Below, one piece after another: positions 1-64,000 of a stretch of 64,000 bases of DNA. The stretch is from Jiangellaceae bacterium. Lineage in GTDB: Bacteria; Actinomycetota; Actinomycetes; Jiangellales; Jiangellaceae. Under the pieces are notes generated by a model that was given only the letters and a program-made list of their open reading frames with translations, was not told where the DNA came from and ran no database searches. The translations under genes were made by a program, and so were the position numbers. Positions within the stretch are counted from its first letter, which is position 1; the number at the start of each line of letters is the position of its first letter. The stretch is taken from positions 32,708 through 96,707 of the forward strand of contig DASUTB010000005.1 of the NCBI GenBank assembly GCA_036374835.1. The letters run 5' to 3'.

Positions 1-778
1 GTAGCGAAACCCCGGCGAGGTCGCACACCGTCGTCGCCCAGCCGGCCGTACACGACACGACCGCGTCGGCGCGCACCGTGCCGCGGGTCGTCGCCACGCC
101 GCGCACCCGGCCGCCGTCCAGGTCGATCCCCACCACCTCGGTGTTCTGGTGCAGGTGAACACCGGCCGCATCCGCGGCTCGGGCGTACCCCCAGACCACC
201 GCGTCGTGCCGGATGATTCCGCCGGGTGGGTGCCACAGGGCGCCGACGATCGGGAACCGGGGACGGGACGACACGTCCAGGTGCGGTACGAGCCGCCCGA
301 TCTCGGCTGGAGAGATCACCTCGGAGCTCACCCCGGACAGCTTGTTCACCTCGGCGCGCCAGCGCATCGTGCGCAGCGCCGCATCCGAATGTGCCAACGT
401 CAGGTGGCCACGCTGGGAGAACATCACGTTGAAGTTCAGCTCGGCGGCCAGCGACCGGTAGAGCGCAACCGACCGGTCGTAGAAACGCACACCTTCCGGG
501 GTCAGGTAGTTCGACCGGATGATCGCGGTGTTCCGCCCGGACCCGCCACCGCCGAGGTAACCGCGCTCGAGCACCGCCACCGACCGGATGTCGTGCCGCG
601 TGGCGAGGTAGTACGCGGTGGCCAGCCCGTGTACGCCGCCACCGATGACGACGACGTCGTAGCCGTCGCGCAGCTCGTGCTCGTGCCATGCACGCGGCCA
701 GGCCGTGCCGGACAGGCCGCGGCGAACCAGGCCGAGCCCGGAGTACCTGGTCGGCCGGCGGCCCCGGCGCGCTCTCAC
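1..778 (-). CDS. FAD-dependent oxidoreductase, sarcosine oxidase beta-subunit-like. Partial: C-terminus lies beyond the window edge
   Basis: Manual reverse-strand translation gives ...RDGYDVVVIGGGVHGLATAYYLATRHDIRSVAVLERGYLGGGGSGRNTAIIRSNYLTPEG..., a DAO/SoxB-type dinucleotide-binding N-terminus. Putative GTG start at 778, 5 nt from the IclR stop. Not in the ORF track because it is truncated by the window edge. Confidence 0.6.
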   Translation of the reverse strand, partial: MRARRGRRPTRYSGLGLVRRGLSGTAWPRAWHEHELRDGYDVVVIGGGVHGLATAYYLATRHDIRSVAVLERGYLGGGGSGRNTAIIRSNYLTPEGVRFYDRSVALYRSLAAELNFNVMFSQRGHLTLAHSDAALRTMRWRAEVNKLSGVSSEVISPAEIGRLVPHLDVSSRPRFPIVGALWHPPGGIIRHDAVVWGYARAADAAGVHLHQNTEVVGIDLDGGRVRGVATTRGTVRADAVVSCTAGWATTVCDLAGVSL

Positions 779-782
779 CCTC

Positions 783-1547
783 TCACCGCCCGGGACCCCG
801 CCACAGCGCCGCGGCATGCTCGAGCAGGGTCGGCACAGCGGCCCGCATCGCAGCGGTGTCGAACCGCCATGACGGGCCCTGCAGCCCGACGATCGCGACG
901 AGTTGCGCGCCCGCGTCCAGAACCGGTGCGGCGATGGCGTTCAACCCTGCCTCACGCTCTTCCAGCGCCTCCGCCCATCCTCGGTCGCGCACCTCGTCCA
1001 CTTCCTTGTCCAGCACGCCGCGATCGGTGATCGTCCGGTGGGTGAACGCCTCCAGCTCCCCTTGGGGGCCGTCTCCGGTGTAGGCGAGGTACACCTTTCC
1101 AACGGCGGTGGCGTGGTTGACGCTCGGCCGGCCAAGCTCGGCGACGCTGCGGACGGTGGCGAGGCTCTGCACGAAGTCGAGCGTCATCGCCGTCGTCTCG
1201 CCGGGCACCGACAACGTGGCGGTCTCGCCGGTGGCCTCCATAAGGGCGGTCAGTCGCGAGCGGGCCAGGTCACGCAGATCGATCCTGGAAAGCGCGCCGT
1301 TGCCGAGCTCGACGAGCCGCAGACCCAGGTTGAAGCGCCCTGTCACTGGAGATCTGCGGACCATCTCGTGGCGGGTCAAGGTCGCCAACAGCCGGGACGC
1401 CGAGCTCGGGTTGAGGCCGGCCCGCCGGGCGATCTCGTTCGTGCCGAGGTCGGCGGACGACTCGGCCAGCACGTCGAGGATGGCCAGCGCGCGCTCGACG
1501 ACGACGACCGGGCGAGCGGCATCCGGCTGATCTGTTGTCGGCGTCAC
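783..1547 (-). CDS. IclR-family transcriptional regulator
   Basis: 254 aa with an N-terminal HTH (VERALAILDVLAESSADLGTNEIARRAGLNPSSASRLLATL) and a C-terminal IclR effector domain. Confidence 0.85.
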   Translation of the reverse strand: MTPTTDQPDAARPVVVVERALAILDVLAESSADLGTNEIARRAGLNPSSASRLLATLTRHEMVRRSPVTGRFNLGLRLVELGNGALSRIDLRDLARSRLTALMEATGETATLSVPGETTAMTLDFVQSLATVRSVAELGRPSVNHATAVGKVYLAYTGDGPQGELEAFTHRTITDRGVLDKEVDEVRDRGWAEALEEREAGLNAIAAPVLDAGAQLVAIVGLQGPSWRFDTAAMRAAVPTLLEHAAALWRGPGR

Positions 1548-1633
1548 ACGGCCATGTTACGGTCCGAACAGAAATTTGGAACAGTGTTGCCTATACGGCA
1601 CACCGTCGTTTCTGGGGGAGGGCATTGGTGCGA

Positions 1634-2943
1634 TGACGCCGGCCGCTGCGCGTTTCGTGGTGATCGGTTGTGGCGTGCACGGCCTGTCCACAGCCTGGCA
1701 CCTGGCGCGCAGGCTACGCGCCCGTGGGATGGACCCGGACGTGGTCGTCCTGGACAAGGCCGGCGTCGGCGCGGGTGCCTCCGGGGTGGCCTGCGGCGTG
1801 ATCCGCAACAATTACTTCCAGCCGGCCATGCGGCGGCTGATGGCTCACTCGGTCAACCTCTGGGAGTCCGATCCCACCGCCTTCTCATATCACCCGGTCG
1901 GCTATCTCCAACTGGGGCACGAGGCGATGCGCGCGGACGTGGAGCAGATCCACCACGAGCAGCAGGCGATCGGTTATCCGTCGACCCACATCGACGGTGC
2001 GGCCGACTCGCGTGCCTACCTGGAAAAGCTGTTTCCGGACTGGCGGGCCGAGGGCATCGCCTGCGTCCTCCACGAGCATCGCGGTGGGTTCGCGAACAAC
2101 CGCGCGTCGCTGCGCGGGCTGGCCGCCAAGGCCGAGGAGGCCGGCGCGAAGATCCTCACCGGAGTGCGGGTCACCGGGATCGACGCCGACACGCAGACGA
2201 TCCGCACCGATCAGGGCCTGATCCGGTGCGAGCAGGTCGTCGTCGCAGCCGGTCCGTGGACCCGCGACCTGTGGGCCATGCTCGGGTTGCCCGACGCGAT
2301 CGAGATCCGTGGTCCGGACGGGGCGGTGCGCAACGCCCCGATGTGGACTTACTGGCTGGTCCAGGAGGGCACGTTGAAGATCGATCCCGAGTCGTTCACC
2401 GACGCGGCCGGACGACAGCCGCCGGTCGTGCATGTGGACACTGACGCGCCGCTGTACGACGAGGACGGCGAACTGGTCACGGACGATCCGTGGGGCATCT
2501 ACTACAAACCGGACGCGAACTTCGGCGGCATCCAGGGTGGCAGCATGCCGCGCCGTATCGACTCGCCCGCAGCGGACGTGCAAGTCGATCCCTACGGTCC
2601 GGAGCGGTCCGCTTACCGGACCGGCGCCGAGTTCGCCCGGCTCTGGACCGCCGCGCTGACGCATTGCCACGGCCAGCTTGCCGGAGCACGCAATCTGTAT
2701 TCGCCGGAGCCGTCGGGAGCGATCGGCTGCTTCACCCCGGACAGCTTTCCCGTCTTCGACCGGTTCGGCTTCGCGTATGTCATCGCCGACTCCAACCACG
2801 GCTACAAGATGATCGGAGTGGGTGCGCTGGTGGCTGACGAGCTGCTCGATGAGCCGCAGGATCTGCTCGAGCCGTTCCGCTTCGCCCGCTACGGCACCGG
2901 TGAGCTGCACCCGGCCAGCAACTCGCCGTTCCCGTGGAGCTGA
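1634..2943 (+). CDS. FAD-dependent oxidoreductase (DadA/sarcosine-oxidase family)
   Basis: GxGxxG motif (VVIGCGVHGLSTAWHLA) near the N-terminus. Start chosen at ATG 1634 rather than the ORF-track start at 1576. Confidence 0.8.
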
Positions 2944-3003
2944 CCGTGTGTGAGCCAGCTTCCGGGTCGGGACGCCCGGCCACCCAACTCAGTAAGGATG
3001 AGC

Positions 3004-4068
3004 ATGGATCAACGTGATGGAAACAAGAGTCGCCAGGACGGGGCCGGCCTGCTCGACCGGCTGGCCGCCGGGCCGGTCGTCTGCGCCGAGGGTTACCTCT
3101 TCGAGCTCGAGCGGCGCGGCTACCTGCAGGCCGGTGCGTTCGTCCCGGAGGTGGTGCTCGAGCATCCCGAGCAGGTGTCCGCGCTGCACGAGCAGTTCGT
3201 GCACGCCGGCTCGGACGTCGTCGAGGCGTTCACCTACTACGCCCATCGGGAGAAACTGCGGCTGATCGGCCAGGAGCACCTGCTCGAGCCGATGAACACG
3301 ACGGCGCTGGCGCTGGCGAGGGAGGTCGCGAAGCGGCACGGAGCGTTGCTGGCCGGCAACGTCTGTAACACGAACATCTACGACCCGAGCGACCCGGCCA
3401 CCGGGGATCAGGTGCGGGCCATGTTCACCGAGCAGGTTCAATGGGCGGCCGACGCGGGCGTGGATTTCGTGATCGCCGAGACCATCCGTTACGTCGGCGA
3501 GGCCGAGATAGCGCTGGAGGCGATCCGTGCCGCTGACCTCCCGGCCGTCGTCACGCTGGTCGTCGACCGGGACGACCTGATGCGGGACGGTCCCCCGCTG
3601 ATCGAAGCCGCCAAGCGGCTGGCCGGCGCCGGGGCGGACGTAGTGGGGCTGAACTGTGCGCGCGGCCCGGCGACCATGGCACCGCTGCTGGCCGGGCTGG
3701 TCGAGGCGCTGGACGTCCCGGTGGCTGCGCTTCCGGTGCCGTACCGGACCACGCCGGCCCAGCCGACCATGCAGTCGTTGACCGACCCCGCCGCACCGGA
3801 CGACGGCAGGGCGTTCCCCACCGCGCTCGATCCGTTCACGTGCAACCGCTACGAGGTCGCCTCGTTCACCGCGCAAGCCGCGCAGGACGGCGTCCGGTAC
3901 TTCGGTCTGTGCTGTGGCGCCGCCCCACACCATGTGCGGGCGATGGCCGAGGCGCTGGGACGCACGCCGCCGGCCAGCCGCTACTCGGCGGACATGTCCA
4001 AGCACGTCTACCTGGGTACCGACCCGGGCCTGGCCGCGCACAACCGCGAGTACCGCACGCGACTCTGA
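3004..4068 (+). CDS. Homocysteine S-methyltransferase family protein (BHMT-like, pterin-binding fold)
   Basis: Family-like motifs GLLDRLAAGPVVCAEGYLFELERRGY and GLNCARGPATM. AAGGA ribosome-binding site 5 nt upstream of ATG 3004. Confidence 0.75.
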   Translation: MDQRDGNKSRQDGAGLLDRLAAGPVVCAEGYLFELERRGYLQAGAFVPEVVLEHPEQVSALHEQFVHAGSDVVEAFTYYAHREKLRLIGQEHLLEPMNTTALALAREVAKRHGALLAGNVCNTNIYDPSDPATGDQVRAMFTEQVQWAADAGVDFVIAETIRYVGEAEIALEAIRAADLPAVVTLVVDRDDLMRDGPPLIEAAKRLAGAGADVVGLNCARGPATMAPLLAGLVEALDVPVAALPVPYRTTPAQPTMQSLTDPAAPDDGRAFPTALDPFTCNRYEVASFTAQAAQDGVRYFGLCCGAAPHHVRAMAEALGRTPPASRYSADMSKHVYLGTDPGLAAHNREYRTRL

Positions 4069-4092
4069 CCCCGGCACTATCACGGGCGCGGG

Positions 4093-5952
4093 TTAGAAGG
4101 CGGCTTCGTCGAGGTCCATCAGCGCGTTGTCGGTCGCCTCGGCGATCGAGCGCTCGGCGGTCAGCTTCGGCAGCACGGTGCGCGCGAAGAACTGCGCCGC
4201 GGCGATCTTGCCCTCGTAGAACGACCGGTCGGCCGGCCGTAGGTCGCCGTCGAGCTTGGTAAGCGCCACGGCGGCAGAGCGCAGCAGCAGCCAGCCGACG
4301 ACGAGATCGCCGGCGGCGAGCAGCAGGCGGGTCGTGTTGAGGCCGACCTTGTAGATGTTGCGGATGTCGCCGTTCTCGGCTGCCGGGTCGGACGACATCA
4401 GGTTCTGCACCATCGAGCCGAGCATCGCCTGGACGTCACCGAGCGCGGTCGCGAGCAGTTCGCGCTCTTCCTTGAGCCGGCCGCCGCCGATGTCGGCGTC
4501 GAGCGAAGCCTGGATCTGTTCGTTGATCCATCCGATGGCTCGGCCCTTGTCCTTGATGATCTTCCGGAAGAATAAGTCGAGACCCTGGATGGCCGTAGTG
4601 CCCTCGTACAGCGTGTCGATCTTCGCGTCCCGGACGTACTGCTCCAGCGGGTAGTCCTGGAGGAAGCCGGACCCGCCGAACGTCTGCAGCGACTCCGAGC
4701 CGAGCAGCACCCACGAGCGCTCCGACCCGTAGCCCTTGACGATCGGCAGCAGCAGGTCGTTCACTCGTTCAGCCAGCTCATCGGTTTCGCCAGCGGCGGC
4801 CGCGGCCTGGACGCGGTCCTGCATCGTCGCGGTGTAGAGGACGAGCGCGCGCATGCCCTCGGCATGGGACTTCTGGGTCATGAGCGAGCGGCGTACGTCC
4901 GGATGGTTGACGATCGTCACCCGCGGAGCGGTCTTGTCGTCGGCCTGGGTCAGATCGGCGCCCTGGACGCGCTCCTTCGCGAACTCGAGTGCGTTGAGGT
5001 AGCCGGACGAGAGCGTGGCGATGGCCTTGGTGCCGACCATCATGCGGGCGAATTCGATGACCTGGAACATCTGCGCGATGCCGTCGTGGACTTCGCCTAC
5101 GAGATATCCGACGGCGGGCTCGGCGTCCCCGAACGTCAGCTCGCACGTCGAGGAGACCTTCAGGCCCATCTTCTCCTCGACGTTGGTCGCATTGACGCCG
5201 TTGCGCTCACCGAGCTCGCCGGTCTCGAAGTCGAACTTGTACTTGGGCACGATGAACATCGACAGACCCTTGGTGCCCGGTCCACCGGCGCCCTCCACAC
5301 CGGTGGGGCGCGCGAGTACCAGATGGATGATGTTCTCGGTGAGGTCATGCTCACCAGAGGTGATGAAGCGCTTCACGCCCTCGATGTGCCACGTGCCGTC
5401 CTCCTGCCGGTAGGCCTTGGTGCGGCCGGCGCCGACATCCGAACCGGCGTCCGGCTCGGTCAGCACCATCGTGGCGCCCCAACCCCGCTCGAGCATGATC
5501 TCGGCAATGCGCTTCTGCTCCGGTGTGCCGTTCTCCCATATCACGCGGGCGAAAGACGGTCCGGTCGCGTACATGTAGGCGGCGGCGTTGGAGCCGAGCA
5601 CCATCTCCGCGGCCGCCCAGTACACCGACGGCGGTACGGGCGTGCCGTCCAACTCGGCCGGGGTGGCGAGTCGCCACAGTTCGGTGTCCATCAGCGCGCG
5701 GTACGACGTCTTGAACGCCTCCGGCACGGTGACCGTGCGCTCGGCGGCGTCGTACACGGGCGGATGACGGTCGGCCTCCTCATAGGAAGCGGCGAGATCC
5801 TCCCGAGCGAGGCGGTCGACCTCTTCGAGGATTGCCCGGGCGGCGTCGGCGTCGACGTGCTCGTACTGGCCGTGGCCGAGCAGGTCGCCGCGTTCGAGAA
5901 CGTCGAACAGCAGGAACTCGATGTCGCGAAGGTTGGACTTGTAGTGACTCAT
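4093..5952 (-). CDS. Acyl-CoA dehydrogenase, large (~620 aa) type
   Basis: ACAD N-terminal, middle and C-terminal domain signatures (e.g. [37 protein letters not shown]). Confidence 0.85.
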
Positions 5953-6058
5953 TCGGCGCTGCCTTTCAAGAACCGCGCTGTTACTCGTCGGTAACTTAGA
6001 TTATCCTACTCGGCGGTAACTTATGCAAGGCACGGTGGCAGCGCGGACATTCTCAAGA

Positions 6059-6877
6059 TCATTCTCTCTGGGCGGGTCCAGTAGTGGCGAGCCACTCCGA
6101 CCAGGTGGTGGTGCCCCGGATGCCGTCTTCCTGGCAGGTTTGCCGGCCGGCGGCCCGTACCATTCGTGCCGGCAAACGGAGCGGCAGGATACGCCGTCGG
6201 AGGCCGCGGGCAGCCTGGTACAGGCGGGCGAACTCCACCATGGAGGCGATTTGTGGGCCGCCGAAGTCGGGCCGGATCCCGCTCGGCCCGTCGTTCAGGC
6301 ACGCGACCACGTGTTTCGCGAACTCGGCCGAATCGCAGGGTTGGGTCTCGATGTTGGCCGGCAAGGGCCAGACTCGTCGGCTGGCCATGGTGTCGAACAT
6401 CCTGGCGAACAGCCAGTAGAACGCAGCCGCCGGCAGGATTGACCAGGGCACCGAGCCTGCACGAACCAGGTCCTCCGCTGCTGCCTTGACCCGCATGTAC
6501 GGCAATCGGGATTGCTGAACACCGATGATCGAGATGTGCAGGAAGTGCTCGACGTGGCCCTTGCTGGCCTCGGCCAGTAGCAATCGCGTCCCGTCGATGT
6601 CCACATCAGACGGGCTGCCCGCGAAGTCACGCACCCGCAGCATCCCGTGTTGCGCAGCCGGAGAGTTCGTCGCCGCATGCACCACCATGTCGGCTCCGGC
6701 CACTGCATCGGCGACACCCTCACCGGTTCCGAGGTCGCCTTTGATCCACTCCACCTCGGGATCCTGGCCGGGGTTGCGAGCCAAGACCCTCACCCGCCTG
6801 CCTTCGTCCTTGAGCAACTGCACGACGTCCCTGCCCAGATGGCCGGTTCCGCCGGTCACCAATACTGTCTTCATCAC
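6059..6877 (-). CDS. NAD(P)H-binding NmrA/SDR-like protein
   Basis: N-terminal Rossmann motif VLVTGGTGHLGRDVV. Confidence 0.75.
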   Translation of the reverse strand: MMKTVLVTGGTGHLGRDVVQLLKDEGRRVRVLARNPGQDPEVEWIKGDLGTGEGVADAVAGADMVVHAATNSPAAQHGMLRVRDFAGSPSDVDIDGTRLLLAEASKGHVEHFLHISIIGVQQSRLPYMRVKAAAEDLVRAGSVPWSILPAAAFYWLFARMFDTMASRRVWPLPANIETQPCDSAEFAKHVVACLNDGPSGIRPDFGGPQIASMVEFARLYQAARGLRRRILPLRLPARMVRAAGRQTCQEDGIRGTTTWSEWLATTGPAQRE

Positions 6878-7000
6878 AACTCACCCTTCGATCGGTGTGC
6901 GCTACCCCTCCGACGGAGCGGCATTGCCCGTTGTGACAGAGCCGAATCACTCGGCGCGATCTGCTCGCGGCAAGTGCGGCCGTGCGCTCCTCCGGCTGCC

Positions 7001-8473
7001 CTACCAGCCGCGCTGGCGACGCTTGACCTCCAGCCGCGTCGGCCCGACCATGCGTGGTCGCATGAAGCGCCGTTCAGCCCGGTTCAGCTCGCGCCGGACC
7101 GGCTGCGCGGTGATCTCGCCGACAAGAACACCTGCGGCCAAGGCAATGCCGATCGCGGTGGCTTCGATCAGTGCAAAGAGGCCCGCGGCGGTGAAGCCGG
7201 CGTTCAGTTCCAACAGCGCCCGATAGATCGTCAGGCCGGGAAGCAGAATCACCATTCCTGGCACCACCACGACGAGCGGCGGAGCGTGGAGGCGCAACGC
7301 GACGATGTGCCCCGCGAGCCCGACGACCACCGCTGCCACCGCAGCCGACAACGGGGCGGCGCCCGCGGACTCCTGCATCGCGTACCAGACGATGAAGCTG
7401 AGCCCGCCGATCGCTGCGCAGGGTGCGAGCAATCGCCGAGGAGTCTGGTAGGCGAGCGCGAAGCTGGCCGCGCCGATGCCGGCCGCAATCGTGCGTACCG
7501 GCACTTCAGCCACGGTGGTGGCGGCCGTCGGCGGTGCGACGTGCATGGTGATGTCCCACTGCTCTACGATCAACAGCGCAAACACCACTCCACCGATGAT
7601 TCCGCCGGTCATGAGCACGACTTCCATGATGCGAGCGGCCGCCGTCACCAGGAATCCGGTAAGCGCATCCTGCAGCGTCGAGACGATCCCCAACCCGGCG
7701 AGCAGCACGATGATGCCGCCGGCGACGACCAGCGACGGCCGGAAGTCCGTGTTCAAAGCCGTTAAACCGGCGGCGATGAGGCCGACGACGAGGCCACCGA
7801 CGAACTGAAGATAAAAGTCGGGCCAGCCATGCCGGCGCAGGAACCTGCCCAGTTGATCGACAATGACCGTGGACGCGAACGCGACTATAGCGATCACGAG
7901 CGATCCGCCGAGCACGTTGGTGGCTGACGCGGCGAGCATGCCCCACCCGGCTGAGACCATCCAGCGTGGGTAGTACGGCTTGAGGGACTCGATCTCTCCG
8001 AGCCGAACGGCCGCCTCGCGGCGTGAAAGGTCGTTGTCGACAAGATCGACGACGAGGTTGTGGACCATCGCGACCCGGGCGTAGTTGGCCGAGCGGTGCC
8101 GGACGACGCGGACCTGGGTGACGGGCGGCCCGTCGTCGCGGATGAGCGTCACGGTGACCGCACTGAAGCTGATGTCGACTTCGGTCCGGGGCACGCCGAA
8201 CGCGTTCGCCGCAGCGATGACGGCGGCTTCGACATCACTTGTCGCCGCGCCACTGCTGACGAGAACGTCACCGAGGCGAAGCAGCAGGTCGGCGATGCGA
8301 TGTATCTCCGCATCGTGAGCCGCCGGCGCGTCAGAACGCCGTGCGTAGCGGCGCAGCACAGCTTGTGCCCCGGCTCCCGCCGGTGTTGGAGGAGGAGTGT
8401 TGTTGATCTTACGAGTCGAGCCTCTTGTCGGGTCCGGCTCCGTACCGTCTCGGCGGCGTGGACGCAGTCTCAC
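7001..8473 (-). CDS. Threonine/serine exporter family protein (ThrE-like, DUF1212+DUF3815)
   Basis: Soluble N-terminal domain followed by multiple transmembrane segments. True start may lie downstream of the first in-frame ATG. Confidence 0.7.
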   Translation of the reverse strand: MRLRPRRRDGTEPDPTRGSTRKINNTPPPTPAGAGAQAVLRRYARRSDAPAAHDAEIHRIADLLLRLGDVLVSSGAATSDVEAAVIAAANAFGVPRTEVDISFSAVTVTLIRDDGPPVTQVRVVRHRSANYARVAMVHNLVVDLVDNDLSRREAAVRLGEIESLKPYYPRWMVSAGWGMLAASATNVLGGSLVIAIVAFASTVIVDQLGRFLRRHGWPDFYLQFVGGLVVGLIAAGLTALNTDFRPSLVVAGGIIVLLAGLGIVSTLQDALTGFLVTAAARIMEVVLMTGGIIGGVVFALLIVEQWDITMHVAPPTAATTVAEVPVRTIAAGIGAASFALAYQTPRRLLAPCAAIGGLSFIVWYAMQESAGAAPLSAAVAAVVVGLAGHIVALRLHAPPLVVVVPGMVILLPGLTIYRALLELNAGFTAAGLFALIEATAIGIALAAGVLVGEITAQPVRRELNRAERRFMRPRMVGPTRLEVKRRQRGW

Positions 8474-8594
8474 GACCCATATTTACCAAATCGCAACCTC
8501 AAACTTCGAACTGGTTTCGGCGTCCGCCCGCTGAGGCCGGGCACGGGTGCCGTTCAAGATCACATCGAGGGTTGTCCGGTACGCTGTGCACGCG

Positions 8595-8667
8595 GGGCCG
8601 CTAGCTCAATTGGCAGAGCTGTGGACTTTTAATCCATAGGTTCGGGGTTCGAGTCCCCGGCGGCCCA
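8595..8667 (+). tRNA. tRNA-Lys (anticodon UUU)
   Basis: Cloverleaf folded by hand. Acceptor stem GGGCCGC pairs with GCGGCCC, anticodon loop is CTTTTAA, T-loop is TTCGAGT, discriminator A. Confidence 0.85.
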
Positions 8668-8685
8668 CAGGCCCACAGGCCCACC
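8662..8685 (+). repeat. Tandem GGCCCACA x3 (third unit degenerate), overlapping and extending the tRNA-Lys 3' end
   Basis: Read directly: cggcccacaggcccacaggcccacc. Confidence 0.6.
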
Positions 8686-8888
8686 TCTCACCTGCACAAA
8701 TGTCGACGGACAGTGGGTGATCTTTGACCCCGCCCTCTCCAGTTGCCTACATTTCGTGCCACAAACCATGTCAGGCTCGAACCGTTGAATCCTTGGGTAT
8801 CGACGACGCCTGCGGCGACGCCTTGGCATCGAGAGCTACTTGACACCGCTAGCGCACGAACGGTGGCTTGCTGGCGTACGCGAAGCGG

Positions 8889-9176
8889 TTACGCGGCGCG
8901 TTTGACCAGGCGTAGGTCGGCTGAGAGGGCGTTGGCGATGCGTTGGAGGGTGCGGACGGTCGGGCTGGTGGAGCCGCGTTCGATACGGCTGATATCGGCC
9001 TGGTTCATGCCGCATCGGGCGGCGAGCTCGGCTTGGGTGAGCCCGTGCTGTTCGCGGAGTTCGATAACCTGCATGGCGATGTTGTAGGCCGCTTCGAACA
9101 CCGCTTGCTGCTGCAGCTCCTCGGGAGACATGCGGGCGCGGTGTGGCGCAATGAGCTCTTCGTAGCTGCGTGCCAT
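8889..9176 (-). CDS. XRE-family HTH antitoxin (HigA-like)
   Basis: 95 aa with an HTH (LTQAELAARCGMNQADISRIERG), immediately downstream of the toxin gene on the same strand. Confidence 0.7.
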   Translation of the reverse strand: MARSYEELIAPHRARMSPEELQQQAVFEAAYNIAMQVIELREQHGLTQAELAARCGMNQADISRIERGSTSPTVRTLQRIANALSADLRLVKRAA

Positions 9177-9222
9177 TGCGGGTCACCTCCACCAACCAGT
9201 ATGGGTAATTTCCTATGCGTCG

Positions 9223-9693
9223 TCAACGGCCGTGACGCGGCGTGTCCCGGCGCTGCCGTTTCTGCTGGCGTTGGCGTTCTTTGAACTCGACAAGCAGGGC
9301 CCGTGCTCGGGCGATCTCACGCTGTTGCCGTTTCTCCTTCGGGTCGGCGCCTTTGTCGTAGCCGCCGAGCAGTAGGACGATCTTGTTGCCGTGGAAGTGG
9401 ACGAAGATGCGCAGCAGGATCTTCTCCCGCTTCCCCGACCCGGCCGGATCCTGGTTGCCGAACATGTGGGTGATCTCTTCGGCGTCGTGCCGGACCCGGA
9501 ACTCGTGTAGTCCGTTGCCCAGCGCCTTGAGCCATTCGGTGCCCGCCAGATCGATCCCCCGGGCGGCCAGTACCTGTTTCATCGCCGCGTTCACCGCTGC
9601 GAGCTTGAAGCCTGACAAGCCGCCGAGGAAACGGTCGAACGGGACGGTGCCGTCCTTGGTCTCGTACACCTCCAGGGTCCACACCGCCGCCAT
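9223..9693 (-). CDS. RelE/ParE-superfamily toxin (HigB-like, phage Gp49-like) with a K/R-rich tail
   Basis: Start trimmed to MAAVWTLEVYETKDGTVPFDRF. Toxin-then-antitoxin gene order, as in higBA. Confidence 0.6.
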   Translation of the reverse strand: MAAVWTLEVYETKDGTVPFDRFLGGLSGFKLAAVNAAMKQVLAARGIDLAGTEWLKALGNGLHEFRVRHDAEEITHMFGNQDPAGSGKREKILLRIFVHFHGNKIVLLLGGYDKGADPKEKRQQREIARARALLVEFKERQRQQKRQRRDTPRHGR

Positions 9694-9855
9694 GGTACGG
9701 CGATCATGATCTCGGTCAAATGCATTACGCCGATCTTGCGTAGCCCAACCGTCGCCGCGATCTGAGGGTCCGCGTGGCACAGTTTGTGGCTTGAAATAGG
9801 GCGGGACTTTGGTGCATGGCTAAAGGCTGCTTGCATTGTGCTAGCATCGCTTCTA

Positions 9856-10082
9856 TGACGACGCTGTACATCCGGGACGTGGACGAGACGGTGGCCAACA
9901 CGTTGAAGGAACGTGCTTCGGCTGCGGGTATGTCATTGTCCGCATATGTCGCCCGAGAACTAGAGACCCTCGCATCGCGCCCCACCAACGCTGAGATCGT
10001 CCAGCGGCTCAAGGCCAGGGACCGTTCTACGGGGCCGTCAACCGCCGATATCGTGCAGACGGTGCAAGATAGCCGCAGATGA
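9856..10082 (+). CDS. vapB: Ribbon-helix-helix antitoxin (VapB/FitA-like)
   Basis: MTTLYIRDVDETVANTLKERA. Stop overlaps the vapC start codon (ATGA). Confidence 0.6.
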
Positions 10083-10477
10083 TTGTTGTCGACGCCTCTT
10101 CCATGGTCGAGGCGCTCGTGGGCCGTGACGTCGACGACGGTCTACTCGACGCGCTTGAGGGCAGCGTCCACGGTCCGCACCTGCTCGACGTGGAAGTCCT
10201 TTCCGTCCTGCGGGGCCTCACCCTAAGCGGGAAGCTGTCACCAGAGGTCGCGGAGGCTGCACGTACCGACTACTTCGCCTTGACGATCGCCCGCTACGAG
10301 GTGCATGGCCTTGCTGATCGCATCTGGGGCCTGCGTCACAACTACACCATCTACGACGCCTGCTACGTGGCGCTCGCCGAAGCACTCAATGCACCGCTTT
10401 ACACCTGCGATCACAAACTCGCTGCCGACGGCCACACCGCCGACGTCCTGGTCTTCCCCCGCAGCCACCAACCTTGA
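10079..10477 (+). CDS. vapC: PIN-domain ribonuclease toxin VapC
   Basis: MIVVDASSMVEAL..., with the PIN acidic residues. Confidence 0.8.
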   Translation: MIVVDASSMVEALVGRDVDDGLLDALEGSVHGPHLLDVEVLSVLRGLTLSGKLSPEVAEAARTDYFALTIARYEVHGLADRIWGLRHNYTIYDACYVALAEALNAPLYTCDHKLAADGHTADVLVFPRSHQP

Positions 10478-10646
10478 TGCAACGCCTGCACGGACGAATA
10501 CTCAGCCGGTCCGCTTGTCAGGTCATAGCAGCCGCCCGGACGAATCACGACCACGGACATTAGTGGGTGCGTGAATCGACCTACTCCAGCAGGCTCAGCA
10601 GTCGGGCCGCAAGGACGGTGGCGCGGCCCGATCCGGGGCGGCGGCG

Positions 10647-11993
<1,347 letters not shown>

Positions 11994-12126
11994 ACCTGGA
12001 TCCCGGTCGCGGCGACGCGGACTTCATTGTGCTCGGCCAGTACCTCTACCGTAGCCAACGCTCATGACGCGTTGGTGACTGGTGCCAGGCGAGGTGCCAT
12101 TCCTTGTGCGGTCTTCGGGGGCGAGG

Positions 12127-13310
12127 TGAGATGCTGCGGTGTGGACAGGCAGACGGTGGGGGTGGGTCTCGGGGGCGCTGCGGTCGTCGGTGTCGCGTTC
12201 GGGATGGCTCGTTATGCCTATGGGTTGACTCTGCCGGACGTGCGTTCGGAGTTCGGGCTCTCGGAGTTGCTCCTGGGGCTGATCGCCAGCGGCACGTTCG
12301 CCGGCTACCTGATCGCGCTGGTCTCGGTGCCACGTCTGGCGGGGCGGCGAGGGCCGCGGGCACCCACCACGGTGGGTGGGGTGTGCGGGGTGGTGGGTGC
12401 GGCGACGGTCGCGGGTGCACCCTCGCCCTGGATCCTGGCGGCGGGGGCGATGCTCAGTGGTAGTGCCGCCGGCTGGGTGTGGGCGCCGTATTCGGACATT
12501 GTGACCAAGGTGGTGCCGCGTCGGCACCGGCCGACGTTGCTGGCGGTGATCACGACTGGGACCAGCTTGGGGTTGGTCGTGCTCGCGGTGCTGGCCCTGT
12601 TCGCGACGTTTACGTCGTGGCGACTGATATGGGTGGGTATCGCTGTTGCCGCCGCGGTTGCCGCGTTGGTGAACCTGCGTGCGGTGCCCCGGCTGGATGC
12701 TCGTGGCCGAGACACATACGCTTCGCGACGGTCGCTGTGGCGCCGGGCCATGGTCCCACCCCTCACCTACGCCGTGCTGTATTTCGCCGCGATCACCATC
12801 TACTTCACCTACGCCAGCGAGGCCGCCCGCAGCGGCGGGCTGGGTGCATCGGCGGCGCCACTGTTGTTCGCCCTGATCGGGATCGGTGGACTGGTCGCGT
12901 TGCGGACCGGCTGGATGACCCGCGCGGTCGGCACGACGGCGGTCGGGGTCGGCAGCGTCGGCGTGGTCAGCGGCGCGCTGGTCCTGCTCGGACACGCAGG
13001 TACGTCGCTGCCGGTGAGTCTGCTGTCCGCAGTCCTGTTCGGGATGGGCTACATGGTGGGCTCGTCACTTCTGGCCATCTGGACCGCGCAGGTAGCCCCG
13101 GACCGCCCCGGCGACGGGTTCACCATGGCGCTGGTGGTCGGTGCGATCACCTCGATCGCGGCACCGGCGGTGATGGGCGCACTCATCCCCGTCGCCGGAC
13201 TGTCGGCGATGCTCGTGCTCGTTGCCGCCGTCACTGCCGCCGGCGCGACCGGCCTTGCCATCCTGCTACGACTGCGCACGGCCCGTACGCGACGAGGAGA
13301 TCGAACGTGA
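12127..13310 (+). CDS. MFS transporter (YbfB/YjiJ-like)
   Basis: About 12 predicted transmembrane segments. The ORF-track 11388 start is an artefact of running through the antisense strand of gltA. GTG start chosen at 12127; 12142 is an alternative. Confidence 0.65.
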
Positions 13311-13356
13311 CCGCGCACGTGCGGCCGCAGTCTACGTCAGGGTCCACGCCGCTGAT

Positions 13357-14442
13357 CTATCCGGACGCACTGTCGGTCGTTGCGATGTAGCAGACGTTCA
13401 AAGGGTCGTCCTCGAGGTCGCGGATCTCGACGTTGGTGAAGCCGGCATCGTCCAGCATGCCGCGGGCTCGCTGCCGGCCCCACGCGGTACCGAGGCCTTG
13501 CCCGCCCAGTGAGAGCGAGACGGTCATGCAATGCATGGTCGAGACGGTGTAGATGAAGGGCGCCAACGGGTGATCGAGGTTCTCGTGCAGGTGACTGGAC
13601 GCGTCAATATCGATCACCAACAACGTGCCGCCGGGCCGCAGTGCACGCGCGATCGCGGCGAGCACGTCGGCTGGTTGCGCCTGGTCGTGGATGGCGTCGA
13701 ACGCGGTGATTAGGTCGAACGCGTCCGCGAGGTCCAACTCGGCGACATCACGCAGCTCGAACCGGGCGTTCGTCACCCCCAGCTCAGCAGCTTCCGCGCG
13801 TGCGGCCGCAATCGCATCCTCGGAGAAGTCGTAGCCGACGAACCGGCTGCGCGGGTACTCCTTGGCCATCAGATTGACGGCGTGCCCACGCCCGCAGCCG
13901 ATGTCGGCGACGTCGATTCCGGCGTCCAGCCGCGCCGGCAAGCCAGGTGCGAGCGGGAGGACGTGGTCGATGAGTGTGGCGTCGAATGTCACGCCGCTGG
14001 TCTCGGCCATCAGCGCGTGGAACCTCGGGAACGAGGAGTATGGGACACCGCCGCCGTTGCGAAACGCGTCGACGACCTGCTCCTCAACGGTGGCCAGCAG
14101 CGGAATCAGCTGCGTGATAACTGCCAGGTTGTCCGGCCCGGCATCTCGTGTGAGCCATGCGGCGTGCTCCGCGGGCAGGTCATAGCGCTGGTCACCGGGC
14201 TCGTACTCGACGATGCGCCCGGTGGTCATAGCGCCGAGCCACTCCCGGACGTACCGCTCGTTCAGACCGGCCTCCTCGGCGATCTCATTGCTCGTCGCCG
14301 GCCCGAGCCGGGCGATGGTGTCGAACAGACCGACCTGATGACCGATGCTGCATTGCAGCGCGAGACCGGCTTTGTTGAGCAGGTCGGCCATCTGCGCCGC
14401 GAACTCTTCGGTGCGGGTTTGATCCAGTGTTGCGGTGGACAT
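13357..14442 (-). CDS. Class I SAM-dependent methyltransferase with N-terminal winged-helix/dimerisation domain (O-MTase-like)
   Basis: SAM motif I ([10 protein letters not shown]). Start trimmed to [10 protein letters not shown] at 14442. Confidence 0.75.
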
Positions 14443-14539
14443 GGTGCACTCCCTACGCATCTCGGGTTCGGCTATTCCGAAACGTACGGAGCTTCGCGCG
14501 GCGCCACATCGGGTGAAGTTCCCAATCGAGCCACTGCGG

Positions 14540-16198
14540 CTATGGGACGTCTGCCCCATCGGCCGGGGCCTCGGCGAGGCCGTGTTCGAACGCGAACCTG
14601 GCGGCCGCGGTCCGGGAGGACACCCCGAGCTTGGTGAAGATGTTAGATAGGTGCCGCGACACCGTCTTGGGACTGATGAACAGTTCCTCGGCGATGTCGC
14701 GGTTCGTCCGCCCGGCCGCGATCAGTGCCAGCACGTCACACTCCCGCTCGCTCAACCCGCCGGGACGGGGCCGCCGGGCACGAAGGGCGGCGGCCCGAGC
14801 CAAGTCCGCGGACGCGCCGAGGCTCGCGAACGCCGTCGCGGCGGCGTCCAGCTCGAGCGCGGCCGATCCGTCGTCGTCGAGGGCCTGGTAGGCCTGCGCG
14901 AGATACACCCGGACGCGGGCCACGTCGTACGGCGCATCGAGATCGTGCCAGCGGCGGCACGCGTCGCGGAGCACTACAAGTGCACGTTCAGCGTCTCCCT
15001 CGGCGGCGAGCACCGTACCTTCGGCCGTCACCGATCGCGCGAGCAGGCCTGAGCTGCCGTACACCCGGGTTATCTCAGCTAGTTCCTCACAGGCCGCTCG
15101 AGCCTCGTCCGGACGCCCTGCGGCCAGCGAGATCTCAACTTGGGCGGCCAGCAACTCTACCCGGCGCAGCCGGTCGTCACCAGCTGCGATCACCGCCGAC
15201 CGGATCGCCGTGGCCGCCGCCTCGACATCGCCCTTCGCGGCACGCAACAAGGCGAAGCCCGGCTGCGGATCGCGACCCATCTCGTGCGCTGCGCGGTAGG
15301 CCTCGCCCGCGGAGGCCAGCTCACCACGACGTCGACGAACCTCACCGACCTGATACCAGGCCTCGGCCACATTGGTTACCGAGATGCCGTCCAAGTCGGC
15401 ACACACGCTCGAGGCTTCCCGTTCGGCACGTTCCCACTCGCCGTTCAGGCACAGAATCTGGGCGCGGTGGACGCGGCAGATACCGGCGAACAGCACTGCC
15501 GTGGACAACGTCTCCAGCCACTGCTCGGTGGTTCTTGTCCACCGCTGCATGCGCCGGTAGTCGCCTACGTCATGGCACGCGCCGATGGTGTTGCAATAGA
15601 TATTGCCGGCCCACGCCGGTGCGATGTCACCCGACATCACCGTCACCATGACCTCGTCGAGCAGCGCCAAACCCTCGGCGTAGCGGCCGGCCTTGATCAG
15701 GCTCCGCGCCTCACCGTTGCGACCGACGGCGACCAACGTCGCGTCACCGAGCCGGCGGCCGAGGTCCTGGATCCGGCGAGCCGTCTCGGCGGCATGTAGA
15801 GGTTCGACGTCGCCGCTCTCGACGTCCCGGATGTAGCTCAGATAGCCATGGATCGGCGCCTCCGACAATTCAGCGGCCAGGTCGATCGCACGCCGCAGCC
15901 ATCCGGAACCAACCTCGTCGTCGCCACGCAGGAAGTGTGTGTAGGCCACGTCCATCGCGACTCTTGCCGCCTCGTCGGGCCGCTGTTGTTCCAGGAGCGC
16001 CCGGTACGCCTGCTCACCGAAGCGGACGGCCTCGGCCGCCTCGCCGAGCCACCAGGCGGCGTCACTCAGTGCGGTGAGGTCGTCGGCGGCCAGCGCAGCG
16101 GTCTGCGCCGCGGCCAGGAATCCATCGCGAGCCGCGGGCCAGTCGCCCCGTTGGTATGCCGCACGCGCTGCGTTCAGCTGAACCTCGATGTTCGTCAT
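14540..16198 (-). CDS. LuxR-family transcriptional regulator with large TPR/helical N-terminal domain
   Basis: C-terminal LuxR HTH ([45 protein letters not shown]). Confidence 0.85.
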
Positions 16199-16319
16199 GT
16201 GGCGCTCTGTTCGGACACATCGAACCCGGCGGCGCCGGATGAAGCGAGGCGCGTCATGGGTGCACGCTACAACGCAGCCAGCCGTGCGGACAGTGGAGCT
16301 GACCTAACCGGCCGAGCGG

Positions 16320-17714
16320 CTACTTGCCGATGTCCGAGGACGCCGCATCACGGATGTTGGCCACCGCGTCCGCGCGGTCGATGTACCCGTCGGCGACGTT
16401 GCGGTCGCTGGCCTCGGCGACCGCCGAGACGTACGCCCCATGGTCGCGGTAAAGGCCGTCGAGCGTCGCCTCGTCGAACGGGGAATGCTCGCCGAACAGG
16501 AAGCAGAACGTCTCACCGAAGTTCGTCCCGTCATTGAGCGCGATCGGGGCCTCGACTTGGGCCAGACGGATGCCGCCTTGGGCGATCCCGAGCTCATCTC
16601 GGACGATCTGGCCCGCATCATCCAGTGTGATCGGTTCTGCGGTCGGCGGCGCCGCACCACCGCGTGCCCAGTCCGCGATGTGATCGTAGGCCGCGGCAAG
16701 CACATGGTGCACCGGGACCCGACTGAATGGGTTCTGCGCACATTGATACTCAGGCACCCCGGCGGGGTTGTCGCGCTCCTGCAGGGGACGGCGGTACTCC
16801 TGGCCGTTCCACCCCGAGTGCGCCGCGCCGGCGATCTCCCATCGCCGGTAGGTCTCGGTGTCTGGCCGGCGCGCCCCACCGAATCCGATCCAGATGTCGT
16901 TCTCGGAGAGTATGTGGAAGATCGGCTCGTCACGGCGGGTCTGCGGTGCTGGTCCGACGATGAAGGCGTAGCCGTCGAAAACGGCCTCGGACTGGGGCAG
17001 GACCCGGTCGTAGTAGTCGACCATCCGGCTCGCCGACTGCGACGCACCGATCGCGAGCACCGTCTCGACGTCCAACCCTCCCATCGGGTCGTCTCCGGCA
17101 CCGTCGGTGAGCGCTGCGGCAGCCTGGGCGAAGATGTCGTACGAGAGCTCGTCGTTCGTCCACACGCCGCCGTCGGTGACGTCCAGGTCTCCGTATCTCG
17201 CGGGGCTCCAGCCGGTCAGTTGGTTCACGCCCACGCGCTGGGCGGAGATGCCGACCCAGGCGTAGCCGTCGCGAAGCACGTCCTCATAGCCCCACAACGC
17301 GTCCAGGTCGTAGCCGGCGGTGACGTTCTGCCACTCGGCCAGGACCGTACCGTTGAACTGCGCATCCCGTGCCGGACGGCGCACGATGATGCGAGTCCGG
17401 TATGGAACGTCCTCGGCCAGCAACTCACCTGTGCCGGGATCGAAGGCGTTGGCCGAACCGCTGACGTAGAACTCCTCCTCGACGAATCCCGCGCTCTCCA
17501 GATCGACCCACGTCGAGAACCAGGGATACGTGCCCTCGACCTCCGCAGCTGCTCGGTCACCACCGGCGTCGGGCGGAGTGGTCGGGATCGGGCCCTCGAC
17601 AGACGCGGTCGCCACATTTAACTGATCAGCGGACGCGACCGGTGCAACGAACCCGCTCGTGACGAGGACGGCGACCGTCCCAACACTCCCGCCGAAAGTC
17701 CACGTCCGCTTCAT
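16320..17714 (-). CDS. Secreted alpha/beta-hydrolase-like protein
   Basis: Signal peptide after trimming the start to MKRTWTFGGSVGTVAVLVTSGFVAPVASA. Confidence 0.7.
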   Translation of the reverse strand: MKRTWTFGGSVGTVAVLVTSGFVAPVASADQLNVATASVEGPIPTTPPDAGGDRAAAEVEGTYPWFSTWVDLESAGFVEEEFYVSGSANAFDPGTGELLAEDVPYRTRIIVRRPARDAQFNGTVLAEWQNVTAGYDLDALWGYEDVLRDGYAWVGISAQRVGVNQLTGWSPARYGDLDVTDGGVWTNDELSYDIFAQAAAALTDGAGDDPMGGLDVETVLAIGASQSASRMVDYYDRVLPQSEAVFDGYAFIVGPAPQTRRDEPIFHILSENDIWIGFGGARRPDTETYRRWEIAGAAHSGWNGQEYRRPLQERDNPAGVPEYQCAQNPFSRVPVHHVLAAAYDHIADWARGGAAPPTAEPITLDDAGQIVRDELGIAQGGIRLAQVEAPIALNDGTNFGETFCFLFGEHSPFDEATLDGLYRDHGAYVSAVAEASDRNVADGYIDRADAVANIRDAASSDIGK

Positions 17715-17916
17715 CCGAGCCACCTCCACGTTGAGATTGATCACTCGTTCGAGCAAAAAACTAGCACTGCTAGCTAAAATGCGGAAGGCGTCTCCGGCCA
17801 GATTGGACAACTACACGCAGCTCAAGACGGTCGTTGTCCGCATCCGGGGGAGGTGAGCGGACAATGCCCGCAGCCGGACCCCCGTGGCGGATCCGAGACA
17901 CGCGAACCAGGTCTGG

Positions 17917-18240
17917 TCAGGTTTGGCCTGGCGCTGTGTATGGCACTGAGTGCTGAGCCGCCGCGTCGATGTCCTCCGGCGTCATGAGCACGACGGTGCG
18001 AGCGGATAGTGCTCCCGATCCACCGGCCGTCAGGCTCACTGCCGCAGCGGCCGAATGATCGGGCAGGTCGGCGATGAGGTAGAAGTCATCGGCGCCGAAC
18101 CCGAAGTAATAGGACTCGAGCGTCCCGCCGACCGACTGCACGACTTGTTCGACCACCTGGCGCCGCTTGGTTCCGCCGTCCTTCAGCAGACCTCGCGCTC
18201 CGTCTGCTGTGTAGCTGCCAATAAACAGGTACTTCGGCAT
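17917..18240 (-). CDS. GYD domain-containing protein
   Basis: 107 aa, MPKYLFIGSYTADGARGL... Confidence 0.8.
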   Translation of the reverse strand: MPKYLFIGSYTADGARGLLKDGGTKRRQVVEQVVQSVGGTLESYYFGFGADDFYLIADLPDHSAAAAVSLTAGGSGALSARTVVLMTPEDIDAAAQHSVPYTAPGQT

Positions 18241-18464
18241 GTCGTCCCCCTTTCAGCCGCTGGCTCGGCGTCTCGCCAGTGCTCCGATGGGATATGCCCA
18301 AACTACGCCTCAGGCCCGCCGTCGCCTAGCTGTTGAGGAATGCGGTGACAAGGCGCTCCGAGGGTCGCTCTCCTGCGGCGCCTTTTGATCCTTCCACCGC
18401 CCACGCGATGTGAGGGACAATTCGTACCGGAGCACTGCGGCGCGGCCTAGGCGAGGAAGGCGAC

Positions 18465-19076
18465 ATGCCAGAGACCTTGGTGTTGGACGAGTTCCTCCCC
18501 GCCTACGACCACGTCGTTTCCGTTTCGCAGGTCTTTCGGGCCGCGCCTGAAGAGGTATTCGAGGCGGCCGTGACCATGGATCTGTACCGGCTTCCCATGG
18601 CCCGGGTGCTCATCGCGGCCCGTGGCCTGCCGGCTCGAATCTCCGATGCCCGGGCACGGCGCCGCGGAGAGGCTGTGACCCCCGAGCCGACGACGTTCCG
18701 GATACGGGACCTGCCGGCGCACGGTTGGATCCTGCTGGGAGAGCGCCCCGGCGCCGAACTCGTCTTCGGCACCGTGACCAAGCCGTGGCGGGCTCTCGGT
18801 GGTGAGCCGAAGCAACCGGTCACCGCGGAGCACTTCGCCGGCTTCTCCGAGCCTGGCTTTGCCAAGCTGGCCGAGAGCACCAGTGTTAGCCCATATGGTG
18901 CCCACGCGTGCATCCTCACCCTTGAAACTCGGGTGGCGGCGACGGATGAGGACAGCCGTCGGCGGTTCCAGCGCTACTGGCGGGCGACCGGACCGTTCAT
19001 CAAGTTGATCCGCCCATCAGTGATGCGAGCGCTCGACCGGCGGTTTTCTCCGGTCTCACGACCAGGCGCCGAGTGA
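18465..19076 (+). CDS. Hypothetical protein
   Basis: Protein-like composition in the + frame; the overlapping - frame is low complexity. Confidence 0.5.
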   Translation: MPETLVLDEFLPAYDHVVSVSQVFRAAPEEVFEAAVTMDLYRLPMARVLIAARGLPARISDARARRRGEAVTPEPTTFRIRDLPAHGWILLGERPGAELVFGTVTKPWRALGGEPKQPVTAEHFAGFSEPGFAKLAESTSVSPYGAHACILTLETRVAATDEDSRRRFQRYWRATGPFIKLIRPSVMRALDRRFSPVSRPGAE

Positions 19077-19120
19077 AGTGACCTTCCCTCGGCGAATCCA
19101 CCAACCCGGCCAGAAGGGCA

Positions 19121-19873
19121 GTGTCAATGTCCAGCCCGCACTTGTACGACTCCATCGGAGCCACCTACACCGTGACCCGGTGTACCGAGCCGCGGATCGC
19201 CGAACAGATTTGGGCTGCGCTCGGCGATGCGCGGACGGTGCTCAATGTCGGGGCGGGCACCGGTTCTTACGAGCCCCCCGACCGGGACGTTCTGGCGGTG
19301 GAGCCGTCGGCGGTCATGCGGGCGCAGCGTCCCGCGGGCGCGGCGCCGTGCGTGGCTGCCGCCGCGGAGCGCCTCCCGTTCGAGGACCAGTCCTTTGACG
19401 CCGCGATGGCAGTTGCGTCCGTTCATCACTGGCAGGACCCGATCGCGGGGCTGCGTGAGATGCGGCGGGTGGCTGGCCGCGTGGTGGTGTTCACGCATGA
19501 CACCAGTGACGCCGGATGGCTGCTCCGGTTCTGGCTTACTCGCGACTACCTGCCCGAAGTCGCCGGCCTCGTTGCCGGCAGGCCCTCGCTGACCGAGCTG
19601 GCCCGCGCGATCGGAGCGAGGACGGAGCCGGTGCCTATTCCGTGGGACTGCGCTGACGGCTTCTTCGAGGCCTACTGGCGCCGGCCCGAGGCATACCTGG
19701 ACGAGAATGTCCGTCGGGGAGTCTCGGTGTGGGCCAGAGTCGGGTCGGAGGCCGAGCAGCGGGCGGTGCGGAGCCTCGGTGACGACCTCGCGTCCGGTCG
19801 GTGGGCCGAACGCAACAAAGACCTCGTCGATCTCGATGCAGCAGAACTCGGCCTTCGCCTACTGATCGCCTGA
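19121..19873 (+). CDS. Class I SAM-dependent methyltransferase
   Basis: Motif I VLNVGAGTGSY. GTG at 19121 or ATG at 19127 as start. Confidence 0.75.
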   Translation: MSMSSPHLYDSIGATYTVTRCTEPRIAEQIWAALGDARTVLNVGAGTGSYEPPDRDVLAVEPSAVMRAQRPAGAAPCVAAAAERLPFEDQSFDAAMAVASVHHWQDPIAGLREMRRVAGRVVVFTHDTSDAGWLLRFWLTRDYLPEVAGLVAGRPSLTELARAIGARTEPVPIPWDCADGFFEAYWRRPEAYLDENVRRGVSVWARVGSEAEQRAVRSLGDDLASGRWAERNKDLVDLDAAELGLRLLIA

Positions 19874-20100
19874 ACCGCCACTGCACAGGCAGGACTTTGC
19901 TACGGGCCGCCGCCGAGCGCTGGCAACTACTCGGTGACCGACCAGATCGACCCCGCGGACGGTGAGTGCGATGCGGTTCTTGACGTCCCGCACCTACGCC
20001 GTTAACGGACGCCGCAACAGCTCCACACGGTCTCCATACCGGTTCCATCCTGCTTACACCCCCGAACTCCACTCTGGAGGTGTATCGAGAGGAGGAGCCA

Positions 20101-20453
20101 TGAAGAGGATTCGCACGGCGGCGGTCGCGGTCGGAGCGGCCGGCGCATTGAGTCTCGGAGCGCTCGTCGCAGTCCCGGCGCTTGCCGACAGCGACGATGC
20201 GACGGGCGACCCGCCAGCCCCTTGTGGGCAGGTTATCGACGACGCTGACGAGGCCATGCCGAACCCGAACTGCACGGGAGCCCAGGACCGGGACCGCGAG
20301 CAGTTGCGTATTCGAATGCAGGATCACGACGGCGACGGTGCGCAGATGCGGCACCAGCACGGTCTGGCGAACGGCAATGAGCGTGCGCCGGGTTGGGGTC
20401 ACGGGCAAGGGCCGGGCCCTGGTACCGGTGAGTGCCCGTACGATGCCGACTAG
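20101..20453 (+). CDS. Small secreted Cys-containing hypothetical protein
   Basis: GAGGAGG ribosome-binding site before ATG 20101. Signal peptide MKRIRTAAVAVGAAGALSLGALVAVPALA. Confidence 0.5.
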
Positions 20454-21859
20454 GTAGAGCCGAGTCGTAACGCTGGGTCATGGTCGACGGGTTCCCGCAG
20501 GCGATGACCCAGCGGAATCGCGATGGTGAACGTTGTCCCGCGGTCGGGGCCGGAGTCGACCGAAACGGTTCCATGGTGAGCTTCGACAAGCTCGCGAACC
20601 ACGGCCAATCCGATGCCGGAGCCGGTGACCATGCCGCTGTTCGGGCCGCGCCACCGGCGCTCGAACACGTGTGGCAGATCCGCGGCCGCGATGCCCGGCC
20701 CGGTGTCGGCGACGTGCACCACGCCCTGTTCGCCGTCGCTGAAGACGCGTACCGTGACCTCGTCCCCCGAGCGACCGAACCGGGCCGCATTGGTCAGCAT
20801 GTTCACCATCACCTGGTGTATGCGGTCATGGTCGGCGCGGACCGGCACCGGGCCCGAGATCTCGCGGCGGACGGTGAGCCCAGCAGCTCGGAGGTGTGGT
20901 TCCTGGCTGTCGACTGCGCCGGCCACGACGGCGGCCAGATCGACGTCGGTCAGCTGCAGGGACGTCGACGCGGCTTCTGCCGACGCGAGTTGGGCGAGGT
21001 CGTCGACCACCCGCCCGAGGCGGAGTGCCTGGTCGTGCAGGCTGGCCAGCCGGGCCGGGTTCGGCTCACTGAGGCCGTCTCGTAGCTCCTCGAGCCCGGC
21101 CTGTAGCGCGGCGAGCGGGGTACGTAGCTCGTGCGCGACGTCCGCTGCTTGCCGCCGGCGAGTTTCCTCGGCGGCGGCCACCGCGTCCGCCATGCTGTCG
21201 AAGGCCGTCGCGACCTCCCCGAGCTCGCCAGGGGGGCGGACGACGACTCGCGCGGACCGGTCGCCGCCGGCGAACGCGTGGGCCGTACCGGCGAGGGCGG
21301 CCAGCGGAGTGGTCAGCCGGCGGCTGACCCACAAGCTCACACCCAAGGCGATCCCGAGCGCGACGACGGCCGCGCCGGCGACCCACCACCAGGCAACGGA
21401 GCGGCCGCTGCCGGTCGCAAGTGGTGCCATCGAAATCAGCTGGACGGTACCGACCAAGCGGCCGTCGACCACAACGTCGGCCTCATCGCCCGGCGGACCG
21501 GTCGCGTGCTCGGCCCCGTGCCCATGCCGGCCACCCGGCATCGTCGTCGATACGACCGTTCCCGTCACATCCAGTACGGCGACCTGGGCGCCCGCGGCCC
21601 GGGCTACGGCATGGACGGAATCCAGGTTCGCCCCGGCCCATCCGCCCGCCGCCGCGTACGCGTCGGCCGCTTCGTCCGCCGCTCGCTCGGCCGTCTGCCG
21701 GCGTTCCTCGTGCTGGATCGTCGCCACGCCGCGGTCGGTGCCGATCAGGGCGGCGGCGGTAAGGACGGCGACCGAGGAGAAGGCGACGACGACGAACGCG
21801 GCAAGCAGACGCCGGCCGAGCGGTCCGAGACCACGGCGTGCGGCTTCCATGGCGCTCAT
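20450..21859 (-). CDS. Sensor histidine kinase (HAMP-HisKA-HATPase_c)
   Basis: H-box (HELRTPLAAL) plus N/G1/G2 boxes. Start trimmed to MSAMEAARRG at 21859, overlapping the response-regulator stop (ATGA). Confidence 0.85.
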   Translation of the reverse strand: MSAMEAARRGLGPLGRRLLAAFVVVAFSSVAVLTAAALIGTDRGVATIQHEERRQTAERAADEAADAYAAAGGWAGANLDSVHAVARAAGAQVAVLDVTGTVVSTTMPGGRHGHGAEHATGPPGDEADVVVDGRLVGTVQLISMAPLATGSGRSVAWWWVAGAAVVALGIALGVSLWVSRRLTTPLAALAGTAHAFAGGDRSARVVVRPPGELGEVATAFDSMADAVAAAEETRRRQAADVAHELRTPLAALQAGLEELRDGLSEPNPARLASLHDQALRLGRVVDDLAQLASAEAASTSLQLTDVDLAAVVAGAVDSQEPHLRAAGLTVRREISGPVPVRADHDRIHQVMVNMLTNAARFGRSGDEVTVRVFSDGEQGVVHVADTGPGIAAADLPHVFERRWRGPNSGMVTGSGIGLAVVRELVEAHHGTVSVDSGPDRGTTFTIAIPLGHRLREPVDHDPALRLGST

Positions 21860-22560
21860 CTGTCTTTCGGCAGGGTCAACCGGTACCCGACGCCCAGGAC
21901 CGTCTCGATGATGTCGCTGCCGCCGCCGAGCTTGTGGCGGAGGTTCTTGACGTGAGAGTCGATCGTCCGCTCGTACCCCGCGAACTCGTAACCGCGCACC
22001 CGGTTGACCAGCTCGTACCGGGAATACACCCGCTGGGGTGCCGACGCCATGGTGGTCAGCAGGCCCCACTCGGTGGGTGTCAGGTCCAGACTCATCCCGT
22101 CGAGTTCGGCGGTGTGGCGCTGCTCGTCGATGAGAAGACGGCCGCCGCCGTAGGCGGAAACGCCGTTGGCTTGCGGCCGACCCGACGCCCTGCGGTTCAG
22201 CACGGCCTGGACGCGCAGTACCAACTCGGTCGGGGAGAACGGCTTAACCACATAGTCGTCGGCCCCTTGCCGCAGGCCATGGATGCGATCCTCGACGGTG
22301 CTGCGCGCGGTAAGGACCACCACGGGGACGCCGCCGGACTCGTGCGCCGCCGTCAGAACCTCCACGCCGTCGAGATCGGGTAGGCCGAGATCCAGCACGA
22401 CAAGGTCGATTCCTCCGCCGGTTAGCTGCTCAAGCGCGTGAACGCCGGACCCGGTCGTGTGCACGACGTAGCCGGCGCGCTCGAGATAGCGGCGTAGCAC
22501 GTCGCGGATCTCCCGGTCGTCCTCGACGACCATTACGGTGGTGCCCACATCTCCAGACAT
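21856..22560 (-). CDS. OmpR/PhoB-family response regulator
   Basis: Receiver domain (VMVVEDD...LVVLDLGLPDLDG) plus winged-helix domain. Confidence 0.9.
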   Translation of the reverse strand: MSGDVGTTVMVVEDDREIRDVLRRYLERAGYVVHTTGSGVHALEQLTGGGIDLVVLDLGLPDLDGVEVLTAAHESGGVPVVVLTARSTVEDRIHGLRQGADDYVVKPFSPTELVLRVQAVLNRRASGRPQANGVSAYGGGRLLIDEQRHTAELDGMSLDLTPTEWGLLTTMASAPQRVYSRYELVNRVRGYEFAGYERTIDSHVKNLRHKLGGGSDIIETVLGVGYRLTLPKDR

Positions 22561-22761
22561 ATGGCACCGAGCGCCTAGGTCCTAGGGGTCGAACGGCCCC
22601 GCTGCATGGTCCAACAGTCACCAGGTCGAGCGCAGCACAAATCCATTTAGCCGAATCCCGATTGAGGTCTAGTCAAGCGACTCGTTTGCTCGTATGTTAG
22701 CGCTATCATCTGATGATTACGTTGCTCCGGCGACGTGCCGAGGCGATCCCAAGGAGGGGCG

Positions 22762-23886
22762 ATGTCGAAAGGACAGCTACATCTTCCGGGAGCCATGCGG
22801 GCGGGAATGTCCAGGCCGATGGCATCCAGGCGTGATCTGTTGAAGGCGATGGGTGTGACCGCAGCCGCGGGCGCGCTCGCGGCCTGCACCGGGGACGACA
22901 ACGGGAACGGGGAAGCCGCCGACAATGGCAACGGCGGGAACGGAGGCGGCGGCGCCGGGAACTTTCCGGAGACGCCGGCATGGAACTTCGTGTTCGTGAA
23001 CCACGTGACCACCAACCCGTTCTTCGTGCCGACGCAGTACGGAATCGAAGACGCGTCGGCCATGTTGGGGACCGAGTTCCAGTGGTCCGGGTCGGAGACG
23101 TCGGAGATCTCGGAGATGGTCGATGCCTTCGACACGGCACTCGCCGGAGGCGCGGACGGCATCGCCGTGTCGCTCGTCGACCTGGAGGCGTTCAACGGGC
23201 CGATCGAGCGGGCTCTGTCGGAGGGGGTTCCCGTCCTGTCGTACAACGCCGACGCGCAGAACCAACGGCTCGCTTATGTAGGCCAGGACCTGTACGGCTC
23301 GGGCTACGCGATGGGCCAGCGCATCGTCGAACTGGTCGGCGATGGCAAGGTGGGACTCTTCATCGCCACCCCGGGTCAGTTGAACATCCAGCCGCGGATC
23401 GACGGCGCCCTCGACGCGATTCGCGATTCAGGTGCCGACATCGACGCTCAGGACATCGCGTCCGGTGCCGAGTTGCCCGACGAAGTCAACGCGGTCGAGT
23501 CGTGGTACCTGGGCAACCAGGACGCGACCGGCATGTTCGCCGTCGACGCCGGGTCCACTCAGGCCGTCGGCCAGATCGTCGAGCAGCAGAACGCCCGCGA
23601 CAACAACCTACGCGGCGCCGGCGGGTACGACCTGCTGGAGGAGACCGTCCGGCTGGTCTCGGACGGCGTGCTCGACTTCACCATCGACCAGCAGCCCTAC
23701 CTGCAGGGCTTCCTGCCGGTCCTCTACCTCTACCTGTACAAGCTTTCCGGCGGAGTCGCGACGCCGCCGGAGACCAACACCGGCCTAGTGTTCCTCGACC
23801 AGGATTCGGCACAGTTGTTCCTCGAGACCGAAAGCAGGTTCGAGGGCGACTCGGAGGAGCAGAAGATCGTCGAGCCGGTCAACTGA
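22762..23886 (+). CDS. Sugar ABC transporter substrate-binding lipoprotein (periplasmic binding protein type I)
   Basis: Tat-like SRRDLLKAMGVTAAAGALAAC lipobox. AGGAGG ribosome-binding site before ATG 22762. Confidence 0.8.
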   Translation: MSKGQLHLPGAMRAGMSRPMASRRDLLKAMGVTAAAGALAACTGDDNGNGEAADNGNGGNGGGGAGNFPETPAWNFVFVNHVTTNPFFVPTQYGIEDASAMLGTEFQWSGSETSEISEMVDAFDTALAGGADGIAVSLVDLEAFNGPIERALSEGVPVLSYNADAQNQRLAYVGQDLYGSGYAMGQRIVELVGDGKVGLFIATPGQLNIQPRIDGALDAIRDSGADIDAQDIASGAELPDEVNAVESWYLGNQDATGMFAVDAGSTQAVGQIVEQQNARDNNLRGAGGYDLLEETVRLVSDGVLDFTIDQQPYLQGFLPVLYLYLYKLSGGVATPPETNTGLVFLDQDSAQLFLETESRFEGDSEEQKIVEPVN

Positions 23887-23899
23887 AGCGAGTTCGAGC

Positions 23900-24919
23900 A
23901 TGACGACGACGAGAGAACCCGACAGCGCCCGGGCGGCACCGCCCACCCGGGCGCTGGGCCCGCGTGTGGTGGATGTGATCTTCCGGCGCCGCGAGGCATC
24001 GATCCTGCTGGTGACGCTGGCGCTGTTCGTCTATTTCAGCTCGGTGAACTCGGCCTTCTTTTCCGAGGCCAATATGCGGGTCCTCTCGCACTTCACCTAT
24101 CCCATCGCCATGATCGCCCTTGGCCAGGTGATGCTGCTGGTCTGCGGCCAGCTCGACCTCTCGGCGGGCCATGTCTTCGCATTCACGCCGTTCGTCTTGC
24201 TGTTCTTCATCGAGGCCGGCGTTCCGACGGCGATCGGGGTGGTCTTGGCCGTGGCGGCGGCCAGTGGCGTCGGACTCCTCAACGGATTGATCACAGTCAA
24301 GATCGGTGTCCATCCGTTCATCACGACGCTCGGTATGGCATTCGTCTTGCAGGGCAGTACGCTGATCATCGCCGACGGCCGGCCGACAACGCCGCCCGAC
24401 CTTGGGAGCGTCGAGTCCGAAATCTTCGGCAGGTTCCCGTTCGTGGGCATCATGTGGGCGGTCGTTCTGACCGCACTGATGTACGTCGTGCTCACCAACA
24501 CGCGCTGGGGGATCTATACCTTCGCCACCGGAGGCAACCCGCTCGGCGCGCGGGAGGCGGGCGTGCCGATCGACCGCATCAAGATCGGGAATTTCATGAT
24601 GTGCTCGGCGCTCGCGGGCTTCGCCGGAACCCTGGAGGGATACCGGATCAGCTCGTTCGACCCGTTGTCCGGCGGGTTCACCACGATGTTCTTCGCGATC
24701 TCGGCTGCTGTCATCGGTGGCACCGCACTCGCAGGTGGCTCCGGCACGATCATCGGCGGCTTCCTCGGCGCGCTGTTTATCGGGGTGCTGCGCGACGGGT
24801 TCACCATCGAGGGCATCAGCTCGTTCCAGTTGTTCATCTATCTTGGAGTTGCGATCATCATCTCGATGGTGCTGAACGTCTGGCTGTCCCGACTACGTCG
24901 GGGGGCGATGTTGTCATGA
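23900..24919 (+). CDS. Sugar ABC transporter permease (RbsC/AraH-like)
   Basis: Polytopic membrane protein with the permease family signature. Confidence 0.85.
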   Translation: MTTTREPDSARAAPPTRALGPRVVDVIFRRREASILLVTLALFVYFSSVNSAFFSEANMRVLSHFTYPIAMIALGQVMLLVCGQLDLSAGHVFAFTPFVLLFFIEAGVPTAIGVVLAVAAASGVGLLNGLITVKIGVHPFITTLGMAFVLQGSTLIIADGRPTTPPDLGSVESEIFGRFPFVGIMWAVVLTALMYVVLTNTRWGIYTFATGGNPLGAREAGVPIDRIKIGNFMMCSALAGFAGTLEGYRISSFDPLSGGFTTMFFAISAAVIGGTALAGGSGTIIGGFLGALFIGVLRDGFTIEGISSFQLFIYLGVAIIISMVLNVWLSRLRRGAMLS

Positions 24920-25704
24920 GCACAGACCAATCGGTCGACGGATACGCGATCCGCACCGAGAACATCGCCAAGAACTTCGAGGCCGTAGTGGCGCTCGAGG
25001 ACGTGTCCATCGAGTTGCAGCGCGGTGAGGTGCTGGGCCTGATCGGCGACAACGGCGCCGGCAAGTCCACGCTGATCAAGATTCTGACCGGGTTCCACCG
25101 GCCCGACAGCGGCCGGATCTTCATCAACGGCGAGCAGGTCACCCCGCGGTCGCCGTCGCATGCCCGCAGCCTCGGGATCGAGACCGTGTACCAGGATCTG
25201 GCCCTCGTCAACGAGCTGCCGGTGTACATGAACATGTTCCTCAACAAGGAGCTGCGTCGTGGCCGGTTACCGCTGCTGAACAAACGCAAGATGAAGCAGA
25301 TGGCGCGGGAGCACCTCGATGACATGGGTGTCCAGTTGTCCTCGGTCGGAACTGAGGTCACCTTCCTGTCCGGAGGGCAGCGGCAGGCCATCGCCGTCGC
25401 ACGGGCGGTCTATTCAGACGCGAGCATCTTCCTGCTCGATGAGCCGCTCGCGGCGATGGGTGCCAAGGAGAGCGCGATCATCCTCAACCTGATCCGGGAC
25501 CTGAAGCGCAAGGGCGACGTGTCGATGATGCTCATCGCCCACAACTACACGCAGGTCGTCGATGTCTGCGATCGGGTGTGCCTGCTCCAGCACGGCCAGA
25601 TCACTTACAACAAGCCGGTGGGTGAGACCTCTGTGCAGGAACTGACCGAACTGGTGGCGGCCGAGTACCGGCTGGGCAACAACGGCAACGCTTCGGGCAA
25701 ATAG
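24916..25704 (+). CDS. ABC transporter ATP-binding protein
   Basis: Walker A (GDNGAGKST), signature motif (LSGGQRQ), Walker B (LLDEP). Start overlaps the permease stop (ATGA). Confidence 0.85.
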   Translation: MSTDQSVDGYAIRTENIAKNFEAVVALEDVSIELQRGEVLGLIGDNGAGKSTLIKILTGFHRPDSGRIFINGEQVTPRSPSHARSLGIETVYQDLALVNELPVYMNMFLNKELRRGRLPLLNKRKMKQMAREHLDDMGVQLSSVGTEVTFLSGGQRQAIAVARAVYSDASIFLLDEPLAAMGAKESAIILNLIRDLKRKGDVSMMLIAHNYTQVVDVCDRVCLLQHGQITYNKPVGETSVQELTELVAAEYRLGNNGNASGK

Positions 25705-25764
25705 CGCCCCCTTGCGCGGCGCCGTTCCGGCCGAAGGGGGCGGGATAGTGTATTCATATGACCA

Positions 25765-26475
25765 TTGGGCGGCGTCGTGGCGGAGCATAAGTTCCAGGGT
25801 CGGGGCTTGCACGGACGCATCGTCCATGAGCTCGGCGGTCGCATCGTCGGCGGCGCCATCGTGCCGGGACAGGCGCTACCGACCGAAGACGAGCTGGGCG
25901 CAGAGCTGGGCGTGAGCCGGTCGGTTCTGCGGGAGGCGATCAAAGTGCTGGCCGGCAAGGGTCTGGTTGAGGTGCGGCCGAAGATCGGCACCAGGGTCCG
26001 GCCGCGCCGCAGCTGGCATCTGCTCGATCCGGAAGTGGTCCGCTGGCAGTTCGAACGGTTACCGGCGGCCGACGACCTTGTCGAGCTGTCCGAGGTCAGA
26101 GCGGTCGTCGAGCCGTCGGCCGCACGTTTGGCGGCGCGCCGGCGTACCGATGCCGACCTCGCCGACATCGAGGCGCACTGTAGGCGGATGGAATCCGCTG
26201 CTGCCGAACCCGTCGCCTTCCGGACCGCTGAACTCGATTTCCACAGTGCCGTGGTGGACGCATCGCACAACACCATGCTGTCGCACATGGGCGCGGTCAT
26301 CAGGGTTGCGCTGAGTGCCGTCCCGTCCAACGGTCAGGAGCGGGTGAAGGACGGGACGGCCCGCCACCGCGCCGTGCTCGACGCGATCGACCGGCACGAC
26401 CCCGCTGCCGCGGAGAAAGGGATGCGAGCGCTCCTCGACCGGCAACGTCCACAGACTACGAAGGAGGAATTGTGA
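25765..26475 (+). CDS. GntR-family (FadR/FCD subfamily) transcriptional regulator
   Basis: N-terminal GntR HTH and C-terminal FCD domain. Confidence 0.8.
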   Translation: MGGVVAEHKFQGRGLHGRIVHELGGRIVGGAIVPGQALPTEDELGAELGVSRSVLREAIKVLAGKGLVEVRPKIGTRVRPRRSWHLLDPEVVRWQFERLPAADDLVELSEVRAVVEPSAARLAARRRTDADLADIEAHCRRMESAAAEPVAFRTAELDFHSAVVDASHNTMLSHMGAVIRVALSAVPSNGQERVKDGTARHRAVLDAIDRHDPAAAEKGMRALLDRQRPQTTKEEL

Positions 26476-27476
26476 CCGATCCAGTCCGCTGGGGGGTCGT
26501 GGGGAATGCGGCGATCGCCCGGAAGAAGGTGATACCGGCGATGCAGCGCGCCGCGAACTGCGAAGTTCTCGCCATCGCGTCCCGCGAGCCGGAGCGCGCG
26601 GCCGACGCTGCCGGGTCTCTGGGCATCGCCAGATCGTACGGCTCCTACGAAGCGCTTCTCGGTGACGAGGACATCGACGCCGTCTACATCCCGTTGCCCA
26701 ACTCCATGCACGCCGAGTGGACGCTGAAGGCCGCCGCGGCCGGAAAGCACGTGCTGTGCGAGAAGCCGTTGGGAATGAACGAGGCAGAAGCGACCACCAT
26801 GGTGGAAGGGTGCCGGGGCGCCGGTGTCCTGCTGATGGAGGCGTTCATGTACCGGCTGCACCCGATGTGGGCACGGGTGCGGGAGCTGGTGACGGCGGGC
26901 CGCATCGGAGAGTTGCTCGCGATCCAGTCCTTCTTCTCGTACACCAATACCGACCCGGCGAACATTCGCAATATCGCCGAACTCGGTGGCGGCGCGCTGA
27001 TGGACATCGGGTGCTACCCGGTCAACGTCGCCCGGATGATGTTCGGTGCCGAGCCGACGGACGTCCAGAGCGTACTCCGGCGTGATCCGCGGTTCGGCAC
27101 CGACGTGCTCACCTCCGCGGTGCTGGACTTCGACGGCCGCCACGCCACGTTCACCTGCTCGACCCAGCTGCAAGACGACCAGCGCGTCCACCTGATCGGA
27201 ACCGAGGGCAGGCTGTTGGTCGAGATTCCGTTCAACATCCCGCCCGACCGTCCAACCCGAGTCTTCTTCTCGACCGGCGGAAACGCCGGTGCGGTCCCGC
27301 CGGTGCCGCCGAGCAGCGAGGTCATCGAGATACCCGCAGCCGACCAGTACCAGGTCCAGGTCGAGCAATTCGCGTCCGCGGTACGGGACGGGACGCAGCC
27401 ACCCATCCCGGCCGAGGACGCGATCGCGAACATGGCGGTCATCGACAAGGTGTTCGCCGCCGCCCGGCCGCACTGA
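26472..27476 (+). CDS. Gfo/Idh/MocA-family oxidoreductase
   Basis: AAGGAGG ribosome-binding site then GTG at 26472. VRWGVVGNAAIARKKVIPAM Rossmann N-terminus. Confidence 0.85.
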   Translation: MTDPVRWGVVGNAAIARKKVIPAMQRAANCEVLAIASREPERAADAAGSLGIARSYGSYEALLGDEDIDAVYIPLPNSMHAEWTLKAAAAGKHVLCEKPLGMNEAEATTMVEGCRGAGVLLMEAFMYRLHPMWARVRELVTAGRIGELLAIQSFFSYTNTDPANIRNIAELGGGALMDIGCYPVNVARMMFGAEPTDVQSVLRRDPRFGTDVLTSAVLDFDGRHATFTCSTQLQDDQRVHLIGTEGRLLVEIPFNIPPDRPTRVFFSTGGNAGAVPPVPPSSEVIEIPAADQYQVQVEQFASAVRDGTQPPIPAEDAIANMAVIDKVFAAARPH

Positions 27477-28598
27477 TCAGCGCAGGCCGAGCAACAGGTC
27501 TGTGATGAGCCGATCCAGCCGATCATGCTGGTGCCCGTTCTCGACCAGCGCGTCCAAGTCGAAATTCCGGCCGGCCAGCTGCTGCGCCTCCGCTGTGCTG
27601 TAGCGCCCGACGGCGGACTCGGACAGCTCGCGGACTCCCGCTTCGGCGACGGCCGCTTGGATATCCGGATCGTCGGCGAACCGCCGCACCTTGGCGGCAA
27701 GGGCGGAATATGTCCGCATCCATCCGGCTGCGAAGTCCCACACGTCACCGCCGTACTCTCCGCGATACGGCCTGGGGCCGAAGTGGCGTGGACCGAGATA
27801 GCCCGACTCCTCGAGGATCTTCACGAGGAAGAACATGTCCTTGAGCCCGGCTGAGCCTTGGGTGACGTTGAGATCGATGGCGGCGAGCCGGCCCGACCAG
27901 ATGGCTTGGGCGACGCCACGGTATGTGCTTTGGCTGGACTCCAGCGTCGCCGTCGGAAGCAACCCGACCATGTCCGGGTGGTCCAGCATCTCGATGAACG
28001 CCAGCGCGTGCCCGATGGTCGGCAGCACCGCGTTGCCGGTCGGTTCACCTGCTCCGGGTGCGAGGGCGAAGGTAATCGGGTAGTCCTGGTCGCGGACGCG
28101 CCCGCACAGGAAATTGATCGCTTCGCGATACCGGTCAAGTGCCTCGGTAGGCGTGCCGGCCGCTGTTGCCGCAATGCCTTCATGGGCAGCATTGAGGACA
28201 TGGATCGGCGCGCCGAGCTCGGCGCCGAGCTCCACGGCACGCAACGACTTCTGGAGCGCGCACCTACGCACGTCACCATCGGGTGCGGTGAACGCACCGC
28301 CGGCGAAGACGGGATGCCGCGACAGGTCGGTCGCGAACATCGAGACAGCCACACCGGTGTTGTCCAGCGCGGCCTGGAACTTGCCGAGTACGCTGTGCCG
28401 CTCCTGCGGCGTCGCGCCGGGTGGGAAAAGCTCGTCGTCGTGGATGGCGACGCCCCATGCTCCGATCTCGGCAAGGCCGTGGACGAAGTCCCACGGCTCG
28501 ATCAGTAGCGGTGCGGAGTCGCGAGTTGGATCCGGCCCCGGGCTCGGCGGTAGGCCGAAGCTGAAGCGGCGCTCTGGGGAGGTATGAAGGTCGGTCAT
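27477..28598 (-). CDS. Xylose-isomerase-family TIM barrel enzyme (XylA-like, divergent)
   Basis: Collinear with Streptomyces XylA as I recall it: RFSFGLP...HDDEL...LPTIGHALAFIE...GPRHF. Several otherwise conserved positions differ. Confidence 0.6.
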   Translation of the reverse strand: MTDLHTSPERRFSFGLPPSPGPDPTRDSAPLLIEPWDFVHGLAEIGAWGVAIHDDELFPPGATPQERHSVLGKFQAALDNTGVAVSMFATDLSRHPVFAGGAFTAPDGDVRRCALQKSLRAVELGAELGAPIHVLNAAHEGIAATAAGTPTEALDRYREAINFLCGRVRDQDYPITFALAPGAGEPTGNAVLPTIGHALAFIEMLDHPDMVGLLPTATLESSQSTYRGVAQAIWSGRLAAIDLNVTQGSAGLKDMFFLVKILEESGYLGPRHFGPRPYRGEYGGDVWDFAAGWMRTYSALAAKVRRFADDPDIQAAVAEAGVRELSESAVGRYSTAEAQQLAGRNFDLDALVENGHQHDRLDRLITDLLLGLR

Positions 28599-28987
28599 CG
28601 TGTGCTCCTCGCCCGTTCGATTAGGTCCGTTGATCCGTACGGCTCGGGTCAGTGAGGGCGTGCGACAGAGCCGGCCCGGCAGCGCCGAGCAATGGCGCGT
28701 GCGCGTCGAGTGCCGCGGGGACGGATCGTTGCCAACTGGCCGGGAGCCTCCAGGGCGTGACTCGCAGCTCCTCGGGCGCGACGCCCCGGGACGCGCGCTG
28801 CATGTGGTCGCTCAGTGCCCCCATCATGACCCCATTTGTTGGATAATCCACGATATTGCCGACGTGACACGTTGAGAATGTCGGCGGCGGATTCGTTTCC
28901 ATGCTGTGACATGCGGGAAAGGCTGGGCCCTGTCGTATGCCCTCGATAGGTTGATGGCGTGGTAGGAGCACCTGGGACGGGGCAAGC

Positions 28988-29806
28988 GTGAGTTCCCTCG
29001 ATGAGATCGCCGCTGAGCTGTACGGCACGCCGCCGGACAAGTTCGTCGCGGCGCGCGATGAGTACGTGAAGCAGGCTCGTGCGTCCGGCGATCGCGCATT
29101 GGCCAGTGAGCTGGGCAAACTGCGGCGGCCGACGCAGGGCGCATGGCTGGTCAACCAGCTGGTACGCGACGACAACCCGGCACTGGGCGAGCTGTTCGGA
29201 TTGGCCGAGGAGTACGCCGCGGCGCTGGCCGAGCGAGACCGAGACCGGCTCAAGGAGCTGACGAACCGTCGGCGTGATCTCGAGGCCCGGCTCGTGGCGC
29301 GGGCGGATGAACTCGGCGTCGAAGCGGGCGCACCACCGAGCGACGAGACGCTGGGGGAGGTGCGCGGGACGCTCGACGCCATCGTTTCGGATCCGGACGT
29401 CGCCGAGCAGGTGCGTGCCGGACGCCTCGTGAAGGCGGCGGGTGCGTCCTGGGGCCCATCACCGTCACCTCCACGCAAAGCACCGGCGCGCAAGTCTGCC
29501 GGCAAGACGCCTGCGGAGGTGAAGCCGACCGAGGACACGAAGACTACGGACGACGCCCGCGCCGCCCTCGAAGCGGAACGGGCCGCCCGTGCCGCGCGGG
29601 ACCACGCTGCCGCCGAGCTCGCCGAACGCACGTCCGAGGCAGACCAGGCGAATGCCGAGTACGAACGGCTCAGCGAACGTCTTGAACAACTGCGCGCGGA
29701 CGTTCAGGCGCTTGCCCAGGACGTCCGGGTCGCGCAGCAGAACGCGGCCCGCGCCGAGCGGCGGCGCGCCAATGCCGAGCGGAACCTGAGGAGACTGGAC
29801 GCGTAG
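28988..29806 (+). CDS. Hypothetical protein, charged coiled-coil C-terminus
   Basis: GTG start. The opposite-strand 336-aa ORF is S/A/R low complexity and was rejected. Confidence 0.5.
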   Translation: MSSLDEIAAELYGTPPDKFVAARDEYVKQARASGDRALASELGKLRRPTQGAWLVNQLVRDDNPALGELFGLAEEYAAALAERDRDRLKELTNRRRDLEARLVARADELGVEAGAPPSDETLGEVRGTLDAIVSDPDVAEQVRAGRLVKAAGASWGPSPSPPRKAPARKSAGKTPAEVKPTEDTKTTDDARAALEAERAARAARDHAAAELAERTSEADQANAEYERLSERLEQLRADVQALAQDVRVAQQNAARAERRRANAERNLRRLDA

Positions 29807-29930
29807 GTGACGTAAGGTGCCGTGCCCAGCCGATCCTCCGGCCGGTTCGACGCATGTTTCTCACCTGATCGCCACCGACGTGGCGATCAGGTGAGCGATC
29901 CGCCCTTACGAGCCGTCCCGGAGCGCCGCG

Positions 29931-30197
29931 TCACACGTTGAGGTGTGCCGGCTCGTGCGTCACGTCCTCGATCTCACCGGCAGCCTTGTCGAGGAGCTCG
30001 TGCACGAGGTGCGACAGCGCGCGAGCCGTCGCGATCTCCTCGCCGATCTGCGGCCTTGCCGGGTCGGAGGGGTTGCGGCGCGCGTGGCCGTTCGCGGTCA
30101 GCTCCGTACCGTCGGCGAGGTGGATCGTCGCCTTGGCGTCGGTGCGAGTGTCGTCCTCGGTGAACGTGACGGTGACCGTCCATTGTCCGGTCTTCAT
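29931..30197 (-). CDS. DUF1876 protein, Rv1738/Rv2632c dormancy-associated family
   Basis: 88 aa, aligns with Mtb Rv1738 as I recall it (WTV...NP.D...IGEEIATARALS.L...H.IE.VTH.PA). GGAGGTG ribosome-binding site before the ATG. Confidence 0.8.
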   Translation of the reverse strand: MKTGQWTVTVTFTEDDTRTDAKATIHLADGTELTANGHARRNPSDPARPQIGEEIATARALSHLVHELLDKAAGEIEDVTHEPAHLNV

Positions 30198-30282
30198 GGT
30201 TTCTTCACCTCCGGATATCTACTTTGTGAGGCATCTACGGACTTTGGCCGGGCTGCAGGCGCCGTTTGGCCGGGGCTTCGGC

Positions 30283-30299
30283 GCTTAACGTGATCATTC
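30283..30299 (-). repeat. Box copy 1: GAATGATCACGTTAAGC, 10 nt past the baeRF stop
   Basis: Read directly. Mini-ORF MITLSAEAPAKRRLQPGQSP. About 60 nt of extended similarity to copy 6. Confidence 0.7.
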
Positions 30300-30309
30300 G
30301 AGGGGGCAC

Positions 30310-31506
30310 CTACCAGCGGAGTAGGGCGCCGATACCGTCCGTGTCGGCGAGCGGCTCGGCGGCCGAGCCGTCCAAGACCGTCACCCGGGCGCCTTCGCGC
30401 AGCGCCATGTCGATCATGCGTTCGTCAAGGCGGGGCTCAGGCTCCAACGCCTGCGGGTCGACGTCCGGCACGGTCTCGGACTCGGCGACGAGCCGGCCGT
30501 CCGGCGTTCGGTTGCCCGTCCACGCCCCGTCCGCCGACAGCAGCAGGTGCGCCACACGCCCCTCGTTCAAGGCTGCGAGTGTTCTGGACAGCCCGCACGA
30601 GCCGCCGTCACTGTTGTCGCTCATCGCGGCGTTGCGCACCCGTTCGGCCAGCCGCCCGTAGCGTGCGATGCGTGCTTTATCGAGCGGTTCGCGGACCACA
30701 CCGGCAAGCTTCGTAGCCGACAGCGACGTCCCCGTGTGATGCGTCCGGACGACGTCCGCGCCGAGGTGCTCGGGGATGGTCTCGGCCACGGCGTGCACGT
30801 TCTTGGGGTCGCCCGCGATCACGACACATTCCCAGCCGAACTCGCGCGCATGGTCGGCGACGCGCGGACCGAGCGTGTGCAGGTATTGGAGCAGCCGATC
30901 CTCTTCCCGCTTGTCGAACAGGTCGTGATGCGAGGCGCTGCTGTGATGCGTCGTCGTCGGGGTGGCGTGGCCCTTTCCGGTTAGCTCGCGCCGGTCGGCG
31001 AGGTCCTCCGGATGTGCGATCGTCGCCACCTCGGTCACCGAACCCATGCGTATGTCCACGAGACGGACTTCGTGCGCGCCGACGGCGACGCATCCGGCCG
31101 GCGGGGCGGCACTCCACGCTGTCAGCAGCGGTCGCAGCGCGGGGCGAGGTCCCATCTCCACCTGATCCGACAACGGCATCTGAACGGTCAGCCTTTCGAC
31201 ATGACCGTTGCTGAGCGTTGCGAACATGGCCCTACCGCGGCCCGGTGCGCGGGCGTCCAGCACCGCTTCGACGTCCTGGTTCAGCTCGTTGAGCCGGTTG
31301 CCGATCGTCGAGAAGCGGTCCCGTGGGCTGGACTTGCGAAGCTCGTCCCGCAGCCGCTTCAAGTCCTTGCGGACCCGGGCCTGCCACGCGGGTTGCGATC
31401 CCTCGTCGGTGGGATCCGCCGTGGCGTACAGCGACAGCACACCGATGTCGTCACTCATATCCGCCAGGCCGCGTAACGTCGCCCAATCGAGAGACACGGT
31501 GCTCAC
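30310..31506 (-). CDS. eRF1-domain (baeRF/Rv2629-like) protein
   Basis: 398 aa. Call rests on overall resemblance to the mycobacterial Rv2629-like peptide-chain-release-factor-like family. Confidence 0.55.
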   Translation of the reverse strand: MSTVSLDWATLRGLADMSDDIGVLSLYATADPTDEGSQPAWQARVRKDLKRLRDELRKSSPRDRFSTIGNRLNELNQDVEAVLDARAPGRGRAMFATLSNGHVERLTVQMPLSDQVEMGPRPALRPLLTAWSAAPPAGCVAVGAHEVRLVDIRMGSVTEVATIAHPEDLADRRELTGKGHATPTTTHHSSASHHDLFDKREEDRLLQYLHTLGPRVADHAREFGWECVVIAGDPKNVHAVAETIPEHLGADVVRTHHTGTSLSATKLAGVVREPLDKARIARYGRLAERVRNAAMSDNSDGGSCGLSRTLAALNEGRVAHLLLSADGAWTGNRTPDGRLVAESETVPDVDPQALEPEPRLDERMIDMALREGARVTVLDGSAAEPLADTDGIGALLRW

Positions 31507-31591
31507 CCCCTACGGCTCGCGCGTCTACTCTCGTATCCCGAGGTTACGCTTTGCCGGCGGGGTCCGTCCCTAGGTTGGCCGGGCAAACTTG

Positions 31592-32677
31592 CTATGGCCG
31601 CTTGGCGCCCACGAACGGTTTGTACGACCCGCCGGCCTGCATGGCAGGAGCGGTGGTCACGTCCGTGCGCGGATTGGACGCGTGCACGACCGTTCCGTTC
31701 CCGATGTACATCGCGACATGGCTGATCGGGCTGCCATAGAACAGCAGATCACCAGGGGCCAATTCGTTGGCCGATACGGGAGTGCCGACGCCGTATTGCG
31801 CACTCGATGACCGGGGAAGACCGACGCCGACGGTGCCGTATGCCCAGCTCGTCAGGCCGGAGCAGTCGAAGGCGTCCGGCCCCGCGGCACCGTAGGAGTA
31901 GGGGTAGCCGACTTTGGAGAGCGCCGCTTGGACCGCGGCAGTCGCCCGCTCGCCGGCTGTGACATCGGCTCCGTCGTCGACATCGGCCCCGTCGTCGGTG
32001 GCCGTGATCCGGTGCGTGGCTTCGGACCGGTCCGCCTTAGCGGCTGCGCGTTCGCGCTCCTCCCGCCGGCGCAGTTCGGCCTGCTGCTCGGCGGTGAGCC
32101 GCTCGAGCAACTCCTGTTGTTGGGCGAGCAACTCCTCGACCGAGTTGCGTTCGGCTCGAAGCGTCGCTTCGATGTGCTCGAGGCGGCGCTCCTGCTCGGC
32201 GGCCATGAGTCTGGCCTGCTCGAGCGAGATCCGCTCGGCGGCGAGCGTCTCGAGCCGGTCGTTCTGCAGTTTCGCAAAGGCGTCCAACGTGGACGCGTCG
32301 GCAAGGTACTGGCCGATGTCGTCGGACAGCAGAGCCGAAACCGCAGGTTCGACGCCGGCGCCTCGGTAGACCGCGGCGGCGAACCCGCCGACCTCAACGG
32401 TCAGCGCGTCGAGACGTTCGGTCTGGCGATCAACTCGCGACTTGGCGCGGTCCAGTTCGCGCTGGGCGTCGGCAAGCTGTTCGGAGGCGATGTTGTGCCG
32501 CTCGTTGGCTTCGGCGGCCTTGGCATGGAGTCTGTCGACCTGGGTCTGGACCTCGTCGAGAGTCGGCTGCGGGTCGGCCCCGACGGCCGAGCCGCCGATC
32601 ACCGCCATGGCCGAAGCGGCGCTGGCGGCCACGACGATCCGGGCAAGGTGCAGTCGATTGCGGGGCTGTTGTGGCAC
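31592..32677 (-). CDS. NlpC/P60 (C40) peptidoglycan endopeptidase with N-terminal coiled coil (RipA-like)
   Basis: Catalytic motif DCSGLTSWAY plus H/H. Signal peptide. GTG start. Confidence 0.85.
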   Translation of the reverse strand: MPQQPRNRLHLARIVVAASAASAMAVIGGSAVGADPQPTLDEVQTQVDRLHAKAAEANERHNIASEQLADAQRELDRAKSRVDRQTERLDALTVEVGGFAAAVYRGAGVEPAVSALLSDDIGQYLADASTLDAFAKLQNDRLETLAAERISLEQARLMAAEQERRLEHIEATLRAERNSVEELLAQQQELLERLTAEQQAELRRREERERAAAKADRSEATHRITATDDGADVDDGADVTAGERATAAVQAALSKVGYPYSYGAAGPDAFDCSGLTSWAYGTVGVGLPRSSSAQYGVGTPVSANELAPGDLLFYGSPISHVAMYIGNGTVVHASNPRTDVTTAPAMQAGGSYKPFVGAKRP

Positions 32678-32689
32678 CGCGGGTCACCC

Positions 32690-32840
32690 TTCCTTCCGCG
32701 TCCGCCTACCGAGTTAGCTGACGGGTTTGGGCGGGGAAGGCGCCCTTCGGCCACCGGTGGCGGCCGACTCACCCCGGGGAAGTGATGGGTCCCCGGTTCC
32801 AGCCTTTGGGCCGGATTCGGCGGGAAGCGAGCTGTCGGTC
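32690..32840 (-). ncRNA. c-di-AMP riboswitch (ydaO/yuaA class) in the leader of the NlpC/P60 gene
   Basis: Transcript-sense sequence GAAUCCGGCCCAAAGGCUGGAACCGGGGACCC...CCCCGGGGUGAGUCGGCC...GGCCGAAGGGCGCC...CCCAAACCCGUCAGCUAACUCGGUAGGCGG matches the hallmark ydaO blocks as I recall them (GAAUCCGG, GGGGUGAAUC, CCCGAACCCGUCAGCUAACCUCGUA). This riboswitch class is known to precede rpf and NlpC/P60 genes in Actinobacteria. Confidence 0.65.
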
Positions 32841-32915
32841 CGTTACCGGCGATGGAGCCCGCCTCGCTCGCGAGGCTAGCGAGGCATGGGACAGTCGGCA
32901 AACCGAAACGCCTCT

Positions 32916-32932
32916 GAATGATCACGTTCGGT
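32916..32932 (+). repeat. Box copy 2: GAATGATCACGTTCGG, heading an ~85-bp element (32916-33000)
   Basis: Read directly. Internal palindrome gtagcttcacgaggcatgc/atgcctggtgaagctat. Confidence 0.7.
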
Positions 32933-33031
32933 ATGTCTCACGTAGCTTCACGAGGCATGCATGCCTGGTGAAGCTATGTCACTCCTGGTGAAGTGTTCGG
33001 CGCAGCGGCAAACGGCGCTAGGGTGTGCGAC

Positions 33032-33709
33032 ATGCCTGCGCGACCTCTCGCTGAGCTTGTCGATTCAGGGTGGGCGCAAGCCCTCGATCCCGTCGCGGAT
33101 CAAGTCGCGGCGATGGGGGAGTTCCTGCGTGCCGAGATCGCGGCCGGACGCTCGTACCTGCCGGCCGGGCAGAATGTGCTGCGGGCGTTCACCCAGCCAC
33201 TGGCCGACGTGCGCGTCCTGATCGTCGGCCAGGATCCGTACCCGACGCCGGGGCATGCCGTGGGCCTGTCATTCTCGGTAGGGCCGGACGTCCGTCCGCT
33301 CCCGGCCAGCCTCGTCAATATCTTCCGCGAGTACTCCGAGGACCTCGGGTACCCGGAACCGAGCACCGGCGATCTGTCGCCGTGGGCCGAACGCGGTGTC
33401 CTGCTGCTCAACCGGTCCCTCACCGTGGCGCCGGGCAAACCCGCGTCCCATCGGGGCAAAGGCTGGGAGGCGGTGACCGAGCAGGCGATCCGTGCGCTGG
33501 CTTCGCGCGGCGGTCCGTTGGCGGCGATCCTGTGGGGACGTGACGCCCGCAACCTGCGCCCGCTGCTCGGCGCCGTCCCGTGCGTCGAGTCGTCCCACCC
33601 GAGCCCGCTGTCGGCCCGCAACGGGTTCTTCGGGTCCCGCCCGTTCAGCCGGGTCAACGAGCTGCTCGTCAATCAAGGTGGCGAACCGGTCGATTGGAAG
33701 CTGCCGTAG
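33032..33709 (+). CDS. ung: Uracil-DNA glycosylase, family 1
   Basis: [18 protein letters not shown] and HPSPLSA motifs, collinear with E. coli Ung. Start trimmed to ATG 33032. Confidence 0.9.
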
Positions 33710-33762
33710 CGTCACAGCACGCCGGGGTAGCCCATTGACGAGGACAAGTCGCTCAGCCATCA

Positions 33763-33786
33763 TTGACTCAATGAACGTTGAGTCAA
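33763..33786 (+). promoter_or_regulatory. ArsR/SmtB-type operator palindrome TTGACTCAA-N6-TTGAGTCAA overlapping the start codon
   Basis: Perfect 9-bp inverted repeat read directly. The ATG at 33771 lies in the spacer. Confidence 0.5.
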
Positions 33787-34523
33787 CGTACGAGCCCCGA
33801 GCAGCCGTGCATGCTGCGCTCGGTGACCCGGCGCGGTTGGCCATCGTCGACGCTCTTGCGCTCACCGACGCCTCCCCGAGCGAGCTTGGCCGCGCGCTCG
33901 GCATGCCTTCGAACCTGCTCGCCCACCACCTCGGCGTACTGCAGCAGGCGAAGGTGATCGTTCGCGGGAGATCCGAGGCGGACCGGCGGCGGACCTATGT
34001 CGGCTTGGCGGCGGCGGCCATACCGTATGCGGTCGCGGACGACGTACCTGAGGTGCTACGGCGCATCGTCTTCATCTGCACCCACAACTCGGCTCGCTCA
34101 CCGCTGGCAGCCGCGTTGTGGGCGAACCGGTCCGACGTGCCGGCCACTTCGGCAGGCACGCACCCCGCGTCACACGTACACCGCGAGGCAGTCGCGGCCG
34201 CCCGGCGGCACGGTCTCGAACTGCGCCATGCCCGTACGGCCCACGTCCGGGACGTACTGCGCACCGGCGACCTCGTTGTCGCGGTCTGCGACGGAGCCTA
34301 CGAAGAACTGGCCGGTCGTGAGTTCGCTCAACTGCACTGGTCGGTGCCGGACCCCGCACGCGGCAGGACCGCCGATGCGTTCGATCGTGCCTTCGAAAGC
34401 CTCGACGAACGTGTCGAAAGGCTCGTGACAGCCGTTGAAAGGAGACAGCGCTGTGACCGCACGCAACCTGACCCTCGAGCAGAACATGGCGCTCGAGTCG
34501 GCGGCGAACCGGCTCGCCGGTGA
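33771..34523 (+). CDS. ArsR-family HTH fused to LMW-PTP-type arsenate reductase (ArsR-ArsC fusion)
   Basis: HTH (LGDPARLAIVDALALTDASPSELGRALGMPSNLLAHHLGVL) followed by CTHNSARS P-loop (CX5R). Confidence 0.65.
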   Translation: MNVESTYEPRAAVHAALGDPARLAIVDALALTDASPSELGRALGMPSNLLAHHLGVLQQAKVIVRGRSEADRRRTYVGLAAAAIPYAVADDVPEVLRRIVFICTHNSARSPLAAALWANRSDVPATSAGTHPASHVHREAVAAARRHGLELRHARTAHVRDVLRTGDLVVAVCDGAYEELAGREFAQLHWSVPDPARGRTADAFDRAFESLDERVERLVTAVERRQRCDRTQPDPRAEHGARVGGEPARR

Positions 34524-35097
34524 GTTCCGGGACACGTTCGGGAAGGAGACGATCGAACAGTTCCTGCGTACCAGCTTCGACCAGTTCGCGCGCAACGCAA
34601 AATTGCCGAACTACGTGCCGCTACTCGCCGAGCGCTTTGCGCGTCAGCGACTCAAGGCTCTGGCCAAGGTGGAGGGAGAAGCGCGCGACGGGGTGCCGAT
34701 CGCGCTGTTCTTGTGTGTGCACAATTCCGGCCGGTCGCAGATGGCCATGGGGTGGTTCCAGCACCTGGCGGGGGGCCGGGCATTGGCATGGTCCGGCGGA
34801 TCCGAGCCGGGCAGCGAGCTGAACCCGGTCGTCGTGGAGTCGATGCACGAGCGCGGAATCGATATCTCCGATGAGTTTCCCAAGCCATGGACGGACGAGG
34901 TGGTACGGGCCGCAGACGTGGTCGTGACCATGGGTTGCGGAGATGCCTGCCCGATCTTTCCGGGCAAGCGGTACGAAGATTGGGATCTCGAGGATCCGTC
35001 CGGCCGGACTTTGGAGGAGGTCCGGATGATCAGGGGCGAGATCGAGCGACGGGTCCGGAGGTTGCTCGACGAATTGGGCGCCTCGGTACCGAACTGA
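34435..35097 (+). CDS. arsC: Arsenate reductase, LMW-PTP/ArsC family with N-terminal extension
   Basis: CVHNSGRS P-loop. Start ambiguous (34435, 34452 or 34486); overlaps the end of the preceding gene. Confidence 0.65.
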   Translation: MKGDSAVTARNLTLEQNMALESAANRLAGEFRDTFGKETIEQFLRTSFDQFARNAKLPNYVPLLAERFARQRLKALAKVEGEARDGVPIALFLCVHNSGRSQMAMGWFQHLAGGRALAWSGGSEPGSELNPVVVESMHERGIDISDEFPKPWTDEVVRAADVVVTMGCGDACPIFPGKRYEDWDLEDPSGRTLEEVRMIRGEIERRVRRLLDELGASVPN

Positions 35098-35181
35098 ATC
35101 GCGAGCAGCGTTGCCGGCACTTTGCTGGGCGGATGCCGCCGTTGCTCGGTCTGAAGGCATCGTATGGCTGGGAAATACCGG

Positions 35182-35197
35182 CCTTACGTGGTCATTC
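35182..35197 (-). repeat. Box copy 7: GAATGACCACGTAAGG
   Basis: Read directly at the 3' end of the small ORF. Confidence 0.6.
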
Positions 35198-35435
35198 GGC
35201 GGCGGCGCTGGTTGATTGAGAGGAAGTTGATCAGTGCGACCGCGGCGACGATGGCGGCCGGGATCGACACCCAGCGGTTGTCGTCGCCGGCGATGAACGT
35301 GACGACAGCGAATACGACGAACACAAGTCCGCTGAGCCACATGCGGACCGTGCCCCCGGTGGGAAGCTCGGCATCACCCGCGCCGGCGGCGGAGTCCCGC
35401 TCACCGCCACCGTCGGTGTTGTTCGATTCGGCCAT
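35184..35435 (-). CDS. Small hypothetical membrane protein
   Basis: 83 aa, one transmembrane segment, ends ...RRRRMTT with box copy 7 embedded at its 3' end. Weak. Confidence 0.35.
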   Translation of the reverse strand: MAESNNTDGGGERDSAAGAGDAELPTGGTVRMWLSGLVFVVFAVVTFIAGDDNRWVSIPAAIVAAVALINFLSINQRRRRMTT

Positions 35436-35472
35436 GTTCTATTCTCCCCCGTGCGCCGCCTTGCTCGACCTC

Positions 35473-36381
35473 CTACCCGAACTTGCCGCTGACATACTCC
35501 TCGGTACGCCGGTCGGACGGTTTGGTGAAGATCTTCTCGGTGTCGTCGTACTCGACGATCCGGCCCCATCGGTCCTTCTCGTCGGACGTGAGCTCGACGG
35601 TCAGGAACGCGGTCATGTCCGAGACACGTGCGGCCTGCTGCATGTTGTGCGTCACGATGACGATCGAGTATTGCTCCTTGAGCTCGATCATCAGATCCTC
35701 GATCTTGAAGGTCGAAACCGGGTCCAGCGCCGAGCACGGCTCGTCCATGAGGATCACGTCCGGGTCGACCGCGATCGCTCGGGCGATGCAGAGGCGCTGC
35801 TGCTGACCGCCGGACATGCCGTAGGCGTTGTCGCCGAGCCGGTCCTTGACCTCGTCCCACAGCGCCGCGCGGCGAAGTGCCTTCTCGACGATCTCGTCCA
35901 TGTCGCCCTTCATACCGAGGGTCTTGGGTCCGAAGGCGATGTTGTCGTAGATCGACTTGGGGAACGGGTTCGGTTTCTGGAACACCATACCGATGATCTT
36001 GCGTACCTGGACCGGGTCCACTTTCGGCCCGTACAGGTCGGCGCCGTGATACAGCACCTGGCCGTCGATCCGAGCACTCGGGATCAGGTCGTTCATCCGG
36101 TTCAGGCAGCGCAGCAGCGTGCTCTTGCCGCAGCCGGACGGACCGATCAGCGCGGTGATGTTCTTGTGGAAGATGTCGAGCGTCACGTCCTTGACCGCCG
36201 GCTTGTCGCCGTAGCTGACCGAGACGTCCTTGAGTTCGAACGTCTTCTCCCCGTGCTCGACGTGACGGGACTGCCGGCGGTGCTCCGGCCGTACGGAGAT
36301 TTCGGGGTACGCCGCTGCCCCGTCGCTGTTGCGTGCGACAGAGCCGCGCTGCGTCTCCGTTGCCACCTTGTCGGTCATCGG
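35473..36381 (-). CDS. pstB: Phosphate ABC transporter ATP-binding protein PstB
   Basis: Walker [27 protein letters not shown]. Start trimmed to MTDKVATE at 36381. Confidence 0.9.
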
Positions 36382-36386
36382 TGCAC

Positions 36387-37331
36387 CTACCATTGCTGCT
36401 CGTATCGGTTGCGGAGCCAGATTGCGAATGAGTTCATCGCGAGGACCAGTGCCAGCATGACAAGAACGCCGGCGGCGGCCAACTGATGGAATTCCTCCTG
36501 CGGCTGGGCCGACCACGCGAAGATCTGCACCGGCAACGTCGTGAAGCGGCCCTCGAAGAAGCTCGGGTCGAACGTCACGAACGTCACGGTGCCGATCATG
36601 AGCAGCGGAGCGGCCTCACCGATCGCCCGCGCCACGGCAAGGATCACGCCGGTGAGAATTCCGGACGTCGAGGCCGGCAGCACTTGCCGCCACACGGTCT
36701 GCCAGGGCGTGGCGCCGAGCGCGAGTGAGCCCTCGCGAATCGACGGCGGAACCGCGCGAATGGCCTCGCGAGCGGCGAGGATCACCGTCGGGAGCACCAG
36801 CATCGCGATGGTCAGCGAACCGGCGGCCACGGTGAATCCGAAGTTCAGCGGCGCCCGGACGATGAATGCGAGCCCGAGAATGCCGAAGACGATCGACGGA
36901 ACGCCGGCCAGATTCTGGATGTTGAGTTCGACGAAGCGGTTGTACCACTTCTCCTTATCGGCGAACTCCTCGAGATAGACGGCCGCCCCGACCCCGAGCG
37001 GCACGATCAGTGTGATGACACCGACGATCACGAGAACCGAGCCGATGATCGCGGGACGGTATCCCGCCTCCTCCGGATTGACGACCGACGGATTGTCGGT
37101 GAACAGCCCGAGGTCGAACCGCGGCGCGCCTTCCTGGATCATCCAGATGAGCATGCCGGCCAGGCCCGCGACGGCAACGCTCAGCCCGAGCAGTAACAGG
37201 GCCAAGAACACTTTGCTGCCGATGCGCTCGCCGACCGGCCGGCGGCCGAAAACGGAATCGGTCGCCGCACGGGCCCCGGCGACCGCGAGGCGGGTGCGGG
37301 CCGTGCCGGGAGTCTTGAGGTCCGTCATCAC
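36387..37331 (-). CDS. pstA: Phosphate ABC transporter permease PstA
   Basis: Permease-family membrane protein in conserved pstSCAB order. Confidence 0.9.
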
Positions 37332-38281
37332 TCGTACACCTCGCGGAAGCGGCGGACCAGTCTGATCGCGAATATGTTCATGAGGAACGTCAGGACGAAC
37401 AGCAGCGCACCAACGGCGAAGATCGTGTAGTAGTCGATGGTTCCGATTGCGATGTCACCGGTCGAGGTCTGGCCGATGTAGGCGGTCATCGTCTGCACCG
37501 ACTCGGTCGGGTCGATCGAGAGTTGCGGGGTCGCGCCGGCGGCCATCAGTACGACCATGGTCTCGCCGATCGCTCGCGAGATCGCGAGCACGAATGCGGC
37601 CACGATGCCGGAGATCGCGGCCGGGAACACGACCCGGATCGCGACGCGGACCTTGCTCGCTCCTAGCGCGTAGGCGCCCTCGCGCAGGCCCTGCGGTACC
37701 GAGCGCATCGCGTCGTCGGATACCGACGCTACGAGCGGAACGATCAACAGCCCTACCGCGACGCCGGCGACGCCAACCGAGAACGGCCCGCGCCAGGACA
37801 GGAACGGAAATACATCCTCGGCCAGCGGGCGCAGGAAGTACAAGGCGAACAGGCCGATCGCGACGGTCGGGATGCCTTCGAGGATCTCCAGCATCGGCTT
37901 GATCGTCTTGCGTACCCGTCTCGGCGCATACTCGGACATGTAGATCGCCGCAGACAGCCCGACGGGGACGGCGACGATCAGCGCCCAGAAGACGATGTTC
38001 AGCGTGCCGACCACGATCGGCACGACACCGAACTCCGGATCGGCGAACGACGGTGCCCAATCGGTACCGAAAAGGAAGTCCACGACGGGGACCTGCTCGA
38101 AGAAGTCGATCGCTCCGAACAGGAGTGACAACACGATCCCGGCGGTGACCGCCACCGAGAAGGCGGCGGCTACGCCGAGGAGGACCTTGATGGCCTTCTC
38201 GCCGTATCGCGGGCTCGTGGCCTCCAGCGATCGGCGCTGTGGGGCGCCGGTGCTGGAGGCCACGGTGTCCTGGGTTGGCAC
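37328..38281 (-). CDS. pstC: Phosphate ABC transporter permease PstC
   Basis: Permease. Its stop codon overlaps the pstA start codon. Confidence 0.9.
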   Translation of the reverse strand: MPTQDTVASSTGAPQRRSLEATSPRYGEKAIKVLLGVAAAFSVAVTAGIVLSLLFGAIDFFEQVPVVDFLFGTDWAPSFADPEFGVVPIVVGTLNIVFWALIVAVPVGLSAAIYMSEYAPRRVRKTIKPMLEILEGIPTVAIGLFALYFLRPLAEDVFPFLSWRGPFSVGVAGVAVGLLIVPLVASVSDDAMRSVPQGLREGAYALGASKVRVAIRVVFPAAISGIVAAFVLAISRAIGETMVVLMAAGATPQLSIDPTESVQTMTAYIGQTSTGDIAIGTIDYYTIFAVGALLFVLTFLMNIFAIRLVRRFREVYE

Positions 38282-38286
38282 GGAAC

Positions 38287-39276
38287 TTAGCCTCCCATAA
38301 GGGCGTTGACCTGCTCGCGAGCGGTTTCCTTCTGCTCCTCGGTCAACGGGATCGCGCCGACCGCAGCGGCGATCTCCTCGTTGTTGTCGATGTAGTACTG
38401 GATGAACGCCTGGACCTCGGGGCGCTCGAGCGCCAGGTCCGACGGGTAGATGAACAGGCCTCGTGCCAGTGGCGTGTACGAGCCGTCCTGAGCGGTGTCC
38501 TCCGACGGGGCGACGCAGCCGCTGCCGCCGTCGATCTCCAGCGCCTTGACCGTGTCGGCGTTCTCCGCGTAGTAGGTGTAGCCCGCGTAGAACATGCCGC
38601 CGACCGAGCCTTGTACGCCGGTCAGGCCCTGGTTGTCGTCCTCACCGATGTTGTTGTAGTCGGTGCGCTGGGCGCCCTCTTCACCGTTGATCGCGTCGGT
38701 GAAGTAGTCGAACGTCCCCGAGTCGGTACCCGGGCCGTACAGGTCGAGCGGCTCGTCGAAGTCGACGTCGAGGTCGGGGATCTCGCTCCAGCTGGAGATC
38801 GTGGAGTCCGGTCCCCAGATCGCGTTGAGTTGCTCGGCGGTCAGGCAGTCCACCGGGTTGTCCGGGTGAACCATGACGGACAGCGCGTCGTTCGCGACCG
38901 TCAACTGCTCGTAGGCGATGTCATTGCTCTCACAGGCTGCGGCCTCGTCATCCCCGATCGGGCGGGACGCGTCGGAGATGTCCGTCTCGCCGGCGCAGAA
39001 TTTCTCGAAGCCGCCACCGGTACCGGAGCTCGCGACACCGACCTGGACGCCGGGGTTCTCGGACATGAACAGCTCCGCGGCGGCGCTGGAAAGCGGAAAA
39101 ACGGTGCTGGAGCCGTCGATGTTGACGTTGCCGGACAGCTCGTCGGACACTTCCTCGGTCGACTCGGAGTCTTCGGTGGTGTCCCCGTTGTCGCCGTTGC
39201 CGTCGCCACAGGCGGCGAGGACGAACGCCATGGCCGCGACGGCGGACGCCGTCCTGAACCACTTGTTGCGAATCAT
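38287..39276 (-). CDS. pstS: Phosphate-binding lipoprotein PstS
   Basis: Start trimmed to [23 protein letters not shown] (lipobox) with a GAAGGAG ribosome-binding site. SGTGGG phosphate-binding motif. Confidence 0.85.
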
Positions 39277-39390
39277 CTCCACTCCTTCTTCCCTGTCAGC
39301 CGGCAGGGCGAACCCTGCTGGATGCGTGACCCGCGCGGCTTTGCCCACCGGGCGTCGCTAGCCATGGAATGCGTCTCGTCTGACCGGCCG

Positions 39391-39420
39391 AAGGTGAGAA
39401 GGTGAACGGACGGTGAACCC
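39391..39420 (-). promoter_or_regulatory. PHO box: tandem 11-nt direct-repeat units GTTCACCgtccGTTCACCttctCACCTTc (PhoP site) upstream of pstS
   Basis: Read directly. Matches the actinobacterial PHO-box direct-repeat-unit consensus GTTCACC. Confidence 0.6.
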
Positions 39421-39546
39421 GAGCTACCAAGTTCATGAAGGCTTTCGTTATCGCCTTGTGACATCAGCGCTCCCTCGGCGCTCGTGCCTGACTGGGTGCG
39501 AGTTGCGACGTCCTTGGCCACATTCCGGGCCGGGCGAGCTACCGTC

Positions 39547-41301
39547 GTGTCCGTGAGTTCCAGCCAACCACAGCATGTTGGGCCCTACCGCCTGATCGAA
39601 AAGATCGGCGAAGGCGGCATGGGTGTGGTCCACCTGGCTGTCAGTCCGGACGGCGGGCTGGCTGCGGTCAAGGTGCTGCGCCCCTGGCTCGTGGGCGGCG
39701 AGGATGCGCGCCGCCGGTTCGAGAAGGAGTTCGCTGCTCTGCACCGCGTCCGAGGTCACCGGGTCGCCGCGGTGCTCGACGCGGACGTCGACGGCGATCT
39801 GCCCTACATCGCCACTCGGTACGTGCGTGGCTCGTCCCTCGACAAGGTGGTCGGCGACCACGGCCCGCTGCAAGGGCGTGCGTTGATGCGGCTGGCGGAC
39901 GGTCTGGCCGAGGCGGTCGCGACCGTGCACGACGCGGACGTCGTCCATCGCGATATCAAGCCGGGCAACGTCATGATGACCGACAACGGCCCGGTGTTGA
40001 TCGATTTCGGTCTCGCCCGCGCGATCGACGAGACGCGGCTGACCGCGACAGGGATGGTGATCGGCACCCCGGGCTACCTCGCGCCGGAGGTGGTGGCCGG
40101 CGGGGTGCCGCAGCCGCCGGCGGACGTTCACGGCTGGGCCGCGACGGTCGCATTCGCGGCCACCGGCAGACCACCGTACGGAGCCGGTCCCGCTGCGGTC
40201 GTGCTGGACCGGATCCGTCGCGGCGATCTCGATATCGACGACGTCGAGCCCGGCCTGGCGTCCGTCCTGAAACGTGCCCTGGTAGCCGATCCGGCCGCGC
40301 GTCCCACCATCACAACGGTGCGAGCGATGCTGGCCGAGCCCGATGCCGCCGGGACAACAGCCTTCGGCGTAGCCGCCGGTGCGGCCGCCGCCGCAGCTCC
40401 GAGACCGAGCAACGACCAGGCCGCCACCGACCAGACAGTCACCAACGCTGCTGCCACCGATCCGAACGCGCCGCCGGCGGCGAATCACCAGAACGGCGAG
40501 TCGCCGACCGTGACGAGCGCAGCGACGGCGTACGCGCGGCCCACTCGTATTCAGGAGGTGCCGCTGCCGGCGGCCGACCGCGAGGCACCGACTGCGCCCG
40601 GAACCGACACCGTGCCGGGTGGGCCTACCGTGCCGGCCGCTCCGTCCTCCAACGGGCGTGCCGCTTCGCCGGCCCGCAAGCCACGGCGGCCGGCAACTCT
40701 CGGACCGGACGGGATCGCCCCACCGCTGGCCACGTGGCCGGCCCGGCTCGCGCTCGTCACGGGCGCCGCGGCACTGGTGGTTCTGCTCGGCGTCTCCAGC
40801 GGCTTCGGGCTCGTCGTCCTGTTCGCCCTCCTGGTCACCGGCCGCACGACATGGCGGGTCCGGCGTAGCCTGTACCAACGGCGCGTCGCGCGCGGTTACC
40901 AGCCGCGGGACAACATGGCCACCGCGGCGGGCACACCGTGGTACGTGCTCGTCTCGTCGATCCCGTCGTTCTTTCAGGTCGTGCTTCTCGGCGGAGTCGG
41001 GTACGTGATCGGAACCGCGGTGGCGCTGTCGCCGGATGCCGGGCCGCGGGGGCCGTTCGTCGTGGCGGCGATCGTGATCGTCGCGCTTGCCTGGGTGGGC
41101 CCGGCGACGTCGAAGGTGCGGCACGGGATACGTGCGCTGGCCGCCCCGCTGGACCGGAACACCCGTACCGGATGGATCGCGGCCGGGGTGTTGTTCGCGA
41201 TCGCATGGATCTTGGCGCTCATCTGGGAGTCCTACCCGACGACGTGGCCGATTCCGGAGTTCCTAGACTTCGTCGTGAATGAATTAGAACAAACCGTATG
41301 A
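39547..41301 (+). CDS. Ser/Thr protein kinase with C-terminal transmembrane/extracellular region
   Basis: Hanks motifs (GEGGMGVV, VKVL, HRDIKPGN, DFGLA, GTPGYLAPE). Start uncertain: GTG 39547 or 39553, or ATG 39484. Confidence 0.8.
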   Translation: MSVSSSQPQHVGPYRLIEKIGEGGMGVVHLAVSPDGGLAAVKVLRPWLVGGEDARRRFEKEFAALHRVRGHRVAAVLDADVDGDLPYIATRYVRGSSLDKVVGDHGPLQGRALMRLADGLAEAVATVHDADVVHRDIKPGNVMMTDNGPVLIDFGLARAIDETRLTATGMVIGTPGYLAPEVVAGGVPQPPADVHGWAATVAFAATGRPPYGAGPAAVVLDRIRRGDLDIDDVEPGLASVLKRALVADPAARPTITTVRAMLAEPDAAGTTAFGVAAGAAAAAAPRPSNDQAATDQTVTNAAATDPNAPPAANHQNGESPTVTSAATAYARPTRIQEVPLPAADREAPTAPGTDTVPGGPTVPAAPSSNGRAASPARKPRRPATLGPDGIAPPLATWPARLALVTGAAALVVLLGVSSGFGLVVLFALLVTGRTTWRVRRSLYQRRVARGYQPRDNMATAAGTPWYVLVSSIPSFFQVVLLGGVGYVIGTAVALSPDAGPRGPFVVAAIVIVALAWVGPATSKVRHGIRALAAPLDRNTRTGWIAAGVLFAIAWILALIWESYPTTWPIPEFLDFVVNELEQTV

Positions 41302-41369
41302 GTTGACAGCCGTCAACGGCGGGTATCCCCTAGCATGCGATCGTCTGAACCGGACTTCGGGAGGAAGCT

Positions 41370-41987
41370 GTGCGACTCCGCCTGTCTCCACGTGACACCG
41401 CGTTTTATGACATGTTCACGGCCCTGGCGGAGAACGTCCGCGAAGGTATCCGCCTACTCGGCGAATCGCTGGCCGACGACGCGGACCGGCCGATGTACGC
41501 CGCCCGGCTCAAGGAGGTCGAGCACGCCGGCGACGATCACATCCACGAGATCCTCAAGCGGGTGAACTCAACGTTCATCACGCCGTTCGACCGCGAAGAC
41601 ATCTACCGGCTGGCGTCCGGCCTCGACGACATTCTGGACTACGTCGAAGAAGCCGTCGACCTGATGGTGCTGTACCAGCTCGGCGACTTGCCGAACGAGG
41701 TCGGTGAGCTGGCCGACGTACTCGACCGATGCGCCGTCCTTACCACCGAGGCGATGCCGAAACTGCGCAGCCTCAGCGATCTCAAGGAGTACTGGATCGA
41801 GATCAACCGGCTGGAGAACGTCGGCGATCAGGTCTACCGGCGGCTGCTCGCCCGGATCTTCTCCGGTGAGTACGACCCGTTGACCGTGCATAAGCTCAAG
41901 GACGTCATCCGGTCGCTCGAGAACGGCGTCGACAGCTTCGAGCACGTGGCCAACACGGTCGAGCAGATCGCGCTCAAGGAGTCGTAA
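41370..41987 (+). CDS. DUF47-family (PhoU-like) protein paired with Pit
   Basis: GGGAGGAAG ribosome-binding site then GTG. Immediately followed by pit. Confidence 0.75.
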   Translation: MRLRLSPRDTAFYDMFTALAENVREGIRLLGESLADDADRPMYAARLKEVEHAGDDHIHEILKRVNSTFITPFDREDIYRLASGLDDILDYVEEAVDLMVLYQLGDLPNEVGELADVLDRCAVLTTEAMPKLRSLSDLKEYWIEINRLENVGDQVYRRLLARIFSGEYDPLTVHKLKDVIRSLENGVDSFEHVANTVEQIALKES

Positions 41988-41991
41988 TCCC

Positions 41992-42999
41992 TTGGAGCTC
42001 GTACTGATCATCGTGGTGATCGCGGTCGCACTGGCCTTCGACTACACGAATGGTTTCCATGACGCCGCCAACGCCATCGCCACGTCGGTGTCGACCCGTG
42101 CGCTGACTCCCCGCGCGGCACTGATCATGGCAGCGCTGTTGAACCTGGTCGGGGCGTTCCTCGGCACCGAGGTGGCCAAGACCGTCGGCCAGGGCATCGT
42201 CGATCTGCCAAGCGTGGACGCGAGCCTCGTGATCGTGCTCGCCGGAGTGACCGGCGCCATCTGCTGGAACGTCACGACCTGGTACTTCGGGTTGCCCACG
42301 TCGTCGTCGCACGCCCTCATCGGCGGGCTCATCGGTGCGACGCTCGCCGCGGCGGGGACGGTGCTGTGGACCGGGATCGTGGAGAAGGTACTGCTACCGA
42401 TGATCATCTCGCCGATGGTGGGCTTCTTGGCGGCGTTCCTCCTGATGACCGCGATCATGTGGATCTTCCGGCGGCGGAGCCCGGCCCGGACGAACCGCGG
42501 GTTCCGGATCGCGCAGACGTTCAGCGCCGCTGCGATGGCCCTGGGCCACGGTCTGCAGGATGCGCAGAAGACCATGGGTGTGATAACGATGGCACTCGTG
42601 GTCGGCGGCTACCAGACCACGTTCGATATCCAGTGGTGGGTGATCCTGCTGGCGGCGACGGCGCTGGCGCTCGGGACGTACGCCGGCGGCTGGCGCATCA
42701 TGCGCACGCTGGGCCGGCGCATCGTCCATCTGGACCCGCCTCGTGGGTTCGCCGCCGAGTCGGTGGCGGCAGGCGTGCTGTACACGACGGCGTTCGTATT
42801 CGCCGCTCCGATCTCGACTACACACACGATCACCTCGGCGGTGATGGGAGTCGGGGCGACCCGTCGGCTGTCGGCGGTGCGCTGGGGAATCGCCGGCAAC
42901 ATCGTCACCGCGTGGATCATTACGATTCCGTCCGCCGGAGCGGCCGCCGCGATCGTCTACTGGCTTCTGAATCTGATCCCCGCCCTCAACGGCCTCTAA
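41992..42999 (+). CDS. pit: Inorganic phosphate transporter, PiT family
   Basis: GFHDAANAIATSV and second-half repeat signature. TTG start. Confidence 0.85.
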   Translation: MELVLIIVVIAVALAFDYTNGFHDAANAIATSVSTRALTPRAALIMAALLNLVGAFLGTEVAKTVGQGIVDLPSVDASLVIVLAGVTGAICWNVTTWYFGLPTSSSHALIGGLIGATLAAAGTVLWTGIVEKVLLPMIISPMVGFLAAFLLMTAIMWIFRRRSPARTNRGFRIAQTFSAAAMALGHGLQDAQKTMGVITMALVVGGYQTTFDIQWWVILLAATALALGTYAGGWRIMRTLGRRIVHLDPPRGFAAESVAAGVLYTTAFVFAAPISTTHTITSAVMGVGATRRLSAVRWGIAGNIVTAWIITIPSAGAAAAIVYWLLNLIPALNGL

Positions 43000-43015
43000 C
43001 CGAATGGTGCGGCCG

Positions 43016-43915
43016 TCATTCTGGGGTGTCGATGGCGATCACGCGGCCGTCGGCGACATGCAGGACGTGGAATCTGCCGGGCGGAAGGGTGGCGGTAGGG
43101 ACGGCGCACTCCGCACCCTCGGTGGCGGCGCGGACCAGAAAAGGCAGCACGGGACGGTGCGAGCAGACCACGGTGGGACGGCCATCGGCGACGATCTTGC
43201 GAATAAGGGCGCGAGCACGCTCCGGCGCGGCGGCATGGCCACGCTCGGATAGATCGGCGTCCAGTTCGAGTTCGACGCCGTGGGCCTCGGCGAACCCGCG
43301 CACCGACTCGCTGCACCGGACCGCGTCGCTGGATACGACGCGTTCGGCGCCGACTGCCGACAAGGGCGCGATGAGTGCCTTCGCGGCGGCGTGACCGGCC
43401 TTGGTGAGCGGTCGCCGAACGTCGTCCCCGCTCCACTTGTGTCGGGGCACCGCCGCCGTGTGCCGCAGCAGCACGAGCGGGGTGGTGGGACGAGGATCGT
43501 TCAAGAACGCCTGCACCACCGCTCGCTCGTCGTCGTACGACAACTCGGCCAGCGCCCTGCGGGCCGGCAGGAAGCGGACCTCGTCCACTTCGGAGGTCGC
43601 AGCCCACGGTGGCGCCGCGTCGTCGGCGCGAGCGGCCCAGAAGTAGACCGTCTTTCGGCGGCCACCGACCTTGTACCGGACGGCCGGCAACGGCCGGCCG
43701 AGCCGCACGTGGTGCCCGGTCTCCTCGAGGACCTCCCGCACCGCCGCCGCGAGCACGTGCTCGCCCCGTTCCACCTTGCCTTTCGGCAGCGACCAGTCGT
43801 CGTGCCGCGGCCGGTGGATGACGCAGATTTCAGGCTCATCGCCGGCGCTCGCCCGTTCACCGCCGTCACCTGGGCGCCACACCACTGCGCCCGCGGCGAC
43901 GATTCTGCTGCTCAC
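43016..43915 (-). CDS. Nudix hydrolase fused to histidine-phosphatase (SixA-like) domain, MutT1-like
   Basis: Nudix box GKVERGEHVLAAAVREVLEETG. C-terminal RHTAA..H phosphatase motifs. Start set at GTG 43915; the ORF extends to 43960. Confidence 0.7.
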   Translation of the reverse strand: MSSRIVAAGAVVWRPGDGGERASAGDEPEICVIHRPRHDDWSLPKGKVERGEHVLAAAVREVLEETGHHVRLGRPLPAVRYKVGGRRKTVYFWAARADDAAPPWAATSEVDEVRFLPARRALAELSYDDERAVVQAFLNDPRPTTPLVLLRHTAAVPRHKWSGDDVRRPLTKAGHAAAKALIAPLSAVGAERVVSSDAVRCSESVRGFAEAHGVELELDADLSERGHAAAPERARALIRKIVADGRPTVVCSHRPVLPFLVRAATEGAECAVPTATLPPGRFHVLHVADGRVIAIDTPE

Positions 43916-44910
43916 CGGGTGAACCAGCCGGTTAACCAGGGCGTGTCGACGTTCGGCCACAGGATGGTGAACTCGTGGCGTGCCATCGTGACGCGATCCC
44001 TTTCTACGCGGTTGACCGCACCGAGGGAGATGACAGCGTCGTCAGGTCCCGTGCCGGCCAGTTCGGCTGCGAGGTCAGCGGCCAGGTCGGCCATCTGCGA
44101 GGCGTCCTGATGCTCGCCGAGTACGTCCGTCACGTCGGACATCCGGTCGGCCAGTGCTTCGGCCGCGTCGTCGATGGCGGGAACCACGGCGTCCACCGCA
44201 TACCGTGCCCGTTTGGCGGCGATCCGCGCCGCGTGCCAGTCGGCGTCCGGAGCCGGCGTGTTCTGCTCCGCGTCCAGGACCGATGTGGCACGGCGGCGCA
44301 GCACCGACCATTCATCGGCGACGCACGGTGGCAGGGCGTCGATGGCCGGCCGGTCGGCGGCCTCGGCCATGGACGGATGACGGCACGCCTCGTCGAGCGC
44401 ATCCAAGAGCACGGCGTACCGATCAGATTCGAGCGCCGCGATGGTCCGGCTACGTGCCTCGGACAGCCGGTCGCGCAGGACGCCGTCCAGCACCGTACGG
44501 GCGGACGAGGTGTCCGGTTCGGAGTAGGTGTCGCACCGCGCGGCCAGCACCTCGCTCTCCCGGAACGCACCGAGCTCGCCGCTGAGCCAGGACAGCTCAT
44601 TGCGCAGCGCTTTTGCCCAGGACCAGTCGAGAAGCGGGCGGAACGATCGCAGCGCACTACGCAAGCGCCGCGAACTGACGCGCATCTGATGCACGGCGTC
44701 GGCTTCGTCGCGCCGAGTCCGTCCGTCGGCCCGTCGCAGCGCCTCGGCATTGATCGCCAGATACCGCTGGACCACTGCGCGGGCCGGACTGTCGCGATGG
44801 ACGTCGAGTCGAGCCAGCTCGGCCACGCCCGGGCCGGATCGGGTGGACAGCGCAGCGGGCGAGTTCGTTGACTCTGTGGACGGAGGCAAGTTCGGGACAT
44901 CTGGTCGCAT
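43912..44910 (-). CDS. CHAD domain-containing protein
   Basis: Real start is ATG 44910 (MRPDVPNLPP...). The 616-aa ORF-track call is an upstream out-of-frame overlap with ppk. Confidence 0.65.
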   Translation of the reverse strand: MRPDVPNLPPSTESTNSPAALSTRSGPGVAELARLDVHRDSPARAVVQRYLAINAEALRRADGRTRRDEADAVHQMRVSSRRLRSALRSFRPLLDWSWAKALRNELSWLSGELGAFRESEVLAARCDTYSEPDTSSARTVLDGVLRDRLSEARSRTIAALESDRYAVLLDALDEACRHPSMAEAADRPAIDALPPCVADEWSVLRRRATSVLDAEQNTPAPDADWHAARIAAKRARYAVDAVVPAIDDAAEALADRMSDVTDVLGEHQDASQMADLAADLAAELAGTGPDDAVISLGAVNRVERDRVTMARHEFTILWPNVDTPWLTGWFTR

Positions 44911-44924
44911 CGCCGGCAAGACCC

Positions 44925-47054
44925 TTACCCCCTCCGCAGTTGCGTCCGCTCGATCAGTGTCTGGTGCATGTCCGCCAGCGGCCGGCCGTCGGGCGCCATG
45001 TTGACCCGTTGCCAGCTGCCGTCGCGGCGCAGGTGCCAGGACGACGTCTCCGGGCTGAATGCCAGCTCGAAAAGGTCGTCGAGCATCGCGTGCTGCTCCG
45101 GCTGGACGAGGCGGACGAGCACCTCGACCCGCCGGTCCAGATTGCGGTGCATCATGTCGGCCGAGCCGATCCAGAACTCGGGTTCGCCCCCGTTCTCGAA
45201 CGCGTAGATCCGGGAGTGCTCGAGGAACCGCCCGAGCACGCTGCGCACCCTGATGTTCTCCGACATGCCGGTGACGCCCGGACGCAGTGAGCAGATGCCG
45301 CGCACGAGCAGATCCACCGGTACGCCGGCCGTCGAAGCCGCGTAAAGCGCGTCGATCACAGCTTCGTCGACGAGGCTGTTGAGCTTGAACCGGATCCGGG
45401 CGGGCCGTCCTGCCCGGTGGTGCTCGATCTCGCGGCCGATCCGTTCGACGATCCCGGTTCGCAGCGAATGCGGCGCCACCAGGAGCCGGTTGTAGTCGGA
45501 CTCGATGGAATACCCGGACAGCGAGTTGAACAGGTGGTTGACGTCCGCGGCGACGTCCGGATCGGCGGTGAGCAGCCCGAGATCCTCGTAGATGCGTGCC
45601 GTGCGCGGGTGGTAGTTGCCGGTTCCGATGTGGGTGTAGCGCCGGATGCCGCCGGCGGCCTGTGCCTCGTCCCGCACGACCAGGCACAGCTTGCAGTGCG
45701 TCTTGAGCCCGATCATGCCGTACACGACGTGGACGCCCGCTTCCTCCAGCTTGCGTGCCCACGTGATGTTCGCCTGCTCGTCGAAACGGGCCTTGATCTC
45801 GACGAGGGCGAGCACCTGCTTGCCCGCCTCGGCCGCGTCCACGAGGGCGTCCACGATCGGCGAGTCACCGCTCGTCCGGTACAGCGTCTGCTTGATCGCC
45901 AGCACCCTCGGGTCGGCGGCGGCCTGTTCGATGAAGCGCTGGACGCTCGTGGAGAACGAGTCGTACGGATGGTGGGCGAGGATGTCGCTGCGCCGGATCG
46001 CGGCGAACATGTCCGCCGGCGCGGCCGACTCGACGTCCGGCAGATCGCGGTGCGTCGCCGGCAGGAATGGGCGGTATTTGTGCTCGGCCCGGTCGAGCGC
46101 CGCGATGTCGGACAACCCGGACAGGTCGAGTGGCGCGGGAAGCTGGAACGTCTCGGCATCGCTGACGCCCAGCTCGCGCTGCAGCAACGACAGCACGTGC
46201 GGATCGACGGTGTCCTCGACCTCGAGCCGGACGGCCGGCCCGAACCGGCGCCGCGTCAGCTCCCGCTCCATCGCCGTCAGCAGGTTCTCCGCGTCGTCCT
46301 CCTCGACTTCGAGGTCCTCGTTGCGGGTGACCCGGAAGGTGTGGTGCTCGAGGATATCCATGCCGCGGAACAAGGACGACAGGTGCGCGGCGATCACGTC
46401 CTCGAGCGGCACGAACCGCTGCTCGGCGACGGCGAGGAACCGCGGGAAATTCGGCGGCACCTTGACGCGGGCGAAGTGCTCGGTTCCGGTACGCGGGTTG
46501 CGCAGCGCCACGGCCAGGTTCAGCGAGAGGCCGGAGATGTACGGGAACGGGTGGGACGGGTCGACCGCCAGTGGTGTCAGCACGGGAAAGATGCGCTCGC
46601 TGAACATCACCCCGAGGGAGGATCGCTCCGGGTCGTCGAGGTCGTCCCAGCGCACGAGCTCGATTCCCTCTTTGACCAGATTCGGCAGCACGTCACCGTG
46701 GAACGCCTTGGCATGCCTCGCCATCAGGTCGCGGGTGCGGCTGAGGGTGTTTTCGAGCACGTCGCGCGGCAGCAGACCGCTGGCGGCGGGGACGGCGACC
46801 CCGGCCGCGATCCGCCGGCGCAGGCCGGCGACCCGCACCATGTAGAACTCGTCGAGGTTGTCGGCGAAGATGGCGAGGAAGTTGGCTCGTTCGAGCAGCG
46901 GCTGGTCCGGATCCTCGGCAAGGTCGAGCACGCGGGTGTTGAACTCCAGCCAGGACAGCTCGCGGTCGAGGTAGCGCTCCTGCGGCGGCTCGGCCTCCGT
47001 GCGCCCCCGGTCTGCGGCGTGCGCAGACTGGTCGGTGGCCGCCGGCTCGGTCAT
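44925..47054 (-). CDS. ppk: Polyphosphate kinase 1
   Basis: PPK1 N, H, C1 and C2 domains (e.g. [19 protein letters not shown]). Start trimmed to MTEPAATDQ at 47054. Confidence 0.9.
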
Positions 47055-47100
47055 ACCCCTGATAGTGGCATGCAAAGGTGAACAGGAAGTAGCCAATCTC

Positions 47101-47156
47101 CCATGATCATGTTCATTCAACCCTGGATTTCTTGGGTTGATTGAACATGATCATGG
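47101..47156. promoter_or_regulatory. 23-bp near-perfect inverted repeat CCATGATCATGTTCATTCAACCC-N10-GGGTTGATTGAACATGATCATGG between the mshD stop and the ppk start
   Basis: Read directly; one mismatch between the arms. Confidence 0.45.
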
Positions 47157-48020
47157 GGAGGTGGCTGCGTATTGGACGTCGATCCCCGTCCTGACGAAGC
47201 CGAGCGACGAATACAGCGACCGCGCCGGCGTGCTGGATTCTTCGACATACAGCATCGCCTCGTGCACCCCGGTATCGCGGAGATGGTGCAGGCCGATCAG
47301 CGTCAGCGCCCGGCCGAGCCCGGTGCCCTGCTCGTCGGGACGGACTCCCAGCACGTACACCTCGCCGCGCCCGGGCTCGGCGATCTTCGTCCAATGGAAT
47401 CCGGCCATCCGCCCGTTCCGCTCGGCGACGAAAAAGCCCCCGGGGTCGAACCACGGCTGGGCCATGAGGCTTCGGAGATCCTCCAGCGTGACCGAACCCT
47501 GCTCGGGATGGTCGGCGAACGCATCGGCGTTGACCGCGAGCCAAGGGCCGTCGTCCGGGCCGGGGTCGAAGGTTCGGATGGTGACGCCCTCGGGCAGCTC
47601 GGGAACCGGGAGCGGCGCCTCGAGCGGCCGGGTCATCTGCCACAGCGCGCGGGCCCTGGTCAGCCGGGCCGATGCGGCGAGTGCCCGGGCGGCGGGAAGG
47701 TCGCCGTGCGCCCAGACCCGCGCCGTCGGTCGTTGGGTTAGCAGCTCATCGAGCAGTTCCCGGCCGTGGCCGCGGTTGCGGTGCGCCGGACGAACGGCCA
47801 GTTCAGCGCTGCCGTCCGGGTCCAACTGCGCGTAGCCGGCGAGTTCGCCACCCGTCGCCGAGGCGATCAGATGGGTGACGGCGCCGCTCCCGATGTTGAC
47901 GAGAGCACGATCGGATGCCGGTCGGACGCCGTCCTCCGCTTCGGCGGCGCCGATCAGGGCACGGACGCGAGCCTGCCGGTACTCCGTCAGCGGATCGGTC
48001 GTGACGAGCACATCAGCCAC
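47151..48020 (-). CDS. mshD: Mycothiol synthase MshD (tandem GNAT domains)
   Basis: Two acetyltransferase folds; neighbourhood with glnR as in mycobacteria. Confidence 0.8.
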   Translation of the reverse strand: MADVLVTTDPLTEYRQARVRALIGAAEAEDGVRPASDRALVNIGSGAVTHLIASATGGELAGYAQLDPDGSAELAVRPAHRNRGHGRELLDELLTQRPTARVWAHGDLPAARALAASARLTRARALWQMTRPLEAPLPVPELPEGVTIRTFDPGPDDGPWLAVNADAFADHPEQGSVTLEDLRSLMAQPWFDPGGFFVAERNGRMAGFHWTKIAEPGRGEVYVLGVRPDEQGTGLGRALTLIGLHHLRDTGVHEAMLYVEESSTPARSLYSSLGFVRTGIDVQYAATSP

Positions 48021-48090
48021 CGCTCCACTGTCGCACGCCGACGGACGATGTACCGCGCCGGCGGCGTGAGTGCGTCCGGGTCGATCGTCG

Positions 48091-48792
48091 CTACGGGGCC
48101 GTCAGGACCTCCGGCGAGTCCGGGACGAAGCGGTATCCGACGTTGCGCACCGTGCCGATCAGCGCCTCGTACTCCGTGCCTAGCTTCGCGCGCAGCCGCC
48201 GGACGTGGACGTCCACCGTCCGCGTGCCGCCGAAGTAGTCGTAGCCCCAGACTTCCTGAAGCAGCTGAGCCCTGGTGAAAACCCGGCCCGGGTGGGCGGC
48301 GATGTACCGCAGCAGCTCGAACTCCTTATAGGTGAGGTCGAGCAGCCGGCCGGAGATGCGCGCGGTGTAGGTCGCCTCGTCGATCACGAGCTCGCCGGCG
48401 CGGATCTCGTCCGGCGACACCTCGTGGTTGGAGCGAGCTGCCAATTTTCCTGAAGCCAGCCGCAACCGAGCCTCTACCTCGGCCGGGCCGGCGGTGTCGA
48501 GCAGGACGTCGTCCACACCCCACTCCGCGGTGACCGCGGCGAGCCCCCCCTCGGTGACCACGGCGAACAGCGGCACGTCGACACCGGTGGTGCGGATCAG
48601 CTGGGTGAGCCCGCGTCCATGCCCGAGATCGCGACGGGCGTCGACGACGATCGCGTCGCACTCGGGTGTGTCGAGCAGGGCCGAGGCTTCGGCGGGTGCC
48701 ACCCGCACGTCGTGCAGCAGCAGCCCGAGCGCGGGAAGAACCTCGGTGGAGGGTTGCAACGCGTTGGTCATCAGCAGGATGGTCGAGGGCAC
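48091..48792 (-). CDS. glnR: Global nitrogen regulator GlnR (orphan OmpR-family response regulator)
   Basis: Near-collinear with Streptomyces GlnR from memory: [27 protein letters not shown]...[17 protein letters not shown]. Confidence 0.85.
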
Positions 48793-48930
48793 GATGGCCT
48801 CCCAGTACGTTCTAAAACACGAACGGACCCGGACGACGCTGCCCTGGGTCCTGCTTGCGCGTAGTGTATCGCACCGTATGCCGGTGGGTTAACCGTCGTC
48901 CGGTAGCTGAGATCGGCGAGGCCGGGCGTA

Positions 48931-49776
48931 ATGGTTCCGTTGCCGACTTGTTGCTCGTTGTGCCGGGTATCGTGCCGGCGGGATGGGAAAATTCACCGTG
49001 TGCCATCGCTGTTCGCCGCCGGGCTCGTAGCGGTACTGGCTCTCGCGTCCGCCGCCGGGAGCCCGCTTCTTGCTGCCGGAGTAGTCCTCGTCCAGGGCAT
49101 CTTCGCGTTCGGCGCGGTCCGGCAGGCAGGTGTACCCGGTGCGGCCGTGGCGACGTGGCTTGCCTTCGGGGTCGGTGCCGGTACGTCGGTCTGGTTCGTC
49201 GTGGACGACATTCCGAAACTCACGCCGATGGCCCGCCTGCTCGCCGCCGGGTTCCTGCTCGCCATCGTGGTTCAGTTGTGGCGCCGGCATGGACGGCCGT
49301 TGCTGACGGCATCGTTGTCTGTCACGGTGACAGCTGTGGTACTGGCCGCTCTCCCTGCCGCGCTCGTCGCGCTTCGCACTGGCGACGCGGGTGCGTACGC
49401 GGTCGGGCTGGGCCTGTTGGGGGTTGCAATCGTCCTGGTGGTGGACGGCGTGGGTGGGCGCTCGGTGCTGGCGCGAATGCTGGCGGTGCTCGCCGCCGCC
49501 GCGGCCGCCGTGATGCTCGTGATGCTGGTCAGCATGGCGGATGTGCCTGAGGTGGGCGCTGTCGTTCTGGCCGCCTTCGGAGCGTTGCTCGCCGTAGCGG
49601 CCCTGTATGCGGTGGATCGGCTGGCCGCAGAGTCATCCACAGGTGAGAAACAGCCGGACGGTGGCGGCGACATCCTGGAGTTGGTGGCGGTCGACATACG
49701 GCCGTTGCAGCTCACCTTGCCGATCATCATGGCGGCGCCGGTGATTTACCTTTTGGGGCGATTGTTGATCGGATGA
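48931..49776 (+). CDS. Hypothetical polytopic membrane protein
   Basis: Hydrophobic, A/L/V-rich with multiple predicted transmembrane segments. Start uncertain. Confidence 0.45.
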   Translation: MVPLPTCCSLCRVSCRRDGKIHRVPSLFAAGLVAVLALASAAGSPLLAAGVVLVQGIFAFGAVRQAGVPGAAVATWLAFGVGAGTSVWFVVDDIPKLTPMARLLAAGFLLAIVVQLWRRHGRPLLTASLSVTVTAVVLAALPAALVALRTGDAGAYAVGLGLLGVAIVLVVDGVGGRSVLARMLAVLAAAAAAVMLVMLVSMADVPEVGAVVLAAFGALLAVAALYAVDRLAAESSTGEKQPDGGGDILELVAVDIRPLQLTLPIIMAAPVIYLLGRLLIG

Positions 49777-50357
49777 TCGGGCGGCGGGATGAACCATCGG
49801 CCTGGAGGAGACGTTCCTCCGGTATGCCGACGTCCGTCGCTGATGAGGAGCTCGTCCGGACGCTGTATGACGAGCATGCCGGCGCGCTACTCGGCTATGT
49901 GACCCGGCTCCTCGGCGGTGACCGGCAGCGTGCTGAGGATGTCGTCCAGGAGACCTTGTTCCGCGCGTGGCGGCACCCGGATGCGCTCACTCCCGAGCGG
50001 GGTTCGGTGCGCCCGTGGTTGTGGACCGTCGCGCGACGGGTCGTGCTGGACGGCGAGCGCGCCCGCCGCGCCCGGCCGCGCGAGGTGACCGACGCGACGG
50101 TCCCGGCGGCGCTCGTCGACGATGGTGTCGAAGCGGCGTTGTCGGCGCAGGTCGTGGCCGAGGCTCTGCGGGCGCTGACGTCGGAGCATCGCCAAGCTTT
50201 GATCGAGACGTACTACCGCGGCCGGAGCGTCGCCGAGGCCGCCGAGGTGATGGGAGTACCGGAAGGAACCGTGAAATCGCGCACGTACTACGCGCTGCGG
50301 AACCTGCGCTCCGCGCTGGAAGAGCGCGGCTTCGGTGCATCGGAGGCAGGCTCATGA
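49773..50357 (+). CDS. ECF (sigma-70 family) RNA polymerase sigma factor
   Basis: Regions 2 and 4. Alternative start at ATG 49824. Confidence 0.85.
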   Translation: MIGRRDEPSAWRRRSSGMPTSVADEELVRTLYDEHAGALLGYVTRLLGGDRQRAEDVVQETLFRAWRHPDALTPERGSVRPWLWTVARRVVLDGERARRARPREVTDATVPAALVDDGVEAALSAQVVAEALRALTSEHRQALIETYYRGRSVAEAAEVMGVPEGTVKSRTYYALRNLRSALEERGFGASEAGS

Positions 50358-51052
50358 GCTCGCCGCAGTGCCGCGCGATCCGGCTCGAACTCGGCGCGTA
50401 CGTGCTCGGGCTACTCGATGCCGGCGACGAGCAGCGGGTCCGCGAACACCTCGTCCGGTGCGACGAATGCGCGGTCGAAGCGGCGTCGTTGCGCGAGACG
50501 AGTAAGGTGTTGGCGCTCACCGATGTGGGCCTGGTGGAACAGCCGGCCGAGCCGTCACCTGAGGTACTGCCCAAGTTGCTCCAGCGGATCGCCGCGGCGC
50601 GCCGGCGCCGCCGGATCGCTGGGGTCGTCGCGGCGGCCGCCGCTGCTGCGGTCGTGACGGTGGGCGGCATCGCGTTCTTGGACGCGGCCGACGACTCGCC
50701 CGGCGCGAGCGTTGAAGCCGGCGACGTGAGCACCGAGCCGGCGGTGACGACGTCCGGCCGGGACGGCACCGTTGCGGTCGAGGTGGACGTCTGGGATCGT
50801 GACTGGGGCTCGAAGCTCACGGTCGACGTCTCCGGCGTTCCGGCCGGCTACCGCTGCAGCCTCATCGCGATCGGCGGCGACGGCCGGCGCGAGACCGCGG
50901 CGACATGGGTCGTGCCGAGCGCCGGATACAACGAGGGCGGCGGCGGTCTGACAATGGACGGCGCACACGGTCTGCGGTACTGGGAAGTCGACCGGTACGA
51001 GGTAGTCACGTCCGACGGTGAGCTGCTCGTCACGCTCCCGCTTGTCGATTGA
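50354..51052 (+). CDS. Zinc-dependent anti-sigma factor (HxxxCxxC), membrane-spanning
   Basis: HLVRCDECAV motif and a transmembrane segment. Start overlaps the sigma-factor stop (ATGA). Stop codon lies inside box copy 3. Confidence 0.75.
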   Translation: MSSPQCRAIRLELGAYVLGLLDAGDEQRVREHLVRCDECAVEAASLRETSKVLALTDVGLVEQPAEPSPEVLPKLLQRIAAARRRRRIAGVVAAAAAAAVVTVGGIAFLDAADDSPGASVEAGDVSTEPAVTTSGRDGTVAVEVDVWDRDWGSKLTVDVSGVPAGYRCSLIAIGGDGRRETAATWVVPSAGYNEGGGGLTMDGAHGLRYWEVDRYEVVTSDGELLVTLPLVD

Positions 51053-51063
51053 TCACGTTCGGT
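51047..51063 (+). repeat. Box copy 3: GATTGATCACGTTCGG, heading an ~89-bp element (51047-51135) with 25-bp terminal inverted repeats
   Basis: Inverted repeats 51045-51069 and 51111-51135 read directly. About 80% identical to the 32916-33000 element. Confidence 0.7.
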
Positions 51064-51177
51064 AGGAGTGACGTAGCTTCACGAGGCATGCGGGCCTAGG
51101 GAAGATACGACACTCCTGCCGAACGTGATCAATCGACATCGGGAACAGACGTTGGCGGCGAGTGCGTTGAGGCGAGC

Positions 51178-51657
51178 GTGGAGGGTTTGCTCGTCGCCGC
51201 GGCGGCATTGCTGGGCGCCACCGGGTTCGGGCTGTGGCGGCGCCGGGTGGACGGCCGCCTTCGCCAGGTCGCCCATAGTCACGGCCTAGCGCTCCGGAGC
51301 GGTGCCAGTACGCCGGAACGGGACACCGTCCCTACGGCGGACGCGAGCGTGATCACCCCGTCCGAGCTTGGCCAGGACCTCGGGCGGGTCGCGACGTTCG
51401 TCTCGTTCTCCACCGCCTTTTGCCAGCCGTGCCGGGCGAACCGCCAGGTGTTGGGCCACCTTGCGACGACCGCGGACGGCGTGGCGCATGTCGAGATCGA
51501 CGCCGAATCCCGGCTCGACCTTGTCCGTGCCCTCGGGGTGACGCGCACGCCGACCACATTCGTGCTCGACGCATCGGGCGCCGTTCGGCAGCGGGCGACC
51601 GGTGTTCTGCGGCTCGACGACGCTCGGACCGCGATCCGACAGGTGACCGATGCATGA
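51178..51657 (+). CDS. Thioredoxin-family protein (TlpA/ThiX-like), membrane anchored
   Basis: CxxC (FCQPC) active site. GTG start. Confidence 0.65.
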   Translation: MEGLLVAAAALLGATGFGLWRRRVDGRLRQVAHSHGLALRSGASTPERDTVPTADASVITPSELGQDLGRVATFVSFSTAFCQPCRANRQVLGHLATTADGVAHVEIDAESRLDLVRALGVTRTPTTFVLDASGAVRQRATGVLRLDDARTAIRQVTDA

Positions 51658-51897
51658 GATATGCGTCTCGCGATACGGACTTCTCGTGACTTTGTCGCCA
51701 TAAGGTCGTAACCTCACTGGCATGTTCCACACAGGGCTGACCAAGCGGCGCCACATCGACTACGGTCGCGCCGCCACCATGCTCTGTTCGATGCCCTGAC
51801 CGGGCAGTTCTCCCGTCCCGAGCGCCACTGGCGCTGCTGCGGTCCGGTGTAGCCAACTGCCCAGACGTCGTTCATCCGTCCACGTCAGGGAGTCGTC

Positions 51898-52359
51898 ATG
51901 ATCGATCCACGCGGCCCACGTTTCGCCGCAGCCATCACCACCGCCGTTCTCGCCGCTGTACTTGTCACCGGCAACGCCGTGCTGCTCGCCGTTCAGGTCG
52001 GCGTGTTCGCGGTGGCAACCGGGTTCGGGCTGCGCGCTGCGCCTTATGGTCTTGCCTACGCGAGACTCATCCGGCCTCGCCTCGCGCCACCGAACGAACT
52101 CGAGGACGAGCGCCCGCCCCGGTTCGCCCAGGCTGTCGGACTCGGATTCGGCACCGTCGGATTGCTCGCGCTGCTCGCCGGTTGGACAGCCGTCTTCTAC
52201 GTGGCCGTCGCCGCCGCACTCGCCGCGGCCTTCTTGAACGCGGCATTCGGGTTCTGCCTCGGATGTGAGATCTACCTGCTCATCCACCGATTCAGGGCCG
52301 GCGCACCGTCACAAACACAGAGAGCACCGTCACAACCACAGGAGGTCACCACACCATGA
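51898..52359 (+). CDS. DUF4395-like membrane protein
   Basis: 153 aa, four predicted transmembrane segments. Stop overlaps the rhodanese start. Confidence 0.55.
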   Translation: MIDPRGPRFAAAITTAVLAAVLVTGNAVLLAVQVGVFAVATGFGLRAAPYGLAYARLIRPRLAPPNELEDERPPRFAQAVGLGFGTVGLLALLAGWTAVFYVAVAAALAAAFLNAAFGFCLGCEIYLLIHRFRAGAPSQTQRAPSQPQEVTTP

Positions 52360-53207
52360 GCAAACGAGACCAGGTTCTCGTCTCGGCGGATTGGGTCGCC
52401 GAGCACCTCGACGATCCGAATGTCGTACTCGTCGAGGTCGATGAGGACACCGCCGCCTACGACAAGAACCATATCCGCGGCGCGGTCCGGCTGGACTGGA
52501 AGGCCGATCTGCAGGACCCGGTCCGCCGCGACTTCGTGAACAGGGAGCAGTTCGAGGAGCTGCTGTCCGAGCGAGGTATCGGCAACGACGACACGGTGAT
52601 CCTCTACGGGGGCAACAACAACTGGTTCGCCGCGTACGCGTACTGGTACTTCAAGCTCTACGGCCACAACGACGTCCGGCTGCTCGACGGCGGGCGCAAG
52701 AAGTGGGAGCTCGAGAGTCGCGAACTCGTCACCGAGGCGCCGCAGCGCGCCCGCACGTCGTACACCGCGTCGGGGCCGGACCTGTCGATCCGCGCGTTCC
52801 GCGACGAGGTCGTCGACGCCATCGGCACCAATAACCTGGTGGACGTCCGTTCGCCCGACGAGTACGCCGGGCGGCTGCTCGCGCCGGCGCACCTGCCGCA
52901 GGAGCAGTCGCAGCGGCCGGGCCACATCCCGACCGCGGCGAACATTCCGTGGAGCAAGGCGGCCAACGACGACGGCACCTTCCGCTCCGAGGACGAGCTG
53001 CGCCGGCTCTACGGGGACGCCGGCGTCGACTTCGGCAAGGACACCATCGCCTACTGCCGCATCGGCGAGCGCTCGGCGCACACGTGGTTCGTGCTGCACG
53101 AGCTGCTCGGCGTCCAGAACGTGAAGAACTACGACGGCTCGTGGACCGAGTACGGCTCGCTGGTCGGCGTGCCGGTGGCAATCGGCGACGACCCGGGGTC
53201 GGCATGA
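52356..53207 (+). CDS. Thiosulfate sulfurtransferase (tandem rhodanese, CysA/SseA-like)
   Basis: Catalytic CRIGERS loop. Confidence 0.9.
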   Translation: MSKRDQVLVSADWVAEHLDDPNVVLVEVDEDTAAYDKNHIRGAVRLDWKADLQDPVRRDFVNREQFEELLSERGIGNDDTVILYGGNNNWFAAYAYWYFKLYGHNDVRLLDGGRKKWELESRELVTEAPQRARTSYTASGPDLSIRAFRDEVVDAIGTNNLVDVRSPDEYAGRLLAPAHLPQEQSQRPGHIPTAANIPWSKAANDDGTFRSEDELRRLYGDAGVDFGKDTIAYCRIGERSAHTWFVLHELLGVQNVKNYDGSWTEYGSLVGVPVAIGDDPGSA

Positions 53208-53503
53208 GCTGCGCAGCGCCGGAGGGGGGCGCGTCTCTCGAAGGAGTCGATGTCGGATCCGAGGCGGTCATCCAGGGTGTCGTGAAGGCCGGTGGCGGCC
53301 CGGTCGGCGGTGCGTACGTCCGGCTGCTGGACCGCAGCGGCGAGTTCACCGCGGAGGTGCCGACCGGCGACGGCGGCGAGTTCCGCTTCTTCGCCGCACC
53401 GGGCGAGTGGACGCTGCGCACGCTCGCTCCAGGCATCGAGCCTGTCGACCAGCCGGTGCAGGCGTCGCTCGGCGCCGTGGCTGACGTCGAGATCACCGTC
53501 TGA
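53204..53503 (+). CDS. DUF1416 (SseC-like) protein
   Basis: Translationally coupled to the rhodanese (ATGA). Mtb-like cysA2-sseC2 pairing. Confidence 0.7.
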   Translation: MSCAAPEGGASLEGVDVGSEAVIQGVVKAGGGPVGGAYVRLLDRSGEFTAEVPTGDGGEFRFFAAPGEWTLRTLAPGIEPVDQPVQASLGAVADVEITV

Positions 53504-53518
53504 ATGACCACGTTAAGC
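53502..53518 (+). repeat. Box copy 4: GAATGACCACGTTAAGC, fused to the SseC stop (cTGAATGAcc), followed by a 17-bp hairpin
   Basis: Read directly. Mini-ORF MTTLSR. Flanking inverted repeats at 53518-53534 and 53556-53572. Confidence 0.7.
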
Positions 53519-53618
53519 CGGTGATTCCCTGCTTCACGCTCGCTACAGGACGTGTAAAGCAGGGAATCACCGCGCATCGGCCGCCCGGCCACAAGCGCCG
53601 GCACGTAGTCTGACGTCC

Positions 53619-54266
53619 GTGTTGGATCGATGGGTCGAGGACGATCGTCCCGCACTTCCTCTTGTCGTGGCCGTGCTGACCATGTGCGCGATCGCCGGCT
53701 TCGTTTTCGGTGGCGTCCTTGCCTCGCTTCCGGCATCCGGCGGCGGCTCCGCGGATCCGAGCCAGAGCCCGACGGCGACTGAACCGGTCATGGTCGAGGT
53801 CGCCGGTGTGGAGGCTTCGTGCCAGCGCGAGCCCGCACAGGACCATGCCGGCGAGACGGTCGAGTACCTGCCGGAGTTCGTGCACGATGGTGATTCGCAG
53901 ACGGCGTGGCAGTGCCGCGGTGACGGTGCCGGCGAGACGCTGACGTTCGCCCTCGACGAGCCGGCGCCGATCGCCGAGCTCGGCATCGTCCCCGGCTACG
54001 CGAAGGTCGATCCGACCGAGGACACGGACTGGTACCCGCGCTATCGGCGCCTCACCGAGGTCCGCTGGCATTTCGACGAAGGTGATCCGGTCAGCCATGT
54101 GCTCGACCCCGATCCGGAACTACGCGAGCCGCAGTTCATGACGCTGGACGAGGCACGTACAACGTCGACGCTCACGATGGAGATCGTCAGCAGTGAGCTC
54201 GGAACGGACGACTGGCGGAACATGGCCGTCACCGAGGTCGTGATCATGGCATGTGACCGTTGCTAG
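53619..54266 (+). CDS. Hypothetical membrane-anchored protein
   Basis: GTG start; N-terminal transmembrane segment then a soluble domain. Confidence 0.5.
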   Translation: MLDRWVEDDRPALPLVVAVLTMCAIAGFVFGGVLASLPASGGGSADPSQSPTATEPVMVEVAGVEASCQREPAQDHAGETVEYLPEFVHDGDSQTAWQCRGDGAGETLTFALDEPAPIAELGIVPGYAKVDPTEDTDWYPRYRRLTEVRWHFDEGDPVSHVLDPDPELREPQFMTLDEARTTSTLTMEIVSSELGTDDWRNMAVTEVVIMACDRC

Positions 54267-54321
54267 GTGCTCACCGGCGATGCTGGACGGGTAGGTAAGG
54301 GCGGTTGGCTGGGGAGCGGGC

Positions 54322-54338
54322 GCTTTACGTGATCATTC
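54322..54338 (-). repeat. Box copy 5: GAATGATCACGTAAAGC
   Basis: Read directly. Extended similarity to copy 6 (…AGCGCC…CCCCAGCCAA…). Confidence 0.65.
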
Positions 54339-54410
54339 CAGGGTAAGTGTCTTCACCGGATGCCGATCTTTCGTTAGGGTACGCACCAGTAGCGGCGGGA
54401 AGGCACACGG

Positions 54411-55049
54411 GTGGCGGAGTTCCTGGAAACGGCGATCAGCTTTCCGGTCGCCGTGTTCGGCGTGTTGCTCGTCATCGTCATCGGCTACTGGCTGATCGTG
54501 CTGCTCGGTGTCGTCGGGGAGGGGCTGTTCGACGGCGACGTGCCCGACAGCGACGTCGGCATGGCCGGGATGCTCGGTGCCGTCGGACTCGGCGGCGTGC
54601 CGATCGCCGCCGTCCTGTCGTTGTGGATCGCGTTCGGCTGGTTCGGCAGCTTCATCGGGGTCGTGTTTCTCGGCGACGTCGACGCTCTGGACGAGTTCGC
54701 CGAACCGTTGACGGCCGCCGGTGTGCTGGTGCTCGCCATCGTCGCCGGCTATGCGGCGACCTACCTGCTCGTCATCCCACTGCGCCGGCTCATGCCACGA
54801 CCCGATCCACCGCCGCAGCGCAGCGACCTGGTGGGACGCACCTGCGTCGTCCGGACGACCACCGTGGATCACCAACACGGGCAAGCCGAGGTCACCGCCG
54901 AGGATGGCTCATCGGCCGTTATCCAGGTGCGGCAGACCGGTGGTGAGCCGCTTCATGCCGGCAGCAGTGCGCTCATCTTCGACTACGACGCTGACGGCGA
55001 GTACTTCTGGATCACCGTGGCGCCTTCCCATCTACACCCCGAGACGTAA
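54411..55049 (+). CDS. NfeD-family membrane protein (C-terminal OB-fold)
   Basis: GTG start. Transmembrane N-terminus and the conserved partner position upstream of an SPFH protein. Confidence 0.75.
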   Translation: MAEFLETAISFPVAVFGVLLVIVIGYWLIVLLGVVGEGLFDGDVPDSDVGMAGMLGAVGLGGVPIAAVLSLWIAFGWFGSFIGVVFLGDVDALDEFAEPLTAAGVLVLAIVAGYAATYLLVIPLRRLMPRPDPPPQRSDLVGRTCVVRTTTVDHQHGQAEVTAEDGSSAVIQVRQTGGEPLHAGSSALIFDYDADGEYFWITVAPSHLHPET

Positions 55050-55057
55050 GGAAGACC

Positions 55058-56980
55058 ATGCAATCGACTCTTACCGCGGCGGGCTTGCTGGTCGCCGTCG
55101 TCGTCCTCATTCTGCTCGGCCTGGTGCTCATCGTCACCAGGCTGTACAAGAAGGTGGAGCAGGGCCGTGCCTTGATCATTTCCAAGATCCGCGGCGTATC
55201 CGTCACGTTCACCGGCGCCATCGTGCTGCCGGTGTTCCACAAGGCCGAGTACATGGACATCTCGGTCAAGACCATCGACATCGAGCGGACCGGTCACGAG
55301 GGCCTGATCTGCAAGGACAACATCCGCGCCGATATCCGCATCACATTCTTCGTCCGAGTGAACAAGACCGTCGAGGACGTCGTCAAGGTGGCCCAGGCGA
55401 TCGGCACGCACCGGGCCAGCGACCAGGAGACGCTGCAGGAGCTGTTCAACGCCAAGTTCTCCGAAGCCCTCAAGACCGTCGGTAAGCAGCTGGACTTCGT
55501 CGACCTCTACACCAAACGCGACGAGTTCCGGGACTGGATCATCCGGGTCATCGGTACCGACCTGAACGGTTACAGCCTCGAGGATGCCGCGATCGACTAC
55601 CTCGAGCAGACGCCGATGTCCCGGCTGGATCCGGCCAACATCCTGGACGCGCAGGGCATCCGCAAGATCACCGAGCTGACCGCGCTCGAAGCGATCCGGA
55701 CCAACGACTACCAGCGCAACAAGGAGAAGGAAGTCACCCGGCAGGACGTCGAAGCACGCGAGACGATACTCGAACTCGAGCGGCAGCAGGCCGATGCGGA
55801 GATCAAGCAGCGCCGAGAGGTCGAGACGATGCGGGCCCGCGAGGAAGCCGAGATCGAAAAGGTCCAGGCCGACGAGCGGCTCAAGGCGCAGGGCGCGGCC
55901 ATCCGCACCGAGGAGCAGCTCGGCATCCAGCGGGAGAACCAGCAGCGCGAGATCGCGGTGGCCGAGCTCAACAAGCAGCGCGTCGTGGCCATCGAGACCG
56001 AGAAGATCGAGAAGGATCGCCAGCTCGAGGTCGTCAACCGCGATCGAGAGACGGCGCTGGCGACCATCGAGAAGGACAAAGAGGTCGAGACCGAGAAGCG
56101 CTCGGTGGCCGAGATCGTCCGCGAGCGCGTCGCGGTCGACAAGACCGTCGCGGAGCAGGAGGAGAACATCAAACGGGTCCGCACCGTCGAGGAGGCGGAG
56201 CGGAACCGCGAGGCCACGGTGATCGCCGCCGAGGCGCAGGCGCAGGAGCAGCTCGTCAAAGACATCAAGGCGGCCGAGGCGGCCGAGCAGGCGGCCCAGC
56301 ACCGCGCTCGCGAGGAGCTGACGCTCGCCGAGGCGCGGCAGCAGGCCTCGGATCTGGACGCCCGCGCCAAGATCCGGCTGGCCGAAGGTGTTCAGGCCGA
56401 GGTGGCCGCGGCCGGCCTGGCCGAGTCCCAGGTGATCACCGAGAAGGCGGCCGCGATGGCGGCACTGGACGAGGCGAGCCGCTCGCACGAGGAATACCGG
56501 CTCCGGCTCGATATGGAAAAGGAGCTCCGGCTGGCCGGGCTGGACGTGCACCGCCAGGTCGCCGAGGCGCAGGCGTCGGTCATCGCCGCCGGGCTGGAGA
56601 ACGCGGACATCGACATCGTGGGCGGCGAGAGTGTGTTCTTCGACCGGCTGGTCGGCTCGATCACGCTCGGTAAGAGCCTGGACGGGCTCGTCGAAGGCTC
56701 GGACGTCGCGCAGCGGCTCGCCGGTTCGTGGCTCAACGGCGACTCCGACTTCGTCGAGGACATCCGCCACATGCTCGGTTCGGTCGGCACCGACGACGTC
56801 AAGAACATGACCGTCTCGGCACTGCTGCTCAAACTCATGAAGGATGGCGGTCCGGGCGCCGACCAGCTTCAGCGCCTGTTGGACGCCGCACGTGAGCACG
56901 GCGTCGCCGACCAGAAGATCGCGGCGCTGGCCAATCCGGCGGACGACGGACCGTCCGAGCCGGCCACGGCGAAGACGTGA
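55058..56980 (+). CDS. Flotillin-family SPFH/Band-7 protein (YqiK/FloT-like) with long EA-rich coiled coil
   Basis: N-terminal transmembrane segment plus SPFH domain. 640 aa. Confidence 0.85.
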   Translation: MQSTLTAAGLLVAVVVLILLGLVLIVTRLYKKVEQGRALIISKIRGVSVTFTGAIVLPVFHKAEYMDISVKTIDIERTGHEGLICKDNIRADIRITFFVRVNKTVEDVVKVAQAIGTHRASDQETLQELFNAKFSEALKTVGKQLDFVDLYTKRDEFRDWIIRVIGTDLNGYSLEDAAIDYLEQTPMSRLDPANILDAQGIRKITELTALEAIRTNDYQRNKEKEVTRQDVEARETILELERQQADAEIKQRREVETMRAREEAEIEKVQADERLKAQGAAIRTEEQLGIQRENQQREIAVAELNKQRVVAIETEKIEKDRQLEVVNRDRETALATIEKDKEVETEKRSVAEIVRERVAVDKTVAEQEENIKRVRTVEEAERNREATVIAAEAQAQEQLVKDIKAAEAAEQAAQHRAREELTLAEARQQASDLDARAKIRLAEGVQAEVAAAGLAESQVITEKAAAMAALDEASRSHEEYRLRLDMEKELRLAGLDVHRQVAEAQASVIAAGLENADIDIVGGESVFFDRLVGSITLGKSLDGLVEGSDVAQRLAGSWLNGDSDFVEDIRHMLGSVGTDDVKNMTVSALLLKLMKDGGPGADQLQRLLDAAREHGVADQKIAALANPADDGPSEPATAKT

Positions 56981-59900
56981 CCGCCACGCTCGACGCCGGC
57001 ACATATGAGCTGCTCCGGACCCGGCTGGCCGAGCATGCGGGCGAGTTGGCCAGACGGGCCGAACAGCTCAATCAGCGGCGGATCGAGGTGTTCGGTGGCA
57101 CCGAGCTGACGCTGGTCGGCACCGAGCGGATCCGCACCGAGAACAACTGCGTGCCGCGCGACATCGTGCCGCTCGGTGGCGACCGAGATCTCCTTCTGCT
57201 CGGCTACAACGTGTTCATCGGGCTCAAGCCGGAGACGACCGTCGGCGACGTCTTCGCGGTGCACGAGTTCCGCCGCGGCGACGATGGCGGGTTCAGCTTC
57301 GAGCCGGTCGGGACGGACGTCCTGCTCGACGAACAGTTCGAGCGGGACTTCGCCGAGCTCTACCGGTACTACCGCGACACCCGGCTGATGCAGTTGCGCC
57401 GAACCGGGCCATCGGTGCTCGCGGTGTTCCAGACCGGTCCCAACGACGACGACATCCGGGTGTTGCGCTGGCGCATCGGCGAGAACGGCGCCCTGACCTA
57501 CGTCGACAACCGCGGCGAGCGGGAGAACGTCCTGCCGCCCTCGCACGACTTCGAGTGGACCGAGACGACCCGCGAGGATCACGTTCCCGGCAGGTACCCG
57601 CACATCTCGATCGAGGACGAGGTGTTCGTCGACACGCTCGGCGGCGATCTCACGGTCTCGGTCGAGAACAACACCGAAACCGGTGAGGGCATCTACCGCG
57701 AGCCGGTGACCGAGCCGCTGCAGAGCCTGGCCGACGCCGACGTCCACTACGCCCGGGTCGGCCCGCTCATCCTGCTCCGGATCCGCCCCTACAACGAGAC
57801 CGAGTGGCGGCACCTCGTCTTCAACACCCGCACCCACGGCGTCGTCCGGCTCGACGGCATCGGGCAGGCCTGCCAACGGCTACCCGAGGATCACGGCATC
57901 ATCTTCCCTGGCGGCTACTACCTGGCCACCGGGGTCTCCCGCACGTTCGACACGGACGTCACCAACCTGGAGTTCCAGCGGTTGATCCGGTCGCCGAACG
58001 GCGAGGACGTGCTCTACGTCTTCCACGCTCGCGCCGAGGGCCGATCGCTACTGCTGCCGTACAACGTGATCCGCAAACAGGTCGACACACCCATCTACTG
58101 CCACGGGTACTCGGTCTTCGGCGACGGCACCCTTGTGGTCTTCCGGGCCACGTCCGACGAGCCGACCCGGGTCCATCCCATGCAGGTGTGGCGGTCGCCA
58201 TACATGTCGGAAAGCTACGCCGCCAGCCAGCCTGCCGGGACCGGTCCGCTCGAGCGCGTCGGCAACGCGGACCTGGTGCGCGGTATCTCGGACTGCCTGT
58301 CGGTGACGCGCATGCTGGACGAGATGGCGCCGTCCACGCCGGTCTTCGAAGGGATCATCGCGGCCTGCCGCAGGGTGGCCGATCAGTTCCACTGGCTCGA
58401 CGACCCCGAGCTGTTCTCGCTCGGTGAGCCGCTGCGGGAGGTACGGTCCGCCGCCGAGCAGGTGCTCGGTGAGCTCGAGACCGTCGAGGCGCTGACCGCC
58501 CAGGCCGCGACCGCGCTGGACGAGGCCGAGGCGGACATCGCGTCGCTGGTCCGACGCGTTCGGGGCGAGGCGCCCCGGGCAGCGTCGGCCTGGGTCAGTC
58601 AGCTGGCCGAGCTACACCGCGCCGAGGGCCATCTTGTGACGCTGCGCGAGCTGCGCTACGCCGACGTCGAACGCATCGACGAGCTGGCCGCATCGCTGGA
58701 GGCCGACGTCGCCGATGCGGCGAAGCGGGCCGTCACATTCCTGCAGCGCGACGACGCGTTCGCCGATTACCACAGGGAGGTCGAACGGCTCGCCGGCGCG
58801 GCGACGGAAATCCGTACCGTCGCCGAGGCCGCGCCCGTCGACGAAGAGCTCACCGAACAGGCCGAAGCGCTGGCGATCGTCACCGAAGTGGTCGGCACCC
58901 TGGACATCGCCGACGCCACCGTGCGCACGGCCATCCTCGGCCGCATCAGCGAAGTGTTGGCCGGCGTCAATCGGACGCGAGCGGTGCTCGCGGCCCGGCG
59001 TCGTGAGTTGCTCGAGGCCGAGAATCGCGCGGCGTTCGCCGCCGAATTCGCACTGCTCGGGCAGGCCGTGTCGAGCGGGCTGGCACTGGCCGACACCCCG
59101 GAGGCGTGCGATGAGCAGCTCGGCAGGCTGCTGCTGACGCTGGAGAACCTCGAAGCGCGATTCGGTGAGTTCGACGACTTCATGGCCGACCTGGAGGCCA
59201 AGCGGGAGGACGTCTACGAGGCGTTCTCGGCGCGCAAGCAGGCGCTGCTGGACGAACGCGCCCGGCGCGCGGGGCGACTCGCCGAATCGGCCGACCGGAT
59301 CCTCGGCAGCGTCCGGCGTCGAGTCGGGTCGCTCGGGTCGCTGGACGAAGTGAACACCTACTTCGCCTCTGATCCGATGGTGGCCAAGCTGCGGTCGCTG
59401 GCCGACGACCTGCGTGAACTCGGCGACCTGGTCCGGGCCGAGGAGCTCGACGGACGGATTAAGGCGGCTCGGCAGGAAGCGGCACGGGCGCTACGCGACC
59501 AGCTCGACCTTTACGAAGGCAACACGATCCGGCTCGGCCGGCACCGGTTCGCCGTCCACTCGGAGCCGATCGAGCTGACGATGGTGCCCGGCGTGCGACC
59601 GGCCGCTGGCGCGTCCGCTCCCACTGATCACACGGGCGGCTCCGCCGCGGTTGACGCCGTGATGAACTTCGTGCTGACCGGCACCGATTACCGCGCGCCG
59701 GTGCACGACGAGGCGTTCGCGGCGACGCGGCGGTTCTGGGACCAGCTGCTGGTCTCCGAGTCACCCGACGTGTATCGCGGCGAGTATCTCGCGTCGACCA
59801 TCCTGGCCGCCGCGAGCGAGGGCCGGGACGGGCTGTCTCTCGACGGCCTGCATGAGGCGGCGGTCGTGGACGGCGGCCTGCTCGACGTGGTGCGCAGCGT

Positions 59901-62019
59901 CGCGGCCGACCGCTACGACGAGGGCTATGAACGCGGCGTGCACGACGAGGACGCCACCGCGATCCTCGAGGCGCTGCTGCGCCTGCACGCCGGCGCGGGC
60001 GTGCTGCGGTATCCGCCGGACGTGCGCGCGGCGGTGCAGCTGTACTGGGCGTTCGGCGCCTCGGACGACGACAAGGCGTCCTGGGTCGCCCGCGTGGGCT
60101 CGCTCGCGCGGGCGCGCGCCGCGTTCGGGCATGCCAGCGGGATCGCCGAGCTGTGCGCTGAGGCCGGTGGTGCGGTGGCGTCATTCCTCGGCGGAAACCT
60201 GGGTGAATCCACTGTCGCTATAGGTGCAGCAGATTCACCCGGGATCGTTCCGCGCCTGCCGTCTCTTACCGGATCGCGGGCGTCGCTCGCCGGTGAGTAT
60301 CTCTTCGAGGAATTGGCGAGCCAGCCGGACGGGTTCGTGACCGGTGCGGCGGCCAAGCGCCTGCTGCGGCGGTTCCAGCGCAAGCTCGGGGGTGCCCGGT
60401 CGGTATCGCGGCGGGCGTTGGACGGTGAGCTGCGCGCGCTCAGCGACGATCTGGCGGCCCGCCATCAGCTCCTCACGGCGTGGCTGAGCTCCTATGTCGC
60501 GGCTGCGGACGGCGCGGAACCGGCCGCCGAGGCGGACCTGGCCGAGGCGGTGACGCTGGAGCTGTGCGGCCGCGAGGTGACGCACTACGATTCGTCGGCC
60601 GAGCTGGAGGCGACGGTCGAAGGCTTGCTCGGCACGCACCGGCGAATCGCGGACCGCACCATGACGCTACGGCTGGACGAGACGTTGGCCCGCACGCGTG
60701 AGTTCCGGATCGAGCGGGTGCCCGCCTACCGCGACTACCAGCGGCAGCGAAACGCCCTTGTCGAGGCCGAGCGGTCGCGCCTACGTGTGGGCGAGTACCA
60801 GCCCGGTGTGCTCGCCGGCTTCGTCCGCAACCAGCTGCTTGACCAGGTCTATCTGCCGCTGATCGGGGACAACCTGGCCAAGCAGCTCGGCACCGCCGGC
60901 GACGACAAGCGCACCGATCTGTCCGGTCTGCTGATGCTGATCTCACCGCCGGGCTACGGCAAGACCACACTGATGGAGTACCTGGCGAACCGGCTCGGAC
61001 TGGTTTTCGTCAAGGTCAACGGGCCGGCGCTCGGGCATGGTGTCACGTCCATCGATCCGGCGGACGCGCCGAACGCCACCGCGCGCCAGGAAGTCGAGAA
61101 GATCTCCTTCGCGCTGGAGATGGGCAACAACGTGCTGCTGTATCTGGACGACATCCAGCACACGTCGCCGGAGCTGCTGCAGAAGTTCATCTCGTTGTGC
61201 GACGCGCAACGCCGGATGGAGGGCGTCTGGGACGGCCGGACGCGCACCTACGACCTGCGGGGCAAGCGGTTCGCCGTATGCATGGCCGGCAATCCGTACA
61301 CCGGGGCCGGACGGCGGTTCCGGGTGCCGGACATGCTGGCCAACCGGGCCGACGTGTGGAACCTGGGCGACGTGCTGGCGGGGCGGGACGAGCTGTTCGC
61401 GCTGAGCTACATCGAGAACTCTCTGACGTCCAACGCGGTGCTGGCGCCGCTCGCCGGACGGTCGGTCGCCGACCTCAAGCTGCTGCTGCGGCTGGCCCGC
61501 GGCGACGACTCCGCAAGCCCGGACCAGTTGGAGCACAGCTACCCGCCTGCCGAACTCGACCAGGTGCTCGCGGTCCTCGGCAAACTGACCCATGTGCAGC
61601 AGGTGGTGCTGGCGGTGAACCAGGCCTACATCGCGTCCGCCGCGCAGGCGGACGCCTCCCGCACCGAGCCGCCGTTCCTGCTGCAGGGTTCGTACCGCAA
61701 CATGAACCGGCTCGCCGAGCGCATCGTGCCGGCCATGAACGACGACGAACTGGCCGCGCTGATCGACGACCACTACGCCGGGGAGGCCCAGACGCTGACG
61801 TCCGGCGCGGAGGCGAACATCCTGAAGCTGGCCGAGCTACGTGGCCGCCTCACGCCGGAGCAAGCTGAACGCTGGGCTGAGGTAAAGGCCGGCTATCTGC
61901 GGGAGAGGGCGCTCGGCGGTGCCGAGGACGACCCGATCACCCGTGCCGTCGGTGCCGTCGGCCTGCTCGCCGACCAGGTCGCCGCCGTCGAATCCGCCAT
62001 CCGTTCCCACTCAGAATGA
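56977..62019 (+). CDS. Giant (1680 aa) uncharacterised protein with C-terminal AAA_5 (MoxR/dynein-like) ATPase module
   Basis: Start overlaps the flotillin stop (GTGA). Walker A LISPPGYGKTTL, Walker B VLLYLDDIQH, sensor-1-like CMAGNP. N-terminal ~450 aa and the central helical region have no obvious family. Confidence 0.8.
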   Translation: MTATLDAGTYELLRTRLAEHAGELARRAEQLNQRRIEVFGGTELTLVGTERIRTENNCVPRDIVPLGGDRDLLLLGYNVFIGLKPETTVGDVFAVHEFRRGDDGGFSFEPVGTDVLLDEQFERDFAELYRYYRDTRLMQLRRTGPSVLAVFQTGPNDDDIRVLRWRIGENGALTYVDNRGERENVLPPSHDFEWTETTREDHVPGRYPHISIEDEVFVDTLGGDLTVSVENNTETGEGIYREPVTEPLQSLADADVHYARVGPLILLRIRPYNETEWRHLVFNTRTHGVVRLDGIGQACQRLPEDHGIIFPGGYYLATGVSRTFDTDVTNLEFQRLIRSPNGEDVLYVFHARAEGRSLLLPYNVIRKQVDTPIYCHGYSVFGDGTLVVFRATSDEPTRVHPMQVWRSPYMSESYAASQPAGTGPLERVGNADLVRGISDCLSVTRMLDEMAPSTPVFEGIIAACRRVADQFHWLDDPELFSLGEPLREVRSAAEQVLGELETVEALTAQAATALDEAEADIASLVRRVRGEAPRAASAWVSQLAELHRAEGHLVTLRELRYADVERIDELAASLEADVADAAKRAVTFLQRDDAFADYHREVERLAGAATEIRTVAEAAPVDEELTEQAEALAIVTEVVGTLDIADATVRTAILGRISEVLAGVNRTRAVLAARRRELLEAENRAAFAAEFALLGQAVSSGLALADTPEACDEQLGRLLLTLENLEARFGEFDDFMADLEAKREDVYEAFSARKQALLDERARRAGRLAESADRILGSVRRRVGSLGSLDEVNTYFASDPMVAKLRSLADDLRELGDLVRAEELDGRIKAARQEAARALRDQLDLYEGNTIRLGRHRFAVHSEPIELTMVPGVRPAAGASAPTDHTGGSAAVDAVMNFVLTGTDYRAPVHDEAFAATRRFWDQLLVSESPDVYRGEYLASTILAAASEGRDGLSLDGLHEAAVVDGGLLDVVRSVAADRYDEGYERGVHDEDATAILEALLRLHAGAGVLRYPPDVRAAVQLYWAFGASDDDKASWVARVGSLARARAAFGHASGIAELCAEAGGAVASFLGGNLGESTVAIGAADSPGIVPRLPSLTGSRASLAGEYLFEELASQPDGFVTGAAAKRLLRRFQRKLGGARSVSRRALDGELRALSDDLAARHQLLTAWLSSYVAAADGAEPAAEADLAEAVTLELCGREVTHYDSSAELEATVEGLLGTHRRIADRTMTLRLDETLARTREFRIERVPAYRDYQRQRNALVEAERSRLRVGEYQPGVLAGFVRNQLLDQVYLPLIGDNLAKQLGTAGDDKRTDLSGLLMLISPPGYGKTTLMEYLANRLGLVFVKVNGPALGHGVTSIDPADAPNATARQEVEKISFALEMGNNVLLYLDDIQHTSPELLQKFISLCDAQRRMEGVWDGRTRTYDLRGKRFAVCMAGNPYTGAGRRFRVPDMLANRADVWNLGDVLAGRDELFALSYIENSLTSNAVLAPLAGRSVADLKLLLRLARGDDSASPDQLEHSYPPAELDQVLAVLGKLTHVQQVVLAVNQAYIASAAQADASRTEPPFLLQGSYRNMNRLAERIVPAMNDDELAALIDDHYAGEAQTLTSGAEANILKLAELRGRLTPEQAERWAEVKAGYLRERALGGAEDDPITRAVGAVGLLADQVAAVESAIRSHSE

Positions 62020-64000: not shown

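Follow-up and report, generated by a model that had tools for sequence, protein, structure and literature searches.

Two back-to-back toxin-antitoxin operons beside tRNA-Lys(UUU), at the probable edge of a lineage-variable chromosomal segment in an uncultured actinobacterium

Introduction

Hot spots for defence islands have been charted in Escherichia coli, where 18 of 41 lie at tRNA loci and one carries no detectable mobile element in 68% of the occupied cases (PMC10121019). That survey covered 1,351 genomes of a single species and defined both empty and occupied states (PMC10121019). The locus described here lies in a 64-kb stretch of DNA, the whole of which was analysed and is referred to as the window. 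It resembles the E. coli hot spots in having a core flank, variable content, and small defence or addiction modules (PMC10121019). In contrast to the E. coli survey, the comparison here draws on only a few distant relatives from metagenomes, and the empty state is not seen among them. The tRNA-linked islands of actinomycetes, such as pSAM2/SLP1-type AICEs and prophages, offer a second comparison. The locus shares with them a position directly 3' of a tRNA gene into which integrases insert elsewhere, content that varies between relatives, and toxin-antitoxin (TA) cargo. Unlike them, it has neither an integrase nor replication or transfer genes, is not flanked by direct repeats of the tRNA 3' part, and lacks a defined far boundary.

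For one of the two TA operons, the closest described systems are HigBA of Streptococcus pneumoniae (6af4/6af3) and of Mycobacterium tuberculosis (HigB1 Rv1955, 7awk/7nbu). The RelE-type fold (TM to target 0.66-0.73) and the placement of the toxin gene upstream of an XRE-HTH antitoxin gene are shared, and the motifs LHEFR and LLRxFVHF...GGYDK of the window protein are similar to the Gp49 consensus (PF05973). The window protein is, however, only 16-22% identical to the solved HigBs, and its roughly 156 aa include an insertion of some 20 residues modelled with low confidence (approximately 78-92) as well as a C-terminal helix that is long and basic (120-149). The M. tuberculosis TAC system includes a SecB-like chaperone, whereas the window has no SecB-like chaperone gene. 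The second operon is comparable to FitAB-like VapBC systems (PAE0151, 2fe1), with which it shares a PIN domain with four conserved acidic residues, an upstream FitA-like ribbon-helix-helix (RHH) antitoxin gene, and a 4-nt gene overlap. Its similarity to characterised VapBC is weak (E=1e-7 to Pfam PIN; 37-41% identity to plasmid VapCs; under the NCBIfam cut-offs).

Here we describe what are probably two independent, apparently intact type II TA operons, placed back to back at the edge, on the tRNA side, of a chromosomal segment that varies between lineages. The segment would start exactly at the 3' end of tRNA-Lys(UUU), and the host is an uncultured actinobacterium. Modules of these kinds, and locations of this kind, are already known.

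Results and discussion

The tRNA-Lys(UUU) gene occupies 8595..8667 on the plus strand (ARAGORN, with the end at 8667/8668; Rfam RF00005, 70.3 bits). The discriminator is A at 8667, CCA is not encoded, and the cloverleaf is retained in the predicted fold. The left flank is conserved. A ThrE-family exporter gene (7001..8359, minus strand; Pfam ThrE E=1.3e-65) is divergent from tRNA-Lys, and orthologues with 72-86% identity adjoin the same tRNA in the related loci L106, L116, L107, and L108. By ThrE identity, the nearest relatives come from samples SRR34348075 (86% and 81%) and ERR3697024 (78%). Further left, an acyl-CoA dehydrogenase (ACAD) gene (4093..5952, minus strand) is collinear with its counterpart in L106 (87% aa identity) and is also present in L116, and the ACAD-ThrE-tRNA-Lys order is kept in both.

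To the right of tRNA-Lys, gene order differs in every relative found. Past the tRNA, L106 and L116 are unrelated in sequence to the window, and the right side differs also in L126; the order is not universally conserved. In L116, 1.9 kb of other genes stands in place of 8668..28964 (tblastx/tblastn synteny; Pfam annotation). Synteny resumes at 28988..30197 with a 272-aa hypothetical protein (plus strand; 55% identity over 256 aa) and an Rv2632c-like protein (29931-30197, minus strand; 82% over 87 aa), whose L116 counterparts are located 1.9-3.1 kb past its tRNA-Lys. The segment that L116 lacks holds the two TA operons and genes for citrate synthase, an MFS transporter, methyltransferases, a LuxR regulator, a hydrolase, a histidine kinase, a sugar ABC transporter, GntR, and oxidoreductases. 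The initial annotation had described an islet of 1.8 kb followed by core metabolism. Citrate synthase does follow the TA pairs, but the variable segment is about 20 kb long and includes citrate synthase, because synteny with L116 resumes only at 28.96 kb.

The citrate synthase gene (10647..11993, minus strand; Pfam E=5.7e-141; homology-supported start near 11957) looks housekeeping. Its product is about 89-90% identical to that of L124 (from 11957) and 83% identical to that of L125. At these closest relatives the flanks are not syntenic with the window, and there is no tRNA, ThrE, or TA pair nearby. When species genomes were searched with citrate synthase as the anchor, the best match was 78%; no tRNA was present within 10 kb of the citrate synthase loci (top 14), and no ThrE or NmrA was nearby. 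Synteny anchored on citrate synthase is uninformative on the empty site.

None of the relatives found has an empty site with both of the same flanks, and insertion here is not polarised against rearrangement or loss in the relatives. The differences could then be of another making, if the TA pairs and citrate synthase had long stood beside tRNA-Lys in this lineage, with L106, L116, and L126 having undergone their own rearrangements or deletions and a repeat at the tRNA end, described below, being a neutral local duplication. The available relatives are distant (ThrE 72%), and rearrangement is expected among them anyway. The order is also common to all sampled population contigs, which come from several sequencing-run accession series, and mobility genes are absent from 8.7-29 kb. 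The GC3 of the TA genes fits too; at 0.72-0.83 it is inside the genome range (background 0.81 +/- 0.07), so that the GC3 deviation looked for in these genes did not appear. GC content of 8669-10646 is 62.9% against 67.4% for the window, among the lowest 0.8% of equal-sized windows; this low value speaks for a hot spot, although intergenic DNA, about 550 bp of it, accounts for part of the drop. Such an old chromosomal arrangement is nevertheless improbable in our view. The breakpoint falls exactly at the tRNA 3' end in three independent comparisons, the citrate synthase genes of the closest relatives (90%, 83%) lie away from any tRNA, ThrE, or TA pair, and the nucleotide conservation of higBA, given below, is at odds with it.

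Both TA pairs named in the initial annotation are present, HigB/HigA-like on the minus strand and VapB/VapC on the plus strand. The higB-like toxin gene (9223..9693, minus strand; 156 aa) comes first, in the reversed order, and the higA-like XRE/HTH_3 antitoxin gene (8889..9176, minus strand; 95 aa; Pfam HTH_3 E=1.6e-16) begins 46 nt downstream. An HTH gene of 94-95 aa is found behind the toxin gene in L101-L104, the loci that extend past the toxin, with the 46-nt spacing conserved with homologues, and an HTH regulator gene follows the higB-like toxin gene on plasmid pAKP20. Within the RelE/ParE superfamily, the toxin falls in a divergent branch of Gp49/HigB type, with 719 homologues. It had no match in Pfam, even at E<=1, and its match to TIGR02683 (E=0.005) was far under the cut-off; Pfam Gp49 (PF05973) weakly matched 16 of 34 members of the family, with a best E of 1.4e-5. 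An AlphaFold (AF2) model of the toxin (pLDDT 80.8, pTM 0.77) was searched with Foldseek. The top matches were all HigB, including S. pneumoniae HigB (6af4, E=1.2e-5) and M. tuberculosis HigB1 (7awk, E=8.7e-4), followed by YafQ, RelE, and YoeB. Sequence-only searches of the PDB with the protein or its profile returned nothing meaningful; the fold search alone worked. Judged by fold and family, the toxin would be a RelE-type, ribosome-dependent mRNA endonuclease, which the downstream HTH antitoxin would neutralise while also repressing its promoter. The generic HTH was the sole match to the PADLOC defence models, and no phage relatives of the higB-like gene were found in INPHARED or IMG/VR.

The vapB gene (9855..10082, plus strand) encodes a 75-aa antitoxin of the FitA-like ribbon-helix-helix type (Pfam PF22513, E=2.2e-8), whose match to NCBIfam VapB_Myco (E=2.3e-7) is under the family cut-off. 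The vapC gene (10079..10477, plus strand) encodes a 132-aa PIN-domain toxin (Pfam PIN E=1.4e-7 over residues 2-115), and its start overlaps the vapB stop in the ATGA at 10079-10082. Inspection of the translation located the acidic residues D5, E39, D93, and D111, and the D93/D111 region aligns in the match to the PIN protein PAE0151 (2fe1, E=4.3e-5). VapC is likely to act as a PIN RNase restrained by the RHH antitoxin VapB, as its fold and family suggest. Between the operons, a putative divergent higB/vapB promoter region (9694..9854) contains a promoter-like TTGACC-16-TACCAT on the minus strand, and TGC-TAGCAT is found 7 nt ahead of the vapB ATG. In a population variant, L090, from SRR31654882, the end of an IS21-family element abuts 9778|9779, between the two TA operons. 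A 26-nt inverted repeat (8751-8776/9772-9797) that seemed to bracket higBA was rejected as a chance occurrence, being equalled in shuffles and missing around homologous cassettes. The L090 junction falls in its right arm (9772-9797).

Nucleotide homology to L101-L104 (68-82%) is limited to 8885-9740, that is, to the two higBA genes and at most 47 nt upstream. The surroundings differ. L102 carries genes for a TrwC relaxase, Prim-Pol, SSB, and a type I RM system, the pair in L104 is about 250 nt past tRNA-Val, and the L101 context is unrelated. The module also occurs on three actinobacterial plasmids, and relatives of VapC are found on Saccharopolyspora and M. avium plasmids. Because the higBA cassette recurs in five unrelated contexts, it is demonstrably mobile cargo. 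The proposal that the TA pairs are cargo is thereby upheld in part; the pairs are real and higBA is mobile, but a discrete insertion of a TA-only islet is not borne out. The higBA nucleotides are 77-82% identical to copies in unrelated contexts, whereas the ThrE orthologues with 72% protein identity have no detectable nucleotide similarity to the window outside the tRNA, and this is the conservation that runs against a long-standing arrangement. Both modules may have been acquired horizontally, each as a minimal cassette of about 0.85 kb. They would persist by addiction and might incidentally stabilise or defend their neighborhood.

The tRNA-Lys gene itself is used as an insertion site elsewhere, in line with the role for tRNA 3' ends put forward in the initial annotation. 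Tyrosine integrases lie directly after an identical tRNA-Lys in L115 and L121, and in L106 a MITE-like 345-bp TIR element, bordered by a target duplication of ACCCG, is inserted 4 nt past the discriminator. On balance, we regard the 3' flank of tRNA-Lys as a site where foreign DNA has repeatedly entered in this group of organisms, and the locus as an ordinary gene-exchange hot spot. In this genome, neither an integrase nor an att duplication remains. As had been noted at the outset, no integrase is present. Pfam searches of the genes called at 6-33 kb detected no integrase (the 203-aa ORF at 18465-19076 has no Pfam match), and tblastn of the L121 integrase against the window gave no match. The one match of the tRNA end in IMG/VR was rejected as a viral attP, as it corresponds to a phage tRNA array.

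The initial annotation had gone further and proposed a decayed tRNA-integrated element, with the reiterated tRNA end as the remains of att and the two TA pairs as surviving cargo. The integrases directly behind the identical tRNA in L115 and L121 are in keeping with this, as are the relaxase-bearing element (L102) and plasmids on which this TA family travels and the lower GC of the TA stretch. The repeat is a poor match for it. The att identity blocks of tRNA-targeting tyrosine integrases comprise tens of tRNA 3' bases and flank the element, whereas the copies here measure 8 bp and stand in perfect tandem with nothing between them. The search for a second copy (attR) was negative. The tRNA-end 22-mer, with up to 3 mismatches allowed, occurs once in the 64 kb, and local alignment of the tRNA 3' half against all four spacers and the whole window found nothing exceeding shuffles. 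The decayed-element reading is already weakened by the missing attR. There is in addition no integrase remnant and no sign that higBA and vapBC arrived together, homology to other higBA loci ending at the cassette, and the 20-kb region that differs from L116 ends without any repeat. We consider such an element quite unlikely.

The repeat reads GGCCCACA GGCCCACA GGCCCACC at 8662..8685 on the plus strand and starts within the tRNA acceptor stem. TRF reported it as GGCCCACA x2.9 at 8662-8684 (score 46, matches 100%). The first copy takes in the final 5 nt of the acceptor stem, then the discriminator A8667, and reaches 2 nt into the trailer. Loose short tandem arrays are frequent in the window (56 TRF rows with a score >=30), but a perfect array with a period of 4-12 and at least 2.85 copies occurs once in the 64 kb, at the tRNA-Lys end. 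As no such array appeared in 40 Markov shuffles (0/40) and this one is the sole case in the window, the array exceeds chance. The probability of its falling exactly on the tRNA end, by position alone and computed post hoc, is about 3e-4. The GGCCCACA array is missing at all 15 other loci with the same tRNA (14 of which have the identical 73 nt); each of the 15 has one copy of the unit, against three in the window, and 11 of them continue with CC, matching the third copy of the window. Three copies are present in 18/18 population contigs, which are 99.4-100% identical, so the copy-number test is weak.

The array is not an integration scar and not an attL/attR pair, because there is no second copy of the tRNA end and the array is missing at the 15 other tRNA loci. 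The tRNA terminus would instead have undergone a private tandem expansion of 16 bp, for which duplication with strand slippage at a structured, GGCC-palindromic site is the most likely origin. The first 8-nt unit ends in A where relatives have C, and slippage leaves the origin of this unit unexplained. The exact placement on the tRNA end hints at a cause linked to the tRNA terminus, and plain slippage specifies none.

A transposon footprint would supply such a cause. An element making 8-bp target duplications would have inserted right at the 3' end of tRNA-Lys and subsequently excised, end joining keeping both target copies and a second event or slippage producing the third; the repeat would then record mobile-element traffic without being an att site. 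L106 provides the model. The 345-bp TIR element lies 4 nt past the discriminator with ACCCG on both sides, so that the last bases of the tRNA are reiterated by the target duplication, and a further ACCCG follows the element. An IS21-family element has been active 1.1 kb from the repeat in the same population, and the only perfect array in 64 kb lies exactly at the tRNA end. The IS21, IS256, and ISL3 families produce target duplications of up to 8 bp, and Ku/LigD end joining is present in actinobacteria. Neither an element nor a TIR remnant exists between or beside the copies, however, and a search of the window for the L106 TIR found none. Three copies require two events, and the A shared by the first two units fits single-unit copying better than two independent repairs. 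To our knowledge, bacterial excision footprints that keep both target copies are rarely documented. It is doubtful that the repeat was left as a footprint by mobile elements for which the final bases of this tRNA-Lys gene are a specific target. It is just as doubtful that the MITE-like element of L106, whose target duplication includes the discriminator base, is such an element caught in place, or that excision and end joining have left in the window only the duplicated 8-bp target, now in three copies.

A function for the repeat is very improbable. It could act as a 3'-trailer signal of tRNA-Lys for end-processing or termination, through a GGCC-CACA-GGCC hairpin or through alternative acceptor registers. 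Copies 2 and 3 do form a hairpin directly 3' of the tRNA in the predicted fold, and tRNA-Lys has no obvious intrinsic terminator, unlike tRNA-Pro at 63630. The hairpin is just 4 bp long without a U tract, though, the alternative registers pair 5 bp only, and the repeat is not conserved, being missing from 15/15 other tRNA loci. Duplication and slippage, rather than recombination, most likely gave rise to the array.

Conclusions

The finding matters little beyond annotation. It shows clearly, for an uncultured actinobacterium, how a tRNA-Lys flank gathers small addiction modules; in related genomes integrases, a MITE-like element, and an IS21 element have come to the same flank. The HigB/Gp49 subfamily is well populated and poorly modelled, with 719 metagenomic homologues that mostly have no Pfam call, and it merits a profile. 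The sole point with room to grow is that the only perfect tandem array of the window coincides exactly with the tRNA terminus. Should the array stem from element traffic and not from slippage, it would be a documented case of transposition targeted specifically to tRNA ends. Were this unlikely reading true, a family of tRNA-terminus-targeting transposable elements would exist in this uncultured actinobacterial lineage, and footprint-leaving excision would occur in bacteria.

Gene organization of the tRNA-Lys region

The window has a GC content of 67.4% and originates from an uncultured actinobacterium. Exact matches to its proteins were mostly in short SRA-derived assemblies; an identical ThrE also had an NCBI source in the search index. 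Cultured Actinopolymorpha and Nocardioides showed only approximately 42% identity to the ThrE-family neighbour. The closest citrate synthases were encoded on a short JGI metagenome contig (90%) and in a Jiangellaceae MAG (83%), with no tRNA, ThrE or toxin-antitoxin (TA) pair nearby.

The tRNA-Lys(UUU) gene was located at 8595-8667 by ARAGORN and Rfam and encodes no CCA. Downstream are the genes for an HTH_3 protein (8889-9176) and a 156-aa HigB-like protein (9223-9693) on the minus strand, a FitA-like RHH protein, VapB (9855-10082), and a PIN-domain protein, VapC (10079-10477), on the plus strand, and citrate synthase (10647-11993) on the minus strand. This gene order is as given in the initial annotation, in which the arrangement was proposed to be the scar of an integrative element.

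The tandem repeat at the tRNA-Lys 3' end

The threefold reiteration of the tRNA-Lys 3' end claimed in that proposal is present. The sequence from 8662 reads GGCCCACA GGCCCACA GGCCCACC, and the first unit takes in five bases at the end of the acceptor stem, then the discriminator A and two bases of the trailer. Loose tandem arrays are common in the window (56 TRF rows at a score of at least 30, about 11 at 46 or above). A perfect array (period 4-12, at least 2.85 copies) occurs once in the 64 kb, at the tRNA-Lys end, and in 0 of 40 Markov shuffles. Judged post hoc, the chance by position that such an array starts in the final six bases of either of the window's two tRNA genes is on the order of 3e-4. 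The second tRNA gene, tRNA-Pro (63630), has a normal terminator hairpin and no such repeat. The reiteration at the tRNA-Lys end is genuine, and both its perfection and its position are unusual.

Three copies were found in all 18 population contigs spanning the array (99.4-100% identical to the window). No second copy was found in the 15 other tRNA-Lys loci compared: the 13 of 14 metagenome-scan loci whose sequence continues beyond the gene and a relative, L106, all with the identical 73 nt, and the tRNA-Lys of phage contig L109, with the same 3' end. The array is private to the window population. In 11 of these 15 loci the next bases after the tRNA are CC (CCA in most), and CC also follows the third window copy; hence, the simplest description is two extra 8-nt units right after the discriminator. 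An encoded CCA follows the same 73-nt tRNA-Lys in most other loci (L111, L113-L115, L118, and L120-L123), and is absent from the window (CAG), L116, L117, and L110. A conserved trailer of about 80 nt (CCAACRCCCAGGTSAG...) is common to several tRNA-Lys loci, which then diverge.

Tests of the integrative-element scar

The attL and attR sites of tRNA-targeting tyrosine recombinases are tens of bases long, with the element in between. An 8-bp uninterrupted tandem array has the wrong geometry, and the repeat was rejected as attL/attR. The predicted downstream attR was not found: as a 22-mer with up to 3 mismatches, the tRNA 3' end recurs nowhere else in the 64-kb window, and the tRNA 3' half aligned with no spacer better than shuffled sequence did. 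No integrase gene was found in the window searches, in agreement with the initial annotation. As for composition, GC content is low over 8669-10646, at 62.9% (the 0.8th percentile), but all four TA genes have a GC3 within the genomic range. The direct tests of the scar fail, and the tandem copies of the tRNA end are no att scar. What looked like an inverted repeat around higBA was rejected as chance. The only viral match to the tRNA-Lys 3' end, L109 (IMG/VR UViG_3300036790_000419, 149 kb), was rejected as an attachment site; it belongs to a phage tRNA array in which 19 genes, one of them called as tRNA-SeC, occupy 2.6 kb.

Mobile elements at and near tRNA-Lys

Two JGI contigs with the identical tRNA-Lys, L115 and L121, carry a tyrosine-integrase-like gene 42-257 nt downstream, convergent with the tRNA; both contigs end before any far att site. 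The catalytic and central domains were matched in L121 (Phage_integrase and Phage_int_M) and the central domain only in L115 (Phage_int_M).

In L106 (9421-9775, JGI 3300037440), a MITE-like, ORF-less element of 345 bp starts four bases after the tRNA discriminator. Its terminal inverted repeats are 20 nt long and agree at 18/20 positions; inside it are motifs of 17-21 nt, and a CGAGTGGTCACAnATGG motif occurs five times, in both orientations. ACCCG flanks both sides, and a third ACCCG follows; the target duplication reiterates the last bases of tRNA-Lys. The terminal inverted repeat was not found in the window or in any other locus retrieved.

L090 (Logan SRR31654882), a population variant, matches the window from 9779 rightwards, with the junction (9778|9779) in the higB-vapB promoter region. 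Positions 1-495 of L090, which replace the window's higB side, belong to an IS21-family element (left end), recognised from an IstA N-terminus (NCBIfam E=1.9e-9), from similarity to istA genes of plasmids (64-68% identity), and from three subterminal repeats of approximately 24 nt. Its terminus, ...CCACGGACA, abuts the vapB promoter region. The one junction seen is compatible with either a simple insertion or a loss of higBA. The L106 element beside an identical tRNA and the nearby IS21 activity suggest that the tandem repeat may be a transposon footprint. We consider this origin unlikely and favour local duplication plus slippage.

The two TA modules

Pfam gave no match for the 156-aa protein itself. 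Its family is large and well conserved (719 homologues; 62% mean column identity among 34 aligned members), and 16 of the 34 matched Pfam Gp49 weakly. The AlphaFold model from the 34-member alignment (pLDDT 80.8) matched Streptococcus pneumoniae HigB (E=1.2e-5) and Mycobacterium tuberculosis HigB1 (E=8.7e-4), followed by YafQ, RelE, and YoeB. Among the homologous loci, L101-L104 reach beyond the toxin gene, and in these an HTH gene of 94-95 aa lies 31-46 nt after it; an HTH regulator also follows the toxin gene in plasmid pAKP20. By family, predicted fold, and gene pairing, the window pair is a HigBA-type module. Judging from its family, the toxin would cleave mRNA in a ribosome-dependent manner and be neutralised by the HTH antitoxin.

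Copies of the higBA cassette in unrelated settings share 68-82% nucleotide identity with it, and homology ends no more than 4 nt from the higA stop and at most 47 nt upstream of higB. Among these settings are three actinobacterial plasmids and, in L102, a relaxase/primase/SSB/type I RM neighbourhood. The HigB-like family was not found in phage collections. A 66%-identical higBA homologue lies approximately 250 nt downstream of tRNA-Val(UAC) in L104 (9677-10760, on a 3.16-Mb ENA/NCBI contig), a second case of the cassette beside a tRNA gene.

The VapC PIN domain carries D5, E39, D93, and D111, and the vapC start overlaps the stop of vapB. From motif positions read directly, promoter-like elements of both operons appear sited for leaderless or near-leaderless transcripts. 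A promoter-like -10 hexamer, TACCAT (9697-9692, minus strand; region 9684-9719), runs into the ATG annotated as the higB start (9693). If higB instead began with the GTG at 9684, its start would be leaderless and would match homologues beginning MWT.

Comparison with relatives and the gene-exchange hot spot

The left flank, acyl-CoA dehydrogenase-ThrE-tRNA-Lys, is kept in L106 and L116 (ThrE 72%). ThrE also adjoins the tRNA in L107 (86%) and L108 (78%), both of which end inside the tRNA. L126 (81%) is without the tRNA; a gene there was labelled DUF2630-like by eye, with no family search behind the label. Conserved order right of the tRNA, the observation that would have spoken for an ancient core arrangement, was not seen, and the sequence differs in each comparable relative: a monooxygenase and PadR regulator follow in L106, and a cold-shock protein and enoyl-CoA hydratase in L116.

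L116 then continues with the counterparts of window genes at 28,988-30,405: the 272-aa protein is 55% identical and the Rv2632c-like protein 82%, and the next gene, a baeRF-family gene in the window, is shared at its start. Thus, approximately 20.3 kb in the window corresponds to 1.9 kb in L116, a difference that could reflect gain or loss in either lineage. Besides the two TA operons and citrate synthase, the segment encodes an MFS and a sugar ABC transporter, methyltransferases, oxidoreductases, a hydrolase, a histidine kinase, and regulators; mobility genes are absent among its genes. At 29931-31506 (minus strand), the Rv2632c-like small protein adjoins a bacterial eRF1-like protein (baeRF family 10/2/5). 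Of this pair, L116 keeps at least the Rv2632c-like gene and the beginning of the adjoining one. An NlpC/P60 cell-wall hydrolase gene (31592-32677) is preceded upstream by a c-di-AMP riboswitch (32688-32832, minus strand; Rfam RF00379, 75.9 bits).

The relatives' differing right side, the integrases, the L106 element, the L090 IS21, and the higBA settings establish the tRNA-Lys site as variable and prone to mobile DNA. On the best-supported reading, the two modules are type II TA cassettes that move horizontally, and they occupy the tRNA-proximal edge of a gene-exchange hot spot. This reading is an ordinary one. In E. coli, tRNA-associated hot spots have been described, some without any recognisable mobile element (PMC10121019), and the window site resembles these.

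What the first reader, a model, noticed from the sequence alone, without database searches (positions are those of the whole stretch)
29931..31506. Rv1738/Rv2632c-like DUF1876 protein adjacent to an Rv2629-like eRF1-domain protein
The 88-aa protein aligns convincingly with the M. tuberculosis dormancy (DosR-regulon) proteins Rv1738/Rv2632c. The upstream gene resembles Rv2629, which in Mtb lies in the same locus as Rv2632c. Conservation of this pairing outside mycobacteria would point to a functional two-gene module, possibly ribosome-associated (release-factor-like plus a small dimeric protein). Box copy 1 sits in the 112-nt spacer between them.
Basis: partly seen in the sequence, partly recalled or inferred. 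Interest (0 to 1): 0.55.

Follow-up and report, generated by a model that had tools for sequence, protein, structure and literature searches.

The report
Balon hibernation factor beside DUF1876 gene
Two neighbouring genes of a Jiangellaceae actinobacterium encode a relative of the ribosome-silencing protein Balon and a small Rv1738/Rv2632c-like stress protein, but the two sit side by side only in this bacterial lineage, so this is an ordinary local arrangement and not a widespread two-gene machine.

Summary
Two minus-strand ORFs, 30310-31506 (398 aa) and 29931-30197 (88 aa), are separated by 112 nt, and a repeated box lies in the spacer.

- **88-aa protein:** a full-length PF08962 (DUF1876/Rv2632c-like) member. 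Its model matches Rv1738.
- **398-aa protein:** an aeRF1-like baeRF protein. Since 2024 this family is known as Balon, a ribosome hibernation factor. It belongs to the MSMEG_1130 lineage and is only remotely like Rv2629. Its model superposes on ribosome-bound MSMEG_1130 (TM 0.82/0.87). It has no GGQ or NIKS motif.
- **The pairing:** conserved only in the window's own clade, where Balon identity is at least about 52% and the synteny is NlpC/P60-Balon-DUF1876. Among 80 DUF1876 loci from representative genomes, 70 have no detected baeRF gene within 8 kb. Three Jiangellaceae loci carry the pair. Seven Streptomyces loci show a looser DUF1876-PolX-baeRF_family2 layout.
- **Other contexts:** more distant MSMEG_1130-type genes lack DUF1876 neighbours. 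DUF1876 otherwise sits in varied stress-gene islands.

Best reading: two probably co-expressed stress genes in a lineage-specific arrangement, not a general module. A direct Balon partnership for DUF1876 is not excluded but is unsupported. The protein is acidic, unlike Rv1738.

The parts
30310..31506 (-). Gene for a Balon-type (bacterial aeRF1-like, MSMEG_1130 lineage) ribosome hibernation factor. The maximal ORF is 398 aa. The probable true start is the GTG at 31497, giving 395 aa.
   Evidence: Pfam baeRF families 10, 2 and 5. NCBIfam MSMEG_1130_fam_RHF 249 bits, below its cut-off of 480. PDB 8v9j_z E 5.7e-33; profile 6e-110. AF2 model pLDDT 88, Foldseek TM 0.82/0.87 to 8v9l_z. No GGQ or NIKS.
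30916..30987 (-). Region encoding residues 174-197 of the Balon homologue. This is a His-rich loop, ELTGKGHATPTTTHHSSASHHDLF, at the place of the aeRF1 GGQ loop. It is specific to the clade and strongly conserved within it.
   Evidence: In the alignment of 59 homologues, MSMEG_1130-type proteins carry ERAGQIGGGPxGQFH here. The AF2 model has pLDDT below 50 for residues 174-189.
30198..30309 (-). 112-nt spacer between the two genes. It has no terminator-like site and no stable RNA fold. A GGAGGTG Shine-Dalgarno sequence lies at 30206-30212, 8 nt before the ATG.
   Evidence: Sequence read directly. Fold z-score +1.27. No promoter or terminator consensus site. No Rfam match.
30262..30299 (+). Box copy 1. 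The core AACGTGATCATTC is at 30287-30299, with the upstream flank GTTTGGCCGGGGCTTCGGCGCTT. As written it is oriented antisense to both genes. The core lies 89-101 nt upstream of the DUF1876 ATG.
   Evidence: 7 copies with at most 1 mismatch against 0.04 expected. Flank alignment. No copy of the core with at most 1 mismatch in any locus L001-L084, including L005-L007; no conserved box in the aligned spacers of L005-L007, L089 and L091.
29931..30197 (-). Gene for an 88-aa DUF1876 / Rv2632c-like protein. The fold is three beta-strands followed by one long helix. It is acidic, with net charge -7 and pI 5.2.
29860..29895 (.). Perfect 16-bp inverted repeat with a 4-nt loop, 36 nt past the DUF1876 stop. 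It lies between DUF1876 and the convergent 272-aa gene (28988-29806, +). It is probably a bidirectional terminator without a U-tract.
   Evidence: the repeat finder I1. RNA fold -50 kcal/mol, z-score -3.9, 0 of 200 shuffles as stable. The consensus terminator scan did not call it because it has no T-run.
31592..32832 (-). Upstream context on the same strand: an NlpC/P60 hydrolase gene (31592-32677) preceded by a c-di-AMP riboswitch (32688-32832). It ends 85 nt before the Balon gene. The NlpC/P60-Balon-DUF1876 order is kept in relative L091.
   Evidence: Pfam NLPC_P60 4.9e-23. Rfam RF00379 75.9 bits, E 7.6e-16. L091 gene table.

Best explanation
This is a lineage-specific juxtaposition of two stress or dormancy genes in a Jiangellaceae genome.

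Upstream gene. It encodes a divergent member of the Balon family, in the MSMEG_1130 lineage of bacterial aeRF1-like proteins. By homology to cryo-EM structures, it should enter the A site of 70S ribosomes during stress or stationary phase, together with EF-Tu. [quoted passage not shown] It has no GGQ or NIKS motif; the GGQ-loop position carries a clade-specific His-rich loop.

Downstream gene. It encodes a small protein of the Rv1738/Rv2632c fold, which is presumably homodimeric as those proteins are. Its own activity is unknown.

Expression. The two genes share a strand. The 112-nt spacer has no terminator and a strong hairpin follows the second gene, so they are probably expressed together. 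DUF1876 may also have its own promoter.

The pairing. It is inherited within this clade as part of an NlpC/P60-Balon-DUF1876 block. Elsewhere DUF1876 genes sit in varied stress islands. The shared theme is therefore membership of a stress or dormancy gene set, not an obligate two-protein machine.

Shown here: the family and fold assignments, the local anatomy, and the distribution of the pairing. Inferred: ribosome binding of this particular protein, co-transcription, and stress induction.
For: Balon identity:
- Pfam baeRF families above gathering score.
- Full-length match to PDB Balon MSMEG_1130, 5.7e-33 by phmmer and 6e-110 by profile.
- Model TM 0.82/0.87 to ribosome-bound 8v9l_z, then P. 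urativorans Balon, Rv2629, aRF1/eRF1 and Pelota.
- No GGQ or NIKS. A beta-hairpin at residues 331-341 in the C-terminal domain.
- MSMEG_1130 and Rv2629 bind the A site and inhibit translation in vitro about 15-fold (PMC10901736).

DUF1876 identity.

Local anatomy.

Clade-limited pairing:
- Adjacent pair in Jiangellaceae MAGs L005-L007, in L089 at 52% Balon identity, and in L091 at 57%, which also keeps NlpC/P60 upstream.
- The two homologue lists share longest-contig lengths, so the pair is co-resident in close relatives.

Absence elsewhere:
- 70 of 80 DUF1876 loci have no baeRF gene detected by my HMMs within 8 kb. Pfam on 123 mid-sized neighbour proteins did not show baeRF among the 25 commonest families.
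- Micromonospora, Nonomuraea and L090 Balon genes lack a DUF1876 neighbour.

Stress-island contexts of DUF1876:
- DnaK-GrpE, Rpf/LysM/M23, phosphoribosyltransferase and HIT.
- Sigma-70-type factors among the commonest neighbours.
- CBS/BON, USP, HSP20 and diadenylate cyclase.

Rv1738 and Rv2632c are upregulated in starved M. tuberculosis (PMC7856553).
Against: - No expression or binding data exist for this organism.
- The protein scores below NCBIfam's equivalog cut-off (249 against 480). Its central loop differs from MSMEG_1130, so its behaviour on the ribosome could differ.
- In relatives L005, L006 and L091 the two genes are 385-414 nt apart with a small opposite-strand ORF between them. 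That argues against obligatory co-transcription.
- baeRF genes lie near DUF1876 in 2 of 26 synteny groups. This is somewhat more than the roughly 0.3-1.2% chance per group that I assumed (binomial p about 0.003-0.04). It hints at more than shared regulon membership.
- No stress-regulator site was identified: a DosR-box search was negative.
Confidence: 0.7

Rival explanations
1. A true two-component hibernation module. The DUF1876 dimer is the partner of Balon on the ribosome and takes the role that RaiA/HPF plays next to Balon in other bacteria. It would occupy the decoding region or mRNA channel, or bind Balon or EF-Tu, so that both are needed for full silencing.
For: - Balon genes are most often adjacent to raiA, and baeRF-HPF neighbourhoods are a known conserved theme (PMC10901736; PMC6514570). 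Here DUF1876 occupies that position.
- The Rv1738 dimer was reported to resemble HPF (Bunker 2015, as quoted in PMC7856553 and PMC12928254).
- The pair is conserved down to 52% Balon identity.
- There is an independent DUF1876-PolX-baeRF_family2 linkage in Streptomyces.
- Rough enrichment p of about 0.003-0.04.
Against: - 70 of 80 DUF1876 loci and all 5 extra contexts lack any detected baeRF gene nearby.
- More distant MSMEG_1130-type genes lack DUF1876.
- The protein is acidic (net -7, pI 5.2), as is most of the family (median pI 5.15), and like Rv2632c. Rv2632c is said to lack the positive belt proposed for rRNA binding.
- In close relatives the genes are split by an opposite-strand ORF.
- Rv2632c belongs to another operon and another expression cluster than Rv2629.
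- No DUF1876 protein has been reported in any hibernating-ribosome structure I could find.
Confidence: 0.15
2. Coincidental neighbours. The two genes are unrelated in function and regulation. Their adjacency is a frozen accident of one lineage's gene order.
For: - The pairing is restricted to one clade and sits in a larger syntenic block, UDG-CSD-NlpC/P60-Balon-DUF1876-DUF309-YjbQ.
- Spacer length and content vary: 112 nt here, 95 nt in L089, 173 nt in L007, and 385-414 nt with an inserted ORF in L091, L005 and L006.
- DUF1876 contexts are highly variable: 26 synteny groups among 80 loci.
Against: - Both families have independent links to starvation, hypoxia or stationary phase.
- They share a strand, with no terminator between them and a strong hairpin after the second gene.
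- A second, independent co-localisation with another baeRF family exists in Streptomyces.
- Proximity also occurs in M. tuberculosis, from the gene numbering Rv2629 to Rv2632c.
Confidence: 0.13
3. The 398-aa protein is a catalytically active alternative release or rescue factor (a peptidyl-tRNA hydrolase), as was once suggested for baeRF family 10, and not a passive hibernation factor.
For: Burroughs and Aravind noted a conserved glutamine in the catalytic loop of baeRF family 10 and allowed for hydrolase activity (PMC6514570). The best Pfam hit here is family 10.
Against: - There is no GGQ anywhere in the protein.
- The position aligned with the family's AGQ is Lys, or Arg in some relatives, in this clade.
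- The structurally closest protein, MSMEG_1130, is described as lacking GGQ and as acting as a hibernation factor.
Confidence: 0.02

Closest known systems
Balon, the MSMEG_1130 ribosome hibernation factor of Mycolicibacterium smegmatis (PDB 8v9j, 8v9l; Helena-Bueno et al., Nature 2024, PMC10901736)
   Same: Full-length sequence homology (5.7e-33 by phmmer, 6e-110 by profile). The same three-domain aeRF1-like fold (TM 0.82/0.87). No GGQ or NIKS. A beta-hairpin insert in the C-terminal domain. The upstream NlpC/P60 gene carries a c-di-AMP riboswitch.
   Different: Identity is only about 26-27% in the structural alignment. The score is below the NCBIfam equivalog cut-off (249 against 480). The central loop ERAGQIGGGPxGQFH is replaced by a longer, clade-conserved His-rich loop, ELTGKGHATxTTTHHSSASHHDLF. 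A DUF1876 gene lies downstream, which the sampled MSMEG_1130-type genes of Micromonospora and Nonomuraea lack.
Rv2629, the M. tuberculosis Balon homologue (PDB 8v9k)
   Same: The same superfamily and fold (Foldseek E 3.5e-16, TM 0.63/0.68). It lies in the same genomic neighbourhood as a DUF1876 gene, Rv2632c.
   Different: It is a distant paralogue. The profile E-value is only 1.1e-05 and covers the C-terminal half. NCBIfam Rv2629_fam gives 70.7 bits against a cut-off of 320. In M. tuberculosis two genes intervene, and Rv2632c is transcribed with Rv2633c on the other strand.
Rv1738 and Rv2632c of M. tuberculosis (PDB 4wpy/4wsp, 2fgg); Pfam PF08962
   Different: In charge it resembles Rv2632c (net -8 over the aligned part, against -6 for Rv2632c) and not Rv1738 (net 0). 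No DosR-box-like site is nearby. It is directly downstream of a Balon gene, which neither Mtb protein is.
Balon-RaiA and baeRF-HPF gene neighbourhoods (PMC10901736; Burroughs and Aravind 2019, PMC6514570)
   Same: A small protein gene lies next to a baeRF/Balon gene, and the small protein's family has been proposed on structural grounds to be HPF-like.

Membership tests
Balon / bacterial aeRF1-like (baeRF) hibernation factors | Sequence membership in Pfam baeRF families above the gathering score | tested here: met
   PF18854 51.9 bits (cut-off 27.1), PF18844 38.5 bits (26.9), PF18846 35.8 bits (27).
Balon / bacterial aeRF1-like (baeRF) hibernation factors | Three-domain aeRF1/Pelota-like architecture that superposes on ribosome-bound Balon | tested here: met
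   AF2 model pLDDT 88.2, pTM 0.85. Foldseek 8v9l_z E 6.1e-33, TM 0.82/0.87. P. urativorans Balon 8rdw_B TM 0.66/0.71. aRF1, eRF1 and Pelota follow.
Balon / bacterial aeRF1-like (baeRF) hibernation factors | Absence of the GGQ (peptide release) and NIKS (stop-codon reading) motifs | tested here: met
   Neither string occurs in the protein. The loop at the GGQ position reads TGKGHAT....
Balon / bacterial aeRF1-like (baeRF) hibernation factors | [quoted passage not shown] | tested here: inconclusive
   The only HP dipeptide starts at residue 165 (IAHPEDL), in the middle domain. I made no residue-level alignment to P. urativorans Balon, so equivalence could not be judged.
Balon / bacterial aeRF1-like (baeRF) hibernation factors | Beta-hairpin insertion in the C-terminal (EF-Tu-binding) domain | tested here: met
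   The model has strands at 331-333 and 339-341 in the C-terminal domain. This region aligns with MSMEG_1130.
Balon / bacterial aeRF1-like (baeRF) hibernation factors | Binds the A site of 70S ribosomes with EF-Tu and inhibits translation under stress | not testable with these tools
   Shown only for P. urativorans Balon, MSMEG_1130 and Rv2629 (PMC10901736).
NCBIfam NF052288, MSMEG_1130 family ribosome hibernation factor (equivalog) | Score at or above the curated cut-off of 480 bits | tested here: not met
   249.1 bits over profile positions 3-387 of 387. It is a related but more divergent subfamily.
NCBIfam NF052289, Rv2629 family ribosome hibernation factor (equivalog) | Score at or above the curated cut-off of 320 bits | tested here: not met
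   70.7 bits. The profile of the window's relatives hits Rv2629 (8v9k_z) at only 1.1e-05.
DUF1876 / Rv2632c-like (PF08962) | Full-length match above the gathering score | tested here: met
   109.8 bits against 25; residues 5-85 on profile positions 2-82 of 82.
DUF1876 / Rv2632c-like (PF08962) | Fold of three beta-strands plus one long helix, as in Rv1738 and Rv2632c | tested here: met
DUF1876 / Rv2632c-like (PF08962) | Homodimer with antiparallel helices wrapped by a six-stranded sheet | not testable with these tools
   Described for Rv1738 (PMC12928254). Only a monomer could be modelled here.
HPF / RaiA (S30AE) hibernation factors, considered for the 88-aa protein | Sequence membership in the S30AE/HPF family | tested here: not met
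   No Pfam or NCBIfam hit other than PF08962.
HPF / RaiA (S30AE) hibernation factors, considered for the 88-aa protein | HPF-like fold with a basic rRNA-binding surface | tested here: inconclusive
   The pair is adjacent only in the window's clade (L005-L007, L089, L091). 70 of 80 DUF1876 loci have no detected baeRF gene within 8 kb. One Streptomyces group has DUF1876-PolX-baeRF_family2. Four more distant MSMEG_1130-type loci lack DUF1876.

The most novel reading that the evidence does not exclude
DUF1876 proteins (Rv1738, Rv2632c and this one) are a further class of ribosome-hibernation accessory factor that works together with Balon. In Jiangellaceae the DUF1876 dimer would replace RaiA as Balon's partner. 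That would explain why it occupies the raiA position next to a Balon gene, and why DUF1876 turns up again near other baeRF paralogues in Streptomyces and M. tuberculosis. If so, this operon would give the first genomic handle on the long-unexplained function of Rv1738, one of the most strongly induced dormancy genes of M. tuberculosis.
Probability: 0.15. Interest if true: 0.65.

Novelty: new member of a known kind. Interest (0 to 1): 0.3.

Why it matters
The Balon assignment is routine annotation. It does correct labels still in use: 'VLRF1 family aeRF1-type release factor' and 'hypothetical protein'.

The useful residue is narrower. The function of the DUF1876 family is still unproven, and that family includes Rv1738, a flagship dormancy gene of M. 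tuberculosis. The only idea on record is a structure-based guess that it mimics HPF.

A lineage in which a DUF1876 gene sits directly behind a Balon gene is a convenient place to test that idea. Stationary-phase ribosomes can be purified and inspected to see whether both proteins are on them.

My survey tempers expectations. The linkage is rare, the protein is acidic, and most family members sit in general stress islands. The likeliest outcome is shared regulation, not a shared complex.

Tried and rejected
1. **Genome-collection scan, first attempts.** A 9-sequence alignment, A3, worked. It samples the [VI]G[EDT]EIA[AT][AS]R[AG] subfamily, and only the best 80 of 380 confirmed loci were kept. 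The Rv1738/Rv2632c-type (IGDELA...) subfamily was therefore sampled only through 5 individual look-ups.

2. **Narrow Balon HMM.** My first HMM was built from the MSMEG_1130 lineage alone and gave only weak hits to the Streptomyces baeRF_family2 genes. I rebuilt it iteratively and cross-checked 123 neighbour proteins with Pfam. That Pfam mode shows only the 25 commonest families, so one or two stray baeRF genes could have escaped notice.

3. **Gene caller.** A crude GC3-based caller missed the DUF1876 gene in 31 loci. I re-ran it seeded with the HMM hit.

4. **DosR box.** The pattern GGGACTWWAGTCCC with up to 3 mismatches gave 2 hits against 3.5 expected, none near the pair. DosR-type control is rejected as unsupported.

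5. **Promoter and terminator scan.** The sigma-70 promoter and intrinsic-terminator consensus scan of 29750-31650 found nothing.

6. **Rfam.** Nothing in the spacer at the gathering score or at E up to 1.

7. **Identity of the box.** By eye I compared it with consensus sites recalled for SigF/SigB, ECF sigma factors, SigD, Crp, Rex, Zur, GlnR and MtrA. None fits. Its orientation relative to flanking genes is not consistent. It remains unexplained.

8. **Bunker et al. 2015 (PMC4394262).** The paper is not held in the library. Its content is cited only through later papers.

9. **Fused Balon-DUF1876 model.** I considered and dropped this test of a complex. The tool returns no inter-chain contacts or PAE, and it would probably refuse a fused sequence.
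Full report
**Observation**

The coordinates hold. Two minus-strand ORFs, 30310..31506 (398 aa, GTG) and 29931..30197 (88 aa, ATG), are separated by 112 nt. The 88-aa sequence is identical to NCBI HEX6194531.1, 'DUF1876 domain-containing protein [Jiangellaceae bacterium]'. The nearest named homologues of both proteins come from Jiangellaceae or Jiangellales MAGs. The window has 67% G+C and comes from such an actinobacterium.

**The 398-aa protein**

- Pfam places it in three overlapping bacterial aeRF1-like families. The best is baeRF_family10, E 1.3e-13.
- NCBIfam's best model is 'MSMEG_1130 family ribosome hibernation factor', 249 bits over the whole model, below the equivalog cut-off of 480. 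The Rv2629 family model gives only 71 bits.
- Against PDB sequences the only phmmer hit is Balon MSMEG_1130 (8v9j_z), E 5.7e-33, residues 6-398 on 7-375.
- A profile of 45 relatives raises that hit to 6e-110. It reaches Rv2629 (8v9k_z) at only 1.1e-05, over the C-terminal half.
- An AlphaFold2 model (pLDDT 88, pTM 0.85) superposes on ribosome-bound MSMEG_1130 with TM 0.82/0.87. Next come Psychrobacter Balon (0.66/0.71), Rv2629 (0.63/0.68), aRF1/eRF1 and Pelota.
- The protein has no GGQ and no NIKS. It has a beta-hairpin at 331-341 in the C-terminal domain.

These features match the description of Balon. Balon is an A-site hibernation factor that binds with EF-Tu, contacts the decoding and peptidyl-transferase centres, and lacks the release-factor motifs. 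MSMEG_1130 and Rv2629 were shown by cryo-EM to bind the A site and to reduce in vitro translation about 15-fold (PMC10901736).

'Rv2629-like' names the wrong paralogue.

One real difference concerns the loop at the place of the GGQ loop. In MSMEG_1130-type proteins it reads ERAGQIGGGPxGQFH. In the window's clade it is a longer, nearly invariant His-rich sequence, ELTGKGHATxTTTHHSSASHHDLF. The model is disordered there (residues 174-189). The glutamine that Burroughs and Aravind noted in family 10 (PMC6514570) is Lys or Arg here. A catalytic release function is therefore unlikely.

Homologues are mostly called at 395 aa. The GTG at 31497 is the likelier start.

**The 88-aa protein**

- It is a full-length PF08962 member, E 6.4e-32.
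- It matches Rv1738 at 1e-12 and Rv2632c at 2e-10.
- The window protein is acidic (net -7, pI 5.2), like Rv2632c (-6 over the aligned part). Rv1738 is neutral (0) over the same part. Family representatives have a median pI of 5.15, and 3% are above pI 8.
- Rv2632c is said to lack the positive belt thought to bind rRNA.
- The family is small: 516 clusters at 50% identity and 4345 at 90%. No paper in the searchable library mentions DUF1876 or PF08962.

**Local anatomy**

- A strong Shine-Dalgarno sequence, GGAGGTG, lies 8 nt before the DUF1876 ATG.
- The spacer has no terminator-like site, no sigma-70 consensus promoter, no stable fold (z +1.3) and no Rfam match.
- A perfect 16-bp hairpin at 29860-29895, 36 nt past the DUF1876 stop, folds far better than shuffles (z -3.9). 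It sits between convergent genes and is a likely terminator.
- Upstream on the same strand, 85 nt away, is an NlpC/P60 gene led by a c-di-AMP riboswitch (RF00379, 75.9 bits).
- Co-transcription of Balon and DUF1876 is thus plausible here, but it is an inference.

The box in the spacer is real. The core AACGTGATCATTC has 7 copies with at most 1 mismatch, against 0.04 expected. It comes in two flank types. Copy 1 points antisense to both genes as written and lies about 90 nt upstream of the DUF1876 start. No copy of the core with at most 1 mismatch occurs in L001-L084, and no conserved box is visible in the aligned spacers of L005-L007, L089 and L091. I could not identify it.

**Is the pairing conserved?**

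*Within the clade: yes.*
- Many homologue pairs share the same longest contig.
- Jiangellaceae MAG loci L005-L007 have Balon immediately upstream of DUF1876.
- L089 (Balon 52% identical) has the pair 95 nt apart.
- L091 (57% identical) has UDG-CSD-NlpC/P60-Balon-DUF1876-DUF309-YjbQ.
- In L005, L006 and L091 a small opposite-strand ORF lies between the two genes, and the gap is 385-414 nt. Co-transcription is therefore not a conserved feature.

*Beyond the clade: mostly no.*
- I scanned one genome per species of GTDB with a DUF1876 pattern. That gave 380 confirmed loci, of which the best 80 were kept. I searched ±8 kb with HMMs built from two baeRF families.
- Only 10 of 80 loci have a baeRF gene. 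Three are the Jiangellaceae loci. Seven are Streptomyces loci with DUF1876-PolX/PHP-baeRF_family2 on one strand (PF18844, 3.6e-38).
- Pfam on 123 mid-sized neighbour proteins of the remaining loci did not bring up any baeRF family.
- Haloactinopolyspora alba (L008) and another Jiangellaceae MAG (L016) have DUF1876 without Balon.
- Five further contexts have none: Saccharothrix, Micromonospora, Kineosporiaceae, an uncultured actinobacterium and Kibdelosporangium.
- From the Balon side, MSMEG_1130-type genes of two Micromonospora genomes, Nonomuraea and L090 (42% identical) have no DUF1876 neighbour.

*M. tuberculosis.* Rv2632c is transcribed with Rv2633c. It falls in a different expression cluster from Rv2629. 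The two are separated by Rv2630 and Rv2631, as the gene numbering shows.

*Statistics.* Grouping the 80 loci by shared neighbours gives 26 synteny groups, 2 of them with baeRF. I assumed a chance of 0.3-1.2% per group, based on a few baeRF genes per 8-Mb genome and a 16-kb window. The binomial probability of at least 2 such groups is then about 0.003-0.04. This is a weak enrichment.

*What DUF1876 does sit next to.* It is repeatedly next to stress genes:
- DnaK-GrpE in Embleya.
- An Rpf/LysM/M23 gene, phosphoribosyltransferase or HIT in Streptomyces.
- Sigma-70-type factors.
- CBS/BON, USP, HSP20 and diadenylate cyclase.

**Mechanism**

Most likely (0.7), these are two stress or dormancy genes that one lineage has placed in tandem.

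- The Balon homologue silences and protects ribosomes by occupying the A site. This is inferred from strong homology and fold.
- DUF1876 is a small, presumably dimeric, stress-induced protein of unknown action. It is probably co-expressed with Balon here.

Rivals:
- A true Balon-DUF1876 partnership in which DUF1876 replaces RaiA (0.15).
- Pure coincidence (0.13).
- An active release or rescue factor (0.02).

**Comparison and novelty**

Both genes are new members of known families. The tandem arrangement is not described in the papers I could search. It is clade-limited.

It does offer a convenient test bed for the unproven HPF-like hypothesis for Rv1738-family proteins. Interest is 0.3. The novel reading would be worth about 0.65 if true, at a probability of about 0.15.

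Noticed in passing
window 30287-30299(+), 32916-32928(-), 51047-51059(-), 51122-51134(+), 53502-53514(-), 54326-54338(+), 62014-62026(-): The 13-nt box AACGTGATCATTC has 7 copies with at most 1 mismatch, against 0.04 expected. All copies are intergenic or at gene ends. There are two flank types. Type (a) is GGTTTGGCYGGGG-N7-GCGCTTAACGTGRTCATTC (30287, 54326, 62014, and partly 53502). Type (b) is GCATGC..CCTCGTGAAGCTACGT..ACCGAACGTGATCAWTC (32916, 51047, 51122); 51047 and 51122 form a back-to-back divergent pair. Nearby genes include the NlpC/P60 riboswitch leader and UDG, a thioredoxin-like gene, an NADase_transloc-domain gene, a membrane protein and YqeY. No known operator or sigma consensus fits.
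   Followed up: partly
window 32688-32832 (-): A c-di-AMP riboswitch (RF00379, 75.9 bits) leads the NlpC/P60 gene at 31592-32677, which lies directly upstream of the Balon gene. A box copy sits about 85 nt upstream of the riboswitch. Read-through could couple Balon and DUF1876 expression to c-di-AMP, but this was not tested.
   Followed up: no
window 30916-30987 (-), residues 174-197 of the Balon homologue: A His-rich loop, GKGHATPTTTHHSSASHHDLF, is nearly invariant among relatives down to about 55% identity. It replaces the AGQIGGGPxGQFH loop of MSMEG_1130-type proteins. It might be a metal- or pH-sensitive element at the peptidyl-transferase-centre end of the factor.
   Followed up: partly
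L005 about 2990-3300, L006 about 1720-2020, L091 6198-6455 (all opposite strand): In several relatives a small ORF of about 85-100 aa with no Pfam family lies on the opposite strand between the Balon and DUF1876 genes. It is absent from the window, where the box occupies the shortened spacer.
   Followed up: no
L039, L041, L051, L070, L080, L082, L083 (for example L080 7992-11251): One Streptomyces group carries [HIT or phosphoribosyltransferase]-DUF1876-PolX/PHP (579 aa)-baeRF_family2 (382 aa) on one strand. This is an independent co-localisation of DUF1876 with a different Balon paralogue, with a DNA polymerase X gene between them.
   Followed up: partly
L044-L077 (for example L058 8448-9641), L029-L037, L093: Recurrent DUF1876 neighbours are dormancy or resuscitation genes. 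An Rpf-transglycosylase/LysM/M23 protein occurs in 19 Streptomyces loci. DnaK-GrpE lies upstream in Embleya. USP, HSP20, DUF1918 and a diadenylate cyclase occur in an uncultured actinobacterium.
   Followed up: partly
window 49773-50357 (+): An ECF-type sigma factor gene (Sigma70_r2 and r4) lies about 700 nt from the divergent box pair at 51047/51122. It is a candidate regulator of the box-bearing promoters, but this was not tested.
   Followed up: no
L084 (Gemmatimonadota MAG JBLMWU010000224.1): A DUF1876 gene 51% identical to the window's is found in a MAG labelled Gemmatimonadota, outside Actinomycetota. This is either horizontal transfer or a binning error.
   Followed up: no
window 28988-29806 (+): A 272-aa Ala/Arg/Glu-rich protein, apparently coiled-coil, is convergent on DUF1876. 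It has no Pfam family and only a weak sub-threshold NCBIfam hit to the Lpp lipoprotein repeat.
   Followed up: no

Follow-up and report, generated by a model that had tools for sequence, protein, structure and literature searches.

The 79-nt element that fills the intercistronic gap between a Balon-like baeRF gene and an Rv2632c-like gene in this Jiangellaceae genome probably belongs to a family of interspersed DNA repeats, small, non-coding and intergenic, that is specific to Jiangellales, and this reading gives the best explanation of the observations as a whole. The hallmark of the family is a 17-nt terminal box, GAATGAYCACGTWARGC. In the 64,000-nt stretch of DNA analysed here (hereafter the window), a 34-nt profile detected 8 box ends, which make up 7 elements; every one of these is intergenic and lies between 30 and 62 kb of the window (Table 1). 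We retain the numbers 1, 5 and 6 given to three box copies in the initial annotation, and loci outside the window are designated by L numbers.

Table 1. Repeat elements of the window and the genes that flank copies 1 and 6 (A-type, solo-arm form; B-type, palindromic form).
Feature	Coordinates	Strand	Description
A-type repeat, copy 1	30221-30299	-	HMM 61 bits; box 30299-30283, then GCCGAAG, CCCCGGCCAAAC and tail
B-type repeat	32916-33005 (end approximate)	+	intact left box, central hairpin, degenerate far end; z -3.2
A-type repeat	35119-35197	-	HMM 58.6 bits; fold z -0.70; between convergent genes
B-type palindrome	51047-51134		box at both ends (GATTGATCACGTTCGG ... CCGAACGTGATCAATC); -69.6 kcal/mol, z -13.6
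A-like repeat, still folding	53502-53580	+	HMM 48.5 bits; z -6.1; left arm pairs with tail
A-type repeat, copy 5, diverged	54256-54338	-	HMM 43 bits; fold z +0.67
A-type repeat, copy 6	62014-62092	+	HMM 62.9 bits
Rv2632c/Rv1738-like gene (PF08962)	29931-30197	-	immediately downstream of copy 1
baeRF family 10 gene, MSMEG_1130/Balon-family homolog	30310-31506	-	stop codon 10 nt before copy 1 box
1680-aa DUF3686/AAA protein gene	56977-62019	+	ends on TGA within copy 6 box
GatB/YqeY-domain gene	62101-62553	-	convergent on copy 6; protein 100% identical to a Jiangellaceae MAG protein

Copies 1 and 6 belong to a 79-nt sub-family

It had been noticed from the sequence that the similarity between copy 1 (minus strand, box 30299-30283) and copy 6 (plus strand, box 62014-62030) extends beyond the box to about 60 nt, and that copy 5 shares it more weakly. 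The sequences of both copies were found as quoted. In a repeat search of the 64-kb window, the arms 30222-30299 and 62014-62091 formed the longest inverted pair (78 nt, 74% complementary), and therefore the homology is longer than the 60 nt first proposed. Read in the same orientation, 30221-30299 (-) and 62014-62092 (+) are 74% identical over 78-79 nt, and the sub-family HMM sets the bounds of the two copies at 30299-30221 and 62014-62092, respectively. Outside the 17-nt box, 42 of the 64 aligned positions match (binomial P ~1e-9 at p = 0.29). This pair is not an exceptional one. Beyond the box its identity (66%) ranks 57th among 325 pairs and lies near the family mean (60 +/- 7%), so that the likeness of copies 1 and 6 is ordinary sub-family membership. 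Copy 5 did prove to be a weaker member, matching the HMM along 54338-54256 (-).

The initial annotation had also argued for a second, longer sub-family, and hence for a repeat element rather than a short protein-binding site alone. Both proposals were borne out, since at least 30 independent copies are present in related genomes and metagenomes and the conservation runs well past the box. A metagenome scan anchored on the box core plus YCCCRGCCA only yielded 25 A-type loci, in which ~45 nt past the anchor are conserved; conservation of this length past the search pattern was thus seen in further copies from both other genomes and metagenomes. Two additional A-type copies (L030 and L051) were retrieved by the core alone. 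The 79-nt HMM recovers five copies in the window, two of which, at 35197-35119 (-) and 53502-53580 (+), had not been reported before.

Distribution of the 17-nt box

At three or fewer mismatches the box occurs 7 times in the window, against 0.09 occurrences expected from shuffled sequences. It begins with GAATGA, and a TANNNT-type hexamer (TAACGT) can be read directly on its reverse strand. When the 17-nt core alone was searched with one genome per species, at least 56 loci were found; at least 27 among the matches listed come from Jiangellales, including Jiangella anatolica, J. endophytica, Jiangellaceae/Jiangellales MAGs and several multi-copy bins labelled uncultured Actinomycetota. The remaining listed matches are single, belong to unrelated phyla, share no flanks and are about as numerous as expected by chance. 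As judged from these matches, the repeat family is restricted to Jiangellales. The window itself is Jiangellaceae DNA, as shown by its YqeY protein, which has a 100% identical counterpart in an NCBI Jiangellaceae MAG.

No match to the element was found in a plasmid collection, and four hits to viral contigs were attributable to chance and lacked the element structure, so that a phage or plasmid origin was rejected. Rfam gave no family match to the repeat, neither for the whole window at the gathering threshold nor in permissive scans of three elements, the latter returning only meaningless microRNA-hairpin matches on the palindrome. A literature search produced no match to the box strings and nothing relevant on Jiangella repeats. 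Hence, the family is apparently undescribed and belongs to no described repeat family.

Solo-arm and palindromic forms

Two forms of the element can be distinguished. The A-type, or solo-arm, form spans ~79 nt and consists of the box, exactly 7 nt, YCCCRGCCAAAC and a ~45-nt tail with the consensus ..CTGCAGACC..GCAAAGCA.GGA....CCGCGCAAAGG, which includes GCAAAG between CTGCAGACC and CCGCGCAAAGG. The tail is rich in C (37% C, 27% G) and poor in T (11.5%). A-type copies are non-palindromic and unstructured, and in the window they comprise copies 1, 5 and 6, the copy at 35119-35197 and that at 53502-53580, the last of which still folds. When tandem units were sought within the A-type tail, only CCGCGCAAAG was found to be repeated in the consensus, and the score of individual copies did not rise above that of shuffled sequences.

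The B-type form is a 90-100-nt imperfect hairpin palindrome with the box as terminal inverted repeat, and its layout is GAATGAYCACGTTAAGC-AGG-N5-CCCCGC..stem-loop..GCGGGG-N5-CCT-GCTTAACGTGRTCATTC. The box is present at both ends in L012, L020, L035, L041, L052 and L065 as well as in the window element 51047-51134, the arms of which (51043-51087 and 51094-51138) are 89% complementary; in several MAG bins the right end is without the GCTTAAC heptamer. The second B-type element of the window, which starts at 32916, matches 51047-51123 at 82%. Fold z-scores of palindromic elements range from -3 to -16.

The two forms are related. Both carry the same 7-nt spacer followed by YCCC, and a right-hand inverted box is found on A-type copies in L070 and, in part, in L081 and L085. 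In L082 (885-1053), two A arms lie tail to tail in a ~170-nt palindrome that is bounded by the box (z -7). The window element 53502-53580 is an intermediate between the palindromic and the solo-arm forms. When its stem was projected on the alignment of 26 A-type copies, 53.5% of the cells were paired, compared with 27-36% in slid registers; the same alignment, however, did not differ from column shuffles, which placed it at 84 of 500 for the covariation score and at 101 of 500 for percent paired, and because the paired fraction equals that of the shuffles there is no covariation in this stem. Vestigial complementarity of the arms without covariation fits a descent of the A-type from palindromes. 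We infer that A-type copies are solo or decayed arms of once palindromic elements: long palindromes are unstable, and one arm would have decayed or been lost. On this view, copies 1 and 6 would owe their extended match simply to a common origin from the A-type consensus.

Two other variant builds were observed: L045 carries a tandem duplication of 'gggttgcGAATGATCACGTTAAG' at 1899-1950, and in the L094 ortholog of copy 1 (2656-2734) the box is followed by an inverted partial box, with which it forms an imperfect 17-bp hairpin, and then by an A-type tail.

Comparison with known interspersed repeats

The family behaves like the MITE, REP, ERIC and BOX-type interspersed repeats of bacteria, as an apparently undescribed one. 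Its elements are small (79-170 nt), non-coding, intergenic and multi-copy, with 7 of them in 64 kb. Terminal inverted repeats, as expected of a MITE, are present in 51047-51134 and in L012, L020, L035, L041, L052, L065 and L070, but not in the A-type copies of the window, including copies 1 and 6, which have the left box only and thus could not transpose as classical MITEs. No target-site duplication was detected, as there is no consistent direct repeat in the flanks of nine complete elements; in many cases the palindrome continues 2-4 bp into these flanks (e.g., 51043-51138). In the comparison of filled and empty sites for the 32916 element, the 8-nt sequence GTTTGCCG is found on both sides and is not adjacent to the ends. 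A search of the window and of ~0.6 Mb of loci revealed no transposase, no RAYT and no full-length IS with the box at its ends; the neighbours of the elements in the window are housekeeping genes.

Correia elements (CREE) of Neisseria and the pneumococcal RUP are small (<200 bp), non-coding, multi-copy intergenic repeats with terminal inverted repeats and hairpin potential, which are present in some lineages and absent from others and sometimes supply neighbouring genes with signals such as stop codons. The Jiangellales repeat shares all these features with them; it differs in its many one-ended solo arms and in having no sequence similarity to any described element, and neither a target-site duplication nor a cognate IS or transposase was found for it. 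With REP/BIME and ERIC (IRU) it has in common the imperfect intergenic palindromes, often at 3' ends or in convergent gaps, the mosaic forms, the persistence at some orthologous sites and the suspected host functions. REPs, however, are 20-40 nt long, begin with 5' GTAG and are mobilised by RAYT (TnpA-REP), whereas the Jiangellales repeat is 79-170 nt long, has a different 17-nt box and occurs only in Jiangellales; no GTAG motif was seen, and no RAYT-like gene lies beside the paired elements of L090 and L016. The L090 pair, two A copies in inverted orientation separated by 2.3 kb, brackets only housekeeping genes, namely purC and a gene for a serine hydrolase, and the L016 pair brackets a Clp_N-like ORF; a composite transposon was considered for both and rejected.

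The modular build, with a conserved end module and a variable interior, recalls the pneumococcal BOX element, and the A-type consensus holds CCGCGCAAAG twice, 20 nt apart. The position of copy 1 in the intercistronic gap of an operon and the overlap of elements with stop codons recall the mycobacterial MIRUs. Unlike BOX and MIRU, the Jiangellales repeat is not tandem, shares no sequence with them, and its weak internal direct repeat does not reach significance in single copies. Integron attC sites are likewise imperfect palindromes, of 60-140 nt, that follow ORFs, and here GTTAAGC fits GTTRRRY and its inverse GCTTAAC fits RYYYAAC. Each strand of the repeat, however, reads GTTRRRY ... RYYYAAC, whereas attC reads RYYYAAC ... 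GTTRRRY; with the heptamer order reversed, and with copies scattered among housekeeping genes and no integrase or cassette array, attC was discarded. A parS, LexA, DosR, ECF-promoter or dif site was also rejected because of misfits in spacing or symmetry and a wrong genomic distribution.

It may be proposed that the family spreads, or once spread, as a non-autonomous mobile element of the MITE/REP kind, with the box as the end that a transposase or recombinase acting in trans would recognise.

Genomic context

In 370 kb of Jiangellales DNA, 67% of which is coding, only 2 of 75 box ends overlapped a called coding sequence by more than 50%. The elements are almost exclusively intergenic, fill their gaps and usually abut stop codons. 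Copy and orientation statistics are based on ~36 copies and on crude, GC3-based gene calls. In ~18 of these 36 A-type copies, the gene upstream on the same strand ends within -13..+14 of the box start, in ~10 of them exactly on the TGA of the box itself, and the stop codon of a convergent gene is located at +78..+106. Copy 6 illustrates this arrangement, as the TGA of its box (62017-62019) is the stop codon of the 1680-aa gene, and the convergent gap is taken up by the element as far as the YqeY stop codon at 62101. In the copy at 35119-35197 the box contains the TAA stop of an 83-aa ORF. The other elements of the window occupy different contexts: copy 5 lies antisense between the co-directional plus-strand genes 53619-54266 and 54411-55049, and the 32916 element lies in the divergent gap between a UDG gene and an NlpC/P60 gene with a c-di-AMP riboswitch. 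Among the 20 A-type contexts that could be classified, ~9 are convergent, 2-4 co-directional sense, 3 co-directional antisense (among them copy 5 and the copy at purC-purS in L090) and 3-4 divergent. The neighbours are unrelated housekeeping genes (UDG, phosphatase, thioredoxin, rhodanese, purC/purS).

This variety of contexts, with unrelated neighbours, excludes the operator of a transcription-factor regulon, the more so as most copies are placed at 3' ends or between convergent genes, and it argues against a strand-specific RNA function. In practical terms, the ~80-100-nt blocks beside many stop codons in Jiangellaceae genomes and MAGs should be annotated as repeat copies, not as regulatory RNAs, and some ORF ends are set by the TGA or TAA of the repeat itself; the 1680-aa protein, for example, ends in ..SHSE* instead of ..SK*. 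The repeats could serve as a Jiangellales lineage marker, and filled and empty sites for strain typing, and the family is a likely source of assembly breaks.

Where a stop codon falls just outside the box (L067, L069, L070, L071, L083 and L084), it is TAA in ~6 of 9 cases, in DNA of more than 65% GC; this excess may reflect an insertion preference for A/T-rich stop-codon sequence, or the crude gene calls.

Gain, loss and persistence of copies

Filled and empty orthologous sites were found for two elements of the window. The 32916 element is missing from the orthologous UDG/c-di-AMP-riboswitch gap in L093 and L094, where ~100 nt are replaced by 8 nt. Copy 6 is present in a 94%-identical relative (L072), in which the box is identical at 17 of 17 positions and the rest differs by ~13%, and is absent downstream of YqeY in L095-L098; L096 keeps the synteny with the DUF3686/AAA gene, and there the protein ends in AIRSK* as compared with AIRSHSE* in the window. 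These data indicate that individual copies turn over, and being data of presence and absence they are compatible with either gain or loss at each site.

Copy 1 is found in the same baeRF/Rv2632c-like gap in L092, L093 and L094, that is, in four lineages including the window, between proteins with identities of 86, 80 and 70%, respectively. In L092 and L094 its box is intact at 16-17 of 17 positions, despite a divergence of 0.32 and 0.57 at 4-fold degenerate sites (the latter near saturation). When the window is compared with L092, the divergence is 14% over positions 1-36 of the copy and 47% over positions 37-79 (manual count). In L093 the box is broken by a 9-nt insertion. Retention of the box in copy 1 is not expected from the passive decay of a dead mobile element, and it points to a function in situ, to gene conversion between copies or to repeated re-insertion; the left end of copy 1 is either constrained or homogenised against other copies. 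The tie to the ribosome-binding site of the Rv1738-like gene, which the initial annotation had implied, is incidental across the family, but copy 1 itself is old and positionally conserved. The distance first given, 13 nt, needs correction, since the interval then delimited ends at 30241, 28 nt before GGAGG (30212-30208), and the 79-nt copy ends at 30221, 8 nt before this motif.

Box retention at the orthologous copy 1 site suggests that a host factor may also bind or use the box. In the stronger version of this idea, the element would be a host cis-element spread on a repeat, in which the box, perhaps with YCCCRGCCAAAC, is a putative protein-binding or mRNA-processing site kept through use, for instance in punctuating operons or 3' ends, and the binder of the box would be a DNA-binding or nucleoid-associated protein. 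We regard this as unlikely, while taking it more seriously than any other alternative. It is favoured by the conservation of copy 1 just described, by the identical box of copy 6 in L072 next to a diverged tail, and by the TANNNT-type hexamer. It is opposed by the broken box of the L093 ortholog, by the occurrence of copies in all intergenic contexts and orientations beside unrelated housekeeping genes, and by the coming and going of other copies between lineages; no partner protein was identified, and a sigma-70 scan found no promoter-like site.

More speculatively, and with a similarly low expectation on our part, the box and YCCCRGCCAAAC may be a recognition site under purifying selection, for a dedicated DNA- or RNA-binding protein, that has spread to hundreds of gene ends in Jiangellaceae, copy 1 being an exapted regulatory or processing element of the Balon-like/Rv2632c-like operon. 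If this were true, the family would amount to a network of punctuation or regulation that a transposon had seeded across the genome, rather than junk. Nothing in the repeat family overturns current ideas; what stands out is that the box has been kept for so long at the operon of a hibernation factor, past synonymous saturation, which hints that the cell uses at least part of the element.

Less likely readings: terminators or structured RNAs

The position of the elements beside stop codons and their enrichment between convergent genes could also be explained if they were transcription-termination modules, the palindromic copies acting as (bidirectional) hairpin terminators and the A-type copies as Rho-utilisation sites at gene ends. 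The B-type hairpins are very stable, and the A-type copies are C-rich, T-poor and unstructured, as this explanation would have it. We nevertheless consider it improbable. There is no U-tract, and a terminator scan found nothing at copy 1; A-type copies are also located antisense in co-directional gaps (purC-purS in L090, and 54256-54338) and in divergent promoter regions; and copy 1 itself lies inside an apparent operon that has a separate, probable hairpin terminator downstream, at 29860-29895. An intrinsic terminator in particular was rejected, because the A-type is without a hairpin and the B-type, which has one, closes with ..TCATTC or ..TCATTT and so lacks any run of five or more T.

A further proposal was that the repeat is an RNA motif, with a conserved hairpin at the CCCC(A/G)GCCAAAC tract. 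In its full form, this reading holds that the ~60-80-nt unit folds as a structured cis-regulatory RNA or sRNA and acts on the neighbouring mRNA. Copy 1 indeed occupies a conserved position in the Rv2632c-like 5' leader, and in this copy alone a 6-bp stem (GCGCCG/CGGCGC) encloses the CCCCGGCCAAAC tract. This stem is missing in copy 6 and in the consensus. RNAalifold gave no consensus pairs for the 26 A-type copies, and their mean MFE z-score against dinucleotide shuffles was ~-0.2 on both strands, with values of +0.97 and +0.36 for copies 1 and 6 (for the copies at 35119 and 54256, see Table 1). No covariation and no Rfam match was found, and antisense and divergent placements are common. The RNA motif was thus rejected on the results of RNAalifold, of the MFE shuffles on both strands and of the explicit stem derived from 53502, and we attach very little probability to it. 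The lack of above-chance structure in the A-type, together with the occurrence of every orientation relative to genes, speaks for a DNA repeat and not an RNA motif or a regulon operator. A small peptide encoded through the box (ATG-AYC-ACG-TTA-AGC; MITLSAEAPAK.. in copy 1 and MTTLSAETPAK.. in copy 6) was rejected because many copies have ACG-TAA at codon 4. Finally, a chance likeness of two GC-rich intergenic stretches, with the high G+C content (67%) as the sole point in its favour, is practically negligible and is refuted by the probability of the match beyond the box, by its rank as the longest inverted pair of the window and by the more than 30 further copies that fit the same 79-nt consensus.

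Other features of the neighbourhood

Homologs of the baeRF family-10 protein are named MSMEG_1130 family ribosome hibernation factor (Balon family; PMC10901736). L092-L094 keep the gene order NlpC/P60 - baeRF - Rv2632c-like. In all four lineages, the 85 nt that precede the baeRF gene (31507-31591) are strongly conserved (..CCTAGGGACG..GCGCGTAACCTC..CATACGAGAGTAGACGCGCGAGCCGYAGGGGGTGAGCACCGTG), and this conservation suggests a promoter or a leader. Further upstream, a c-di-AMP (ydaO) riboswitch (32688-32832, minus strand, 75.9 bits) precedes the NlpC/P60-domain gene (31592-32677), and it is kept in L093 and L094. Just downstream of the Rv2632c-like gene, a perfect 16-bp hairpin at 29860-29895 (CTCACCTGATCGCCAC-4 nt-GTGGCGATCAGGTGAG), which has no T-tract, is probably the terminator of the operon.

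The tRNA-Lys(TTT) and tRNA-Pro(CGG) genes of the window are located at 8595-8668 and 63630-63704, and no repeat copy adjoins either of them. A separate palindrome at 47091-47166, with 33-nt arms that are 85% complementary (AGCCAATCTCCCATGATCATGTTCATTCAACCC / GGGTTGATTGAACATGATCATGGGGAGGTGGCT), overlaps both the end of one gene and the start of the next, that for polyphosphate kinase (44925-47120, minus strand); it contains the vaguely box-like sequence GAACATGATCATG, which does not match the box profile. In the region 55058-62019 (+), a gene for a 640-aa protein without a Pfam match overlaps by 4 nt the start of the 1680-aa DUF3686/DUF7902/AAA gene. The L094/L095 organism lacks this pair on its syntenic contig, so that the pair may be a variable island.

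Follow-up and report, generated by a model that had tools for sequence, protein, structure and literature searches.

The locus raises two questions: does the leader of a minus-strand gene for a secreted cell-wall peptidase contain a c-di-AMP riboswitch, as its letters had suggested, and, if so, how might such an element act on the gene? The first-pass annotation had placed a ydaO-class c-di-AMP riboswitch at 32690-32840, in the 5′ leader of an NlpC/P60 (C40) peptidase, and both the class and the placement were borne out. When the window (the whole 64-kb stretch of DNA analysed here, G+C 67 %) was searched with cmscan against 4227 Rfam families, a match to RF00379 (c-di-AMP, ydaO/yuaA) was returned at 32832..32688 on the minus strand, within 8 nt of the coordinates first proposed (75.9 bits, twice the gathering threshold of 38; E = 7.6e-16). 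Model positions 1-134 of 134 were aligned and the match is not truncated; the four sequence blocks that had originally been picked out are all found on the minus strand, from 32832 to 32700, and the aptamer ends 11 nt before the GTG start codon of the peptidase gene. This is the sole RF00379 match in the window, the other Rfam matches being two tRNAs. A rescan of 29800-33100 with permissive filters again gave the single RF00379 match with no credible additions, and a second covariance model, built from relatives, found one copy in the window, the same riboswitch. The element is a piece of regulatory annotation missed by ORF-based tracks. Standard Rfam-based annotation would detect it.

32688..32832, minus strand: c-di-AMP (ydaO-class) riboswitch aptamer, RF00379 (cmscan, canonical pairs and covariation in relatives)
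31592..32677, minus strand: gene for a 361-aa secreted RipC/CwlO-like NlpC/P60 peptidoglycan DL-endopeptidase (ORF, Pfam, NCBIfam and PDB match)
8595-8667, plus strand: tRNA gene (RF00005, 70.3 bits)
63630-63703, plus strand: tRNA gene (RF00005, 65.8 bits)

The peptidase gene has a GTG start at 32677, likely the true start because a normal signal peptide (MPQQPRNRLHLARIVVAASAASAMAVIGGSAVGA/DP) follows and the next codons are conserved in orthologs. The encoded protein is laid out as a signal peptide, a coiled coil and a C-terminal NlpC/P60 domain (Pfam NLPC_P60, PF00877, MEROPS C40; 81.5 bits against a cut-off of 23, aa 257-344), and its Cys-His-His catalytic triad (Cys272/His320/His332) is invariant among 16 homologs. 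The label RipA-like, under which the gene had first been described, did not survive comparison of the NCBIfam models: RipC (NF038345) aligns over nearly the full length (residues 22-347 against model positions 17-353 of 362, 152.6 bits), whereas RipA (NF033741) aligns over the C-terminal catalytic domain only (residues 248-349, 59.9 bits against a cut-off of 625), and the RipB and RipD models likewise match the catalytic domain alone. As 152.6 bits is far below the RipC cut-off of 425, NCBI's rule does not make the protein a RipC ortholog, and we class it as a RipC-like relative. Its best solved relative is Mycobacterium tuberculosis RipC (8idc_E, from FtsEX-RipC complexes), and relatives bear the JGI name ‘DL-endopeptidase CwlO’. 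M. tuberculosis RipC (Rv2190c), a partner of FtsEX (PDB 8idc), shares with the window protein the layout of signal peptide, coiled coil and C-terminal NlpC/P60 domain. We therefore describe the product as a predicted RipC/CwlO-like hydrolase combining a coiled coil with an NlpC/P60 domain, and not as specifically RipA-like.

Within the aptamer, all of the nested pairs in the six helices (31/31) are canonical in the window. The helices are arranged as two three-way junctions, P1-P2-P3 and P5-P6-P7, nested inside P1, and the pseudo-twofold fold of the class, which had been suggested as a check on the assignment, thus forms. The following elements were placed according to the Rfam architecture, with the pseudoknot strands added from their complementarity.

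32822-32819/32706-32703, minus strand: P1
32815-32798, minus strand: P2 hairpin
32797-32792/32713-32708, minus strand: P3
32774-32772/32725-32723, minus strand: P5
32766-32748, minus strand: P6 hairpin
32745-32729, minus strand: P7 hairpin
32735..32740, minus strand: pseudoknot 5′ strand CCUUCC, in the P7 loop, complementary to 32697-32692
32692..32697, minus strand: pseudoknot 3′ strand GGAAGG, starting 5 nt after P1 and directly adjoining the Shine-Dalgarno

The P7 loop reads GCCUUCCCC, and its CCUUCC (32740-32735) is complementary to GGAAGG (32697-32692), giving the 6-bp pseudoknot expected for the class. The pseudoknot-forming segment had initially been located in CCCAAACCCGUCAGCUAACUCGGUAGGCGG; that segment in reality contributes the 3′ sides of P5, P3 and P1, all nested helices, and the true strand, GGAAGG, lies farther downstream. 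In Thermoanaerobacter pseudethanolicus, the corresponding pseudoknot, formed between the P7 loop and the 3′ end, makes a cap over ligand site 2 (PMC11963983). In relatives, the pairing between P7 loop and 3′ tail occurs in at least seven other sequence versions (CUUCCG:CGGAAG, CUUUGU:GCAAAG, AGUCGU:ACGACU, UGUCGU:ACGACA, UUCUUUG:CAAAGAG, UCCUCU:AGAGGG and CCUUCCGU:ACGGAAGG). Duplexes between a sequence's own loop and tail have a mean length of 6.17 bp, against 5.17 bp when loops and tails are swapped between sequences, and 0/5000 permutations attained the observed mean. This swap was used in place of mononucleotide shuffling of the 3′ tail, which, given a tail rich in purines, is a weak null for this pairing.

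Conservation was assessed in two sets of loci, one close (L081-L089, with peptidase homologs at 50-94 % identity) and one distant (L001-L080, being 80 reference-genome loci among the matches listed, at 31-40 % identity). In the close set, an RF00379 match exceeding the gathering threshold sits immediately upstream of the ortholog in L081, L083, L084, L085, L087 and L088 (69.9-81.5 bits). Our own covariance model also detects the riboswitch in two loci that duplicate others from separate assemblies, L086 and L089, and recovers its 3′ end in L082, at the contig edge. The riboswitch is present in every close ortholog with enough upstream DNA to test. Among the 80 distant loci listed, a full-length copy lies directly upstream of the peptidase gene in 14 (one of them, L011, with a second copy downstream), a copy precedes a neighbouring gene in nine (eight upstream and one downstream of the peptidase) and shortened ydaO-like copies occur in five; several of the distant copies were confirmed with Rfam. 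Across 37 distinct relatives, aligned by fitting to the model and thus in a manner that favours the structure, 96.3 % of pair cells are canonical and 14 pairs show changes on both sides, while pairing falls to 30-51 % in slid controls in which partners were moved by 1-3 columns. RNAalifold, run on 11 sequences, preferred a local CCGGGG/CCCCGG hairpin to P3/P5; this fold was set aside, as the pair counts favour the Rfam architecture.

These counts bear on whether the match might be a chance resemblance, or a structured leader with no relation to c-di-AMP. High G+C (70 %) favours spurious helices, and single-sequence folding of the leader arrives at a minimum-energy structure other than the aptamer, its z-score (−1.78) not being significant, but the E value was obtained against all Rfam families and the element is both conserved and covarying in orthologous leaders. 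Given the Rfam score, the ortholog conservation and the pair support in relatives, we reject chance resemblance, to which we would assign a vanishingly small probability. On sequence evidence, the leader of this gene for a secreted wall peptidase, in a Jiangellaceae actinobacterium, contains a genuine ydaO-class c-di-AMP riboswitch of the textbook type.

How the riboswitch might act depends on what surrounds the aptamer, and the following features of the leader were identified.

32896..32901, minus strand: predicted −35 hexamer TTGCCG, 17 nt upstream of the −10 (TTGC invariant in seven orthologous leaders)
32873..32878, minus strand: predicted −10 hexamer TAGCCT (TANNNT; T, A and final T invariant in seven orthologous leaders)
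32836..32848, minus strand: small leader hairpin CGGU-AACGG-ACCG, 5′ of P1 (read from the sequence)
32684..32691, minus strand: Shine-Dalgarno region AAGGGUGA, with GGGUGA 6 nt before the start codon (read from the sequence)
32660..32680, minus strand: hairpin GCGG...CCGC, including the first base of the GTG start codon (predicted in free and aptamer-constrained folds)

Transcription is predicted to start near 32866 from the promoter TTGCCG-N17-TAGCCT, giving a leader of ~190 nt; the seven aligned orthologous leaders share invariant T..TTGC and T.GCTA...T. A generic sigma-70 promoter scan of 29500-33400 reported nothing, missing the predicted promoter because its hexamers deviate from TTGACA/TATAAT. 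An 11-nt inverted repeat (GCCTCGCTCGC / GCTAGCGAGGC, 32861-32885) overlaps the predicted −10 hexamer. The small hairpin between the predicted transcription start and P1 is kept in L083 and L084 and shows a compensatory change (CGGC/GCCG) in L087, and appears to be a lineage-specific extra outside the Rfam model.

Downstream of the aptamer, we take GGGUGA, within AAGGGUGA at 32691-32684, to be the Shine-Dalgarno by its match to the anti-Shine-Dalgarno. The order P1, pseudoknot strand, AAGG(A/G), GUG is common to the close orthologs with a complete leader (L083, L084, L085, L087 and L088). The GCGG/CCGC arms at the start codon also occur in L083, L084 and L087; in other orthologs another hairpin follows immediately on the start codon. 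The distance from P1 to the GTG is only 25 nt, and a scan of 29500-33400 for terminators found no terminator-like site, with no stem and U-tract in the leader.

From its position, we infer that the riboswitch controls the peptidase gene. With a gap of 25 nt from P1 to the start codon, no terminator and a pseudoknot strand that adjoins the Shine-Dalgarno, the most likely mode is a translational OFF switch induced by c-di-AMP, in which a ligand-stabilised pseudoknot blocks the Shine-Dalgarno, and we hold this reading with reasonable confidence. The transcript would start near 32866 and its leader would fold into the P1-P3 and P5-P7 three-way junctions. Once c-di-AMP was bound, CCUUCC in the P7 loop would pair with GGAAGG just after P1, and the pseudoknot would close the aptamer directly against the Shine-Dalgarno, which lies 1-8 nt farther on, with the GTG 6 nt beyond it. 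Loading of the 30S subunit would then be prevented and synthesis of the hydrolase would fall, such that high c-di-AMP would mean less of the secreted, cell-wall-cleaving enzyme. Occlusion of this kind would be steric and indirect, because the Shine-Dalgarno core (GGGUGA) adjoins the pseudoknot strand and does not lie inside it. For the window RNA, ligand binding, the OFF direction and action on translation rather than transcription are thus all put forward as probable properties, suggested by layout and by kinship with characterised riboswitches.

Energy calculations spoke for neither state. Nearest-neighbour folding, a model that leaves out the pseudoknot, tertiary contacts and ligand, gave no ligand-free exposure of the Shine-Dalgarno (unpaired probability of Shine-Dalgarno and start codon 0.0-0.24 in the unconstrained ensemble) and favoured a non-aptamer fold by 16 kcal/mol over the nested aptamer helices taken alone. 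Constrained folding with and without the aptamer did not discriminate the ON and OFF states and lends no support either way. As regards the ligand, a search of six-frame translations for the diadenylate cyclase motif (DGA ... G-x-RHR-x-A) found none in the 64-kb window, which is a weak test.

Blocking of a Shine-Dalgarno can secondarily expose an mRNA to Rho or RNases, a point in favour of another reading, in which the same aptamer and ligand act on the transcript level. Non-canonical premature termination, Rho-dependent termination or faster mRNA decay could serve as the means, and all genes on the transcript could then be lowered; the absence of a terminator between the peptidase gene and the hibernation-factor gene downstream agrees with this. 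Precedents exist, as the Bacillus subtilis prototype is transcriptional and rpfA of Streptomyces coelicolor, the best-studied actinobacterial example, is reported to act on transcription (PMC10117811), its transcript being attenuated although no canonical terminator is present (PMC10117811; PMC9960051). The 25 nt from P1 to the GTG, however, leave no room for a terminator, no stem with a U-tract is present, and in close orthologs the pseudoknot strand adjoins the Shine-Dalgarno, which is the layout of the translational examples. We accordingly regard control of the transcript level as the less probable of the two modes, though one that retains appreciable weight.

The translational OFF switch that we favour has parallels in two characterised systems. 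The RSnlpC riboswitch of Corynebacterium glutamicum nlpC (cg2402) resembles the window in having a ydaO-type aptamer before an NlpC/P60 wall peptidase gene and no canonical terminator; it is a translational OFF switch that represses translation in response to c-di-AMP, and a pyrimidine stretch of the riboswitch has been proposed to pair with the ribosome-binding site (PMC9960051). In the window, by comparison, the peptidase has a RipC/CwlO-like coiled-coil N-terminal half and the genes downstream encode a hibernation factor and an Rv2632c-like protein, in place of the seven-gene cell-wall operon of C. glutamicum (PMC9960051). The T. pseudethanolicus ‘riboCdA’ likewise has two three-way junctions, a pseudoknot between the P7 loop and the 3′ tail, and a Shine-Dalgarno and GUG directly after the aptamer, although it belongs to a Firmicute and controls a different gene (PMC11963983). 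There the pseudoknot sequesters the Shine-Dalgarno and brings about translational repression that depends on both pseudoknot and Shine-Dalgarno (PMC11963983), whereas in the window it adjoins the Shine-Dalgarno core and overlaps the purine-rich run only. The window layout, with its adjoining pseudoknot strand and lack of a terminator, is thus a further natural example consistent with translational control.

In S. coelicolor and Streptomyces venezuelae, ydaO-like riboswitches precede seven and six hydrolase genes, respectively, and, as in the window, these are actinobacterial elements placed before cell-wall hydrolases that include NlpC/P60 proteins (PMC10117811). Distant Streptomyces homologs of the window peptidase bear the riboswitch too, but in these relatives the pseudoknot strand ACGGAAGG directly overlaps the Shine-Dalgarno GGAG; rpfA, for which premature transcription termination has been reported, encodes a lytic transglycosylase, unlike the window gene (PMC10117811). 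The B. subtilis ydaO/kimA riboswitch, the prototype of RF00379, has an aptamer of the same family and is also an OFF switch, but it controls a potassium transporter via an intrinsic terminator, which the window does not have.

In Actinobacteria, the genes preceded by ydaO are almost all related to the cell wall (PMC9960051), and the expectation that cell-wall hydrolases form the usual actinobacterial regulon of this class, voiced in the first-pass annotation, agrees with the literature (PMC9960051, PMC10117811). The riboswitch class is established already, as are its fold, its ligand and its link to cell-wall hydrolases in Actinobacteria, and the window locus is a regular further example. It would extend to an uncultured Jiangellaceae lineage the rule that actinobacterial c-di-AMP riboswitches guard cell-wall hydrolases, here a putative RipC/CwlO-like endopeptidase. 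No new question is opened by the locus; specialists might at most take up the adjoining hibernation-factor gene and the shortened ydaO-like elements of Streptomyces, both described below.

Of the alignment columns with a conservation of 90 % or more in 31 relatives, nearly all are matched by the window. At 32728 (minus strand), however, it has A against G in 30/31 distinct relatives. This position is the first base of the GAA junction leading from P7 to P5 and is an upper-case G in the Rfam consensus. The window also deviates from the local consensus at 32768 and 32747, where the columns are less strictly conserved. The A at 32728 might be a neutral substitution, one that reduces ligand binding, or a mistake in the assembly. 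If the changes at 32728, 32768 and 32747 had together weakened or retuned the aptamer, the leader might be constitutive or might answer only higher c-di-AMP, and the G shared even by the closest locus (L081, with a 94 %-identical ortholog) and by the Rfam consensus gives this some colour. Yet the RF00379 score is still twice the gathering threshold, every helix and the pseudoknot are preserved, and so are the remaining near-invariant junction bases that were checked, which include the A-rich junctions, GUGA and CAGCUAAC; a single base difference could also be an assembly error in a metagenome-assembled genome. A weakened or retuned aptamer therefore seems improbable to us.

Two further genes lie on the same strand beyond the peptidase gene.

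30310..31506, minus strand: gene for a ribosome hibernation factor of the MSMEG_1130 family (baeRF), separated by 85 nt from the peptidase stop (family assignments)
29931-30197, minus strand: Rv2632c-like gene, next after the hibernation factor

The Rv2632c-like protein is identical to the deposited HEX6194531.1. The order peptidase, hibernation factor, Rv2632c-like is kept in L081-L083 and L087, and the pair of peptidase and hibernation factor also occurs in L084. These five are all the close relatives whose downstream flank was retrieved; the gene order is absent from the other 84 loci. On this arrangement, the hibernation-factor gene is a possible operon partner of the peptidase gene. The intergenic region (31507-31591) contains a conserved block, GCGTAACC...TACGAGAGTAGACGCGCGAGCCG.AGGGGGTGAGCACC, just upstream of the hibernation-factor GTG; it matched no Rfam family, even at E up to 1, and its conservation suggests a promoter or leader belonging to the hibernation-factor gene itself. 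The riboswitch transcript may run through the 85-nt gap into the hibernation-factor and Rv2632c-like genes, with c-di-AMP jointly setting wall hydrolysis and hibernation or dormancy, but we consider this rather unlikely, because the conserved upstream block and the probable translational mode both disfavour co-regulation of the hibernation factor. Were such read-through to occur, c-di-AMP would join cell-wall hydrolysis to ribosome hibernation or dormancy in the Jiangellaceae lineage.

On the other side of the peptidase gene, a near-perfect palindrome (32940-32979; 40 bp, 20-nt arms, 90 % complementary, no spacer) occupies part of the gap from the peptidase promoter to the divergently oriented ung gene, and a third copy of its half-site, CCTGGTGAAG, is found at 32984-32993. 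The palindrome, probably an operator, is shared by the closely related L081 but is absent from orthologs at greater distance. The longest ORF for ung (uracil-DNA glycosylase) spans 32993-33709 on the plus strand, from GTG 32993; family models and an identical deposited protein (225 aa, HEX6194534.1) indicate that the true start is ATG 33032.

Several arrangements among the distant loci are worth recording. Shortened ydaO-like elements lie directly upstream of the peptidase gene in four Streptomyces loci (L030:2892-2990, L032:2811-2915, L041:2813-2915 and L048:2812-2915) and in an Actinomycetota MAG (L025:2799-2921). The four Streptomyces elements are half-size, consisting of just P1-P2-P3 with the whole P5-P7 half missing, whereas the element in the MAG is without P6 and P7 only. 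None of the five attained the gathering score of any Rfam family, and a literature search for an ‘NLPC-P60’ RNA motif returned nothing relevant to the half-size elements. The Streptomyces elements retain the GAGUCC, GGAGCCGGGG and CCCGGUAGGCGG blocks together with a compensatory change in P2, and the shortened elements could be decayed riboswitches or a reduced variant. In several other Streptomyces loci (e.g. L047, L069, L056, L005, L039, L017 and L066), the riboswitch lies ~2 kb upstream, before a neighbouring gene and not before the peptidase gene. Finally, L011, an Actinomycetes MAG, carries two c-di-AMP riboswitches ~1.3 kb apart (2712-2888 and 4088-4240), one before the gene for a RipC-like peptidase and the other directly after that gene, before the next one.
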